Source of the DNA: Lepidodermella squamata
Lineage: Eukaryota; Animalia; Gastrotricha
Assembly (NCBI GenBank): GCA_047495785.1
Contig: JBLDXI010000015.1
Location: 558,001-622,000, forward strand
Direction of reading: 5' to 3'
Length of the DNA: 64,000 bases
Part shown: in pieces, positions 1-64,000 of the stretch
How positions within the stretch are numbered: the stretch's first letter is position 1
Layout of the letters: every line of letters starts with the position of its first letter
Translations under genes and position numbers: made by a program
The notes under the pieces: generated by a model
What the model was told of the DNA's origin: nothing
The model's database searches: none
Seen by the model: only the letters and a program-made list of their open reading frames with translations

Positions 1-886
1 CAGCGCAGTCGCAAATGTTTGGCCCAGCACAAGTGCCACCATTCTTGCAGGTAACCGTTGTGCAGAGAGCTATGGCAATGGCACGGACTTTGAACATGCC
101 ACCATGAATGCAGCAGAGACGTTGACTTACAAATGTCGCAATTTGCACCACTCCAGGCGCTTGAACAGCTGCAAATGTTTGCGCCGACACAAGTTTGCCG
201 GCTGTTACAATTCGAGCAAGTATCTAACCATTTTAGAAAAGAAGGGTCAATTAATAATGACAAATATTCGTCTCTTACATTTATTGCAAGTTGTTCCCGA
301 GTAGCCACTAGGGCAGATGCAAGTACCAGAACTGTAGGTTCCGCCGTTAAGGCAGACGATAGACTGGGCCTTTAAATCGTCCCGTATAAATTATAAATGC
401 AGAACTATTAGATTGCAATTAATTCGACCTATCTATGTATGGTCGCTATCGAATTAATGGTATAGCTACCCAAGCTGGTCTCGACCTTTTTATCTTGAGC
501 ATAATTTGTTTTTCTTCTTGTCGAATAGCTCAATTTCCACGTCTATTAAGTAGAGATCTATGCAATAAAGGTAACTTGGATACCCCGCAAACACTTTTGT
601 CAAATACTCTTTCCTAATTTGGAAATGTATGCTTCGCAAAGAACAAAATTGGACTGCTTCTTTTGAAAGCAACGCCACCCGATGAAGGCCATTACGCATT
701 ATAGTTGACATTACATTGGGTGAATTGTTAAATACGTACCGCTGGGTTTCTGACCTGTTGATTCGAGGTGCAGGCGTGGATCAGACCAGCTGTAACCAGA
801 ACTGATCATCGGTAGAATAAATTTTAGAAATTGTATAAAGACGTCTCAAAACATTTACCGAGAAGTAAAGGTAGGATTACAAGCAT
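1..886 (-). CDS. 5' part of EGF-cathepsin paralog 0 (signal peptide + EGF1-3), truncated by window edge
   Basis: Exons 886-859, 801-740, 369-279, 223-131, 69-<1 with GT-AG sites. They translate as MLVILPLLLVLVTAGLIHA-CTSNQQVRNPA-AQSIVCLNGGTYSSGTCICPSGYSGTTCNK-YTCSNCNSRQTCVGANICSCSSAWSGANCDI-SLCTTVTCKNGGTCAGPNICDCA. The exon layout matches the three downstream paralogs; the protease domain itself is outside the window. Confidence 0.85.
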
Positions 887-1841
887 ATTAGCTATAAATT
901 TTGCAGAAATGCAGTTTGATGTGAACCGCGAAATTACTCTCGCGATTGTGAATGGTTAGCCGTTGAAGTTTTCGCACTCAAATGCAAATGCCATTGTTTA
1001 GCCGCCCACGGCCAGAAAGCATTTGCGCCCGCGAACTTGAGCCATTTAATAGAGGAATACCGCGTTCTAAGTATTATTAGGTGTGAATATCAGTGCCAAA
1101 TAAGAGACCTAGGACCTAGGAGTTTCGTTGGGGTTTTAAAACTGTATTAAGAAATACTGGGTCATTTGAACGTGCCGCATTGAAAAGGCCTTTGCCGTTT
1201 TTTTGCGTCACACAATTGGGAGAGGGGCGTGAGCTCATATCAATCTACTAAACAATTACTCGAATTAAGAAGAATTACCTAGCTTTTGCACACTTTTACT
1301 AATCGGTTCGCAGTTTCCACTGCAAGCAAACTACAAAAGGAACTAGGTGAAAAAACGACGACGGGTCAAAAATAATCGCGTTTATGGCAGAATTTAGAAA
1401 TTTTCTGGAAGGAAAAATCAAGAACCAAGTTTTTTCAGATGGACCAAGGCGTATTTAATATGCAAGTTTATCTCAGGAACTATCAGGCGGCGGAGAAGAT
1501 AAATAGGCATTGGGCATTGGAATGACCATAAGAATGACTGGCTACTTTTCTACGGATAAACTGCCGCATGTAATTTTAAATAAAAAATGCACCAATCGAG
1601 AAGCTAATCCACAATCCACACACTCTGTGGCATAATGAGAGTCACGTAAACTGTAGTTTACATTTATTGCAGCCAGATCTGGAGTTCGATTGAACTTGAC
1701 GCTATTATAACGTTATTCTGTTTGTCTGGATTCATTTCAAATTCAATTTCATGTACATCATCTCCGCGTTCCCTGCCGGCCTCATTCATCCACGCTGCTT
1801 TACTGTATATCTACTAATTTTCGGTGACCATTAATTTTCGT

Positions 1842-2200
1842 GTGTGGCCGACCACATGTTAGGCATCGTTCGTCTCCGGAGCAATTCCGCGCCATATGGC
1901 CGTATCGCTGGCATCGGAAGCATTGCATCACATCTGGAGGTTTCACAACAAACCCTCGGAATCGCAGCAGAAATGGTTTCGCAGTCAGGCCGTTCTTTAC
2001 AGCGCATTCAGCTAGAAGCTAGATCGTAGTCAGACAGCTTGAACATTGACCGGTTGCCTCGAAGGGTAACAGTCTTAGCCAGTTTGTCGCCAAAGGCTGC
2101 CGCAATGTGGGTCGCCGTGACGGCAGTCGCATCAAAATTGGTCAGAATTACTCAGTATTTATCCGGTCGTTGCGAGATGATCTTGGCCCCGTCCAATGCC
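1842..2200 (-). mobile_element. Degenerate non-LTR retrotransposon ORF1 (gag-like) remnant
   Basis: Minus strand reads ECAVKNGLTAKPFLLRFRGFVVKPPDVMQCFRCQRYGHMARNCSGDERCLTCGRPH: one full CCHC knuckle plus the start of a second, as in Jockey/I ORF1. Upstream VILTNFD resembles AVICTNFP of the ORF1 at 45228-46844. Stops and frameshifts are present; ends are approximate. Confidence 0.75.
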
Positions 2201-3656
2201 AGTTGATAACCAGTTGTTACCATGTTTTAAGTTGGGCTGGCCGAGTTTGTGTAAATGTTTTGTTTGAGCTTTCTAAAACTGATAGAATGAGGCTGTGCGG
2301 AAATACGCGAGAATAGTGTGCCGCTATTTGTTGGGCTCTTCCAGGTAAAAAATTCACAAAATATAGCCAAATATAGCTTCGCTGGCAGGTGACTCAACGC
2401 CCTATATATATTTAGCTCAGCTGCCATTTTTTCACGGTATCGATCTTAAAAATTAAAAATACGCCAATTCTCTCAAAAAGCGCTCTAACGTACGATTTGT
2501 CGTAAGAAGATGATAGCTAGTTTAGAAAAATTGAGGCCTATGCGAGCGATATTTTTCTGGACTATATGCTGAGAGAATGACCGAGGTATCTCCAGCTCAC
2601 AAGGTCTACTTCGCACTATTCATTATTCATGTAGGACTATTCATTATAATCATCAATTTTCTAATCATTTTATCGCGAACAGCAAGCATTCGCTTCGAAA
2701 TTTAGATTGCAGACTATAGCTATGTCGGCTAAGATACCAAGAATACATTACGTTTTGAGATTGAGGGTGTGAAACATACTCATACTCATACTCTTAATTA
2801 ATGAAAGTTGCCTTTCGACATTTAGCATTCGGTATCAGACATCATCGCAAGGCTTATGAGTCAACCATTCCCATGGTTGATGGTCGAACCATGGTCCCCA
2901 GGCTTTGCGTTTTGCGTGCTGATTAGCCATATCTTGATTGCCGGTGAATAGCGTCCTACACCGGGAGGGAGGAAACCGCGGACTCGGGGGGATTTGCTTG
3001 ACGGTGATCCCAGCATGTACGCACTCGAGGATTGTGCCCTTGGCTTCGTAATCGGCGATACGTCTTCATGTCAGCTTGATTTACGGTCCCAGAAACGCCG
3101 CATTCAAAGCGTAGAAGACTGATTGGTGTTGCTGTTCTGGTGATTGAACCCTTGCCTCTTCGCCGCCAGAGAGACGGCTATATGAATCTCGTTGCCCGAT
3201 GGGTCACCCGATGGGCTCTTACGTGAATTTGATTACAATTAAGGCTATTCTGTTCAGTTGTTCCTCGCTGCAATTCATTCAAAATTAATATACATATTAT
3301 TGGAGTTTTATTGCGAGTTAATTCATGTATCCTGCATCCTGCATATTTTTAAGGTCTAAATTTTTGCCAATGATAGGCTAGCGCTGCCAACAAGCTACCA
3401 GTTACGCCACCCGAGTAAGCTCTTTGTTCAGCTGAGCGCACTTCGATCAGCTTTCGCAAAGTTCCTGCTATCTACCCGGTTGCCCGGTTGCCAGAAGATT
3501 GACGTCAGTAAAGCAGCTGTTTAGCTGACAATGTATTCTTCGAGTGTATCATCAAAAAGCCCTTTATATAATACCGCGAGCTTCTGAATTTTATCATTCA
3601 TTTTCGCTATTAACTTTACTGAGTTTCAATACTTTGTTCTATTCATTCCAGGCTAA

Positions 3657-6600
3657 ATGCTAGTCAAAGCTCTGCCCGCGCTGTTTTTGCGTAAGTTTCC
3701 GCTGTTATGTTCCAACAATTCACAATTTCTTTTAATTCTTTTTAAGAGCTTGCATTGTTCGAACTGCTTGCTAATGGTAATCTCTTAAACTTGAAGCCTA
3801 ATAAAGGGCTTATCAAGTCGAACGTGACCATCAACGTCAAGCCAAAAGCGCAGATTCGGCTCAATAGCACAACACCTTTCTACTTCTGCAATATGACCAC
3901 TGTCCGGCCGAAAACTGTGAAACCGAGTGCCCCGACTGTGGGTAAGAAGCCGAAAGCTCCTGCAAAACCAACAAACGGAACTACAGTGGCCACCACTAAG
4001 CCGAAAAGCGGAGTTTCCCCCAAGCCGAAAGCTCCTGCAATGCCGAAGAAACCGAATACGGCGAATGCTACTGCGCCAAATAGTGGGAAGCCAGCCAAGC
4101 CGAAGAACGGAGTGTCCCCCAAGCCGAAAGCTCTCTCAACGCCGAAGAAACCGAATACGGTGATTACTACTACACCGAAAAGCGGAGTCAAACCCAAGCC
4201 GGTAGCTCCTCCATCGCCGAAAGGAGGTGAGTAACTCAGTTCATTGTGAATCATTGTGCGAAGAAGGAACTGAGGTGTTTTTCCAGCACCCAGCCGAAAA
4301 ACCCAAAGGGTTTCCCTCATTTTTTTCACTCGTTCTCTGTTTGGAATCCCGGAGCTGGGGGGTCCCTTGAACCTCGCACCCTGCTTTGAATCGCAATCGA
4401 TTTTCCCGGCGTTTTATTATTCCAAAAAGTATTCAAATTTCTTCCCTTCCTAAATACAGTCGTGACGTGGCGTCAAGTTTTATATAAATATAACAGCTCA
4501 TTTGACTTTCACAGCGGTATGCAAAACACCTTGCGCGAACGGTGGAACTTGTGCTGCTGGCAACACGTGCAAGTGCGCCGCTGGATGGACTGGACCTGCT
4601 TGCGAGAAGTGTAAGCTCCTATTCCTATACAATATACAATACAAAATTGATCGCCATCATACAATGGCTTTCGCCTCTTGCTTTTCCAATGCAATGCGGT
4701 TAAGTATCATTCCGATTTTAATGTTCATATATTCACATTTCTCAGCTGAGTGTTCGAAACCATGCGAAAATGGCGGGACGTGCAACGGACCTGAAAGCTG
4801 CAAATGCAATGATTTGTTCTCTGGACCAACCTGTTCTCAAGGTATACTGCATATTTTCAAATATTTCGAAATACAGCTTTCCCAAATCAAATTGTAAATA
4901 TAAGCTTATTTGAATGTTTTCCATTAACAGCGGTATGCAAAACCCCTTGCGCAAACGGTGGAACTTGCGCTGCTGGCAAAGCTGGCAACACATGCCAGTG
5001 CACTGCCGGATGGACTGGAACGGCTTGCGAGAAGTGTAAGATCTTTAGCAACGCAATTATTATCACAATTTACAATTCATACCATTCCAGCTGAGTGTTC
5101 GAGACTATGTGAAAATGGTGGGACCTGCAACGGGGTTGAGAGCTGCAAATGTAATTCATTGTTCTCAGGACCGACCTGTTCTCAAGGTACGCTATCCAGA
5201 TCTGTTAATTTATCGAGTATAATACATATTTGTTATTTTAGCAAAATTATTCGTACCAGAAAAGGGTCTTGATGTCACTTTCGAAGAAGCTTCGGAACTT
5301 TGCAAAAAGGCCAACGCAAGACTGTTCACGCCCAAAGATCAATCGCAACTCGACGCCTTCAGGTCCTATCTCAAGGGAGGTCAATCACCATCACGTCCTA
5401 TTTGGATCGGGGCGGCGTCGTCTGCTTACGCTTGGGGCAACAACAAGCCTGTTGATAACTCGATGTGGAACACGAAAACGGAAGCTGGTGATGCAGAATG
5501 TATAAGTTTTTCAGTCGTAACGGAATAGTTGAAATAATCAGTGTTTCAATTTCCCTGATGAAGGCGTAGAGCTCTACACTAACCTCCCAAACAGGGGTCA
5601 ACCGATGAAAGGAACCGGCCTGCTGACTGTTGACTGTGCAAAAAAGTACAAGGGTGTCATTTGCCAGGATACTAAATCGGTATAGCTTATATCGAAATCA
5701 TCTATATCTTACGCAAATTTGCCTTTGTTTCAGTTTCTCATGCAAGCATTCGAGTTAGACGGCGATCGAGCTGCTGCGATGAAATTGTGCGAGCGGGAAG
5801 GAATGCGACTGCCCATCCTCAGTGATCCCAGTCAGTTCGAAGCAGCTAACAGCGTTCTTCAAGAGGCGTTTTATGCCTACGAGGATAAGTCTGTTCCTGT
5901 CTGGGCAAGCAGACTGCCTGGGGCAAATCTCGATCCTGCTAGCAAGGGAATGTCTCCAGCCCGTAAGTATCCCCGAAAATGTGCTCTATTGTCAAAATGT
6001 AACATGATTACTGGATTTCGCCTTCAGATGTCCAATACATCTACCCATCCAATACTGTATCGCCTAAACCGGCCACTGATAAGGGAACGGCGATTTGCGA
6101 ACGATTCACTGGTGAGTTATCAGTTCACCGCTAGACTGGCCTCGAATTTCTCTTGAAATTTTAAGCAACTTGCACACCCGCTTGCGAGAATGGCGGAACA
6201 TGCACTGATACGAATGTCTGTGCCTGTGCTGATGGTTTTGTAGGGCCAACCTGTAGCAAATGTGAGCTAGCATTTTAGTGCTTGATGAGTTTAATACAAT
6301 ATGTTTCTTCGCGCATAGCCAAATACTTCAAGGTGCCGACCGTTGGCCCCGCGCCATATGGACCATATTGTCCATATGGTGCTTGCGAAGCTGCCGGCGG
6401 TGTTTTGGCTTCCATTCGCACGCCAGGTGAAGCCGAGCAAGCGAAAGCTGTTGCCGGCAAGTCGTACAGGGGAGTCTTCATTGGCCTCGGTGTTCTATAT
6501 GCATTCTATGGAACCAGTAGCCCTGGTATTTATAAGCGAGTCCCCATGTGACCGGGTCCGATTGGCTGGAAAGTCAGCAGCGATACAGCATATCAAGGGG

Positions 6601-7250
6601 GATGTAAGGCTCTAGCTCTAGTTTGAAATGGCATTTACTTGAATTGAAATCTTTCAATCAGGCTTACGAATCGAAAAAGAAGGTTTTTCCACTGCCCCTT
6701 GCGATGGTTTGGGCCCGTATGGTTTATGCGGCAATTATAAGGTAAGACTGCTGAATTCCCAACATTTCAAAAAGTTCAATTTTTCTCATTTTCATGCGCT
6801 GTCAGACGAGAGAAATCACAAACATCGTATACAACAATCAGGATGGGCGGTTGGACACGTTTTATAAGTTGTGTTCCCAAGGCAATCGCGAAATTGGCCT
6901 CTGGTCGATCGACACTCTCGCAGATTTCGCAAAAGTAGAGAAAATGTTTTCATCAATCGTTAAAACCTTAGCCGTGAATGGCAATCGCTATGGCACTCGT
7001 GAATTTAGCCATGCTTCAGGAGAGAAGATGGACCACAAGACCTTCCCTATCCCATGGGCTAAAGACGCCCAGTTTGTAGTGGGGAATGGATGTAAGTTAT
7101 TCGATAGAGCACCGATGCCCGAAAATACGATTCTCCCATTTTAGGCGTTGTCCTGCGGTCTGATGGATTCATTGAAGACTCGTCTTGCTACTGGACGAGT
7201 AGTCGAGAGGAAGATAGACCCGCAGCACTATGCAGCGTGAAGCCTGAATA
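3657..7250 (+). CDS. Secreted Pro/Lys/Thr-rich + 5 EGF + 4 divergent C-type lectin-like domain protein
   Basis: Signal peptide MLVKALPALFLQLALFELLANG; KPK-rich exon; four phase-1 EGF exons (4515-4610, 4746-4841, 4931-5035, 5091-5186). CTL-like domains (TFEEASELCKKANARL..IWIGA..C..DC..VICQ; AAAMKLCEREGMRLP; ACEAAGGVLASI..VFIGL; KLCSQ..CVVL..ALCS) with a fifth EGF between CTL2 and CTL3. Stop TAA 7248-7250, AATAAA near 7312. In-frame TGA at 6549-6551 (see findings). Confidence 0.8.
4001..4221 (+). repeat. Imperfect coding tandem repeat (KPKSGVSPKPKAPAMPKKPNT-like, ~3 units)
   Basis: Units of the form ccgaaaagcggagtttcccccaagccgaaagctc...ccgaagaaaccgaatacgg recur at ~4001 and ~4100, with a partial unit at ~4175. 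Confidence 0.8.
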
Positions 7251-8012
7251 ATTGAGACGAGCGATTTGCTCGAAAGATGATGAGCTGAGAGTTGAGAGCA
7301 TTGATTGTTAAAATAAATGAGCGAATACTGCTGAATGATAAAAAAGTGTTGAATATATCATCTTGAATTCGAATTACGCTATGGTCAAAAAGCTCTTAGA
7401 AAAAAGTGAAAAATATCAGGAACTCGGCATAGGATGGATCTAAAGTCTCTTTGAAGTTTAGCATGGGAGCCTTCAAAAAAGATTTTCGAAAGTTTTCGGT
7501 TTTTTAAACTTCACTCTGCCTCTATTCCCATTCACGAGCAGCCCGTCCTTTTTATTCCATCCTAATCCCAAGTGCGACCGCTCCCACAAATCTGACTACA
7601 CGACCAGACCTTCCGAAAAATAGTTGGCATTGAAAATTGCAAATCACGCAAATAATGGCATTTAGCGCCTTGTTTGGTGTGTTTTTCAGGTTTGGGTTTG
7701 TTTCTTCAGCGGATAAAACGGATTAAGGCGACCAGATCTTCAGATATATTTTCTCTAGGAAACCGCTATGCGAACTTCAAGTCAGAGCGAACCTTTAAAG
7801 ATTTCCTAGCCCGTCTTACAACTACAAAGGTCAATGCATTTGAAATACATAATTCGGGAAATACGCTAGATTTTATTAGCACTTACACGGAGGACAACTT
7901 GGTATTTAGATCGTCGAGAGACTGCAAAACGAGTATTATCAGTTTTCAAGTACGAAAGGTTACAAGAACACACAGGGTGAAACGCTGTTTGATTTAGTTC
8001 AATAGGTTCTTG

Positions 8013-10747
8013 TCACTTGAAGTAGGGCCACACAACACTGTTTTCTATGGCGCATCTATTAACGCCTTTGCGGATTTTGAAATAGCCTTTTATGCCCCAA
8101 CTGGTACCCCACGAATTGCGGCCAATCCAGTACTCCTCGTTAGTTATCGGTTCCACGCCGTATCCAACAATAACCACGTCATGGTTGACATTGGTCGGGC
8201 AGTCTTTAAAGTCAAAAACGCCTTCCTTGTAGGCCTGGAATCTTGACTCGGCGTGCATATCGACCTGAATCGGACCGTACTGCAAAGCGTCCATCATTTT
8301 CTTTACCATTGTTGATCTCAAAATTTGGTTTGTTGTCGTCAGCGTATCGGCGGATTCGACATATGACAGACCGGTTATCGGCAATGGCGAAGTTTTAACG
8401 GTACTTAAAACACAAGAGCCCTCCTTTTGCGTATACGGGTAATCCTCCCCTCTCGCAAAGACTTTGGCCGACCTGTAGTAAGCCACCACGCCTCTGAAAT
8501 TGCCGCCGTTGCAACCATTCGCAACTACACCTGTGTTCCTGGCGCAGTCCACCAGCTGTTGTTCAGACATTAAAACGGGAACGGCTTTGTTTTTCAGCGC
8601 CAGACGGGACTCGATGACCGTATTAGCTGCGAACGTGTAGCACGAACCGCATTCCTGCTGGTTTTTTATCGGCGTTAAATAGCCTTTTATTCTCCAGTCA
8701 AGTGTAGCACCTGCAAATCAAATAATACTTATAGATTACAGATGGAATCGCTCGCAATTAATACGGTTGATGTGATACTAGTCACTAGTCATACAATTCG
8801 CTTCGTGAAGTGCAACTTTTATGCACGTCGAGAGGTGTTTTATTTTCCCTTAGTTTTTTTTCTCTCAGCTCATGCGATTTTGTACCTTAATCATATGGGT
8901 TTAGAGTGTCAAAATAAAAGCTCGGGGAACTTCTTGGTTGAGGAACAACAAGTCTTCGACAATGTTTATGTATATTTAGGTAAACTCTGGCTTTTCTAGC
9001 AATCATGAATCGCGATGAAAATTCATTCAAACAAGGCCCCTATGGTTTCAGCTCGCGAAATTTGCACTGCAGAAATTTTGCAAATGAGCCTATATAAGCC
9101 CTATCAAATCAGGAAAAAATTGCCTAAATGAAATCAAATCAAAGTTATACTGCCAAGTGAACGTTGAAATGTAACGAGAGTAGGCTTACGAATCTAAAGC
9201 GCTGTTTTCACTGGGCTATATTCATCGAGGTATCTTAATAATTTAGTGGTATTTCCACATCGTAGTTTTCTCAGGCTCCTTTTTCAACCCAGCTCATTTT
9301 TCTTAAGAATAAAGGCATAAGAGGTAAAAGGCATGAATCACAAACCTGGGATTGGTACCGCATCGTTAGCATCCAACGGAGTCAAACCAGGTGCATTTCC
9401 ATAGTTAGTATCAGCGGGCGGGTAGGAATTGAGTGGCCGAGTCGTGTACAAGTCTCGCTCTAATTTTGTTGTATCAACTTTGTCATTATAAACAACGCAA
9501 GTCTTCCGGCCAGTCTCCACTCCATCATCCTTCTCGATCCAGCATAAAATCACATCGTTTCCGACCTGAGTCTGAGTGTACGAGTAATTGACTTCGCGCT
9601 TCCGCCTCCGCTTGCTGCTCACGGTAGTATCTTTTCCAAGCAGATTTTTCTTCTTCCATTCGTCCGTCTTTGCACTGTATTGATTCAGGCCGTACTTCAC
9701 ATCAGGATTGTCCGAGTCCTTGTTCCATTCGTCGATTTCGTCGATTTCTTTCAGCAGAGTTGCTTCCGCTGCATCGTCATCCCCATCGCTAGCGATGTCG
9801 GAATCTGGATACAGTTTTTTGAAAGCTGCCCATCTGGGATCTTCAGTAGCTAAGGATTATAATTATTCAATACGTTAACAATAACCGATCACCAAAGATT
9901 CAACCTTACCGCAAGACGGGCCCGAATAGTCCTTCGAGAGACATTTGCACGTGTTTTTTCCAATACAAGTTGCGCCATTTTGGCAGAAATTCGCCGGGCA
10001 TCCTGCTGAAAGAAAAACGAGCTCTTTTAAGTATCAAGTATAAATAAAAACAAGCAAGGAGGAATTTCAAAGTTGAAAATGCAGGATGAGAAAGGGAGAT
10101 GAAAGATGGGTTCGCCGCACGCAGGACTCCTTCGAGGAGTTCAACTTACATGTTCCACAGTCGGTTCCAAACCAACCAACAGGGCAGTCGCAGATGTTAG
10201 GTCCCGAACATGTCCCGCCGTTCCTGCACGTAATCGTTGTACATAGCGCTAAAACAATTATTTCAACGTCTCGATTTCAGTTTCTTAGCGAGAGGGGCGG
10301 TCATTATCCCTACATATATCGCAATTTGCCCCGGTCCAACCGCTCGAACAGCTACAGATGTTTGCCCCAACACAGGTTTGTCGGCTGTTACAATTCGAGC
10401 AAGTAACTATGTTCGTTTCCGAAAGATGAATCAATGCAAAATCTTACGGCTAAATTTCTTACACTTATTGCATGTTGTCCCCGAGTAGCCCGTTGGGCAG
10501 ATGCAAGTTCCAGAACTGGAGCTGTATGTTCCACCGTTGAGGCAGAAAACAGACTGGGCCTACCAGAATAGAGTCATTTTAACGTATTTCTACACCATTT
10601 TATACTGACGACGGGTTTTTGAGATTGTTGAGCCGGGGTGCATGCGTAGATTGACTCAACAGACACCAGAACTGATTATTGACAGGATATATCTGATTAG
10701 GATTTATCCCTGAGAAAATGTTTACCCATCAGAGAGAGTACAAGCAT
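8013..10747 (-). CDS. EGF-repeat papain-like (C1A) cysteine protease, paralog A, intact
   Basis: 8 phase-compatible exons: 10747-10726, 10671-10610, 10559-10463, 10406-10314, 10248-10150, 10005-9910, 9849-9346, 8710-8013. Catalytic motifs QQECGSCYTF, NHDVVIVGYG, YWIGRNSWG. I29-like prodomain (KYGLNQYSAKT) followed by KRRRKR. Confidence 0.92.
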
Positions 10748-11339
10748 TTAACTCGTGTTTGGTGCTGCTAACTGTGAAAAATGATATTGCACCAATATTT
10801 TGCACATGTGTTTGATGCTCAAAGATTCACATTTTCGCTCACGCGCTTGAGCCTAATGCTATTGTTTTGCCGCCGCCTTCTATAAGATTTTGTACCGCGT
10901 GGATTTTAGCAATTTAACTCTGGATTAAATGGCATTTTGCGTGATGGTCTTTAGTAAAACACGTTTTTCTTTTTATTTGAGAAATATTCACCAAGCTGGC
11001 CGTGTGCATAAACCGGAAACGCAATAAGGGTAGAACGAGCATCAGTTGCTAAGTGAGACGACTTGAGCCCATAGGATAAATTTGAAACTGAACGCAGTAT
11101 CCTCTTAAAAGCGCGGCGTGAAAATGTGACCACTTGTGAGCATTTTGAGAAAATATCATTGCCTCCAGCGATTCTCTTCTCAGTTGCCTGGGCCTAAAGG
11201 TGCCTGAACTCTTCTCAGGTGATGGCCCTTAGTTCTCTAACGAGCAGCAGCGCCGATTCGCGATTCGCCCAAGCAGGACTCACACCGTACAAAAGACAAA
11301 AGGCAAACTAGCCGCGTGATGGGTAGTTTCCTGGCATTT

Positions 11340-11600
11340 CAGTAATGCCAGGAGCTGCCATTTGCCGAATGAGATTGAACAGGGTTGGCGATAGCTCTGG
11401 AAGCGCCGGAAGAGACTTCAGCTGCACACTTGGGTTTTCAGACCGCGGGCCTCGAAGCCCATCCTTTCATGAAGGCAATAGTCTTTTTCCGAAGCAGCTC
11501 GCAGTGGAGCTGAATATATTGAGGTAATTCATGATTGCGGCCCGTCTTATCGAAAGCTTGCTTAAAATGTACCACGGCACAAGTCTCCACCCTTCGTAGG
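11340..11600 (-). mobile_element. Degenerate LINE reverse-transcriptase remnant
   Basis: Minus strand gives ETCAVVHFKQAFDK (11546-11587, cf. AILLDFKAAFD) and ELSPTLFNLI (11368-11397, cf. GSPLSPLLF) in the expected order, with frameshifts and stops between. Confidence 0.6.
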
Positions 11601-11887
11601 CTTTTCAAACGAGCCCCACACTAGCGACCAGTTGGAAAGAGCGCCGGGACTCGAGATAAACATGAAACCTTGCTACGAATGAGACTGCTGATATGTTACT
11701 TTTCAACCGTTCATGGTACGACAGCGAGCGATGGCTCAAAAAAAACAGGCGAGAGTTCTCGTTCGAACGGATGTTGCCGCGCGAAAAAAGTCCACGAATA
11801 TACAAAATTCTGAGTGAATAAACTGATTCGAAAGTTTCTTGGACATAGTAAAGTAATGTTGCTAGTAGTGTAGTTATCATTCTGCAG

Positions 11888-12637
11888 CAGCGGTTCGCAA
11901 AGTGGCGCACCCGTGCGCATTGGCGCATTGGCGCACGCGGAGCCTTTGAGCCAACTCGCTCTGGCCAGCGATTCCACCCCTTCTATGGACGTTTTATAAG
12001 TTGAAGGACATCGGTTTTCTGTCATTTTTAGGCTATTTTCAGCTTTTTAAGAGTGGAAATAATAAAAATTTGGCTCGCTTCGCTCGCCAGGTTTCTTCCG
12101 TTAAACTCCATGAAAGCTAGGTGTTCGATTTTCTAGGTTTAGGTAGTGTGTTCAAGCATGCTACACATGTCAAAATGTAACAACTAATCGGAATGAATGT
12201 AATAACCAAAGTCGAAGTCTGGAAGAAACTGCTAAATCCTCGTTTTTAGAAGATTTCGGAGCCTTTTTAGAGGGAAAATCCTCAAAATTTCCTCGCATCG
12301 CTCGTATAATTTGTTCAGATAACCTATAATTTGAACCAATGCGGAACGCGGAACACACATGTTCATTTTTGAGCGAGGTAACTTGCAACCATAGACATTA
12401 TTCAGTCTATGCTAGCAACAAAAAGTTTCTAACAACCAATATTGACCTATGATATAATATGAAGAAGTTCAACTTGGCAAAATTCGCAGAAACCCAAATT
12501 ATTCATGAGAAACATCTTGAATATTAGTTCTTTGCAATTAGTTCTTGAGGAGAATATAATATGCAAGAGTGGCGCACGTGGGACCGGCCGCGTGCGCCAC
12601 TCTTGCGCATCTGGGTAAAGGTATTTGCGAACCACTG
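11888..12637. mobile_element. 750-bp non-autonomous hAT-type DNA transposon (MITE)
   Basis: 14-bp TIRs CAGCGGTTCGCAAA (11888-11901) and TTTGCGAACCACTG (12624-12637), 13/14 match. Perfect 8-bp TSD TTCTGCAG at 11880-11887 and 12638-12645. Subterminal TGGCGCA repeats at both ends; no transposase ORF. Confidence 0.9.
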
Positions 12638-12871
12638 TTCTGCAGATAAACGATTACCTATATATTATATACGGGTTTAAAGCTTCTTTGATTTAGACGG
12701 AATTAAAGTGGTCTTATTTCGCCGTATTGGTCACCTCTGTCGTTGAAAGTGATTACGGCCTGCAAATATGCGCAACGGAAGGGCCCAAGTTCTGTGTGTG
12801 TTATATATAATTTTATTGCAATCAATATGAATCAAAATAAAGGAAACCGGAACATAACAGCAACGCAATAA

Positions 12872-15800
12872 TTACTTGAAATATGGCAAGCCCATGTAGC
12901 CCTCGATGCCGCATCTGTTTATGCCTTTTCGGATCTTGAAGTAGCCCTTAATGCCCCAAGAATCGCCCCACGAATTTCGCCCGATCCAGTAGTCCAATTT
13001 TGACGTGGGATCTGTGCCGTATCCAAGAATAACAATCGCATGATTAGTGGAAGTCGCACAGTTTGGTGGATCGAGAATGCCGTCTTTGTAAACATCGAAT
13101 TGCCCCTCAGCGTTAATGCTGGCGTAGATCGGACCATACTTTAGAGCATCCATCATTTTTTTAATCATTTGCTCCTGAGGAAGCTGATCGTAGTTCGTTA
13201 GCGATGTAGCTCCTCTCAGTCTCAGGTATCCGTTAACATTCATTGCAGTACCAGTATTGAAAGTACACAACGCTTTGTCGCTATTTGTATATTTATAGTC
13301 GTCAGCTTTGGCGAAAGCTTTAACTTTGGTAAAATATTTGAAAGTCGTAGTATCGTCCCCGCCATCGCAGCCGTTGTTACCGCCGTTCACTTTAGAACAA
13401 TCGACGATTTGCTGCTCGGACATAGAAATCGGAGAGACTGCGTTTTTGATGGCCCACCGAGCTTCGAGGACAGCGGATGATGCGAATGAATAGCAGGAAC
13501 CGCATTGTTGTTGGTTCTTTATTGGGGTCATGTAGCCTGCAAAAAGTAGCACAAATTATCGACTTCAAAGTGCGTCTCAACATCAACTCTAACATAACTG
13601 AAGCTGTGATAAATGGCTATTTCAGGCTGGATTTTGGGCAGTGATGATGTTTGGTATTAAGCGGAAGTGAGTTGGTTAAACAGATAGCTTTTCAAGTTTC
13701 TAGCACGTCTAGAGTCTAGAATCGCAATTAAGGCCAAATTTGGGCGAAATCAGCAGAAAATCAAATGGGCCCTCAATAAATCAGGACGGTCATATCGTAT
13801 TCAGTCAGTCATGATAAAGGATACTTGTCGGCATGCAAACGTGAATACTTGCCGGCAGAATCCCATCCTCTTTACCTAGCACTCATAGTTTGGCTGGGAA
13901 GAAAGCCATTTGACCGGCAGTGAAAAGTCGGGTTTGGTGATTTTCTGTATTTTCCATTGCGATTTGCTAGAAATTTTCCAGCAAATCACAAAAGTCTTCA
14001 AAACGTGTGTTCACTTGATGAAGGACGAATTGGATTCCAAAATGTCACTATTCAGTTATTCTTGTTGCTTTAAAATGTTCGAATTAAAGGCCTCTAAAAC
14101 AGAAAACCCAGAGTTGCCCTGAAAAGTGTTATCCATTCAGGTTGTCGTAGAGACTTTGCTTGATCCCAACAAATTTATGAAGATCTAGCGAGATTCCTCA
14201 CTTCAGATTACGCTATAAAATGTCGACTGTGTATTAGAAAAAAAAACATAATTTATTCAGTGGGGGATTCTGCTGATCCATTTTCAAGCGCGCATTTCTT
14301 AACATCGATTATTTTTTCGCTTGTGAACTGTGAACCCCTCTGCAATTTTCTCTGCAATGCTGAGGAATATTAATCTCTTTTTGAGTATCATCGAAATCTC
14401 TCGATGTTCACAATTTCGCCGAACCCCTTTTTCACTTAAACACCATTTAACATTTCAAAAACATGTTGAACCACGCCGAAAATGGAATTTTCTACCATAT
14501 TTCGAATTGAAAACATTGGTAAACGCTATCTACTAGACGCTTTCTGCGCGCGGATTGCTAAAGCCTTTCTCCCAATGAATCCCGGCCACTAGGATTATAA
14601 GAGATACCGATGCTAATATTATAAATCATCGATTGTCGATTGTTATCTGTGTGATGTGTGATTTTCTCAGCTTACCTTTAACTCGCCAATCGATGACAGC
14701 TCCAGCCATCGGTGCAGCATCATCCGTTGAGACAGTCAGCGTGGGCGCAGTATTGAACTCCGGGTCTGACGGGAATGATTTTAATGACCGTGTTGTATAC
14801 AGCTCGCGCCGCTGAGGCGTTAAATCAACCGTTCCAGTGCCATCAAGGCATCGCTTGCGATCAGGGCCGATATCCTTCCCATCTTCTTGTTCAACAACGC
14901 ATAGTGTACATTTCAAGGTGTCGCAAACTGCAGGCGGCGAAAAGAAGACAATCTCTCGCTTGCGTCTCCGGCGGCCGCTAGCATCGTCTGTCGTAGTCAC
15001 AGGCTTAAAGCCGAGCAAGTTCTTCTTGCGCCAAGCGTCCGTTTTCGCGCTGTATTGGTTGATGCCAAACTTGACGTTTTTATTCGCTGGATCTGCCGAC
15101 AGCTTGTCGATTTCACCCAAATCTTTCAACAACTCAGTCTCGCCTTCTTCATCTTCATCCTCAGTGTCGATTTCCGCGTCTGGATACAGCTTTTTGAAGG
15201 CTGTCCAGCGCGGATCATCGTAAGCTGGTTGTTGAGCTAAGATATATATTGCGGAAAACTTATGACTGTTGGTATAGGCTGAATAAAAACTCACGCTGGG
15301 CTGAAATAAAGAAGAGGGATCAATAATTATTCCATATATAATGTTTCCAAGCTTACAGCAATTTGCGCCGGAGTAGGCAGCTATGCATTTGCAAGTGTTT
15401 TTTCCGATACAAGTTCCGCCGTTTTGGCAATAATCCACCGAGCATCCAACTGAAATGAAATAGATTTTGATACAAAAAGGAGGCAGTGAGAATTGAGAAG
15501 GGATCCGAACGACGTTAATGGGACCTGTTCTCGAAAGGTAAATACAAGAGCAGAATCCGCCAGTCGGATTTCATCGGGTTTCCCCAACAAAAGTTGGAGT
15601 TTAACCCCATTCAAAACAAAACAAAGGGAACAAAGAAAATCAGAGGCGCCAAACTGTAGCTTATCCACTTTCTTAACTTACATGTACTGCAATCGGCTCC
15701 ATACCAGCCAGTAGCGCAGTCGCAGATGTTAGGCCCGGAACAAGTGCCGCCATTCTTGCACGTTACCGTTGTGCACAGAGCTAAGACAATTGCATCGATT

Positions 15801-16522
15801 TTACATCATGCATGCGGGGAAGACGTTGACTTACAAACGTCGCAATTTGCACCAGTCCAGGCACTTGAGCAGCTGCATACGTTAGCCCCAACACAAGTCT
15901 GGCGACTGTTGCAATTCGAACAAGTAACTATGAACAAAATAGATCAATGGATGATGGCGGCTATTTCGTCTTTTACATTTATCGCATGTTGTTCCCGAAT
16001 AGCCACTAGGACAGTTGCAAGTTCCAGAACTTGAACTGTAGGTTCCGCCGTTAAGACAGACGATAGACTGGGCCTAGAAATGGTCGCGTTGCGTTTGAAA
16101 CGAGAAACAATTACAAAATAGAGTAATGTGCCGTTTCATAACTCTTATCATAATTCTCATCATCCACTATTCAGCTATTCAGCCGGGCCGGGGAAATTCC
16201 ATCAAATCCTCAATCAAAGCCCCCCCCCCCCCCCCCACCCTTGATCCGAAGAAAAGCTGGGTGGCTCCTTACTAACGAAACTCGGCGTAATTTGATTTAC
16301 AATCGAACCATTATAATCGAACCACATTTCGACATTATAATAATATAAAATTGGATGCAGTCTCAATACATACCGCCGGGTTTCTAGACTGCTGATTCGA
16401 GGTACATGCGTGAATTGACCCAGCTGAAACCAGAACTGGCCATTTGTATGTTAATTATGGAAATTTCAGTTAAAAAAATTATTATCGGAATTACCGAGGA
16501 ATGAATGGAGGATCAGAAACAT
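12872..16522 (-). CDS. EGF-repeat papain-like (C1A) cysteine protease, paralog B, intact
   Basis: Exons 16522-16495, 16435-16374, 16073-15977, 15927-15835, 15780-15682, 15449-15357, putative microexon 15300-15295, 15236-14676, 13536-12872. Motifs QQQCGSCYSF, NHAIVILGYG, YWIGRNSWG; RRRRKR after the I29-like region. Confidence 0.92.
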
Positions 16523-17079
16523 GGTTGCTGATTTATGGCAACAAACGTTATGAAAATTTCAACTGCAAAAATTCTCTGTGTGGTATGGCGTAGTTATGTG
16601 ACGTTTGAATATATTGCACTCATATGCAACATGCCATTGTTTTGCCACCCACCACCTAAAAACAATTGCACCATACAAACATGAGCAATTTAGCATTGTA
16701 TTACTGTGTTCTACATCTTAAATGATTTCACATATTTGTGTTAACTGAGCGGCTAAAGAATTCGTGGAGGCAGATTTCAACGGATTTTGTACTTGAATTA
16801 ATTAAAGGAATCCAATTTGTGCGCCTGGATTCCTCGAAAAGCCATACGTCGCCGTGCCGACTGGTTTCAACTTCTATTAATTTTTTTCAGGGGGCTATCA
16901 TAAATCGATTACGCTCTATTGTATACTGTTGTGTAAAAGGTCATAAATCTGAAGACTCAATCGAACTGTTACTTTCATCAACAACGGTTTAGTGTTAACA
17001 GCATGGGGCATAGATAGGTTAGGCACAACAATTGTGGAAGCATGTAGCCAGCATTGATTTCGTTCATTAGGCGCACTTT

Positions 17080-19386
17080 TCACTTGAAGTACGGCCACAC
17101 TACACTGTTCTCTATGCCGCATCTATTGAGGCCTTTACGGATTTTGAAATAGCCGTTAATGCCGAAAGATGTACCCCAAGAGTTGCGGCCAATCCAATAC
17201 TCTTCGCTAGTTGTCGGCTCCACGCCGTATCCAACAAGAACCACGTCATGATTCGTATTATTCGGGCAGTCTTTAAAGTCAAAAACGCCTTCCTTATAGG
17301 CCTGGAATCTCGATTCGGCGTGCATATCGACCTGAATTGGGCCGTACTGCAAAGCGTCCATCATTTTCTTCACCATTGTTGATCTATCAGCGGAGGTGAT
17401 ATATGACAGGCCGGTTATCGGCAGTGGCAAGGCTTTGCCTGTATTCAAAGCGCAAGAGCCTTCCTTTTGCGTATACGGGTAATCCTCAGCCTTCGCAAAC
17501 GCCTTGACCGACCTGTAGTAGGTCACAACGCCCCTCATATTACCACCGTTGCAACCATTCGCACCCGCACTCGTGCCCTTGGCACAGTCCACCAGCTGTT
17601 GTTCAGACATTACAACGGGAATTGCGTTGTTTTTCAGCGCCAGACGAGACTCGATGACCGTGTTCGCTGCGAACGTGTAGCATGAGCCACATTGCTGTTG
17701 GTTTTTGATAGGCGTTAGGTAACCTTTCGTTCTCCAGTCGACTATAGCACCTTAAGATATCAATTACCAATTAGCGATTAAAATTGCCGTGAAAACAACT
17801 AAACAAATTAATAACCCAAATTATTCAACCCTATACACTTACAAAACTCCCCTATTCTGATTCTACCATCGAAACTATTTTGTTCACGAACAATGAAAGT
17901 AGAATCAGCGGATAAACTACCCGGTATTGCTGTGGCAGTCTCCAAAGGAGTAAAACTTGGTGCATTTCCATAGTTGGTATCAACAGGTGGGTAGGAGTTA
18001 AGTGGCCGGGTGGTGTATAGATCTCGCTCTAACTTCGCCGTATCCACGTTGCCATCGTTAATAACGCAAGTCTTCCTACCAGTCTCCACCCCATCGTCCT
18101 TCTCAATCCAGCATAGAAGCCACTTGTCGTTGACGAGAGTCTGAGTGTAGGAGTGCTCAACCTCTCGCTTCCGTCTCCGCTTGCTCCCGCTGGCCGGCGC
18201 CCCGGGATTAACGGCAGGCGGCGTCCTCGTCGTGCTGTCTTTCACGCCTCCAAGCAGATTTATCTGCTTATATTCGTCGGTTTTCGCACTGTACTGATTC
18301 AGGCCGTACTTAACGTCAGGATTTTCCGTGTCCTTGTTCCATTCGTCAATGTCGCTCACTTCTTTGAGGAGAGTGGCCTCAGCTGCGTCATCCTCCGCAT
18401 CGGTGGTAATACCAGAATCTGGGTACAGTTTTTTGAACGCTACCCATCTCGGATCATCGGGAGCTGTGAGTTATTTTAATACTTTCAAATGATTGAAAGT
18501 TTCGGAAAATTCAAGCTTACCGCAAGCTGGGTATGTGAATAGGCCATCGATTCGCATTTGCAGGTGTTTTTTCCAATGCAAGTTCCGCCATTTTGGCAAA
18601 ATCCTGCGGAGCATCCAGCTAAAAGAAAAACAAAGCCCATTCAAGTGTCAAAATCAATATTGCAGATGAAGAAATAATGAATAGGTTGGCTAATGCAACA
18701 AGAAGAATGAAATCGTGCTTTTTTTAGCGATTAGCGAGCTTTGCCACTCTTGGAACTCCTTCACGAACTTCAACTCACATGTACTGCAATCAGTTCCAAA
18801 CCATCCAGCAGAGCAGTCGCAAATGTTGGGGCCGGAACAGGTGCCGCCATTCTTGCAGGTAACAGTCGTACACAGAGCTAAGAAAGTTAGCATACGGCTT
18901 TAGCACGGTTTCTTCGCGAGATGGAGCAGTTTATTCTTACAAATGTCGCAATTTGTTCCGGTCCATGCGTTTGAACAGCTGCAGATGTTGGCACCGACAC
19001 AAGTTTGCCGGTTGTTGCAATTCGAGCAAGTATCTATGTATGTGAAATATTACAAAATTGATCGGAAGTCTTTGCTGTTAGGGCTATTACACTTATTGCA
19101 TGTTGTGCCGGAGTAGCCGGTAGGGCAGATGCAAGCTCCAGAAGTGGAACTGTAGATTCCGCCGTTAAGACAGACAACAGACTGAGTCTGGCAAAAGAAT
19201 GCGTGGAAAATTTTGGGAAAGCGGAACATTCCCCAATGCTCACTGTAGGTTTTTGAGACTGTTGGGTTGGAGCACATGCGTGGATTGGCCCAACAGACAC
19301 CAGAACTGATCATTGGTTGGGCAAATTATAGTCGAAATGTTAGAGAAAAATCAAAAGGTTAAACTCAGCAACATAGTTAGAAGCAT
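17080..19386 (-). pseudogene. EGF-repeat papain-like protease, paralog C; +2 frameshift in EGF4 exon (pseudogene, or 3-EGF form by exon skipping)
   Basis: Same exon layout as paralog A with an intact catalytic exon (17750-17080). The EGF4 exon 18618-18521 is 98 nt instead of 96 (TCA-CATAC-CCAGCTTGCG vs TCG-GGC-CCGTCTTGCG), giving a TAG early in the next exon. Confidence 0.7.
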
Positions 19387-20003
19387 GGTCGCTAACTGCA
19401 AACTTTATAAAATGTGGGTTAATGTCAACTGCAACAATATTTTTCATCAATGATGTAAGCTTAGCGGTTATGAATTTCTCGCTCACGTATGCCGCATGCC
19501 ATTGTCTTGCTACTCACCGTCTAAAAGCATTTGCACTGACCGAATTTCAGGTGTTTTTCCTATGGATGCGCTCTACATTCGAGTTACGCTAACCGGAAAG
19601 CATTGGAATTCGTGCAAGGAGATTTCCTTGCTGTTTTATTCAGGAATAATTGGCCAAGCTTAGCCACGAAGGATCGAAATTGTGGAATCTAACGATTATT
19701 GCAGCCTGTTAGCCATAAAAAAAGCATTAAGATAAATACCAACATTCCTTGAAGCCAAATACCTTTATCGATTTTCTTCCAGAAGAATGCACATCCAGCA
19801 TTTCTCAAGACTCAAGAAGCTTAGCTAACCCAGTTTCAAAACTACTAAGCAGAGTGCGATCTCGAGCTGCCAGGGAAGGAGAATTTATTTTCCTATAAAT
19901 TACCATGGATTTCAGCCAGAAACGTGCGAAGCGAGGACATTTTCTCTGAAACATATTTATTTTGCAAAATTCAATCCAAACACTGTTGTCTGCCAAAAGC
20001 AAA

Positions 20004-20957
20004 CTAGTTATATTCAAATTTGAGGTAACTTCGTAGCGACAGAGGTAGATGGCGTTCTAGGCCTTCATCAATGGCTTTTCTACGGCTGATATATCCTCGC
20101 GGCAGGCATCTAAGGATCGCCAAACGGGCTGAAAACTGCAACGTCAATGGGAAGGCGTTTACATTGGTAAATGCCACAGCCAAATCAGGCCTATCCTTCA
20201 AATACTCATTCACATGCAAATCCGGAATTTTTCTCATATTAAAAGAGCCATCTTCCCGAGCTGAAAGAAGTATGTCGATGAGGCTTGTTTCTTCGCTATA
20301 ATTCGACGCCCGACTACCGAAATCTTTCGACAGATCCTCTCCTTGCATTCGCCTTGCTAATCGAATCAGCCCAACCGCTGTCAATTCGTACCCGGTGTAA
20401 CCAGGGCAGCCAGATTTGACCAGGAGTGATATCGATTTTGTTACGTAATAATTGCAAGCATTCCTAATCAAGTAATGCATCTCCATAGTAACGAGGCGAT
20501 CCAACGGGTTCAACGCATCTTTCCTTTGATGGAGATGGACCAAAGATTCACTGATAGGAGATTTTAGTAGTAATTCAATTGAAGAAAGTCCGCCATGGTG
20601 GATAGCTGCATTCAAAGCAGTAAATCCGCTGGAATTTACTGATTCTAGCAACAACAGACCGTTCTCATGTTCAACCACTGCTTTGAGAACCTCTTCGCCG
20701 TATCCATCCATCAATCCTAAGTAATGAATGATTTTTTTACCGTTTGCATGCGTCTCCATGATGTCGGCTCCATTTCGAATCAGTCTAGGTAACACAACAT
20801 GTTGACGCCATCTGTAAGCGTGGAATAAGGAGCAAGTAGCGCCGCGGTCCAGTAAGTCGTTAATTGCTGTGAAATCTCCTCTCTCGATCGCTTGCTCCAA
20901 ATTTATGGTCGATATGTAAGTAGCGAGTTTCTCCTTAGCTTTAGTGACTAACCACAT
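20004..20957 (-). CDS. Ankyrin-repeat and SOCS-box protein (ASB-like E3 ligase adaptor), apparently single-exon
   Basis: Ankyrin-like segments (LEQAIERGDFTAINDLLDRGA; GFTALNAAIHHGGLSSIELLL) and C-terminal SOCS box PLTLQFSARLAIL..LPLSLRSYL. First ATG at 20957; the ORF track starts at an upstream GTG. Confidence 0.8.
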   Translation of the reverse strand: MWLVTKAKEKLATYISTINLEQAIERGDFTAINDLLDRGATCSLFHAYRWRQHVVLPRLIRNGADIMETHANGKKIIHYLGLMDGYGEEVLKAVVEHENGLLLLESVNSSGFTALNAAIHHGGLSSIELLLKSPISESLVHLHQRKDALNPLDRLVTMEMHYLIRNACNYYVTKSISLLVKSGCPGYTGYELTAVGLIRLARRMQGEDLSKDFGSRASNYSEETSLIDILLSAREDGSFNMRKIPDLHVNEYLKDRPDLAVAFTNVNAFPLTLQFSARLAILRCLPRGYISRRKAIDEGLERHLPLSLRSYLKFEYN

Positions 20958-21161
20958 GGTGAGGGATAATTCTATAAAATGAACAATGATACATGATAAG
21001 CCTACTTCATATCTCACAAACTTAGGTTTAGGTGGATAAGAAATGAAGAAACCTGCTATGCTTGGCACTTGAAAGCATGAGCAAGATAAGATTAAGAAGT
21101 TTGAACAAATAAATTGATTCCTCTTATGTTCTATTTCTTATGTTCTATAAATTTTGAAGAA

Positions 21162-24100
21162 ATGAAAAGGCGTCGTTTTATCTTTGCATTCATCGGTAAG
21201 TTTGAAGATCTTAAGTTTTCTTATGGCTTAAATTTTTCACTTAGGCGTTGTCTCCTTCTTTCTGAGTTCTATCTCTGCAGAAGATGGACTCTTACAGACT
21301 CCATACCCAACTTTCCCACCTGAAAGTCTCCTAATGAATTGCAATTTCGAGACTGGAGATTGGTGTGATTTCGAATCTACCAATGGTTGGGTTCTATCAT
21401 GTGGTCCTGATTCAAACTGTTCCTCGAAAGGTCTTATCAACGATCACACAACTGGTTCACCAGATGGCCACTACTGGCTGGCGAATCTTAACGGCCCAGC
21501 TGTTGTAGCACAGCTTGCAGCTCGTTTTCGGTCTGATGTACCGGGTTGCCTCAGCTTTTGGTATTACGTTGATGGCGCTGAAGTATCTAGCCTTAAGCTC
21601 GGGCTGAGTGAGGATATTTATTGGAAAAGGGATGGGACTCAAGGTCCGCAATGGAACTACGCTGAGGTTACACTTAGCCCATCAGGGGATAGTCCTCAGG
21701 TATAACTATTTTCCATAAAATTGATAGCTAGACTTCAAATTATTATTTTAGAATCAAATGTATTACCAAGCCAACATTGGCGAGTCATTTGATGGTTTTG
21801 TTGCCATTGATGACGTGAAGCTAGCAGACACAATCTGCCCATCACGAGACCTAGAGTGCAATTTCGACGCAGATTACCGAGATTTGATAGCTCCATGTAA
21901 TGCTACTGTGAGTTCATCCACATGGAATGGACCTCCAGTCGACATGCAGTGGCAGTTTGGCCAGCGGCCTGATGGCGATCACACATGGCGAACACCGAAG
22001 GGAACTATGGCTTTTGTAACAACCAACTTGACAGAATCTACCACAACATACTTGCTATCTTTGCCGTTTAAATTGACCACAGGCGTAAAAGAATTTTGTT
22101 TGAAAGCTTGGTAAGTATAATTCATTTCCGACTCTGAAGTATATTGACCATTGATTACTCTATCAGGTATAGAAGTGATCCTGGAATTGATGGCTTTGTA
22201 CGTCTAAGTGTCAATAATCTGATTATCGAATCAATTCATCTCGACTGGTTGGGGAACACCTGGTTTTCGCAGGAATCGACTGCAACTTTAGATTGTAAGT
22301 TGTGATGAACGTCCAATTGTTGCTCTATCGATTTCTTTTGAAAAGCTGACCCAGAAAATGGTATAGTCAACATTGGATTCGAAGCAAATATTCAGTCGAT
22401 GGAGAGGCCAAATTCGTACATCCAGCTGGATGACGTGCAGATTCTCGAGCAAGCTTGTGAACAGTCAGGTATAGGATCATTCTATAGAATCGAAGTAGGC
22501 ACGAAGTAGGATCCTCGTACTAGGGGGTATATTTTCGACCCCAATTTTTTGACCAAATGGTCCCCCAATGAACCTTTGACCTTGCGAACTGGTGGTACGA
22601 TACCCCTCCCCCTTCCCCTAACCCCTTCTCCCTCCAAAACCTATGAGGTGTCTAGCCTGGACATCTCAAACTAGGGATACTATGATACCCCTTTATCGTT
22701 TAACTGCACCCAAATGCTTTTCTCCTTCTAGAAATTTGCGACTTTGAAGACGGTCATTTCTGCCCCTGGTCAAATATTCAGTACCCAAAGAAAGATTTTG
22801 ACTGGCGGCTAGGATCTGGTGCTGACAATGGCCCTATCCCTATCGACACGACGTTTGGGAAGCCTAATGGTCATTACATGTACGTAAAAATGGATCAACC
22901 TAACCTTACGCGTGGTCAGCATGCAGTTTTTGTTTCAAACAACCCGAGGCCATTTACCGAATTCGGCTGTCTCCACTTTTCATACTTTATCAAATCAAGT
23001 GGTTCCTACCTGAAAGTTAAGGCTATTCGTAAGGACGGTGATACTACTTCATGGCAGTCCCCGATCACATTTTCAAACGATACGTGGCAATCCGGCTACG
23101 TCGCTATCTATCTGGGCTTAGTAAACACGCTGGAGTGTGAAATCGGTTTCGAAGCCATTTACGATAGTTCGAGCCAAGACGATGTCATAGCCATTGATGA
23201 TTTGTTCACTCAACCTTCTCCTTTAAATCCCAAAGGATCATGTGGCGAAAATCAGGTTATGCCCTTAGACGCTAATCCCTTAGCAACTGCATCTCCCTTT
23301 TTGAGCTGTGATTTTTCCAAGAGCAACGACTATTGCCACTATAACCCGGTCAACTTTGACGGAAATTCAATGTGGTCCCTTTCGGAAGACAAGTTGGATC
23401 AATTGCAGTCGGCTAGTATTACCTATTTAGCGACAGACAAGAATTTTCAAGCTGATATCACATCACGATTTGTCGAGGGAAACGAAGGCTATCCGCTATG
23501 CGTCATTTTTAACTACGCTTTTCACGGTGTCAATCCCGGAACCTTTTCTCTTTTCTCAATCATCGGAAACGAGCAAAAGGTGTTATGGTCAAGATCCGGC
23601 TCGCAAGGCTACAGATACCAAAGGGGCCATGTGGCCATCACGAGTGAATACGGACTTGATTTCAAAGTATTTTTCAGAGTAAAAGCTCCATTCTCATTCG
23701 GAGATGTGGAACAGACCTGGTCTGGGTCACTTTCGATAAGATCTATCGAGGTTTCATCACAACATTGCCAATTATGGGATGAAACTGCATTTTGCGACTT
23801 CGAAATTGATCTTTGTAACTGGGGCTTGGATCCTTTCTCAGCTTGGAAGTGGGGCCAAGTTCAGTTATCAGGTGGCGTCGTTGCTAATGACCACTCAACT
23901 GGAACAGGACTCGGTCACGCTGTTTACACCCAAATTAAAGGATCGGGCGCTACGATGACTGATAATCTTCTACCAAACTCTCAGATTTTCGAGTCTGATA
24001 CCGACCGATGTCTTCAATTCTGGTACATTTACAAGGCCTTACAACCGTCTAAAATCGGAGCCGCGGCAGTATACGTCGACTATTCCGAAGTCTCAACTTT

Positions 24101-27100
24101 TGATACTTACAATCGGACCGAAGTCTGGGCTGTAAAAGAGTCTCTCGCTGGTAACTCATGGGAACTTGCTGTTGCCCCGATTTATCGAAAGCAGGGATTT
24201 TCCTTCGCTCGAGTTTCCTTTTCAACTCGAACTTTGCAAGGCTCAATCTCTCCATCATATTCATTCTACTTGGATGACGTTTCCTTTCTGAACTCAACTT
24301 GTCCCAATTTGGTTGAAAGCACGTTCGAAGATTCTAACTATTACACCCCAGTTAGATTAGACGAGGTTGAGTTCTTCCCTCAGCTACAATGGGTCTGGAT
24401 ATCTGCTGCTAGTCCTGACTCTTCAAAAGCCATTAACCCGCCTAGTAAGGATCACACGACTAATTCAACCTTCGGCCACTATCTTTTGGCTGATGGCTTC
24501 GAAATGCTGCTTAAAAACCAGTCGCAACTCTTAAGCCATTCCCCACAAACTGGACCTTTCGCAAATGATGGCTGTATTTCAGCCTGGTATTGGTACCAAG
24601 GATCAGCAATGACTCTGGGGCTTGAATTAACGTCTAACTCTGGTTCGCAAATCTTGAAATCCGTGGAAGTTGCTGAGCCAACAAATTCGATTTGGAAAGA
24701 GGTCAAAATTCCAGTTCCAGCCAACCTCGAATTCCGCCTTGGTCTCAGAGCTTCCATAAACCTGGGGTCCAAAGATGGAACTAGCTTCATTGCCGTTGAT
24801 GACATAGCATATTCCAACGAGGCCTGCTTCTCGGTTGAAACTACGACAACTGCTACACAAACTTCGCGAGCAACGACAACCATGCCTAGCAAGAACCTAG
24901 TCAAAGAAATGTCTTGCGATTTCGATCCTGTATTCGAAGAGCCTGATGCTAATCCGTTCTGCGAATGGCACGCTCCGAGTGACTCTCAAAATGTGAAATT
25001 CAACTTTGATGTCGCGTCAGGTCAGTTACCTTCAGGTTATGGACCAAATACGGATGTTTCAGGAAGTGGTCGTTACGCCTATTTGGAAGCACATTACGAT
25101 GTTTCGAATGACCGACTTGGCTATAGTAGGCTGATTAGTCCAAAAGTTAGGAATTTCACGGCAGGGCAAACAGTTTGCTTCACATTTTGGTATCTGATCA
25201 ACTCACCCTTTAAGCCTCAGCTCACTTTGTGGGATTCAAAGGAAGAATTCAGCTTTTGGCAGCGGCAAGGTGATTCTGGCCGTGATTGGCAGTTCGTTCA
25301 AGTTGAGTTGGAGTCGACTGATGGCACCATTGGTCTCATGTTCAAAGCCAGTTTCAGCCGTGGTAATCTAGGTGTCATAGCTTTTGACGAGCTGAAACTC
25401 TATTCAGAACCTTGCGAAGCAACTTACAACAAATGCACGTTCGATATTGAGGCCGAGTCAGATTTTTGCATTTGGAAGAAAGACCCAAGCGAGCCACGAC
25501 CTTGGGCGAAATTAAACGGCGTTTACGACGCTGTCCACCTATACAAGCCTATACTTGATGCAACATATCGAGTAGGCACAGCCCATTTTCTTACGTACGA
25601 AATTCCTGATAGGAGAGCATCGATTGGGACTATTGAAACAGATTTCCTATCCCTCCAAGCTGGTTCAGATTCAGGATGTTTCCGCGGTTTTCTTCAAGCA
25701 AAATCAGACGGCGTAGCTTCTCAGGGCTTAACGCTTTTCATGTATCTTGTACCAGAGAATGGGGATAAGCCGCAAGTTTTAATGGGATTTCAAGAGCTCA
25801 TTAGGATGAATGACTGGCAACCATTTGCTTTCGATCTAGAGCCTGAGAGCGGTGGTAGATTCAAGGTGCGAATTCAGGCCACGGCTGTTTCTTCGTATCC
25901 GAGCGTTTCTTTGGACGATCTTTCAATCGACCTCGAGAACAACTGCGAAGGCCTGTCTGGGGCAGCCTCTTGCGATTTTGAATCAGGGTTGTGTGGTTGG
26001 TGGAATACTCAATCTAATAAAGACGATAGCTGGCAGTTGCACCGAGGCCCTACACCGGCTTCTGGCACTGGCCCTAACACCGACCATACCTTAGGAACAA
26101 AACGGGGTTATTACGTCTACTTCGATTCTAGAGCTGAGTTAGTTCAACAGACCATGGGGTCGACTGGTACAGCGATTCTCCACCACGAATACCTATCGCC
26201 CCTCAGCTTCATCCAAAGCGACCTGAAGGCGTGCTTCAAGTTCTGGTATCACATGTCAGGGCTATGCACTGTCCAGAAATTTGAGTTTTTCAACGATCCT
26301 GATATTGATTCGGGCCACGAAGCTCTTTGGAAGGTCATGGGGAGCCAGGGGAATGCTTGGAAGCTTGGTCTGGTCAACGTAACCTTGAGAGACATAAGTT
26401 ACCCTATCACCTTACAATTCAAGGTCACGGCGGCGGGGGAGAAGATTCCATGTGATGTTGCGATAGACGATACAGTCCTACTCCCGGGAGATTGCAGCAA
26501 GTACCAAGAACCTATCGATCTACCTAAATTCACCTGCTCAAATGGCTACCGAGTTCCGCTGAGTTCGGTCTGTAACTTGATCGAGGAGTGCCCTAATGGC
26601 GAAGATGAGTTGGACTGTGGCTTCTCTTGTGACTTCGACGATCCGAATGAGAAATGCTCTTGGCATATTTCTGTGTCCCATAGCCAGCAATGGCAGCTGG
26701 GGAATGGTTTGAATGATTCTTCTAGCCACCTGGCACCAAAAGTCGATGCTACTACCAATTCCGACCGAGGGGGCTTTCTGTTCGATGTTCCTAACAAGTT
26801 TAGCCCTATTGACGGACCGGCTGAGGTCGTGTTGAGACTACCCCGTTCAGCAGATACATGCAACCTGTCTTACTACTTTGTTGCCTCGGGGTCCGATGCA
26901 TTATTCGGTCAGTCAAGCTTATTCGACTTCATCTCCAGAATGATATTTTTAATTTCGTAGAAATGGAGGTGTCGATCCGAAATGGGGCAAGTAAAATCGA
27001 TTTGTACCGGACGCAGACTGAAACTGGCCCTAATCAATGGGTATCAGTAAGCGTTGATCTCGGCCACATTGAGGAGGAGAGCCAAGTAAAGCTTTGAGCT

Positions 27101-30100
27101 AAAACCCCTCTATCATTATTTCTTGCTTTAAGGTGGTGATTGGAGGCATCAAGTTCTTGAAAGATCGAAATGTCCTGGCTTTAGATGGCCTAAAGCTATC
27201 GGATTGCGAATTCCCGAAGCAAACTATCGGACCATGCCATGCCAATGAATTCCGATGCGTGAATACAGCAGCTTGTATTCCTGAAGACCTTGTCTGCGAC
27301 GGTAAAGAAAGTTCCTGTTCTCTATTTTCTGAAAGAACCTGTCCATTTTCTTAGTTGTGGATCATTGTGGTGACGGAAGCGATGAAGCGGATTGCGGTAA
27401 GTACTTATAATCATTCCGACTTTCCTATAAATTTAACGCATAACTCAGAAAATCATCCATTCTACTGCGATTTTGAGAGTGGAGATTGCGGAATAAAGAC
27501 TGAATATATTCCGACTTTCGCTGATAAAAGCTTTCAAGTTAAATCCAGTCAAATCGCGAGCTCCTACGGTAAGTCCCAGCTACATCATTGTTTCAGCCTT
27601 TATTTCGCCCCCACGGATAGTTCCACAACGAGATCACACGACTGGACTTAGTTTTGGTGAGTGATTTTTTAAAATGTACCTGTCTGTCTCATAATTTCAA
27701 TTTTAGGTCACAGTTTTGTGGCTAGTGACCCGGACAATTGCGGCCTCATAACGTGCCCTGATTCACCTCATTCATTCTATTACAACATGAAATTTACCCT
27801 TAATAAGTTGTTTCTACTCAAGTCTCGTGGATCAACTGACTGTAACGTGAGTTAACACTAATGCATTCTATGCTTTCTCTGATATTCACATCACTGATTT
27901 TCAGCTCCGATTTTACTACAACGTTAAAAATAACAAAGGGAAGTTAACTCCATCGTCTGAGCCCATCATCGGCATTACCTTTTCCGCTTACTCTTCATCC
28001 TGGGGGTCTTTGTTGTTTGGAGCAGGGGCGCCAAACGAGAAATGGATTAAAGCCGACGTTCCGATTCGGTCTACCGCAGTAACCGACCTGAGCGAATACC
28101 CCTTCAGCTTGGAATTTTCGGCAATGAACCCCAATTTTTACGTGGCTGTGGACGACATATCTATGTCGAAGGGATGCGTTGCTTTGGAGACGGAAAATTG
28201 CGATCTTTCGACAAACTACTACCCCTGTGACCCAAAAGACGGCAAATACAAATGCATTCCTTACCTTTACCAGCAAGATTTCATCATCGATTGGTAAGCT
28301 TTTTCCAGAAATCCTGTAACTTAGTTTACGAAGAACTCTTTCAAGCCCATGGGTCGACGATGAGCCGTTTTTCTGTACCTACGAGAAGAGGAGCGGCATT
28401 GACGATTGTAATTTCTTTTGGGACTTCGATCCGGTAAACGGGCCATTCAAACCAGGCCTTGTCTCTCAAGTTCCTAACTCGCTCGAGCCAAGCACTGATG
28501 GTCCACCTAGTCTTAATCCCAAGGGGGCCTACCTCAAGGCAGATATTGACTTAGCTAAGAATCATAGACTAGATGTAACATCGAAGTACCTTCACAATAT
28601 TCCAACACGTTGTTCAATTCGATTCGCCGTTTATTTCCAGAGCTACATTTACAACGAGATGGAAATTGAAGTTTACTACAAAAAGCAAAGGGTTGGTCTT
28701 CAAAGAGTAGGTTCGAGTAAGTCATGGCTCACAGCTGGACCATTTGGCATCAATCCAACCGATGAAACCCTCGATGACGCAGAGATAACCCTAACTTTCC
28801 TTTTGGGCGATGGAAATTTTCAACCTAGCAAAGCTCATTTCGGTTTAGATAACATATTCTTCGACGAAAATTGCAATACGAATCGCCAACTGCCGGATGT
28901 TGATTGTGACTTTGATCAGGGGAAGCTTTGCAACTGGAAATCATCACCCCCAATATTCGTCAATAAGCAGTTAGGATTAGACTGGCATTTCACGACCGGG
29001 TCTGATGCGAAAACTAACGGGGGGCCCAGAGTGGACTTCAGCGGGAAGGGGCAGTATATAATGATGTCCGATCACCTCACTTTGAGTTTGGTCGGTAGTC
29101 GAGGGGGGTATGTTGAGTTGTCTAGCAACGTCTTCAACGCTACTAGTTTACCTGAACCGTCTTGTTTAAACTTCGCTTACAGTATAGACGGCCCGATACC
29201 ACCGAAATTAGGTTTCATCCTATATGAAGACCAAAGTGAGACTGAGTTGTTTATCCGCGTGCAGCCTCAAGGTAACCAATGGTATACGGGAACAATAGAT
29301 CTCCAAGCTATGAAAACCACTCGGAACTTTCAGTTCCTTTTCTACGCCTATCTAAATGGGGGTAGTGCGACTGATGGCTACGTAGCTTTGGATGAAATTA
29401 AGCTCAGAAGAGGGGTTTGTCCGAATATAGGTCAAATCTGCGACTTTGAACAAAATCTTTGCTCATGGACCTCCCCGGCAGACTATGACATTGAATTCAC
29501 AAGAACTAATGCTGCGGCTCATGACGGCGGGAAAACCGGGCCCAAGCTAGACCACACCACGGGGACTAGCTTCGGACATTTCGTAAAGATCGAAGGGGAT
29601 AATTCGTTACAAGGCCAGATTGCTGGCCTCAGAAGCCAGACGTTATCACCACTTATTGAGTTTGAAAGCCGGTGTCTTAAATTTTGGTATCATATGTATG
29701 GCTCAGGGATTGGTCAACTCAGTGTTAATGTCTCCCCATCAAAAAATCGTAGGCTCATGTGGTCTAGATCTGGCAACCATGGGGACCACTGGTGGAAAGG
29801 AACTCTCCAAATCAACAGGGAGGATCTCATCCAGCCAGATTCATCTTTTTCTGTCACTTTCGAGGCAGTGATAGGGGAGAATCAATTAAGCGATATTGCC
29901 CTAGACGACATTCATTTTTCCGAAAAGGAATGCGGTCCTATTGCGACTTGCTCCTTCGAAAAGGATACATGCGGCTTTTGGGGCATGCCCGAGATCGTGG
30001 GGTCCCACTTCTGGGTACGAAACAATGGCGAAACCCCCGGGCAAATTTCGGGGCCCAAATTTGATCATACTTACGGAAACTCATCCGGGTTTTACATGTA

Positions 30101-33100
30101 CGTCGATAGCACAAAGGCTGGAGATGTTCAGGTTATTCAGCCCTTCTACGCCTATTTAGCCAGCGAGATAATAGAGGGTTCTCCCGCGGGGCATTGTCTG
30201 AGCTTCTATTACTTCTTGGATGGGGCTTACATTCCTCAACTGGAGGTGAAAATCATGTCTCAAACAAGTAATTGGACTTTAGGAGAAACAAATTGGGCCA
30301 TTCCTGCCTTACGAACAGAAGAATGGGTTTTGGGACAGGTTAGTCTATTCATAGACTCGGACTACGCCTTTGTCTTCGAAGCACATTTTGCAACACCAAA
30401 TGCTGTAAATTTCGGCGATGTTTCTTTGGATGATGTGGTTCTATCTCAAGATGGACCTTGCCAGGGAGATTCTGCGCCGACTACAACACTTGCTTCCACG
30501 ACTTTATCTCCCGAGAGAATGTTCATGCCATGCGGATTTGAAGTTGACCGATGCGTCTGGGCTGTTCGAGATAGTGATCGAAACAATCTAGATTGGAAGC
30601 GGTCTTCAGGCGACTATCCTCTACAAAAAGACGCCGCCCCTTACGACCATACTAAGAGGGATGGAAGTGGTCATTATGTGAGTTACTCAAAATGCCTCAA
30701 AGTTCCTATATTATTTTGATTTTAGATGGCTAGCGTGACAACTAACACTAAAGTCGATAGTCTCATTCAGTCTACATTGCTGAGCCCGTTTTTCGAAACA
30801 AAACGAATTCATTGTACGATCAAGCTTTACATCTACTCCTCTCCAGAGATGAAAGACGATCAACAACTAAATATAGGATACCAAGTCCCATCTCGACCTA
30901 CAGATTCGCTTTGGTTCCAAAATGGGCCTCTCAATAAAAGCATCTGGGAACCTGTTATCATCGAAATCGGAGATACCTCTTCCAACCCGTTCCAGTTCTA
31001 CATAACCCATACGAGCAGGTTTAGTTTCAGGGAAACCAAGAAGGGGTTCGTAGCGATAGATGATATCAGCTACCTGGACTGCAAAAATCCTAGTCCAAGC
31101 CCGGCTCCCTGCGATGAAATAAATCAATTTCAATGCAGAAATCGGGTTTGCATTGATTTGTCTCGAACCTGCGATTTGACCGATGATTGCGGCGATGGCA
31201 GTGACGAAGATCGAGCTACTGTCTGTAGACATATCATCCTAATCAACCTAGAAGATGATCGAACCACGGAATGGATCACTAATGTTCAACCTGGTGATGG
31301 AGCTGATGTTGCTTGGGTCTTGAAGCAGGGTAGATCGGACTCTTTCCTAACCGGCCCGCAATTCGACCACACTTACGCGAATCAGTATGGCCACTACTAC
31401 GTCGCCCCTTTTGATGACAGTAAGGCCTATTCCAAGGCGAGACTGATCTTACCAATCTTATCAGCTGAAAATTCGGACCCTCGGTATTGCCAAGTTCGCT
31501 TCTATGTGTACATGTTTGGGTTTGATGTTGGTGTGCTGGAAGCCTCTTATCGAACAACGTCAAATGGGCCACTGACCAGTTTATGGCGATCATCTGGGAG
31601 CGTTGGCAGGTATTGGAAAAGAGTCTCTCTCGACCTATCTGGCATTCTAAACTCAATCCAAACGAATTTCGAGATCGTTATTGAGGCGACGCATGTCAAG
31701 GGGAATAACGGCTACATAGCTGTAGATGACTTTTCTATGACCGATGGTTGCGTTCGAGCTTCGGAAGATGAGCTCCCCGAATATACAACTCCCACCCCGG
31801 AGCCTTGTGATCATGACCCTAATCTATTCAAGTGCTTCAAATCCCCTCCTTTGACCTGTATCGAACAGAGATTTGTCTGTAACTTCGTATCAGACTGTCC
31901 ATACGGTGAAGATGAAGAACCACCAAGCTGCGTCCGTCAATCAACCGATTTCACTTTAGGCATGTTGAACTTGGAAGGCTGGGTCGATGCGTCTGCATCG
32001 AAATTTGAGTGGCAAGTTGTCAATTCCTTGAATCCTCCCATGGTTTGCAATTCTTACTGCTCAAAATCTGACTTCGATGGTCTAAACTACTACGCCACCG
32101 CTATTGGAATATCCAATGTTCCATCAAATTCAATTGCTAATTTGACTTTGCTGAAACCGATATCAGCCTCAGGTCCTAGCTGTGTTCTCGAGTTCGCCTA
32201 TCAAAACAAAATCGAACTCCACATTGTCGGAGATGGCCATCGGCAAATGATATGGAGAAATATGGAATATACAGACGCTTCAAAGTGGGAAAAAGCAGCA
32301 GTTCCGTTAGGAATTCAAATTTCGCCATTCAGCCTGGAATTCACGACTTTGAATTCTGTTAATCGATTTGCAAGTCTTGACGCGATCAACTTCACAAACT
32401 GCGGCCAACTTGAGCCGAAAGATTCTTGCGATTCATCTAAAGAATTTCGATGCCCGAAAGAAGGCTTTTGCTTAGATATGAACTTCCTATGTGACTTTGG
32501 AGATCATTGTGGTGATGGGTTACCAAGCGATGTTACTTCATCTTCAGATGAGAGGAAAGAGCTTTGTCAGTCAAACTATCCAGCTAGGTGTTCCTTTGAT
32601 GAGCCAGCAATCGATTGCTTTGAATGGACAATCGACCCTCTCAGTCAAGCCTACTGGCGTGTGGAGGAGGCTAGAAGAACTCTACTCGGCCCTTTCAATG
32701 ATCACACGACAAAGACTACACTAGGCCATATTCTAGCTTTGAATTATCAATCGATCAGAGTTGAGCCATCGAAGGCTATGTTCAAAACCTCGAACAGAGT
32801 GATTGTCCCGTCAGAAATTAGCGACTGTCGTCTAAGATTCTGGCTCTTCTATTCCGTTAAGGTGGAGCAAGGGTTCTCAGTGAAGATTCGAACATCTCAG
32901 AATCCTTTGATGGAAACCACTTTGCGATCTGACTTCGAGCCTTTAGGAGAGGCTTGGTTACGTTACGAAGTTCCGATCAGGCCTCCTAAGTTCGGGGAAC
33001 CTTTTGAGATATTTTTCGAGGCTGCCTTAGCTCGGCCATCCTCAACTAACCCGGTGATTGCCGTCGACGATATCTCACTAACACCTGATTGCCTTTTAAC

Positions 33101-35100
33101 TGATCGGCAATTACCAGGATTCGAAGCTGCGACTACGACAACACACGCCCCTCAATGTGATTCAATCCCAGGGACATACCAGTGTCTGATTTCAGGAAAA
33201 TGCTACTCCCTCGCTCAGCATTGTAACTTTGTCCAAGACTGCGGTCCTGATGACAACTCAGACGAGTTGGGATGTACGGCTGGTTGTGACTTTGATCTTG
33301 GCCCGAATGATTTGTGCAATTGGCGAAATTCTAGCGTTAATGACGAGCCTTTCTATTGGTTGGATAAAGGTCCTGAGAGTAACCCGTCCCTACCCCCAAA
33401 AGATGCAACAGGTGGCGGGTACTTACACACCCTACTCAAGCGCAGCAACGACCGAGCTACCTTGCAGTCTAACTTGTTCCAGCATGTTTCGCCGAGTTGC
33501 AAAATCAGCTTCTTCTACTTTGCCGTTAGTATAACAGGGTCAGGAATTCCATCAAAGTTGACTGTATCTATCAAGCTATCGTCCGGATTGAAAAATGCTA
33601 TTTTCTCAGTAACTGCGTCTCCTCCGGTTTCTGATAGAGGCTGGAAATACGTTCAAGTTCCCCTTTACCCAAAGGATAGCTTTGAAGTCATTTTTGAGGC
33701 TACTCGAGGTTCCGAGACCTACGGTGATGTAGCAATAGATGGAATCAAATTTGTCGACTGCGCCTCGGAAATTCCAGCCGTGGTTTGTCCGTCTAAAACT
33801 GATTTCCTATGCTCTGATGGATCTAAATGCATCAATGACTATCAATTGTGCGATTTCACTGCTGACTGTCGAGATGGAAGTGACGAGGACCTGGTGCTAT
33901 GCCAATCCAAACGCAGCAGGGGGTCTTGCACGTTCGAAGATGCAAACAACTGGGAAAATTCTTGCTTCTGGAATTCTTTCATCGAAAATACAGATACAGC
34001 GAAATGGCTAGTTTCCCAAGCCTCCTTATTCAGCATTAATAATGGTCCAAGGTCCGATCATACGCTGGCATCTTCCTCTGGCCATTTCGCATTTGTTGAC
34101 ACGTCAAAAGTCGACGATTTCTCAAATTTTGAAACAGCTTCCTTGGAATCGAGAACCGTCTATCCGGCGAATGAAAATGGGACTTGTTCATTCAGGTTCT
34201 ACTACTACCTTTACAGAGCTAAATCTAGCAGGGGGTCTGGAATCTTGACGATTTCCACTACTGGGGTTGAAACTTTGAAAATAGAAACGCATCTGAAAAT
34301 TTCGATGTTGAGCGTAAACCCTGGTTCAAACTCGGGTACCGGTAGGCCGGAATTGTGGCAGCATGGATTGGCCAGAATTGCTCGATCAGAGCCTTTCAAG
34401 ATATTGGTGATCACGGAATTTGATGATAACCCTCTATCGATCTTCGCCATCGATGACATAAGCTTATCAGAGGGATGCAGAACAGGTTCGTATGAGCCTG
34501 TAGCTGCCTGCCCTGGAAAGGACCTATTTTGCGAGTCTGACCGAACTTGCATTCCAAATTCGTGGCTTTGTGATTCCTTCTGCGATTGTCCACCAATGAA
34601 TGCGTCGGCGCAATGCTTGGATGAGATGAATTGTGAATACCCAAGTACAAAGCCCGAGGAAGAAACTACAACGCTATCTCCGGTTAAAACCAGCCCCTCC
34701 ACATCAGCTGCTCGCTCGACTGAAATCGTGATAACGTCAACCCAAATTGATGAAAAAGAAGATTCAGGGACTGACAATACAATCTATTTGATTATAGGCG
34801 CTTCAGTCGGCGGTGGAGCGATACTACTTGTTGGGGCTGTGTTTGGTGTGATAGCAATCATCCGCAAAAAGTAAGTAGGGCAGTTTTCGAGAAAGTAGTG
34901 ATTTATTTATTTTATTTTTATTTTATTATCTCTAGGAAATCAGCCCACAATACAATTTTAACAGGCACTGAGTATCTCGTTGATTCTGATGAATTTACTG
35001 CGAGCTTCGTAAGTTTGCTATAATTTTCGAGTCACCGGCTTCATAATTTTTAATATTTCAGGATGAAATCGCGTCTAACATAAATATCACACATCACTGA
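21162..35100 (+). CDS. Giant MAM and LDL-receptor class A domain type-I membrane protein (MALRD1/MAMDC4-like), >4000 aa
   Basis: Signal peptide MKRRRFIFAFIGVVSFFLSSISA split by intron 21196-21244. By eye about 21 MAM domains (CDFE..C.W..DHT..G.Y..CL.F.Y..W..IA.DDI) and about 9 LDLa modules (C..DCGDGSDE). S/T-rich stalk, TM IYLIIGASVGGGAILLVGAVFGVIAII, RKK, then a short tail on two small exons ending TGA 35098-35100. Confidence 0.9.
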
Positions 35101-35803
35101 CCTTGAATGATCAGGCTTTCAGAGTGTAAACTGCGATAAATATATCAGTGATACTGTTTGAATGGTGGATTTATTATTTATAATTTATATCATGACAATG
35201 AATTCACAGCAAGGAATGAGCATTCGCTTTCAAATAAACCAAAAATTACTAGCTGATTCTGGCTTTCGTTTTTCGCGTCTGAAAGCGCATACAATCACTG
35301 ATCATATAGACTTGAAACGCTAGAATTGTCCTTAATCATAGCCTTAATGCCGAAGTTATGGCTGTGGTTCAATCCTTCTCAAGACCAGTCAGTGATCAGT
35401 AACTGATTTTGCTTGGTCGAAGTAGGCCCTCTACATGCATCCAAGCTAGATCGTGTTCCATAGCTCATAGATACCTTCTGGAATACTCGGAAATAGCTTT
35501 CGAAATCAGTAATGTAGAACTGAATCAGCGACGGGTGAGAACAATGGCTGTTGTCAAGGAACATGCTTTCACAACAAATCGTAATGGTAGTGGCTAATTT
35601 CAGATTCTGTCGCTTTTTGCAGCTTTTAGGCGTTTTTTAATGGCGTGCTGTCCTCATCGCATTTGAAATTGAATGACGAATTCGCATCCCTGTTAATGGC
35701 GTGTAAATGCATAATTAATGGTTGACAGATGGCGAGCAAAGCTTTGCATTTAACCTGTTTTCATCATTTGCAACGCGTAAATTCCTGTTACATAGGCATA
35801 GAG

Positions 35804-37157
35804 ATGGCTGCTGCTAAAATCCGCATCGCGTTATTGTATACTTTAGCAGCTGCTACAGCTTTGGCCCAGAAACCATATCGTCGGCGAATCAATGATATTT
35901 CTGACTTCCATTCAAAGCAAATGGCGACAAACTACATTAGGGCTTGTCCTCAAGTTGAATCCCTAGTTCTGCCAGTCGATACGATGATTGTATCAAACTT
36001 CACCAGGCCACTTGCAACTTTCGTAACATTCAACCTTTATCGCCTAATCCAGATTGATGACCTAGCTAAGAGGTAGGCTCTGCAGACAATTTTCCACTAA
36101 AAGTTTGACAAAATTTACCTCAGCATGTCTGTTTGGGCGACGATGACTTTGTACTGGCATTATCCGTGCGCAGAATTCTCATGCGAAGATTTGATCGAAG
36201 ATGCGCAAGTTTGCCAAAGCGCAAAAGCAAGATTAAGTGAGGACGAATACGCGCAGTTTTTCATGACTGTGCTGCAAGACGGCCAGTATTGGACACCGGG
36301 CCTAACCCACATGAACGCAATGACTGAGGCCAGGCCGATTGAAGCGTACGATTCCTTTAACTTTACTCAAGTTTGTAAACAATTCTTCCAACAGGCAAAC
36401 GAACAACAAAATATATATTCAGCCGATCCAGAACTCCGCCTACCTATTTGCCCAGGGCAGATTCGATACTTCGTGCAGCGACTTCTCATTTGAAAATTTC
36501 CCACTCGACACGCTTGAATGTTCGATAATTTTCGACTCTGATGAGCCTGCAAATATACTGGAATACAGTGTCTCGAGTTTTAACATCGACCAGTCTTCAC
36601 TTTCAACTTTTGTCAGCTCGACTGATATTTGGCAGTTCAATGGTCTATTGGCAGCCAAAGCAGAGAAATCAAACCAAAGCGAGGCTCTGCCTCTGACTCG
36701 GTTGACGTTCACCCTGTCTTTTACTCGGAAGTACCAATACTTCATCGCTAACATATTTTTGCCAATTATCGCTCTTTTTGTCATGCAAATCGCTGATTTG
36801 ATCATGCCGCCTGATTGCCCTGATCGGGTTGGGTTCGGGGTTACTATAGTCTTGGCGTTTTCAGTCATTTTAGCCCTTGTTTTCAGCCAGATTCCTAAAT
36901 CATCTGAAACCATTCACCTAATCAATTTGGTCATCTTTAAATTCGTGACTGGCCTTGTTTTGTCGTTTTACGAGATCGTGGCTTTGACGGCATTTTCCAA
37001 CCGCGATGATTATTTGAAGAGGCAGTATAAATTTAACCTTGGTAGGCTAACGTTTCGATTCTCGTTGGCTAGAGCATGCGATTTCACGGTCGGAATTTTC
37101 ATGGCTATCGTAGCGATCATTTATGATGCTTCAACAGTGACCAGCATGATGTGCTGA
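35804..37157 (+). CDS. Divergent Cys-loop ligand-gated ion channel subunit (nAChR/5-HT3-like, orphan)
   Basis: Signal peptide; introns 36073-36123 and 36371-36422 join the three ORF pieces. WTP loop-A motif, Cys-loop CSDFSFENFPLDTLEC, pre-M1 RKYQYF, M1 IFLP, M2 DRVGFGVTIVLAFSVIL, M2-M3 IPKSS, and M4. Confidence 0.88.
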
Positions 37158-37620
37158 ATACTCAAAAACCTAAAAAGAAAGCTAACTTGTTGTGATTAGT
37201 ATGATTCGTGAGTTGAACATGGCTCTCAGAATGTCTGCTATCCTTCGATCGAAACTTTGTGTGAAAAGTTACCATATTTTGAGTCTTTTTGGTTGTCCTG
37301 CCGCATTTGATTTGTTTTATATATACGTCACGCGTAGTTGTTCCACCCGTGAGACGCTATGCTCCTAAATTATCTACATTAATATCTAATCACTCGCTTA
37401 TCACCCGAGGATTCGCCCATCACAGACCTGCTTCGATCGTAGAGTCATCACGGCATCATAGCTCTACAGCAAGGTTGAATTAGCGAAACCACCTCACGTG
37501 CGCATTGCCGGATCTCACTTAAGCTAATAAAATCGTCCTAAACCACAAGAAAACGTGACTTATACTCCAACCAAACCGAAGAATACTTTGCATGTTTAAT
37601 GCTTACCCTCCAGCCTCATA

Positions 37621-40332
37621 ATGAACCTCGTTTTCACGTTCCTCCTTTACAGCTTAACCCTAGCGTTTGTCCAAGCTGCGACTAAAATTGCTCTTAATGC
37701 ATCGATGCCGGCCTATGAAGCGTCCTATGACTTTGGAAATAGGACCAGCAATCGTACGAAGATTCACGTCCTCATGTCGATAACATACAGCGGGACCATC
37801 GGGATGGGCCCGCCATGCAGTGAAGCAAAAGGCATTGCTCTCGACCAGCTTAGAGCAAATCCCACCTGGCTGCCAGGGTACGAAGTCGTCCTAGATCTAA
37901 TAGACGACCAATGCCTCGACGCTGTAGCTCTTGAAAGTTATACCACGCGGCTCAGGTCTAATGATGACTCAAAACACCTTTTCCCCATATTGGTAGCCCC
38001 AGAGTGTGACGAGCAAATAGGACAAGTGATGTCTGCATCTCTTGTGAAGCAATTCAATTTCTTTGGGGTGAGTCCAATCTCAGGTTAGTGATTTTGTCAA
38101 TTGCTTCTCGATTTCTCAGATGACCTTAGCTCAAGGAACAAACAGGCTTTATCTAGAGAGAAATCGGTTCCCCAATTACTTCAATTTCGGCCAAAGAGGC
38201 GACATTCAATACATAGCCCTAGCGAAATTCATATCAAAAATGGGATGGGATAAAGTAGCAGTTGTATCCGTTCTTAGTTACTATTCGAATATGGTGAGCG
38301 TTTTTATGATTACACCACTGATAAGAGTAATATACATATTCTCAGATGGATCCCGGCCTTGTCATGGCTCTTGAATCCGAGAACATAAAGATATCCTACT
38401 TTGGAAAATTAAACACGTCGTTTGACGATATACCTGAGGTTAGAAGCGAGTTCGAGATGATGAAGCGAATCGACCCCAGGATTATTGTCAGCCAATCTGG
38501 AAGAACGACAGCTGTGGCGTGTTGGCTGTACATGATGGGCATGTATGGCCCTCAATATGTTGTATTCAGCCTATCCTGGTTCCCGTGGCTTTACCCGGGA
38601 ACTTCGATCTTCCCCCAGAACGTGGATTGGTGCAATGAGGAAATATTTCTTAAAGTTGCCCCTAGTTTCATTTACTACGGCGATACAGGACTGGGGCAAA
38701 TTCTTGGTCCGGATACAACTGATTCGACTGGCTTATCTGAGGTGGCGATGCGGGAGAAGTTGAAAGAGAGGATCGATCGACCTGAAACACATCCTACCTG
38801 GGAGTATTGGCCTGTTATTTGCTACGACAGAGCGCTAACAGTTGGATACCTTCTACATGAGACAGAGCGTGTCCTAAACGAGAGGAACGAGACTTTGATC
38901 GACTGGGTAACATCAGGCTGGAACTTCAGGACCAGAGGTAGCCAAGTTGTGGATGCAGTCAAGGAAGCTTCGTATAGGCTCAATATCACTGGCTTGAAGG
39001 GTGAGTATGGTATTAATCGTGCGACTAACCTCACTAAAGGTTACGTCCCTATCACCTTCACCCGGACCTTCGCAAACACTTCCGGATTCGCAACAGCAGC
39101 GTATCTCAAGCAGAATGAGAAAACGCCCATTAGAGTTCTTGGCCTAGAGTGGAAGACAAAAAATGGCCTGCCACCGCTTGACGAGGTGGAGAAAATCGAT
39201 ACTAATGTTCCAATGATTCCGAGAGCATCTAGCTATATTTTGATTATCATAGCTGCGTCTCAATCTCTTCTAATTCTTCTGAGTATATCTATAGGTTTCA
39301 TCAAAAAGCAGAGACTAACGGATCGATTCAAACAAATGCAGTTCAGAATTGCAGATTTTGTAATCTTAATTGGTGACCTGGCTTTGATAGCTTCGATATT
39401 TTTCATTCCTTTTGGAACTGGCGATGCATCAATCCAGGTGAATTGCACTATCATAGCATTTCTTTGGACTGGAGGCATTTCCATGATTTTTGCTGGGATT
39501 TCCTCTAAGTTGAATATTCAGGAGCTACTGATGCCGAATCTCGTACCATTTCAAAGCAGAGCTTACAGCACGTTTAGCAACATCCCAGCTATCCGAATGG
39601 TAGAGGATGAATCTTGTTTAAGTAGAGCAGTAAATTCCTTAATCAATAGTACGAAGCTCTTCTCAGCCTGTTGGACTATCAGCCAGATAGGTATAATAGC
39701 GATTCTTATAGCCGTGAGGCCAATTCAGGCGACACCGCACTTCACAGGCCAGACGTTAGAAGGATCAGATTCTAGTGTTATCATCCGGCCTTATTACTAC
39801 AAATGTCAGGTTTTAAAGTCATTCTTCGACAGTTTGGACGGACTTGCGATCGCATCCATCGCAGTCTTACTGCAATTTGGACTACTGTTTCGCATATGCT
39901 TTCAGGTATACAACGTTCAAACATCTAAGGTAAGTATCGATTTCCCGGGTTGATATCACCCCCATTGAATTTTATTTCGGAAATTGCAGCGCTTGAGACG
40001 ATCCTTTCGAGGTCGAGACGTGCGTAACATGGCGAGATTTGTCTACTGCAAAATCTCGCTGATCGTAGCTGCGATTGCATTGGCTTTCATGAGTCCGCCC
40101 TATCAAACTGAGTATCAGCCTGTTCTGCTAGCTTCCTTCGCTATGGCATTTACCGCGGCTAATTTTGTTCCCGTCGTCATTATGAAGGTATGAATGATGA
40201 TGAACGATGAGTTTTGATTAGCTCATGCGACTCTCATGCGACTGTCCTCTCACTTTTCAGATGCTGATCAAAACTCGGACACTTGTCGTGCTAGCAGGGC
40301 ATGTCGAAATCGGGAGGGCACATCCGTCTTGA
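37621..40332 (+). CDS. GABA-B-like class C GPCR, copy 1
   Basis: Signal peptide; Venus-flytrap domain (WLPGYEVVL..DDQC, RFPNYF, MGWDKVA, CWLYMMGMYGPQYV, YDRA, ITGLKGE) with no cysteine-rich domain; seven hydrophobic segments with TM3 Cys and ECL2 YYKC. Five exons, the last 40261-40332. Confidence 0.88.
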
Positions 40333-40729
40333 TGAATGCTGGCTTAGATTATTCCATGTCAAATCCCAAATTACTGCCAAAATGGAAGTTGACGCCGGAT
40401 ATTTTTGATTTTTTAGTTTGAAGTTGGGATGAAATGAATAATTCAGCTCTGTTGACCGGATTTTTCTTCGCCATCCAATGTCCAGCTTCATCCAATTCCA
40501 TGCATTGAGAAAAAATTTAATCACTCGAAAGCGTCCGTTTTAAAGAAAAAGGCTGAAGGGATGATACAACATACACGTCGAAATTTGATCTAAAGAGGTT
40601 GCTGATATCATTGATGATTGATCAAATCACATTTTTTACCTCAGGCCGTAAACAAATGAAATGAACATGTAAACTGCAACGAAAATTCAATATACAAATT
40701 GCCAACTGCTCTAAAGATGAAGTAATCCC

Positions 40730-40780
40730 AATGCTCTAATGCTCCAATGCTCCAATGCTAAAAAAAGCTCTAATGCTAAA
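40730..40780. repeat. Short 8-bp tandem repeat (CAATGCTC/TAATGCTC)
   Basis: caatgctctaatgctccaatgctccaatgctaaaaaaagctctaatgctaaa. Confidence 0.7.
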
Positions 40781-42325
40781 CGTGGCTAACAATCCAGATA
40801 GACCGCCGCGATTTTTCTCAAGAAGTAGATTCGCGACCTGGTTAACATGCCGCTGAGATCACCTGCGATTTTGAAACCGGCCTTCCTTGCAGCTATCAGA
40901 GCCCAATTCGATGACGCCGCTATTTAAGGCTCGTACAAGCCCTACAGGGGCGTAACCAGGAAATTCTTTTGGTAGTTGTTATGGATTTGAGAGTGAAATT
41001 TGCATTTTCTTAGGATAATCTAAGGTCGGAAAATAGGAAATATTGAAAATGTCTGGATTTCGGGCAAAGCGAGACTTTTTTGACAACTTTGCCAACATTT
41101 CGTCAAGTTTATAAGCCATTTTATAGGGAAAATAGGCCTAAGAGGGGTTTTTGAGATTTCATTTTGGTAGCTGTTTGAACGATTGGTTGATATCGTTAGC
41201 TAATGAAAATGGTTCAGACAGTGTTCCAATTTTTGCCCACTGAACCACGCTCAGTGGCAGAAACAAAAACATATTCCTTATATTGAAACCGTTGAGTAAT
41301 GGGGTAGGGGTATAGTTAATCGGCGTTCACTTTTAAGGTCTTGTGAAGCCGGCCAGGTATTTTTTAGTTGAAAATTCGCAATTTTTGTGGTTATAAATCT
41401 AAAATTTGTCATTCTCATTAGATCCGATTATTAATCTGGAACATGCCCGAAAGGTAGTTAGAAGGAGACCTAAAATTTCTTCCAACTAAAAAAAAACCCG
41501 CTTCGAGATGCTAATTTTTTTAATTTTCAGGGCTAAATCGGCTAGAAAAATCGCTCGCATTCTAATTTCTTAATTGTCCCGCATTATACTTACTCCCCTA
41601 GAACAGCATCGAAGTCTTGAAGCTTTAAGCTTCAGGAAATTACATCAGTGAATTTTTAATCAAGTATTAACTAGTTTCGCGAATTTTGCTAATGGAAACT
41701 ATTGCGTAGTCAAAAAAACTTCGGAAGAATACAGTTGTTTCCAAATTGCGAACACTTTTTCGCAATTTCTTCTCAGTGACAAACACTTTCAAGTTACGAA
41801 AAAAATCGGAGGTCTGGTTTCAGTAATGAGTAACATTTGCTCTGCTTTTTTCAGTTTCAGACATGTGGACAGCAAAAAAAATCTACCGTACTGCCCGAAA
41901 AGTTAGTCAGCCTCAATTATAAGACGGGGTCCAAGGGTCATTCGAAATAATAAAGGTCAGGCCTCAAATAGTCCCAGAAATGTCAAAACCTATTTGGATC
42001 TCATTTCGTTAACGAGAAACGTTTCTGTCTGGTCCAAAGTGAAAATCTTGGTTAACGGAGCGATATTGACATAACTCCTTGCTAAGATTATGGTCCAATT
42101 TAGCTTTATGTTAGCGTTTTAAATGGCAAAAAACGCTAAAAGCTGGGAAATAGCATTTGGCATATTTCTGATTTATTTTTACTACCACCGCCTGTTACGG
42201 CGCTCTCGGCGCGATTACATAGCCTCATAGACTTAGAAATTTATGATGCAATCAACAATGTAAAAAGGCGATATAAAATGAACGGTAGAAAAGATAATAT
42301 GCCGTTTCTCTAAAAAGAGTGCTGG

Positions 42326-45235
42326 TTATAAAACGACTTGTAGCCAGTCCCGTGGGTCGTGTGAGAGGCTCAGCTGGCTAGGTTTTGAAACTTCACGTAA
42401 ATGCCAAGCTGGGCACTTATCGGCAAGTACTTTGCGAGCGTCTTCTGACGTTGGGCGGATACCGCAGACGTAGTTGATGTAGTCCGCCGTATCTAGACCT
42501 GCTGCTAAGCAGCGTTCGCCATAGCGTTTGAAGGCACCAAGGAAGACATCCTCAATGGAGTCGACTCCGGCGTAAGCGATGACGTCTATTACTTCCGTTT
42601 CGAAGGGCAGATCAAACAAGGCTCGAAGGCAGTGGGCTTGGATTTCCAACAGTTTTGCAACCGAGGAGGGCGCAAGGCAACGAAGGGCAGGGGCTCCATA
42701 GGCAACCAAGGACTCCAGGACTGTTTTATAAAAGAGCACACAAAGGTTTTTAGGCAAAACATGCCGCTTGGCCAAGGCGTAGAGGGCGCCAAGGCGAGGC
42801 TTCAGTTTTGAGGCAATTATTTCAAGATGGTAATTCCAACTTAGCTGGGGCGTGAGATAAATCCCGAGGTAGCGTGCGCGGTTGACCTGAGGCAGGGGCT
42901 GGCCATATAGCTCAAAGCGTACTTCAGGAGGCGAGTTGCCATATCTACCGAAGACGATCACTTCACACTTCCCCGGGCTTAAGCGAAGCCGCCATTTGTT
43001 GCACCACACTTCGATTGAGCGTAGGCGCTTTCTTAGCCTCGCGACGCTGGCTGCAATCGAGTAGCCGAAGGTCCAGATTAGGGAGTCGTCAGCAAATGTG
43101 CCTTTTGCGACAGATCTGGTGGCGTCTTGCGGCGAGGAACCTTTTGGCTGAATGTCCATGGCATAAAAGATAAAAAGTAGAGGTGATAAAGGCGACCCCT
43201 GCGGTACGCCGCAAAAAATATCTCTGCTTGCACTTAGACTGCTGCCAACCCTTACTTGAAACGAGCGTTCTCTTAAGAAGTCCGAAATCCATCATACCAA
43301 TGGAATCGGCAAACCTGATTGTTTTAGTTTTAGCCGCAAGCCGTTATGCCATATAACATCAAATGCAGCCTTGAAATCCAAGAGAATAGCGACCAGCTTT
43401 TGTCGTTTTGATATGGCTAGACCGATGTCGCTGATGAACCGGAACACAGGGTCGATGGTTGACCTAAGAGACCTGAAACCATACTGGTGGGATGGAAGCA
43501 ATTTGTTTATTTCGAGAAAACGATAGAGAAATTTCGCTACGATTACTTCGAGCCCTTTGCCGAGTGATGGCAGAAGGGACACCGGTCGGTAAGAGTCTGG
43601 CAAACAAGAATCCTTCCCCTCTTTGAGTATGGGCACTATAATCGCGATTTTCCAAGCACGGGGTACATACCCGGAGTTCAAACTCACTTTGTAGAGATAC
43701 CTTAGATGGCCTACCAGAGCTGAGCCGCCTTTCTTGAGCAAGATATTTGAGACATTGTCATGACCAGGGGCCTTCCATTTCAGCTGCCTGAGCATTTGCT
43801 TTACCGCCCATTTTGGGACTTTTATAGACTGATTTCGGGGCACTGTCGGAAAAGGTTTCATCGTTTCATCACTGGCCATTGCAGCATCTGTTTCATTCCA
43901 GAATTTGACATCTTCTGGCTTGGTCGACGTAGCTGGTGGGCCTTTCAGAACTTCGGAGAAAGTTTCGGCAAGTAACTCGCACTTTTCGCCGTCGTCGATG
44001 ACATTTAGTCCTAGAGCGTTTCTCAGCACAGCGATCTTGCGATGGCGACGCCGCGATGAGAGTTTGGAGTTCACAGCTTGCCACGCTGGTCTGGGCTTAT
44101 TTTCCTCAAAAAGTTTTACCAGTCTTATGAGGAAGAGTTCACATTGCTTGATTTTTTGAGCTATAATTAAGTGTTTAATCTGTTTGTTTAACCTATTGCA
44201 TTCGGTCTTGACTTGTGGGTCGCGAGTGCGATCATATAGCCTTTGCATTTTATTACGCTGTTCCAGCTTGGTAGCTATTTCTGGCGTTAAGCGCCAAGTA
44301 GGTAGAGATTTTTCCGTGCAAGTTGGTATCGTTTCTTTGGCCGCCATGCTGATGGCTTCAATTATCGCGTTTAGGTATAAATCTATCTTACTTACCGGAT
44401 CGCCGGGCATGGGCTTTAAAGGAAGAGCGAGAATTGATAATAAAACTTTTAATTTTTCGGAGAATTTTTTCCAATTGGCTTTATAGAAATTCAATCTCGG
44501 TTCATTACCGTTTGGCCGAGGGGGCTCCGAGGTGGTGCTGAAATCGACATTCAACACTGTCGCACAGTGGTCGCTACCAAACTTGTCCGCCACCATGGGC
44601 GGTTGGGTCAACATCGACAAGGCTGCCTGATTGGCGAGCCAAATGTCCAACTGCCGACCTCGTCCCTGAGGTGAGAAATGCGTCGGCTGGCCGGAGCTAA
44701 TAAGAGTGTGACCCTCGCGGTCCAGCCAGTCGACCATGACCGCCCCCGAGGCATTGATCGAATCGTCCGGCCTGGAAAGCCGTGGGTGCCAACAGTTGAG
44801 GTCGCCAGCTAGCACGCATGGCTCGTCGGAGTCGACTACGCCACCTAGTGCTAAGGAAAGAAACGAAACGTCAAGTGGATAGCCGGGGGAGCTATACCCC
44901 GTTGCAACCGTTAGCGTTTTCCCGTGTTTGTTTACCAGTTTGAGAGCGAGCCATTCGCTATGTGTGGTATTGTGTGAATAGAACTCACTTACCCTGATCG
45001 AGTTTTTGACCGCAATCGCAACTCCCCCGTAGGCTACGTTGTTGCCAGCTTTTTGTTCCCTACCTACACGAAAAATGACAAAGCCTGGGATTTCGAAATT
45101 ATCATTAGATGAGAGCCACGTTTCATTGATTAGGACAATGTCTAGAAAGAGCGATTGGATAAGAAATAATAGTTCAACTAGTCTATCTATGATTTTGGAA
45201 CCGTGGCCTTTGTTCCACTGTCCTATCCTAAACAT
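42326..45235 (-). pseudogene. LINE ORF2 (AP endonuclease + reverse transcriptase) with one in-frame TGA at 43292-43294
   Basis: APE motifs (QWN, INETWL, GGVAI, GDLNCWH, LDIWL, SDH) and RT motifs (YRPVSLL, QYGFR, LDFKAAFD, GVPQGSPLSP, FADD, YLGI). The frame continues through PLV*WISDFL. Confidence 0.92.
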
Positions 45236-46844
45236 TGTTTAAATTTGACGATCTACCTTTGCCGTTTGGCTTCGAGCTGCTCTTGGAGTCGTCCTTGGCA
45301 TGCTGCATGGGGACATCCCGGGCCGTTTCGGTGACTAGGTCGCCGTCGTTGATGCTCACATGGACAAATGATTTGTTACCCTTAAGCAGAGCTATGAGTT
45401 CCGTCATTTTGGTTTCTAGCGCTTCAATACGCTGAGCCTGCCTGGTAAGCACTTCGGCGATCACGGAGTCAACCTGAGTTTTCAACTTCTTTAGCACTGC
45501 GTTGGTGATCTGTTCGATTTTAGCGTCATCAATCTGAACCAGAGACTCCTGTCCTGAGGGAGCTTGCGTGCTGGCAGCTGATGCCAGCTTGTTCGTCTTC
45601 ACTTGCTGAAGCTCTAGCCATACGTTCTTGACAGGCGGCGGGGCAGCGACGGGCGTCGGCCTTGCACCGTCGGCTTGCTGCTGTGCTGTGTCGGACCCTA
45701 AAATTTTGTGGATTGCGGACCTATTCTTGGCTTCGAGTTTACTCCAAGCATCTCGTACTGCCTTGCAGCCAAACCAGCCAGACGAGTGCAGACCATCGCA
45801 GTTCGCACACTTCCGGAAGGCTTCGTTGCCAGCTTTCTTGCACTCATGAGTGATGTGGGCGCCAGCGCACCAGCCGCATTTAGCAGCCTTCGCCTTGCAG
45901 GCTGTTGTGAGATGCTCGAAGGATTGGCAGTAGTTGCACCTGGGCGGGTTGACCTTGGCTTTCATTTCTTTGCCGAAGATTTGCCATATTTTCTGCCAAC
46001 GTAACCCATTGTTTAGAACATTCCAAGCTATAGCCTTAGATTTGAAAAAGCAGATAACAGTTTGATGATCGTTTTTCGAGGTGACCACCACGTCCTCAAC
46101 GTAATCTGACCAGTTGGCCTTGACTTCTTCAGCGCTCACTTCGTTCGGGAAATTAGTACAGATCACAGCCCTGCCCTCGACGATTGCCTTTTGGTGGAGA
46201 CTGGACGTGTCGTTCGCCGCGGCTGGGGGAGTTTCATTCGGGAAGATCTCGTAGTATCGCTTGGATCTGTGGACCCTCGCTTTGCCACCGAAGAGCGTCG
46301 GCGGCCAGTCCCGCTTCTCCAGCGCGGCCTTCGCCATCTCGGCCTCAATGAATGTTACCCGAATGCCACCTCTGGCTAATACCTTGATTTTGTAACACAC
46401 GTAATTGCCCTCGGGGAGACGCTGAAGTTCGTCCTGAACCGCCTTCTGATCGGTAAAGTTTGGCGGGACATTGTCAATTACAACAGTTCGCAGCTCTATT
46501 GCTTGATCACGGTTTTGGGCTTGCTTCACGGCGGTATTGGGCCCCTGTCCATGTGGGACCTCCCGGCGAGTGGCCACTTTTCGGTTGCGGCCGGGGGTAC
46601 TATCGGACCCGAACGAGGTGTTGCCCATTTCGGCTTCGCCTTCATTTCCGAGACGGAATTTCTTACCCTTTTTATTTGCGACCACCTGAAAATCGCTGTC
46701 GTCGGCTAGCCCGTCATCAGTTGATACCCTTGGCTCTTCGACAGACGCGTCCAGGTCGATTTCAGTAGCTTGGCTTATTGATTCGGTGAGGTCGTGGAAG
46801 ACCTCGCCGTCGTCGTCCGAAAAAGTTGACGGCTTAGCCATCAT
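45228..46844 (-). CDS. LINE ORF1 (gag-like nucleic-acid binding protein), 538 aa
   Basis: Knuckles CNYCQSFEHLTTAC, CGWCAGAHITHEC, CANCDGLHSSGWFGC; overlaps the ORF2 start by 8 nt. Confidence 0.92.
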   Translation of the reverse strand: MMAKPSTFSDDDGEVFHDLTESISQATEIDLDASVEEPRVSTDDGLADDSDFQVVANKKGKKFRLGNEGEAEMGNTSFGSDSTPGRNRKVATRREVPHGQGPNTAVKQAQNRDQAIELRTVVIDNVPPNFTDQKAVQDELQRLPEGNYVCYKIKVLARGGIRVTFIEAEMAKAALEKRDWPPTLFGGKARVHRSKRYYEIFPNETPPAAANDTSSLHQKAIVEGRAVICTNFPNEVSAEEVKANWSDYVEDVVVTSKNDHQTVICFFKSKAIAWNVLNNGLRWQKIWQIFGKEMKAKVNPPRCNYCQSFEHLTTACKAKAAKCGWCAGAHITHECKKAGNEAFRKCANCDGLHSSGWFGCKAVRDAWSKLEAKNRSAIHKILGSDTAQQQADGARPTPVAAPPPVKNVWLELQQVKTNKLASAASTQAPSGQESLVQIDDAKIEQITNAVLKKLKTQVDSVIAEVLTRQAQRIEALETKMTELIALLKGNKSFVHVSINDGDLVTETARDVPMQHAKDDSKSSSKPNGKGRSSNLNNV

Positions 46845-48368
46845 AGAGGGATTGTAATAGGGAACAAGCTGGGTTAAGCCCGGCTTGGAATTATTTAGAA
46901 GAGGTTGGGTAATTAGGAAATATAGATGATTAATTTATTGGCTTAGTGCCAGTATAGTAAATTGTAAGCTAAAGGGCTGAAAGAAAAGTCAAGTTAAGAA
47001 AAAAAAGAGAGAAAAATCCACGTGCTTTTCAAAACGAAAAAATTGCTTTTTATAAAAATGAATTACTCAAATCTCATCCAAATCTAACGAGGATTTCAGG
47101 AATGTTTACAACAGACTAGATCTATCGACTGGTGAAACCTGCTCCGAAGAATTCCTCATCGTTTCAGATTTATCACAAAAAACTATCATCCGTACTTTAG
47201 GTATCCGCATAGATGCCCATGTACAACACATCACTATTCGGAGCCTATACAATATGCGCGATTGTACAGCACACATAAAACCACTGCCGTAGCAATTATC
47301 TAGCGGACAATAACCGTCGAGCCTCGATAAATTTCAGCTAGGTTTCATTCAATATCTTTTTTATTACGAGGATGATGTCATGTTTTTATGAAAAAGCTGA
47401 TTAATCAGGCTCTGAAGCTAACAATTTCTCAATTACCGTGCCTGAATTTTTCAAAAGCGGCTGATCACTGGAAAGTTTCTGCTTTTACTTAATGCTTAAT
47501 TTGTCGATAAATCGTTGGTTGATCAGTCTCCAGCATTTGCATCAACGTTTCGTTCACGTTGCATGAATACAAGGCCCCGACTGCACTAGTTGAGAAAGAA
47601 TGACGTGGTTTACCCACAGGCAAATGTTCCCCATCGAGTGAGGACGGAAGATTACGGGGACTTGACGTAGAAATTTGATTTCGTGGATAATTAATCGAAA
47701 TTTCCGCGAAATTAATGCGAAATTAATGCGAAGAAATCGGTGAAAACGGGTCAACTTGCCGACCATCCCTCTCGAATACCCCAGGATGGAATTTCGATCT
47801 ATCCGTATCGTCAGATAACTCAAGATGTGCCCTACAAACATATTGATTTAGGAATTTTTGCTTTGAAAATTCGCTAAAAGTTGAATTCGATGAATTCTTG
47901 ATCGCCGCTTGAGGAATATTGCTTTCCGATGTTGGCTACAAGGTTTTGAGACCAGGACGCCGATATCTTGCATGGTCAGGACATACAAGCAATTTGAAAA
48001 TGGTCAGCCTCAGAATGAAATTGAGATTTTTTTAAACTTGAAGGTTCTTCATCATTCTTTGATCCAAAAAAAAATGCCACCGTGTCCGCCATAGTCTCAT
48101 AGACCTCTGATTAAATTTTTTTGAGTTCGAAATTGAAAAAACGACGCTACTGCAATTATACGATACCGGCCACCCTATCCGCCCAGACTTATACAGGCAT
48201 AGTCCGTAATATTTGTGCTGCAAAGACTTTCGCGAGTGAAAACTGGAATAGCTGAATTCAGATCTGAATGCTGAGCCTCTGAAACTTTTTCAAACCAAAT
48301 TTTCTTGGTGATATAGTAGGCGAGGGAGAATCTTGGGGTAATTCATGTGAGTTATTTAGAATCTAGAA

Positions 48369-51300
48369 TTTTTTTGGTTGTCCTGCCGTATTTGATTCGT
48401 TTTTTTAATATGGACGCGTAGTGGTTCCACTCGTGAGACCCTAAGATCCTAAATTATCCACATTAATATTTAATCACTCCGCTTTCATCGCATTTTTGAG
48501 ATTACGCGAGTAACACAGACCTGCTTCGATCGCAGAGTCATTACGGCATAGCTCTACTGCTGGGCTGAAATAGCAAAGCCGCCTCACGTGCGAATTTTCT
48601 GATCTCACTTAAGCTAATAAAATCGTCCTCGACCAAAAGACAACGTGACTTATGCTCCAATCAAACACAGAAATCCTTTAAAACACCTCGGATGTTTAAT
48701 GCTTTGCCTCCAGTCTCGAAATGATTTTCATCTTCCTCCTTTTCGGCTCAAGCTTACAGTTTCTCCAGGCAAAAGCTAAACTCGCTCTTAATGCATCGAT
48801 GCCGGCATACGAAGCGTCCTATGACTTTGGAAATAGGACGAGCAATCGCACGAAGATTCACGTCCTAATGTCGATAACATACAGTGGGTCTTTCGAGATG
48901 GGCCCGCCGTGCAGTGAAGCGAAAGGCATTGCTCTTGACCAGCTTAGATCCAATCCCAACTGGCTGCCAGAGTACGAGGTCGTGCTAGATCTAATTGACG
49001 ACCAATGCGCCGATGCTGTAGCTCTAGATAGCTATACCAAACGGCTGAGGTCGATCGACGACTCAAAACACCTTTTCCCCATATTGGTAGCCCCAGAGTG
49101 TGACGAGCAAATAGGTCAAGTGATGTCTGCATCTCTGGTGAAACAATTCAATTTTTTTGGCGTAAGTCCCGTTCCAGTTAGAAATTTTATTCAATTTCTT
49201 CTCAATTTCTCAGATGACCTTAGCTCAAGGATCAAACAGGCTTTACCTAGAGAGGAATCGGTTTCCTAACTACTTCAATTTCGGCCAAAGAGGCGACATT
49301 CAATACATAGCCCTAGCGAAATTCATATCGAACATGGGATGGGATAAAGTAGCAGTTATTTCCATTTTTCAATACTACTCAAATATGGTGAGCTATAGAG
49401 GATTCTGGATTGATATTAGTATTATTGATTTTTTCAGATGGATCCTGGTCTTGTGATGGCTCTTGAATCCGAGAACATAACGATATCCTACTTCGGAAAA
49501 TTTGACATGTCCTATGACGACATACCCGAGGTTAGAAACGAGTTCGAGACGATGAAGCGAATCGACCCCAGGATTATCATCAACCAGAATGGAAGAACAA
49601 CAGCTTTAGCGTGCTGGCTGTACATGATGGGCATGTATGGCCCTCAATATGTTGTATTCAGCCTTTCATGGTTCCCTTGGCTTTACCCGGGCGTTCCGAT
49701 GTACCCCGAGAACGTGGATTGGTGCAATGAGGAGAGAGTTCTAAAAGTTGCCCCTAGTTTTATCTACTACGGCGATACAGGTCTTGGGCAAATTCTTGGT
49801 CCTGAAACTACTGATTCGACTGGCCTATCGGAGGTGGCGATGCGGGAGAAGTTGAAAGAAAGGATCGAGAGGCCTGAAACCCATATAAACTGGGAGTATT
49901 GGCCTGTTATTTGCTACGACAGAGCGCTGACGGTAGGATATCTTCTACATGAGACAGAGCGTGTCCTAAACGAGAGGAACGAGACATTGATCGACTGGGT
50001 AACCTCAGGCCAGAATTTCAAGGCCAGAGGTAGCGCAATTGTAGAATCGATCAAAGAAGCTTCGTATAGGCTCAATATCACTGGCTTGAAGGGTGAGTAT
50101 GGCATTAAGCGTGAAACTAACTTGACCAAAGGATACGTCCCAATTACCTTCACCCGAACTTTTGCAAACAATTCCGGATTCGCAACAGCAGCGTATCTGA
50201 AGCAAAATGAGAAGAACCCTATGAGAGTTCTTGATCTAGTGTGGAGGACAAAAAACAGCTTGCCACCTACGGACGAGGTGGAGAAAATCGATGTTAATGT
50301 ACCAATGATTCCGCGAACATCTAGTTATATTTTGATTGTGATAGCTGCGGCTCAATGTTTCTTGATTATTTCGAGTATATCCATCGGTTTCATCAAGAAA
50401 CGGAGACTAACGGATCGTTTCAAACAAATGCAGTTCAGGAGTGCCGACTTTATAATCCTAAGTGGAGACCTAGTGTTAATGGTTTCCATATTTTTTATTC
50501 CTCTCGGAACTGGCGATGCATCGATTCAGGTGAATTGCACTGCCATAGCATTTCTTTGGGCTGCAGGAATTTCAATGATTTTCGCTGGCATATCCTCAAA
50601 GTTAAACATCCAAGAGCTACTAATGCCGAACCCTGTCTCATTTCAAAGCAGAGCGTATAGCTCGATCAGCAATACCCCAGCTATCCGTATGGTAGATGAG
50701 GAATCTAGCTTTAGTAGAGCAGTTAATTCCTTCCTCAATAGTACGAAGCTATTCTCAGCCTGTTGGACTATGACCCAATTAGGTATCATAGCGATACTTA
50801 TAGCCGTGAGGCCAATTCAGGCGACACCGCACTTCACAGGCCAGGCACTAGAAGGATCAGATTCTAGTGTTATCATCCGGCCTTATTACTACAAATGCCA
50901 GGTTTTAAAGTCATTCTTCGAAAGTTTGGACGGACTTGCGATCGCATCCATCGCGGTCTTACTGCAATTCGGACTGCTGTTCCGCATATGCTTTCAAGTA
51001 TACAGTGTTCAAACATCCAAGGTAAGTATCGATTTCCTGAGTCGCAAATCACCGACAGTCTTGATTTTTACACCCCACATTTTAGCGCTTGAAGCGATCT
51101 TTTCGAGGTCGAGACGTGCGTAATATGGCGAGATTTGTCTACTGCAAAATCTCACTAATCGTAGCTGCAATCGCGTTGGCGTTCATGAGCCCGCCGTATC
51201 AAACCGAATATCAGCCTGTTCTACTAGCTTCCTTTGCCATGGCATTCACAGCGGCTAATTTTGTTCCTGTCGTCATTATGAAGGTATGAAAGATGACACA

Positions 51301-51676
51301 TGAATTTTGATTAGCAAGTGCGTGTGTCTTTTCAGATGCTGATCAAAACTCGGACACTTGTCGTGTTAGCAGGGCATGTTGAAATCGGGAGGGCACATCC
51401 CTCATGAATGTCGGCTTAGGTCATCTCAAATCGACAACTTACTGCCGCAATGGAAGTTTATTTTGATTATGTAGGTTGAAGTTATGATTAAATGAATAAT
51501 TCTGTGCTGTTGACCTGATTTTTCTTCACCATCCAATGTCCAACTTTTATCCAATTCCACCCGTAGGGGAACATTTAATCACTCGAAAGCGTCTGTTTAT
51601 TCTTAAAGAAACACGCAAGGGATGAAAAAAACTTAATATCGAAATTTGATCTGAAGATGTTGCTGAGATCACTGAT
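48369..51676 (+). repeat. ~3.3-kb duplication unit, direct repeat of ~37284-40615
   Basis: Similarity extends into non-coding flanks: tttttggttgtcctgccg.atttgatt upstream, gatctcacttaagctaataaaatcgtcct in the promoter, gaaatttgatct.aaga.gttgctga.atca.tgat downstream. Confidence 0.8.
48721..51407 (+). CDS. GABA-B-like class C GPCR, copy 2
   Basis: Same five-exon structure as copy 1 with high similarity; last exon 51336-51407. Confidence 0.88.
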
Positions 51677-52167
51677 CGCCGTGTGTGAACTAAATTATTG
51701 TCGCAAATCGATCATTATCTCAAATGAGAATTTTGAATAGCATTAGGTTAGATTTGCGTTCGGCGTTCGCTATCAACCATTGAATGTAAAACAAACTGAA
51801 TCATAGATGAATCGATCTAATCATCAACCTCAGCTGCGTAAAATGAATGCTATATGTATCATGAAAACCGCTAGAAAATATCGGTTTAAAGTTTGTCCAC
51901 GGTGTTAAATTTGAAGTAATCTCTGCCTGATGTTCCTCAATGTTTCTCAGTGCTACTTGAATAAAGAAAGGTTAAAAGAAAGGCCAGAATTTAGCTCTCC
52001 TGATAAAACTCACAGACTTCCAGATATTCCTCTAACACAGTCATACACACATTCTGAACTCTGATGCTTAGTTAGTTGAGCAGGTGAATCTACATTCGAC
52101 TTGGTGAATCAATAAGCTCCCCATGCAAATGTGGATTAAATACTACTTCACAAAATCTGCGACAAGC

Positions 52168-52601
52168 ATGAAGTGTTTAGCTATCCTGTTCGTCGTACTG
52201 ACTTTACAATGCGACGTCAATGCTGAGGAATTCGCGTGTGGCAGCACCAGATCCCAACAATTAATCGCTGAGGCGATGATTGATGAGCACTGCTCGAGCA
52301 ATAAGGGTGATAAATTTCAATAATTTCCATTACAGATTCCTAACTAAATATTTCAGACCAGGTTAACCAATGTTGTTTAGCCCATGATACTTGCTACTCC
52401 AATCAAAAAGGCAGGCGGCGATGCGATAACACCTTTTGCGAGTGTCTTCGAGCGGCTACAACAGATTCGGACTGGTGCAACAATACAGGCTCACGTCTAA
52501 TGTGCATGGCTGTGAAGAACTTTGGCACTAAGGCATACAAGAATGCGAAGAGTGGCTCAGAGAAATTATCTAATTCTACCAGATCCCTATTAAGGCAATA
52601 G
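52168..52601 (+). CDS. Small secreted phospholipase A2-like protein
   Basis: Exons 52168-52306 and 52357-52601 give MKCLAILFVVLTLQCDVNA-EEFACGS..C..DQVNQCCLAHDTCYSNQKGRRRCDNTFCECL. The sPLA2 CCxxHDxCY motif and the CD..F.CL helix are intact. Confidence 0.85.
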
Positions 52602-52875
52602 TGATTATAACTCTGAGGCTATGGGCATGCTATATTCAAAGCAAAATTCGTGGAGTCATAAATTGTTTCCGATTTATCTTTCAATTAAATATCAGCTATA
52701 AGACTTGAGGAGATTTTTTAAATTTAGTTGGTAATGTGCAGCATGAGGCGATCGCCGAGCGTGTTTTAATGGGATGGCTAGTTCTTATCGCATTGAGAGA
52801 TAACACCAGCTTCTTAAATATTCCTCTTAATGCATCTGAATGCATTTTGAATACATTTCATTCCAAGCAGATAAA

Positions 52876-53154
52876 ATGACGACAAATTGTTTCTTGCAAT
52901 TACTGATACTTGTTTGTTCTCTCGCTGCAATTTACAGTGATGCTAAGCTCCAAGATGCTGTAACAATTCGAGACGAGCCACTTTGTAACGGTGTTCCTTT
53001 TGATCCGACTCAATACATCTGCTGCGATGGAGTTATAAACGGCCAGCCTTCGAATACTTACTACGTATGCTGCGGGACGAAAGCTTTCAATGTTATCTGG
53101 CAGTCTTGCTGCAACGGAAAAATCGTCAACACCAAACCTTGCCCGAGCTTATAA
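52876..53154 (+). CDS. Small secreted galaxin-like dicysteine-repeat protein (92 aa)
   Basis: Signal peptide followed by LCNGVPFDPTQYICCDGVI..VCCGTKAFNVIWQSCCNGKIV, the C.G..(Y/F)....CC.G.I galaxin-type repeat. Confidence 0.75.
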   Translation: MTTNCFLQLLILVCSLAAIYSDAKLQDAVTIRDEPLCNGVPFDPTQYICCDGVINGQPSNTYYVCCGTKAFNVIWQSCCNGKIVNTKPCPSL

Positions 53155-53404
53155 TGACAGTGTTGCTTCGGAGGCAGTTTACAATGTTTCTAACTAATAC
53201 ATTCGTATTCCTTTTCCAATTCAAATAAACGAAATTTTTTCGGGAATATACGGGCATTTTTCGGGAGCTTATTCTAACATTTTCGAGAATTTTCGCATAT
53301 TTATAATAACCAACGGTGCTGCGATATCCAGGTGTGATGATAGTCTGCAAAATAGATGTCATTCTTCAGCCAACAGTCTTAAAGAGGTAGGAGAGACGAT
53401 ACCG

Positions 53405-53432
53405 TCTTCTCTCTTCTCTCTTCTCTCTTCTC
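53405..53432. repeat. (CTTCTCT)n simple repeat
   Basis: tcttctctcttctctcttctctcttctc. Confidence 0.7.
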
Positions 53433-53724
53433 GCTTTCAATTTGAAACTTCATCCGTTGGAGACAATCTTTTATTTCTCAAGTCCCCTACTTTATCGGAA
53501 CATCTTAACCCGATCTTAATACCTTATTTCGAAAGTGTCATCCTCTTCTGCTGCAGCTAACGAGTTGCTTAACGGACTGGCGCCAAATGTTTCTCAGATT
53601 ATTCAACGCCATCGAGCTAGCTAATTTGCCCAGATTCGGCTGTGAAGTCTGAACGCTAGAAATTCTTACCTACATACATGCTGAGGCTTGGCGTTAGCTT
53701 TCAAATATCAGTTTGCATCACATA

Positions 53725-56377
53725 ATGAATTATTGTAGCCTCTTATTATTCGTATTTTATCTCAGCATCTTCGATGTTGTGGCTAAACTAGCTCTAAACT
53801 CATCCATGCCTGATTTTGAGGCATCCTACGACTACCAGAATTTCACAGCGAACCGAACGAAAATTCATGTCATGATGTCGCTTTCTTTCAGTGGAATTCT
53901 ACCCATGGGACCTCCGTGCACTGAAGCGGAAGGCGTTGCGCTTGACCAACTTAGGTCCGATGCCACCTGGCTCCCCAAATATGACCTCATCCTTGACCTT
54001 ATCGACGATGAATGCCTCGATGCTACAACCATAAACACTTTCACTCAGAGAATGAGGTCCAGCGAAGAAGCGGACAATCTCCTCCCGATTATTGTTGCGC
54101 CAGAATGCGAAGAGCAAATCGCGCAGTTGATGTCCGCATCGCTAGTCAAACAGTTCAATTTTTTCGGAGTGAGTTTTGAATCATGATTCTTAGTGATGGA
54201 AAATCATTTCGTCACACTTTTCAGATGACTCTCGCTCAAGGGACGAACAGAATGTATCTTGAGAGGCAACGATTTCCTAATTACCTGAACTTCGGCCAGC
54301 GAGGGGATATTCAATACATTGCTCTTTCCAGGTTTATCTCAAAAATGGGCTGGAAGAGAGTCGCGATCGTATCGGATCTTCTCCACTATGCGAATATGGT
54401 GAGCAATATCCAATATCCATATTGATAAGAAAAACTCCAACCCCTCTATTTCAGATGGATCCAGGTCTTGTGATGGCCTTGGAGGATGAGGAAATCTCCA
54501 TAGCTTACTTTGGAAAAATCGAAATACCATACGATGATATACCAGAGGTGAGAAACGAATTCACCGCGCTAAAGCAATCAGATGCCAGAATTATCATATC
54601 GCAATCGGGAGGCCCCACAGCTGTAGCCTGTTGGCTATACATGATGGAAATGTATGGCCCTCAATATGTCATATTCAGCCTATCCTGGTTCCCATGGCTA
54701 TACCCAGGGGTAGCCATTGTGCCGGAAGGGAAGGAGTGGTGCACCGAGGACGTTGTACTACAAGTTTCGCCTAGTTTCATATACTACGGCGATACAGGAC
54801 TTGGGCAAATTCTTGGTCCTGAAACTACCGATTCGACTGGATTATCTGAAGCTGCGATGAGGGAGAAGTTGAAAGAGAGGATCGATAGACCTGAAACGCA
54901 TCCCAACTGGGAATATTGGCCTGTTATATGCTATGACAGAGCACTAACAGTTGGATACCTTCTACATGAGACAGAGCAGGTCCTGAACGAGAGGAACGAG
55001 ACTTTGATCGACTGGGTAACTTCAAGACAGAATTTCAGGTTAAGAGGTAACGAGATTGTGGAGTCAATCAAAGAAGCTTCGTATAGGCTCAATATCACTG
55101 GTTTGAAAGGGGAGTATGGTATTAATCGTGCGACTAAGCTCACTAAAGGTTACGTCCCTATCACCTTCACCCGGACCTTCGCGAACAATTCCGGATTCGC
55201 AACAGCAGCGTATCTCAAGCAAAATGAGAGGAATCCCATTAAAATTATTGACTTGGCATGGGGGACTCCTGATGGTCAACCACCACCTGATAAGATCAGA
55301 AAAATTGACGTGAACGTTCCCATGATTCCAACTTCGACGAGTTGCATTATCCTCTGTCTATCGACAGCGCTGTTTTCTTTCATACTGGCAGTTTTGCTGA
55401 TAGTTTACTTGAAACATCGAGGCCACACATACCGATTTAGGAAGCTCCTATTCAATAGCGGAGATTACGCAATCTTGTTGGGCGATTTGTTTCTTCTCGG
55501 CTTTATTTTCCTTCTGCCAGTTGGGCTAACCTATGAAACAATCGCAATCAACTGCAACTTTGACACTTTCATGATGGTGGTTGGGATGTCTCTCGTTCTA
55601 TCAGGAATTTCGACAAAGCTGCAAGTCAGCGGCAAAAACGCTCTTGATACAACGAGTGTGCGAAGTGCCCCTTTTCTCCTCAATCCGTCTTCGGTTTATC
55701 ACTATCGGAGGTTGCCGCTGATAAGAAGAATCTACGACAAAATTCGTACGAATTCGGTAGCCTCATTTCCGTGTCTTTGGGCTCTTCAGCAGGTCTTTCT
55801 GATGGCTGTTGCATTAGGAAACGAGCCACTAGAGTCAAAAATAATCTTCGGGCCTAAATTAGATGGGAGCGATTCGAGTACTATCTATCGGCCTTACTAC
55901 TACGCATGCAAATTTTCCGAGACATTTTTCAGCGATTCTTTGAGCCCGGTGTTTCTAGCGCTTGCTTGTCTTTTGCAATTTTGTCTTCTCATACGTATTT
56001 GCATCCAGGTGTATAAAGTTCAGACGACCAAGGTAATTTTTTTAATTGTATGTGATCCTCAAAATATCTCGGTTTTGTCTTTCCAGCGATTGATTCGATC
56101 GACTCGAGGCAAGGACATGCGTAATTTGTCAAAATGTGTCTATTGCAAAGTTACTCTAATTGCGGCTGGGATTGCACTAGCGTTCACGAAACCGCCAAAT
56201 CGATCCGAGTACATGCCCGTTTTGCTAGCTTCTTTCGCTCTGACGTTCACGACAGCTAATTTGATTCCTGTGGTCCTAATGAAGGTGCGAATCAACTATT
56301 TCGTCTCATTTAAATGTTCTTCTTGCTTTTTGTAGATGCTGAACACCAATCGCAGAATGGTTACAATTGTAGGCTAG
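53725..56377 (+). CDS. GABA-B-like class C GPCR, copy 3 (more divergent)
   Basis: Same intron positions as copies 1 and 2; VFT + 7TM; last exon 56336-56377 ends in TAG. Confidence 0.87.
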
Positions 56378-56799
56378 GCCAGCCCATCGATATTTAACGT
56401 TAATAAGAAACCTTTGGCTAATATCTGGTGATATGAGTCATTTTGTGATTTCGACAGATCCACGAAACTATTCCGAAGAGGATGCGATCTTGCATGTTGG
56501 AGATGGGAAAGATTTTGTTGCTGTATTTGTTATTAGGACTAATGATTTCAACTAAAAACGAGTGAAGTCAGGAAATTTTGATGCTTATTCACCTGAAAAT
56601 GTTTCGCAGAGGTTCTGAGAGCTTGGAGCTCAAGTATTGATAATAATAGTTAGAGAGACCGCATTGCTAGAGATCGTTACAGCCTAATGATCAAGTCCTA
56701 CTTCACAGTTACGCTTATTCATCTTATTGTTCATGACCGGGATGCCGCCGTAACACCAATCGTCACGGATACCCCTTGAAAGTCGCACACTGATTCAGA

Positions 56800-57025
56800 A
56801 GTAAAGAACCTGCCAATTGCATCCCAGCAATATTATGCCTATGTTATTCAAGATTCCAGTTGTACATGAACAGAGGAAACGAAAGGCCCATGCCCGTATG
56901 AGACGCTCCATCTGAAAACAGGCTAATATATTCATTTTTTTGCGAACTTCCACACCATAAAGCAACGAAGGTAATAATGTTACATACGAAACATAGTTTA
57001 GTTTCTTAGTCTCATCTCGTGACAT
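56800..57025 (-). mobile_element. Possible RTE-like LINE RT C-terminal remnant
   Basis: TKKLNYVSYVTLLPSLLYGVEV..ILACFQMERLIR resembles the post-RT motif TK..Y...V.P.LLYG.E.W..L..F....LR. Short and degenerate. Confidence 0.45.
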
Positions 57026-57096
57026 GGAACATTCTTTTTTCTGAAAATATTGGCATTAGCAGCATCAAAGTATCTCGCTAAGTAAAATGTCAAGAA

Positions 57097-57150
57097 TTAT
57101 AAATGATTATTTATAATTATTATAATTATTTATAATTAATTATAAATTAA
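57097..57150. repeat. AT-rich low-complexity repeat
   Basis: attataaatgattatttataattattataattatttataattaattataaattaa. Confidence 0.6.
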
Positions 57151-57666
57151 AGAAGTAAAATGATTATTTGGGTTGCTTTCTAACGGAGTCGCTCACCTCT
57201 TATGTGCATCGTGTTTTCCCTTGAAGAGTGCTCCCTCGTTAGGATAAACATTCAGCTACTATTGGAGATTGAACTATTCAAAATGGGCTTATACACACCA
57301 GAAAGCGCAGCCGAGTATACTGTTTTTGTTTTGGCCGCCTTTCAAATCAAGTTAAGCATGTCTTTCACCAAAAGCGTCGAGACGGTTCCGCCTACTTCTT
57401 CACACTTCTCACATGCCACAAACCTGTCAAAACTGGAAGCCGACCTAACGCCCGCGAAGGCCGATGCACCACTAGTATGTGGCCGTAGTTAGACCAGAAG
57501 GCGTGACCTGAAAAATGATTAATCTAATAAATGTAAGGGAGTTATCTACCGCCGATTTTTCAGCTCGCGGGACAATCGTCTCTTATTGAGAGCCGCCCAT
57601 TATTATCATGCGAGGACGTGAGTCAGAAAACCCCCAAAGAGTGATCTCATAACACGCCCATTCGAG

Positions 57667-57674
57667 TATAAATA
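57667..57674 (+). promoter_or_regulatory. Putative TATA box of beta-propeller gene 1
   Basis: TATAAATA ~60 nt upstream of ATG 57733; the paralog has TATAAAT at 59723-59729. Confidence 0.5.
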
Positions 57675-57732
57675 CAGCTGAGATACTGCCAAAGGACATT
57701 TTCAATAACTACATAACTACTTTATTACGAAG

Positions 57733-59091
57733 ATGATGATTCTCACAGCTTTTACTTACACTTTGGCTCTTGCTTCACTTAGCGTAGCTGATTTCACGGC
57801 ATGGACTAACTCAGGTGGCGACCAGGCTCACAGTGGCTACAAACCCGTGGCTATTGGGGAGGAGCTGGATACTGTCTATTGGAGGCTAACAACGCTACTC
57901 GATTCAGATTTCGCGTCTAACGATCAAATATTAGCTTACAACAATACGATCATCCAAATAGGCGATAAGGGGCGAATCTATATTCTAGGCTCTGAAAACG
58001 GTGAGATCGTCAAAATCATGAACCTAAACATTCCCACCGAGCCTCAAGCTGCTACTACATGCCACCAGCCGATAATCAGCGAATTCGATCAAGTCGGGTT
58101 TCTATTTGTCCGATGCGAATCTGTCGAATCCTCAGCGGCAACTCGAGTCGATATGTTTGCCATTAATTTGCAGACCTACAACATCAGTGGGTCGTACACG
58201 TTCAACACAGCTGCCTACACGCCTTCGAACAATTTCGCTAGTGCTGTTAGCTCCGACACCGGATACTGGTACGCTGTCTCGTCGGATGCGAAGAATGTAA
58301 TTGGTTTCTACGATGCAAGGAACCTGAACAAACCAGCGATAGAGATCGAAATTCCAACTATTGAAAAATCTGAAGTTTTCGCAGCTTCGGTCTTCGACAA
58401 AACTCGCCTGTTTGTGTCACACAGGTTTTCCCTCACCGAAATTGATGGCATTACCGGGCAGATCAAAGATACAATCATTTTCCAAGATCCGAGCGATCCA
58501 ACCTCAGCTTCTGCCCATTTCGTGCCAATAATAGCTGGGAAATTCGCGATCATCACGAGTTTGACCTGTTCTGGCTCATCTTGCGAGGTCAATATCCATG
58601 GTATTGACATATTAGGGCCTAAATTGGTCTTAATATGGTCGCATACTAATTTTAGCAGCAATGCTAATGACATGCTGAGCATTGCTAGCGATGGCGAATC
58701 GGTTTATATTCTCGACAACGACCGGACGAGCATTGCTGTTCTCAGCATTGATGACGGCACTTTGGTCTCGAGGTTTCGGTGTAACAACTTGGGAGCGGCT
58801 AGAAGTGCCCGGCCTTACACTATCGTCACAGGGGATTTTGTGTTCTCTGAGGCCTGTAAAGGTCTTTCGATGATGAATAAGAATACGGGTGAATTGATTG
58901 ACCAGAATCACGACTCAGTCTCTGGGTTGGCGTATTACAAGAATCAGGTCTATTTTCGGCAATATGATCCACAGAGCAAGAACCAAAAAATTGGCTCTTA
59001 TCAGCTACTGCTCAAGTCAGTTGGCACGAAACCAGCATACAGTTGGGGTTTCGCCCTAGCTTTGATATTTGCTGGATATTCAAGATGGTAA
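57733..59091 (+). CDS. Intronless secreted PQQ/BamB-like beta-propeller protein with GPI-type C-terminus, copy 1
   Basis: Signal peptide; WTNSGGDQAHSGY N-terminal motif; repeated blade-like motifs (IYILGSENGEIV, LTEIDGITGQIK, VLSIDDGTLV, MMNKNTGELI); hydrophobic C-terminus WGFALALIFAGY. Confidence 0.7.
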   Translation: MMILTAFTYTLALASLSVADFTAWTNSGGDQAHSGYKPVAIGEELDTVYWRLTTLLDSDFASNDQILAYNNTIIQIGDKGRIYILGSENGEIVKIMNLNIPTEPQAATTCHQPIISEFDQVGFLFVRCESVESSAATRVDMFAINLQTYNISGSYTFNTAAYTPSNNFASAVSSDTGYWYAVSSDAKNVIGFYDARNLNKPAIEIEIPTIEKSEVFAASVFDKTRLFVSHRFSLTEIDGITGQIKDTIIFQDPSDPTSASAHFVPIIAGKFAIITSLTCSGSSCEVNIHGIDILGPKLVLIWSHTNFSSNANDMLSIASDGESVYILDNDRTSIAVLSIDDGTLVSRFRCNNLGAARSARPYTIVTGDFVFSEACKGLSMMNKNTGELIDQNHDSVSGLAYYKNQVYFRQYDPQSKNQKIGSYQLLLKSVGTKPAYSWGFALALIFAGYSRW

Positions 59092-59833
59092 TGACAATTC
59101 ACAAAACCGATGTGACTTGACTTGAGACTTGATAATGAGATAATTATATTCCAAAATAAAAAGTTAAATGGAACATTTAGCCATTTTGGTCTCGTATAAT
59201 CATGTCGTATGAGTCTGATAATCATTGGCTACCAAGATCCGCAAAGGTGAATTGATGGTTGCGAACCTGGTCCACATATTTGTCATTAACCATTATGGCA
59301 GCCGCGTCTATTCATTTGGAGAAAAAACTGTCGATATCCAGACGGGATTACATAACAAATTTACACACATAGTCACAGCTAGTTCCTAGGAGTCGTCTAA
59401 TCAACAGCAGATTCATGTTCCTCACAGATGTACGCAACAGAATGAGATTCGGAGCCGTGGTGAGGAGGGTGAAGAGCCGGATCCACCAGGAGGACTCTAT
59501 GGGTTGGCAAGCTTCAAGGTTGGCTGGCAGCAGCAGTCATCTCCAGCTTGGAACCTGTGCGAACGCTTCAAAGTGACACGGGAATATGGCCCAATTGTAT
59601 GCACAACAAAGGAAACAACCTAGATATAAAAACTGAAAAAATCGCTGCGACGTACACAGAAATCCATTTTGCGGCGTCTAGACAATATGTTATCACGACA
59701 ATACTTATCGCCCATAAAATACTATAAATCGTGGTTCGCCCAGTTCAGAATCAACCTTATCAGTTGTAAGTGCGCGGCAAGGCTATGAAAGCAACCAGTT
59801 TCCTTTTCAATACTATAACCCAATTCGACAAAA

Positions 59834-61171
59834 ATGTACACACTAGCTGTGAGTTTTTCACTTTTAATTGTTTCAAGCCAAACTTGCACTGCTCAATGGA
59901 TTAACGCGGGAGGCGATCATGCCCATACCGGCTTTAAAAACGAAACTCTGGGACCGTACGCGTGGAATTTCACTACCACCGAAAGATGGACGACAAATCT
60001 CCACACCGTTAATCCAACAAATCCAACCCAACTGCTCGCCTTCAACAATATGGTTATAGCAAGCGATGACAGATACGTTTATATACTAGACTCTGCATCC
60101 GGAAACATGGAGTGATTCCTCTTGCCCATGCAATCGGTTGTCGGTCGCCTCGGCCTCCAGAGCCTAATCGCCCGATTCGACGATTCCGACTTCGTTTACA
60201 TGCGATATGACTCCAAGGTCGATAGTGATGAGACATTGACTTATAACCTTCGCTTTGATCTAGGAAAGCAACAAATTGCCGATTTTTGGTATGCAAACTA
60301 CACGGGCGGAATGTCGAGCTCTTTCGTAAGCTCAGCTAGCGACTACTGGTATCTTATCTCGCCAGGCAACCCTGAATCTATCAGCTATTTCTATACTAAC
60401 CTCATGGGATTCCCATACGTGAAAGTACCGCTCGCATTGAGAGGGACCAGCATCTACGCATCATCTGTTAGCACCGACAATCGACTTTTTGTCAGCCATG
60501 CCTTTTCACTGACGGAATTGGACCCTAAAACTGGCGACATCATTCAAACTTTGCAGGTTCAAGATGTGAATAAAAAGGGGGCAAATATGTACCCCTACAC
60601 CCCTATATTGATGAAAAATATGGCTATAGCCCTTAGCATGACTTGCAGTGCGACGACCTGCTCCGTCAACATGCATGGAATTGACATCTCAGTCAAGGGG
60701 AAAATCTTTGAAAAATGGCGGAACAATGGACTCATATCCGATCCTGAAGATAGTGACAGCGTTGCAACTGATGGTGTTAAGATTTATTTCATTGATCGTA
60801 ATCGATTTGCTCTAGTTGAACTGGATTTCGCGACCGGCAATCTGATTAACGTTTACGTTTGTGGACTACTTGGAGATGAATTCAGTCCCAAGCCTAGGAC
60901 TATCGTATTGGCCGATTATGTTATCTCCGAGGCATGCGGTGCCATTTCTGTGTTCGATCGAACACATGCAAAGTTCGTTGTGAAGAACCTTGGCACAGGC
61001 AATGGGCTTACCTACTACAAAAAGAGAATATTCTTTCGGAAAACGGATCCATCCTCGAAGAATGTAGCTTTCAAGTGTGTTGAACTTGACGCTTCTCAGT
61101 CTGGCTCCTCCTTCACAATCAGCATTTTCTTACTAGCTTTTTCACATTCTTTTGCTGCCTTCGCATTCTAA
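59834..61171 (+). pseudogene. Intronless PQQ/BamB-like beta-propeller, copy 2, with one in-frame TGA at 60113-60115
   Basis: ORFs 59834-60115 and 60122-61171 are in the same frame (GNME*FLLPMQ) and colinear with copy 1 (WINAGGDHAHTGF, RLFVSHAFSLTELD, ISEAC). C-terminus SQSGSS + hydrophobic tail. Confidence 0.72.
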
Positions 61172-61816
61172 AGTGGTTTTCATCAGCAGTGTGGCTACTG
61201 TGTTTGGATCCATGTTAAAATACGTTTTAAACGCGTCAGAATTGTTTTCATGAATGTCAAATTAAGAAATAAAATTGAGAATAACCAATTTGTTCATTGT
61301 TCATCATTTAATAATCAGGTTCGATTGCAGGTTGATGGCTGCAGTTATTCCAAATTCCAAATAGTTCATTCTTCGTTAATTGTCGGGAAAATTCAGGAAA
61401 AATCAAGAGTATAAGCAAAAAACTTGCCCACTTCGAACAATCAATATTTTCAATGTAAAGAGGAAATCCTAATTACTTGTTACAATTTTGAACAATGCCC
61501 TTGGCCTTTTCAAATTGAAGCTCCCTGTGCCGCATAGGTAGTAAGGGCGCAAAAGTAGTACTGTTTGTTGTCCGAAATTAGTTTTAGTGACCTCAACGAA
61601 CTCACCATATCGAAGTACCATCCAATACAATATTTGCTCATGAACACGAGTTCATAGCCCGCTTGGCTCCTCATCGCCCGCCAACGGGGCCCGTTAATTA
61701 ACCGAGCCGCACTAGGGCTTCCAAGTCAAAGTTACTTTTCGACCCTTAGCGCTTAGTTACTTGTAAGAGATATATATGTACATATTAAGTGTATTTGTTT
61801 CTACAATTTTTTGTAA

Positions 61817-64000
61817 ATGATGTTTTTGAAAATGCAGCTTGCTTGGTACATTTGTGCTATTTTAGCCTTTGCTCGCCAAAATCAGGCATGCAAGCCATCG
61901 GTCACTCATTCCCTGAGTTTAATCAGGTCTCAGCTAGCAGGCGTTGAACTCAACAGTGGCGCAGCTTACCGAGCACAACGCGCCGATCAAGAAGAAGTGT
62001 TTCAAGGAAAATGCGGCAAGAATATGTTCATTTTCAATTCGAGCGACGTATGGTCTTCTGGAGTAGTCGGAGGAGCCCCAGCTCCTCTTTACAAGTGAGA
62101 TTGTGTTCTTACTTACCCGAATTACATTGTCCATTATTCTCTTGTGCAAGGTATCCTTGGCTTGCTCGCTTGGAAATAACAACCTCGCCAGGACAGATAA
62201 CATCTTCTGTAAGCGCTGTCATCATCGATGACCGTTACCTTCTCACGTCTGCAAAAGCCATAATGTAAATATAATCTTATTGATTTCAGCAATAAACATT
62301 GATCTTTTGATTAGGGAATTTGGAATCGAACCTAGCGCCAAGTTTTATCCTGTGCAAATCAAAGCAATTTTCGGCGATCTCGACTCGACTATCAAAGAGT
62401 CCACCGAATTTACAATTGTAGCCGAAGATTACACTTGGCACCCGTTGTTCGCAGTTGAACCGTTGCGTTATGATTTTGCGATAATCAAACTGTCGAAGAG
62501 TCTCGAATTCACGGGTAATTGGGCTGTACAGAAAATCTGCCTGCCAACATCCTGCACTGATGAATGCAATCAGGCTGGCAGTAGAGTTGCTATAGCTGGT
62601 AAAGTTTTATGTCGAAAATTACAAGCCATTCTCACTCAACAATTTATTCATAGGATGGGGGTCCAACATCGATCTTGCGTGGCCTACACCTTCTAACTTG
62701 CTGCAGGAAACTTATTTAAGTATCGCGGATCGCTGGCGATGCATGCATGAGTTCAATTCAACCGCATCGTATATTACTGACGAAATGATGTGTGCAGAAG
62801 GATCGGCAACCATCGGGCCGAGACGTTACGACCAAGGAACGCCGCTGGTCTACACTAACGGCTTGAGTTACACGCTATGCGGCACCTTTTCAGACTCTGC
62901 TATGGACAAATCATTAAGCATATTGTAGGTGTTACATGCGTAGAATCAGATTCTGCTTCAGCGAAGCTTTTACAAGACCGCTTGCTAATTGCTAATCGCT
63001 AACTGACAATCGAAATTTTTCCAGCGCTCGGGTTTGCTCCGTTTTGCCGTGGATTCACAACGTGATGAGCCAAAAAAACGCCGCAATACCTCCGACCCCA
63101 AAATTCTTCAGCAAGTGCGGTCATTCCATGTACTTCAACAATTATAAACAACAGGGAGACGCTATCACGGGCGGTTCAATAGCTTTACCCTACCAGTTTC
63201 CGTGGTACGAATCATTTCCGCTTTGCTATACGAAAAATATATCTAGGATTCGTTAAAAGGTACGTTCGACTTGAGGTTACCTACACTGACTTGTCAGTCT
63301 ACGGTTGCGGTGGAACGATCATCAGCGAAAAGTAATTCTGAATGGTTAAAAACTAAAACCAAACTTTTTACATTTTGACATTAGTCACATTCTATCTGCT
63401 GCTCACTGCTTCGTGTTTCCAGGGAAGCGTCTAAAGTAAGCGTTTTGTAAACTATGATAATTCAGAGTGATTTAATTATTCCGCGAGGTTTTTTCATCTT
63501 GAATATATTTCAGATCTGTTGATGTTTTTTTCGCTGAGCGGAACCGAACGAAAACGAAACATAAGCGCTTCATGACCTCACCTGCATCTTACGTCAAAAT
63601 TCACGAACGTTACAGAGAGAAGACCATTGTAAATGACATTGCCCTGATAAGATTGCCAAGTGGGAATCTCATTAAATAATTTCACATTTTTTTGGCAATG
63701 AAATACTCCTTTTCAGAATATTTGGATTTTGACGCTGATTGGAAGGTACAACCAGCTTGTCTGCCCACGTCTGCTAGTGACGACTGTCCGGTTGGAACCA
63801 TGATGACTGCCGCAGGTATTGCTTGAGCTGCATTGACAGTTAACCTGGCTAACAGCTTTCTTTCAGGATTTGGTGACACGAGTTATCGTGGTCTTCCGTC
63901 TGATGTGCTCCGTTGGGTGACTATGCCCGTAGTAAGCGAAGAGGAATGCAAGGCACATTTTGCAAGCGGCACGACGCCTATTTCTGATTCACAGATATGC
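61817..64000 (+). CDS. Tandem-domain trypsin-family (S1A) protein: inactive first domain + probably active second domain, truncated by window end
   Basis: Signal peptide. Domain 1: VVGG..YPW..LTSAKA (His lost), DFAIIKL, ICLP, GWG, YDQGTPL (Ser lost). Domain 2: ITGG..FPW..CGGTII..ILSAAHC..NDIALIRL..PACLP..GFG; its Ser motif lies beyond the window. Confidence 0.85.

What the first reader, a model, noticed from the sequence alone, without database searches (positions are those of the whole stretch)
8013..19386. Tandem family of secreted EGF-cathepsins with a furin site and an ~85-aa insert between propeptide and catalytic domain
Seen: paralogs A, B and C share signal peptide, 4 EGF exons, a degenerate I29 region (ERFNIN replaced by acidic DDAAEATLLKEIDEIDEWN; GNFD appears as GLNQYSA), then (K/R)RRRKR (A: 9596-9613), then a conserved ~85-aa Cys-containing segment (LC.(I/V)E..DG...G..RK.C....VD.T...R.LYTTR.L.S.P) before DWR. 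Paralog 0 shows the same 5' exons. Known: cathepsin L-like zymogens have short linkers, lack N-terminal EGFs and usually autoactivate at acid pH; RxKR is the furin/proprotein-convertase consensus. Inference: convertase cleavage would release an EGF+I29 fragment and leave an enzyme with an extra N-terminal module, suited to non-lysosomal extracellular action. I do not recognise this architecture; it is my best candidate for an undescribed system here.
Basis: partly seen in the sequence, partly recalled or inferred. Interest (0 to 1): 0.8.

Follow-up and report, generated by a model that had tools for sequence, protein, structure and literature searches.

The report
Convertase-site cathepsins with new mini-domain
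A microscopic animal, probably a gastrotrich, has 15 papain-type protease genes with a furin-type cutting site and a small folded module found in no other searched protein; nine of them, including those here, also carry four EGF modules, which points to an unusual way of switching these enzymes on, but neither expression nor cleavage has been shown.

Summary
A (556 aa) and B (565 aa) are intact 8-exon genes: signal peptide, four EGF exons, degenerate acidic I29, R-x-K/R-R, an ~84-aa cysteine insert and an intact Cys-His-Asn papain domain. C has a frame break in EGF exon 6, also present in short-read contigs. The genome holds exactly 15 insert genes; all 15 keep the site, against 3 of 81 outside cathepsins. 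Six are intronless and lack EGF, so the I29-site-insert-protease order is shown without splicing and EGF is optional. The insert has no sequence relative among 1.84 billion proteins. AlphaFold folds it as three strands plus a helix (pLDDT 82-93) and an arm that is ordered only beside the catalytic domain; no specific fold match. The ERFNIN Arg and GNFD Asp linked to acid autoactivation are lost in all 14 aligned copies. Best reading (0.6): convertase-primed secreted zymogens whose mature enzyme keeps a variable specificity module. No RNA run was found; splicing and cleavage remain inferred. The scan noted this family before on other DNA of this genome (s1-407711, s1-422038). New variant of a known kind.

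The parts
10726..10747 (-). Paralog A exon 1, start of signal peptide
   Evidence: ATG, GT donor
10610..10671 (-). Paralog A exon 2, end of signal peptide and an unpaired Cys at the predicted mature N-terminus
   Evidence: cleavage point judged by eye
9910..10559 (-). Paralog A exons 3-6, four EGF modules (10463-10559, 10314-10406, 10150-10248, 9910-10005), phases 0-1, 1-1, 1-1, 1-1
   Evidence: pooled dN/dS 0.06-0.10 between paralogs
9635..9849 (-). Paralog A degenerate acidic I29 propeptide (5' part of exon 7)
   Evidence: Pfam I29 E 0.011, below cut-off; motif columns
9596..9613 (-). Paralog A polybasic site KRRRKR (R-x-K-R core 9596-9607)
9346..9595 (-). Paralog A insert: three-strand meander, helix and arm, two invariant Cys (3' part of exon 7)
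   Evidence: structure modelled on an intronless paralog
8013..8710 (-). Paralog A exon 8, papain-family catalytic domain with Gln19, Cys25, His159, Asn175; Asp at S2 positions 133 and 160
16374..16522 (-). Paralog B exons 1-2 (16495-16522, 16374-16435), signal peptide
15357..16073 (-). Paralog B exons 3-6, four EGF modules (15977-16073, 15835-15927, 15682-15780, 15357-15449)
14676..15236 (-). Paralog B exon 7: I29, site at 14956-14967, insert with four Cys, and DWR in the same exon
12872..13536 (-). Paralog B exon 8, catalytic domain, triad intact, Asp at S2 positions 67 and 68
19244..19386 (-). Paralog C exons 1-2 (19365-19386, 19244-19305), signal peptide; first donor is a weak GTTTAA
18779..19187 (-). 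Paralog C exons 3-5, three EGF modules
18521..18618 (-). Paralog C exon 6, fourth EGF, 98 nt, breaks the reading phase
   Evidence: same letters in short-read contig 18114-19110
17921..18463 (-). Paralog C exon 7: I29, site at 18165-18176, insert
17080..17750 (-). Paralog C exon 8, catalytic domain, triad intact
1..886 (-). Paralog 0, exons 1-4 (859-886, 740-801, 279-369, 131-223) and most of exon 5; the rest lies left of the window and is open (G000:C15:553895-556854)

Best explanation
These are secreted cathepsin-L-type zymogens of a 15-gene family confined, so far, to this genome. The chain is signal peptide, optional four EGF, I29 propeptide, flexible linker, R-x-K/R-R, a compact disulfide-stapled module (three strands, one helix), a 30-aa arm and the catalytic domain (shown for sequence order; fold predicted). 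A furin-like convertase in the secretory route cuts after the last Arg (inferred). This separates the EGF+I29 part (about 24 kDa in A and B) from a mature enzyme of about 35 kDa that keeps the module (inferred). The I29 still works as chaperone and cleft-blocking inhibitor, probably staying bound until secretion or dilution, but has lost the Arg and Asp tied to acid-triggered self-activation (loss shown, consequence inferred). The module and arm pack on the catalytic domain, probably at the unprimed end of the cleft, and tune substrate access differently in each paralog (model-based hint). The EGF cassette, on the discarded side of the cut, holds or spaces the latent complex and is not needed for the core mechanism.
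For: Intronless single-frame paralogs show the domain order without splicing. Site in 15 of 15, P4 and P1 Arg invariant, P1' acidic in 12 of 15, linker between the cleft Gly and the P4 Arg 9-24 aa and unalignable; 3 of 81 outside cathepsins have such a site. Linker pLDDT under 50, so exposed. Convertase loci present. ERFNIN Arg replaced by Ala, Glu or Gly and GNFD Asp by Ala, Ser or His in 14 of 14, while Ile, Gly and Asn and the cleft Gly are kept; these residues form the salt bridges whose loss starts acid activation (PMC4842899; title of PMID 29322360 as cited in PMC7720491). I29 is under strong purifying selection (dN/dS 0.06-0.16). Insert pLDDT 82-93 in context; its arm falls to 50-59 when folded alone. 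Insert is the fastest part in most pairs (dN/dS 0.18-0.51; column consensus 0.48 in the meander, 0.68 in the arm). In the wide structural search the cathepsin C chain aligns from model residue 91 to its exclusion-domain residue 65 with 231 residues aligned, more than any other C1A chain listed.
Against: No RNA or protein evidence. No coordinates or domain-orientation error estimates were available, the insert alignment has only 15 rows, pTM is 0.74, and the I29 itself is weakly modelled (pLDDT 47-70), so docking is not shown. No extra Cys ties the insert to the catalytic domain in most members (7 Cys), so later trimming is possible. Polybasic sites can also be cut by trypsin-like enzymes. One genome only.
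Confidence: 0.6

Rival explanations
1. The insert is a second pro-segment. Convertase cleavage only primes the zymogen; the module keeps it latent or helps folding and is trimmed off near DWR at acid pH, leaving an ordinary 25-kDa enzyme.
For: The insert is acidic (net -4 to -9) and the catalytic domains basic (pI 7.7-8.9), as propeptides and their enzymes often are; the model places its start where propeptide tails of solved zymogens lie; no disulfide link to the enzyme.
Against: The site lies at the normal distance of a pro/mature junction from the cleft Gly; the arm is conserved and ordered only beside the catalytic domain; fast change in a folded module fits specificity better than a disposable piece.
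Confidence: 0.2
2. The basic site is cut by the enzymes themselves or by a trypsin-like protease outside the cell, not by a convertase. A and C have Asp at S2 positions 133 and 160, B and 0 have Asp at 68, which could accept Lys/Arg at P2.
For: Acidic S2 residues in all four paralogs of this cluster; an acidic S2 lets cathepsin B take Arg at P2 (PMC9712828).
Against: The six intronless members lack these Asp yet keep the same site; P4 Arg is invariant, which is a convertase and not a papain requirement.
Confidence: 0.1
3. The EGF exons are not spliced to the protease exons; they are a separate or stray cassette of a very common exon type.
For: This EGF exon type is abundant in the genome (149 of 150 scored candidates); no RNA; C has a broken fourth EGF exon.
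Against: Exon 7 in A, B and C begins at an acceptor with no start codon or signal peptide of its own; phases match through all junctions in A and B; the same four-exon cassette precedes exon 7 in nine genes on two contigs; dN/dS 0.06-0.10; introns are 49-300 nt.
Confidence: 0.05
4. The cluster is mostly silent or decaying.
For: No RNA run held the stretch; C carries a frame break.
Against: A, B and the other members have open frames, intact triads and dN/dS well below 1 in every region despite dS of 0.3-1.8.
Confidence: 0.05

Closest known systems
Cathepsin L/V/S/K zymogens (C1A, I29 + Peptidase_C1)
   Same: Catalytic domain: best profile hits are cathepsin V and L (E 5e-48); model superposes on cathepsin S and L at Z 31, rmsd 1.4-1.6 over 211-214 residues; I29 remnant, cleft Gly, three disulfides.
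   Different: Only 34-43% identity to any outside protein; ERFNIN Arg/Asn and GNFD Asp lost; about 80 extra residues; furin-type site; Tyr after the catalytic Cys; optional EGF cassette.
Cathepsin C (dipeptidyl peptidase I) and cathepsin H
   Same: A piece N-terminal to the catalytic domain is kept after processing and sits at the unprimed end of the cleft, carrying a carboxyl group (PMC9712828). Here the model hints at the same place and the cut would expose Glu or Asp in 12 of 15.
   Different: No Pfam exclusion domain; the module lies after the propeptide, not before it; it is 50 aa, three strands and a helix; no Cys link as for the cathepsin H mini-chain (link recalled from memory); exopeptidase activity not tested.
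Falcipain-2/3
   Same: Mature enzyme keeps an N-terminal extension needed for folding (15 aa, PMC4842899); falcipain-3 aligns from model residue 142.
   Different: Much shorter, no folded module, self-activating at pH 5-5.5, no EGF.
TINAG / TINAGL1 (TIN-ag-RP)
   Same: Secreted proteins described as EGF-like domains in front of a papain fold (PMC5361709).
   Different: Cathepsin-B-like, proteolytically inactive, no I29; here four EGF, an I29 and a complete triad.
Salarin-like multi-I29 inhibitors
   Same: Best hit of the exon-7 profile (P0081, XP_063700984.1): I29 repeats each followed by R-x-K-R, so I29 released at a furin-type site has a precedent in sequence.
   Different: No protease domain and no insert.

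Membership tests
Peptidase family C1A (papain) | Peptidase_C1 domain above the curated cut-off | tested here: met
   189-204 bits against cut-off 20.7 in A, B, C
Peptidase family C1A (papain) | Gln19, Cys25, His159, Asn175 | tested here: met
   present in all 15 paralogs
Peptidase family C1A (papain) | Papain fold | tested here: met
   predicted model, Z 31.6, rmsd 1.5, 214 aligned
Peptidase family C1A (papain) | Proteolytic activity | not testable with these tools
   needs recombinant enzyme
Cathepsin L-like subfamily | I29 propeptide | tested here: inconclusive
   11 of 15 members match I29, best E 2.7e-6; A and C below the cut-off, B no match; three helices predicted at low confidence
Cathepsin L-like subfamily | ERFNIN and GNFD motifs | tested here: not met
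   Arg 0/14, Phe 0/14 (Leu), first Asn 0/14, Ile 13/14, last Asn 11/14; Gly and Asn 14/14, Asp 0/14
Cathepsin L-like subfamily | Propeptide joined directly to the mature domain | tested here: not met
   144-156 aa from the GNFD position to Cys25 against median 65
Cathepsin L-like subfamily | Acid autoactivation | not testable with these tools
   needs experiment
Cathepsin C | N-terminal exclusion domain (PF08773) | tested here: not met
   no such Pfam match; insert alone does not retrieve it
Cathepsin C | Catalytic domain groups with cathepsin C | tested here: inconclusive
   branch support 27/64 only; best solved relatives are cathepsin V and L
Cathepsin H | Mini-chain tied to the enzyme by an extra disulfide | tested here: not met
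   7 Cys in the catalytic domain of 13 of 15 members, even Cys count in the insert of 14 of 15
TINAG/TINAGL1 | Inactive cathepsin-B-like domain | tested here: not met
   Cys25 present, L-type domain
Proprotein-convertase substrate | R-x-K/R-R in an exposed loop of a secreted protein | tested here: met
   15 of 15; pLDDT under 50 over residues 77-93; signal peptides seen by eye
Proprotein-convertase substrate | Cleavage by a convertase | not testable with these tools
   needs experiment

The most novel reading that the evidence does not exclude
A convertase-activated papain-family enzyme in which the cut creates a new acidic N-terminus on a small, independently evolved module that closes the unprimed end of the cleft, a convergent counterpart of the cathepsin C exclusion domain that makes these enzymes exopeptidases or narrow processing proteases, diversified by swapping modules, S2 residues and EGF cassettes.
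Probability: 0.2. Interest if true: 0.75.

Novelty: new variant of a known kind. Interest (0 to 1): 0.55.

Why it matters
Cathepsin-L-type enzymes are taken to activate themselves at acid pH or to be activated by other cathepsins or legumain (PMC4842899); four paper searches found no description of a furin-activated one with a retained folded module. A natural family that lost the pH-switch residues and gained a convertase site gives a direct test of what those residues do and of how small add-on modules change papain-fold specificity. The intronless members can be expressed as they stand. The limits are one genome, no expression data and an unknown biological role.

Tried and rejected
Word search with exon 7 of A: nothing. 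Word searches with an intronless proenzyme and with a long paralog: 89 ordinary C1A proteins, none with EGF in their Pfam list, none covering the insert; this is a sample, not an architecture census. Profile of I29+site+insert against 1.84 billion representatives: four hits, all on the I29 part only. Atlas by features: no usable hit for the insert, ordinary cathepsins for the whole protein. Fold searches with the insert model: best Z 4.9, TM at most 0.54 by query, generic three-strand-plus-helix matches; the fold is not claimed to be new. RNA runs: none. Assembly error as cause of the break in C: rejected, though that run may be the source sample. Cathepsin C ancestry: not supported. Nematode cuticle-collagen test gave no match and its control was silent, so it says nothing.
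Full report
Source. The genome has 121.2 Mb in 151 contigs, eukaryotic 18S rRNA, about 44% GC in the window and introns of about 55 nt. These figures fit the published assembly of the gastrotrich Lepidodermella squamata (122 Mb, 157 contigs, 43% GC; PMC11660948). This identification is an inference from assembly statistics, not a sequence match.

Observation. Exon-by-exon reading gives three minus-strand genes with eight exons each, all introns GT-AG. A (10747 to 8013) encodes 556 aa and B (16522 to 12872) 565 aa without internal stops. In C (19386 to 17080) exon 6 has 98 nt and breaks the phase; without that exon the frame is open (528 aa). A short-read contig over 18114-19110 has no difference from the window, so the break is in the DNA. 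Paralog 0 starts at 886 and continues left of the window with open exons. Pfam confirms four EGF modules, a weak I29 and Peptidase_C1. Gln19, Cys25, His159 and Asn175 are present in all family members.

The family. The insert profile finds exactly 15 places in the genome, all in these genes, among 73 matches to the catalytic exon. Nine genes on two contigs have the four EGF exons. Six genes (five on contig 3, one on contig 10) are intronless, start with a signal peptide and run through I29, the basic site, the insert and the catalytic domain in one frame of 443-474 aa, with no EGF. So the core order is shown without any splicing assumption, and EGF is optional. In a catalytic-domain tree the 15 form one clade (100/98), split into the EGF genes (91/74) and the intronless genes (97/84), inside a clade of 22 genes of this genome (98/96). 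Several of the sister genes have an R-x-x-R site followed by 30-42 aa (one 127 aa) before DWR but no Cys module. The simplest order of events is convertase site and arm first, module second, EGF cassette last; this order is inferred and was not tested with a rooted clade test.

The site. R-x-K/R-R is present in 15 of 15, with invariant P4 and P1 Arg. The residue after the cut is Glu in 10, Asp in 2, and Gln, Gly or Ser in one each. The linker from the conserved cleft Gly to the P4 Arg is 9-24 aa and unalignable, and is disordered in the model. Only 3 of 81 outside cathepsins have such a motif in the linker. About ten loci pair a subtilisin domain with a P-domain, so convertases exist. Cleavage is not shown.

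The propeptide. Against canonical I29 the ERFNIN Arg is Ala, Glu or Gly, Phe is Leu or Val, the first Asn is Glu, Asp or Thr, and the GNFD Asp is Ala, Ser or His in 14 of 14, while Ile, Gly, Asn and the cleft Gly stay. A review ties acid activation to breaking salt bridges between propeptide Arg and Asp/Glu residues and names Gly77p as the cleft residue (PMC4842899); a paper cited in PMC7720491 states in its title that the ERFNIN Arg matters for pH-induced activation. The I29 is among the most constrained parts of these genes (dN/dS 0.06-0.16), so it is altered, not decaying. That the switch was replaced by a convertase cut is an inference.

The insert. It is 77-90 aa with two invariant Cys on neighbouring strands and often a second pair. 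AlphaFold on an intronless proenzyme gives strands 95-104, 107-116, 119-130 and helix 135-144 at pLDDT 82-93, then an extended arm at 75-93. Folded alone, the strands and helix reappear at 70-78 but the arm drops to 50-59, which suggests that the arm packs on the catalytic domain. No sequence relative was found among 1.84 billion cluster representatives (four hits, I29 only), in the word searches, in Pfam, in the Atlas or in metagenome contigs. Fold searches give only generic matches (best Z 4.9). In the wide search with the whole model, solved zymogens align from model residues 89-94 onto the tail of their propeptides, and cathepsin C aligns from residue 91 onto its exclusion domain (chain residue 65), 231 residues in all against 205-213 for mature chains that have no long extension. 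This places the module near the unprimed end of the cleft in the model. Only ranges were visible, so it is a hint. The insert changes faster than the rest in most pairs (dN/dS 0.18-0.51), and S2 residues also differ between paralogs: Asp133 with Asp160 in A and C, Asp68 in B and 0.

The EGF cassette. Its exons are short modules of a type that is very common in this genome and also builds the neighbouring gene at 3655-7200. They are under strong purifying selection (pooled dN/dS 0.06-0.10). A and C are mosaics: their first three EGFs are 84-89% identical to those of B and 0 but 49-56% to the other type, while their catalytic exon is 77% identical to a gene of that other type and 50-56% to B and 0. 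The cassette has 23 Cys, with one unpaired Cys at the predicted mature N-terminus. Because it lies before the cut, it would travel with the inhibitor and not with the enzyme. Its role is a guess. Joining to exon 7 is strongly implied by phase, by the lack of another start and by nine repeats of the layout, but no RNA run was found.

Comparison. The catalytic domain is a member of C1A and closest to cathepsin V, L and S. The genes fail two marks of the cathepsin L subfamily (motifs, short junction) but work like its zymogens as far as can be seen. Retained N-terminal pieces are known in cathepsin C, cathepsin H and falcipains (PMC9712828, PMC4842899); EGF-like domains before a papain fold are described for the inactive TINAG proteins (PMC5361709); I29 followed by R-x-K-R occurs in salarin-like inhibitors. 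The combination, and the module itself, were not found in the papers searched. The paper library lacks most subscription journals, and no true architecture search was available.

Earlier notes. The scan had recorded the five intronless genes (s1-407711) and paralog 0 (s1-422038). They agree with this reading and are not independent support. Other notes list further cathepsin fusions in this genome; I did not check them.

Verdict. Real, well-supported in sequence, restricted to one genome so far, mechanism plausible but untested. New variant of a known kind; interest 0.55.

Noticed in passing
window 8013-10747 and 17080-19386: A and C combine the EGF cassette of the B/0 type with a catalytic exon of another subgroup: cassette exchange between tandem paralogs.
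   Followed up: partly
window 8013-8710, 17080-17750, 12872-13536: Acidic S2 pockets: Asp133 with Asp160 in A and C, Asp67/68 in B; may favour basic P2 residues.
   Followed up: partly
window 10610-10671, 16374-16435, 19244-19305, 740-801: A conserved unpaired Cys follows the predicted signal cleavage in the EGF-type genes inspected; could form a dimer link or be lipidated.
   Followed up: partly
window 8711-9345, 13537-14675: The intron between insert and catalytic exon sits before DWR in A and C but after it in B and 0; one paralog has a further intron inside exon 7, and six have none: independent intron gains or losses.
   Followed up: partly
window 3655-7200 (+): Secreted gene with a Pro/Lys/Thr-rich stretch, five EGF exons of the same type (41-61% to the cathepsin EGFs) and lectin-like segments; no Pfam match for the two segments tested.
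   Followed up: partly
window 11888-12637: Possible small non-autonomous element between A and B: 14-nt terminal inverted repeats 722 nt apart and an inner 19-nt hairpin.
   Followed up: no
window 21334-34874 (+): Very large gene with many MAM-like and LDL-receptor-A-like repeats and a C-terminal membrane segment, in exons of up to 1382 codons (read by eye).
   Followed up: no
window 37621-39953, 48721-51123, 53713-56335 (+): Three tandem paralogs resembling class C receptor-like proteins (read by eye); no Pfam match at E 0.001 for the two exons tested.
   Followed up: no
window 42326-46844 (-): Non-LTR retrotransposon: nucleic-acid-binding ORF1 and endonuclease/reverse transcriptase ORF2 in two frames.
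   Followed up: no
window 35729-37157, 20004-21068, 62280-62696: Ligand-gated ion channel subunit, ankyrin-repeat gene and trypsin-like exon.
   Followed up: no
L017 (G000:C6:266618-269848): Sister cathepsin with a 300-aa acidic repeat before the I29 and a 127-aa Pro/Arg-rich linker after RRKR.
   Followed up: partly
L034, L037 (contigs 31, 34): Canonical-type cathepsin L genes with long Thr/Lys-rich linkers between I29 and DWR; another way this genome extends the junction.
   Followed up: no
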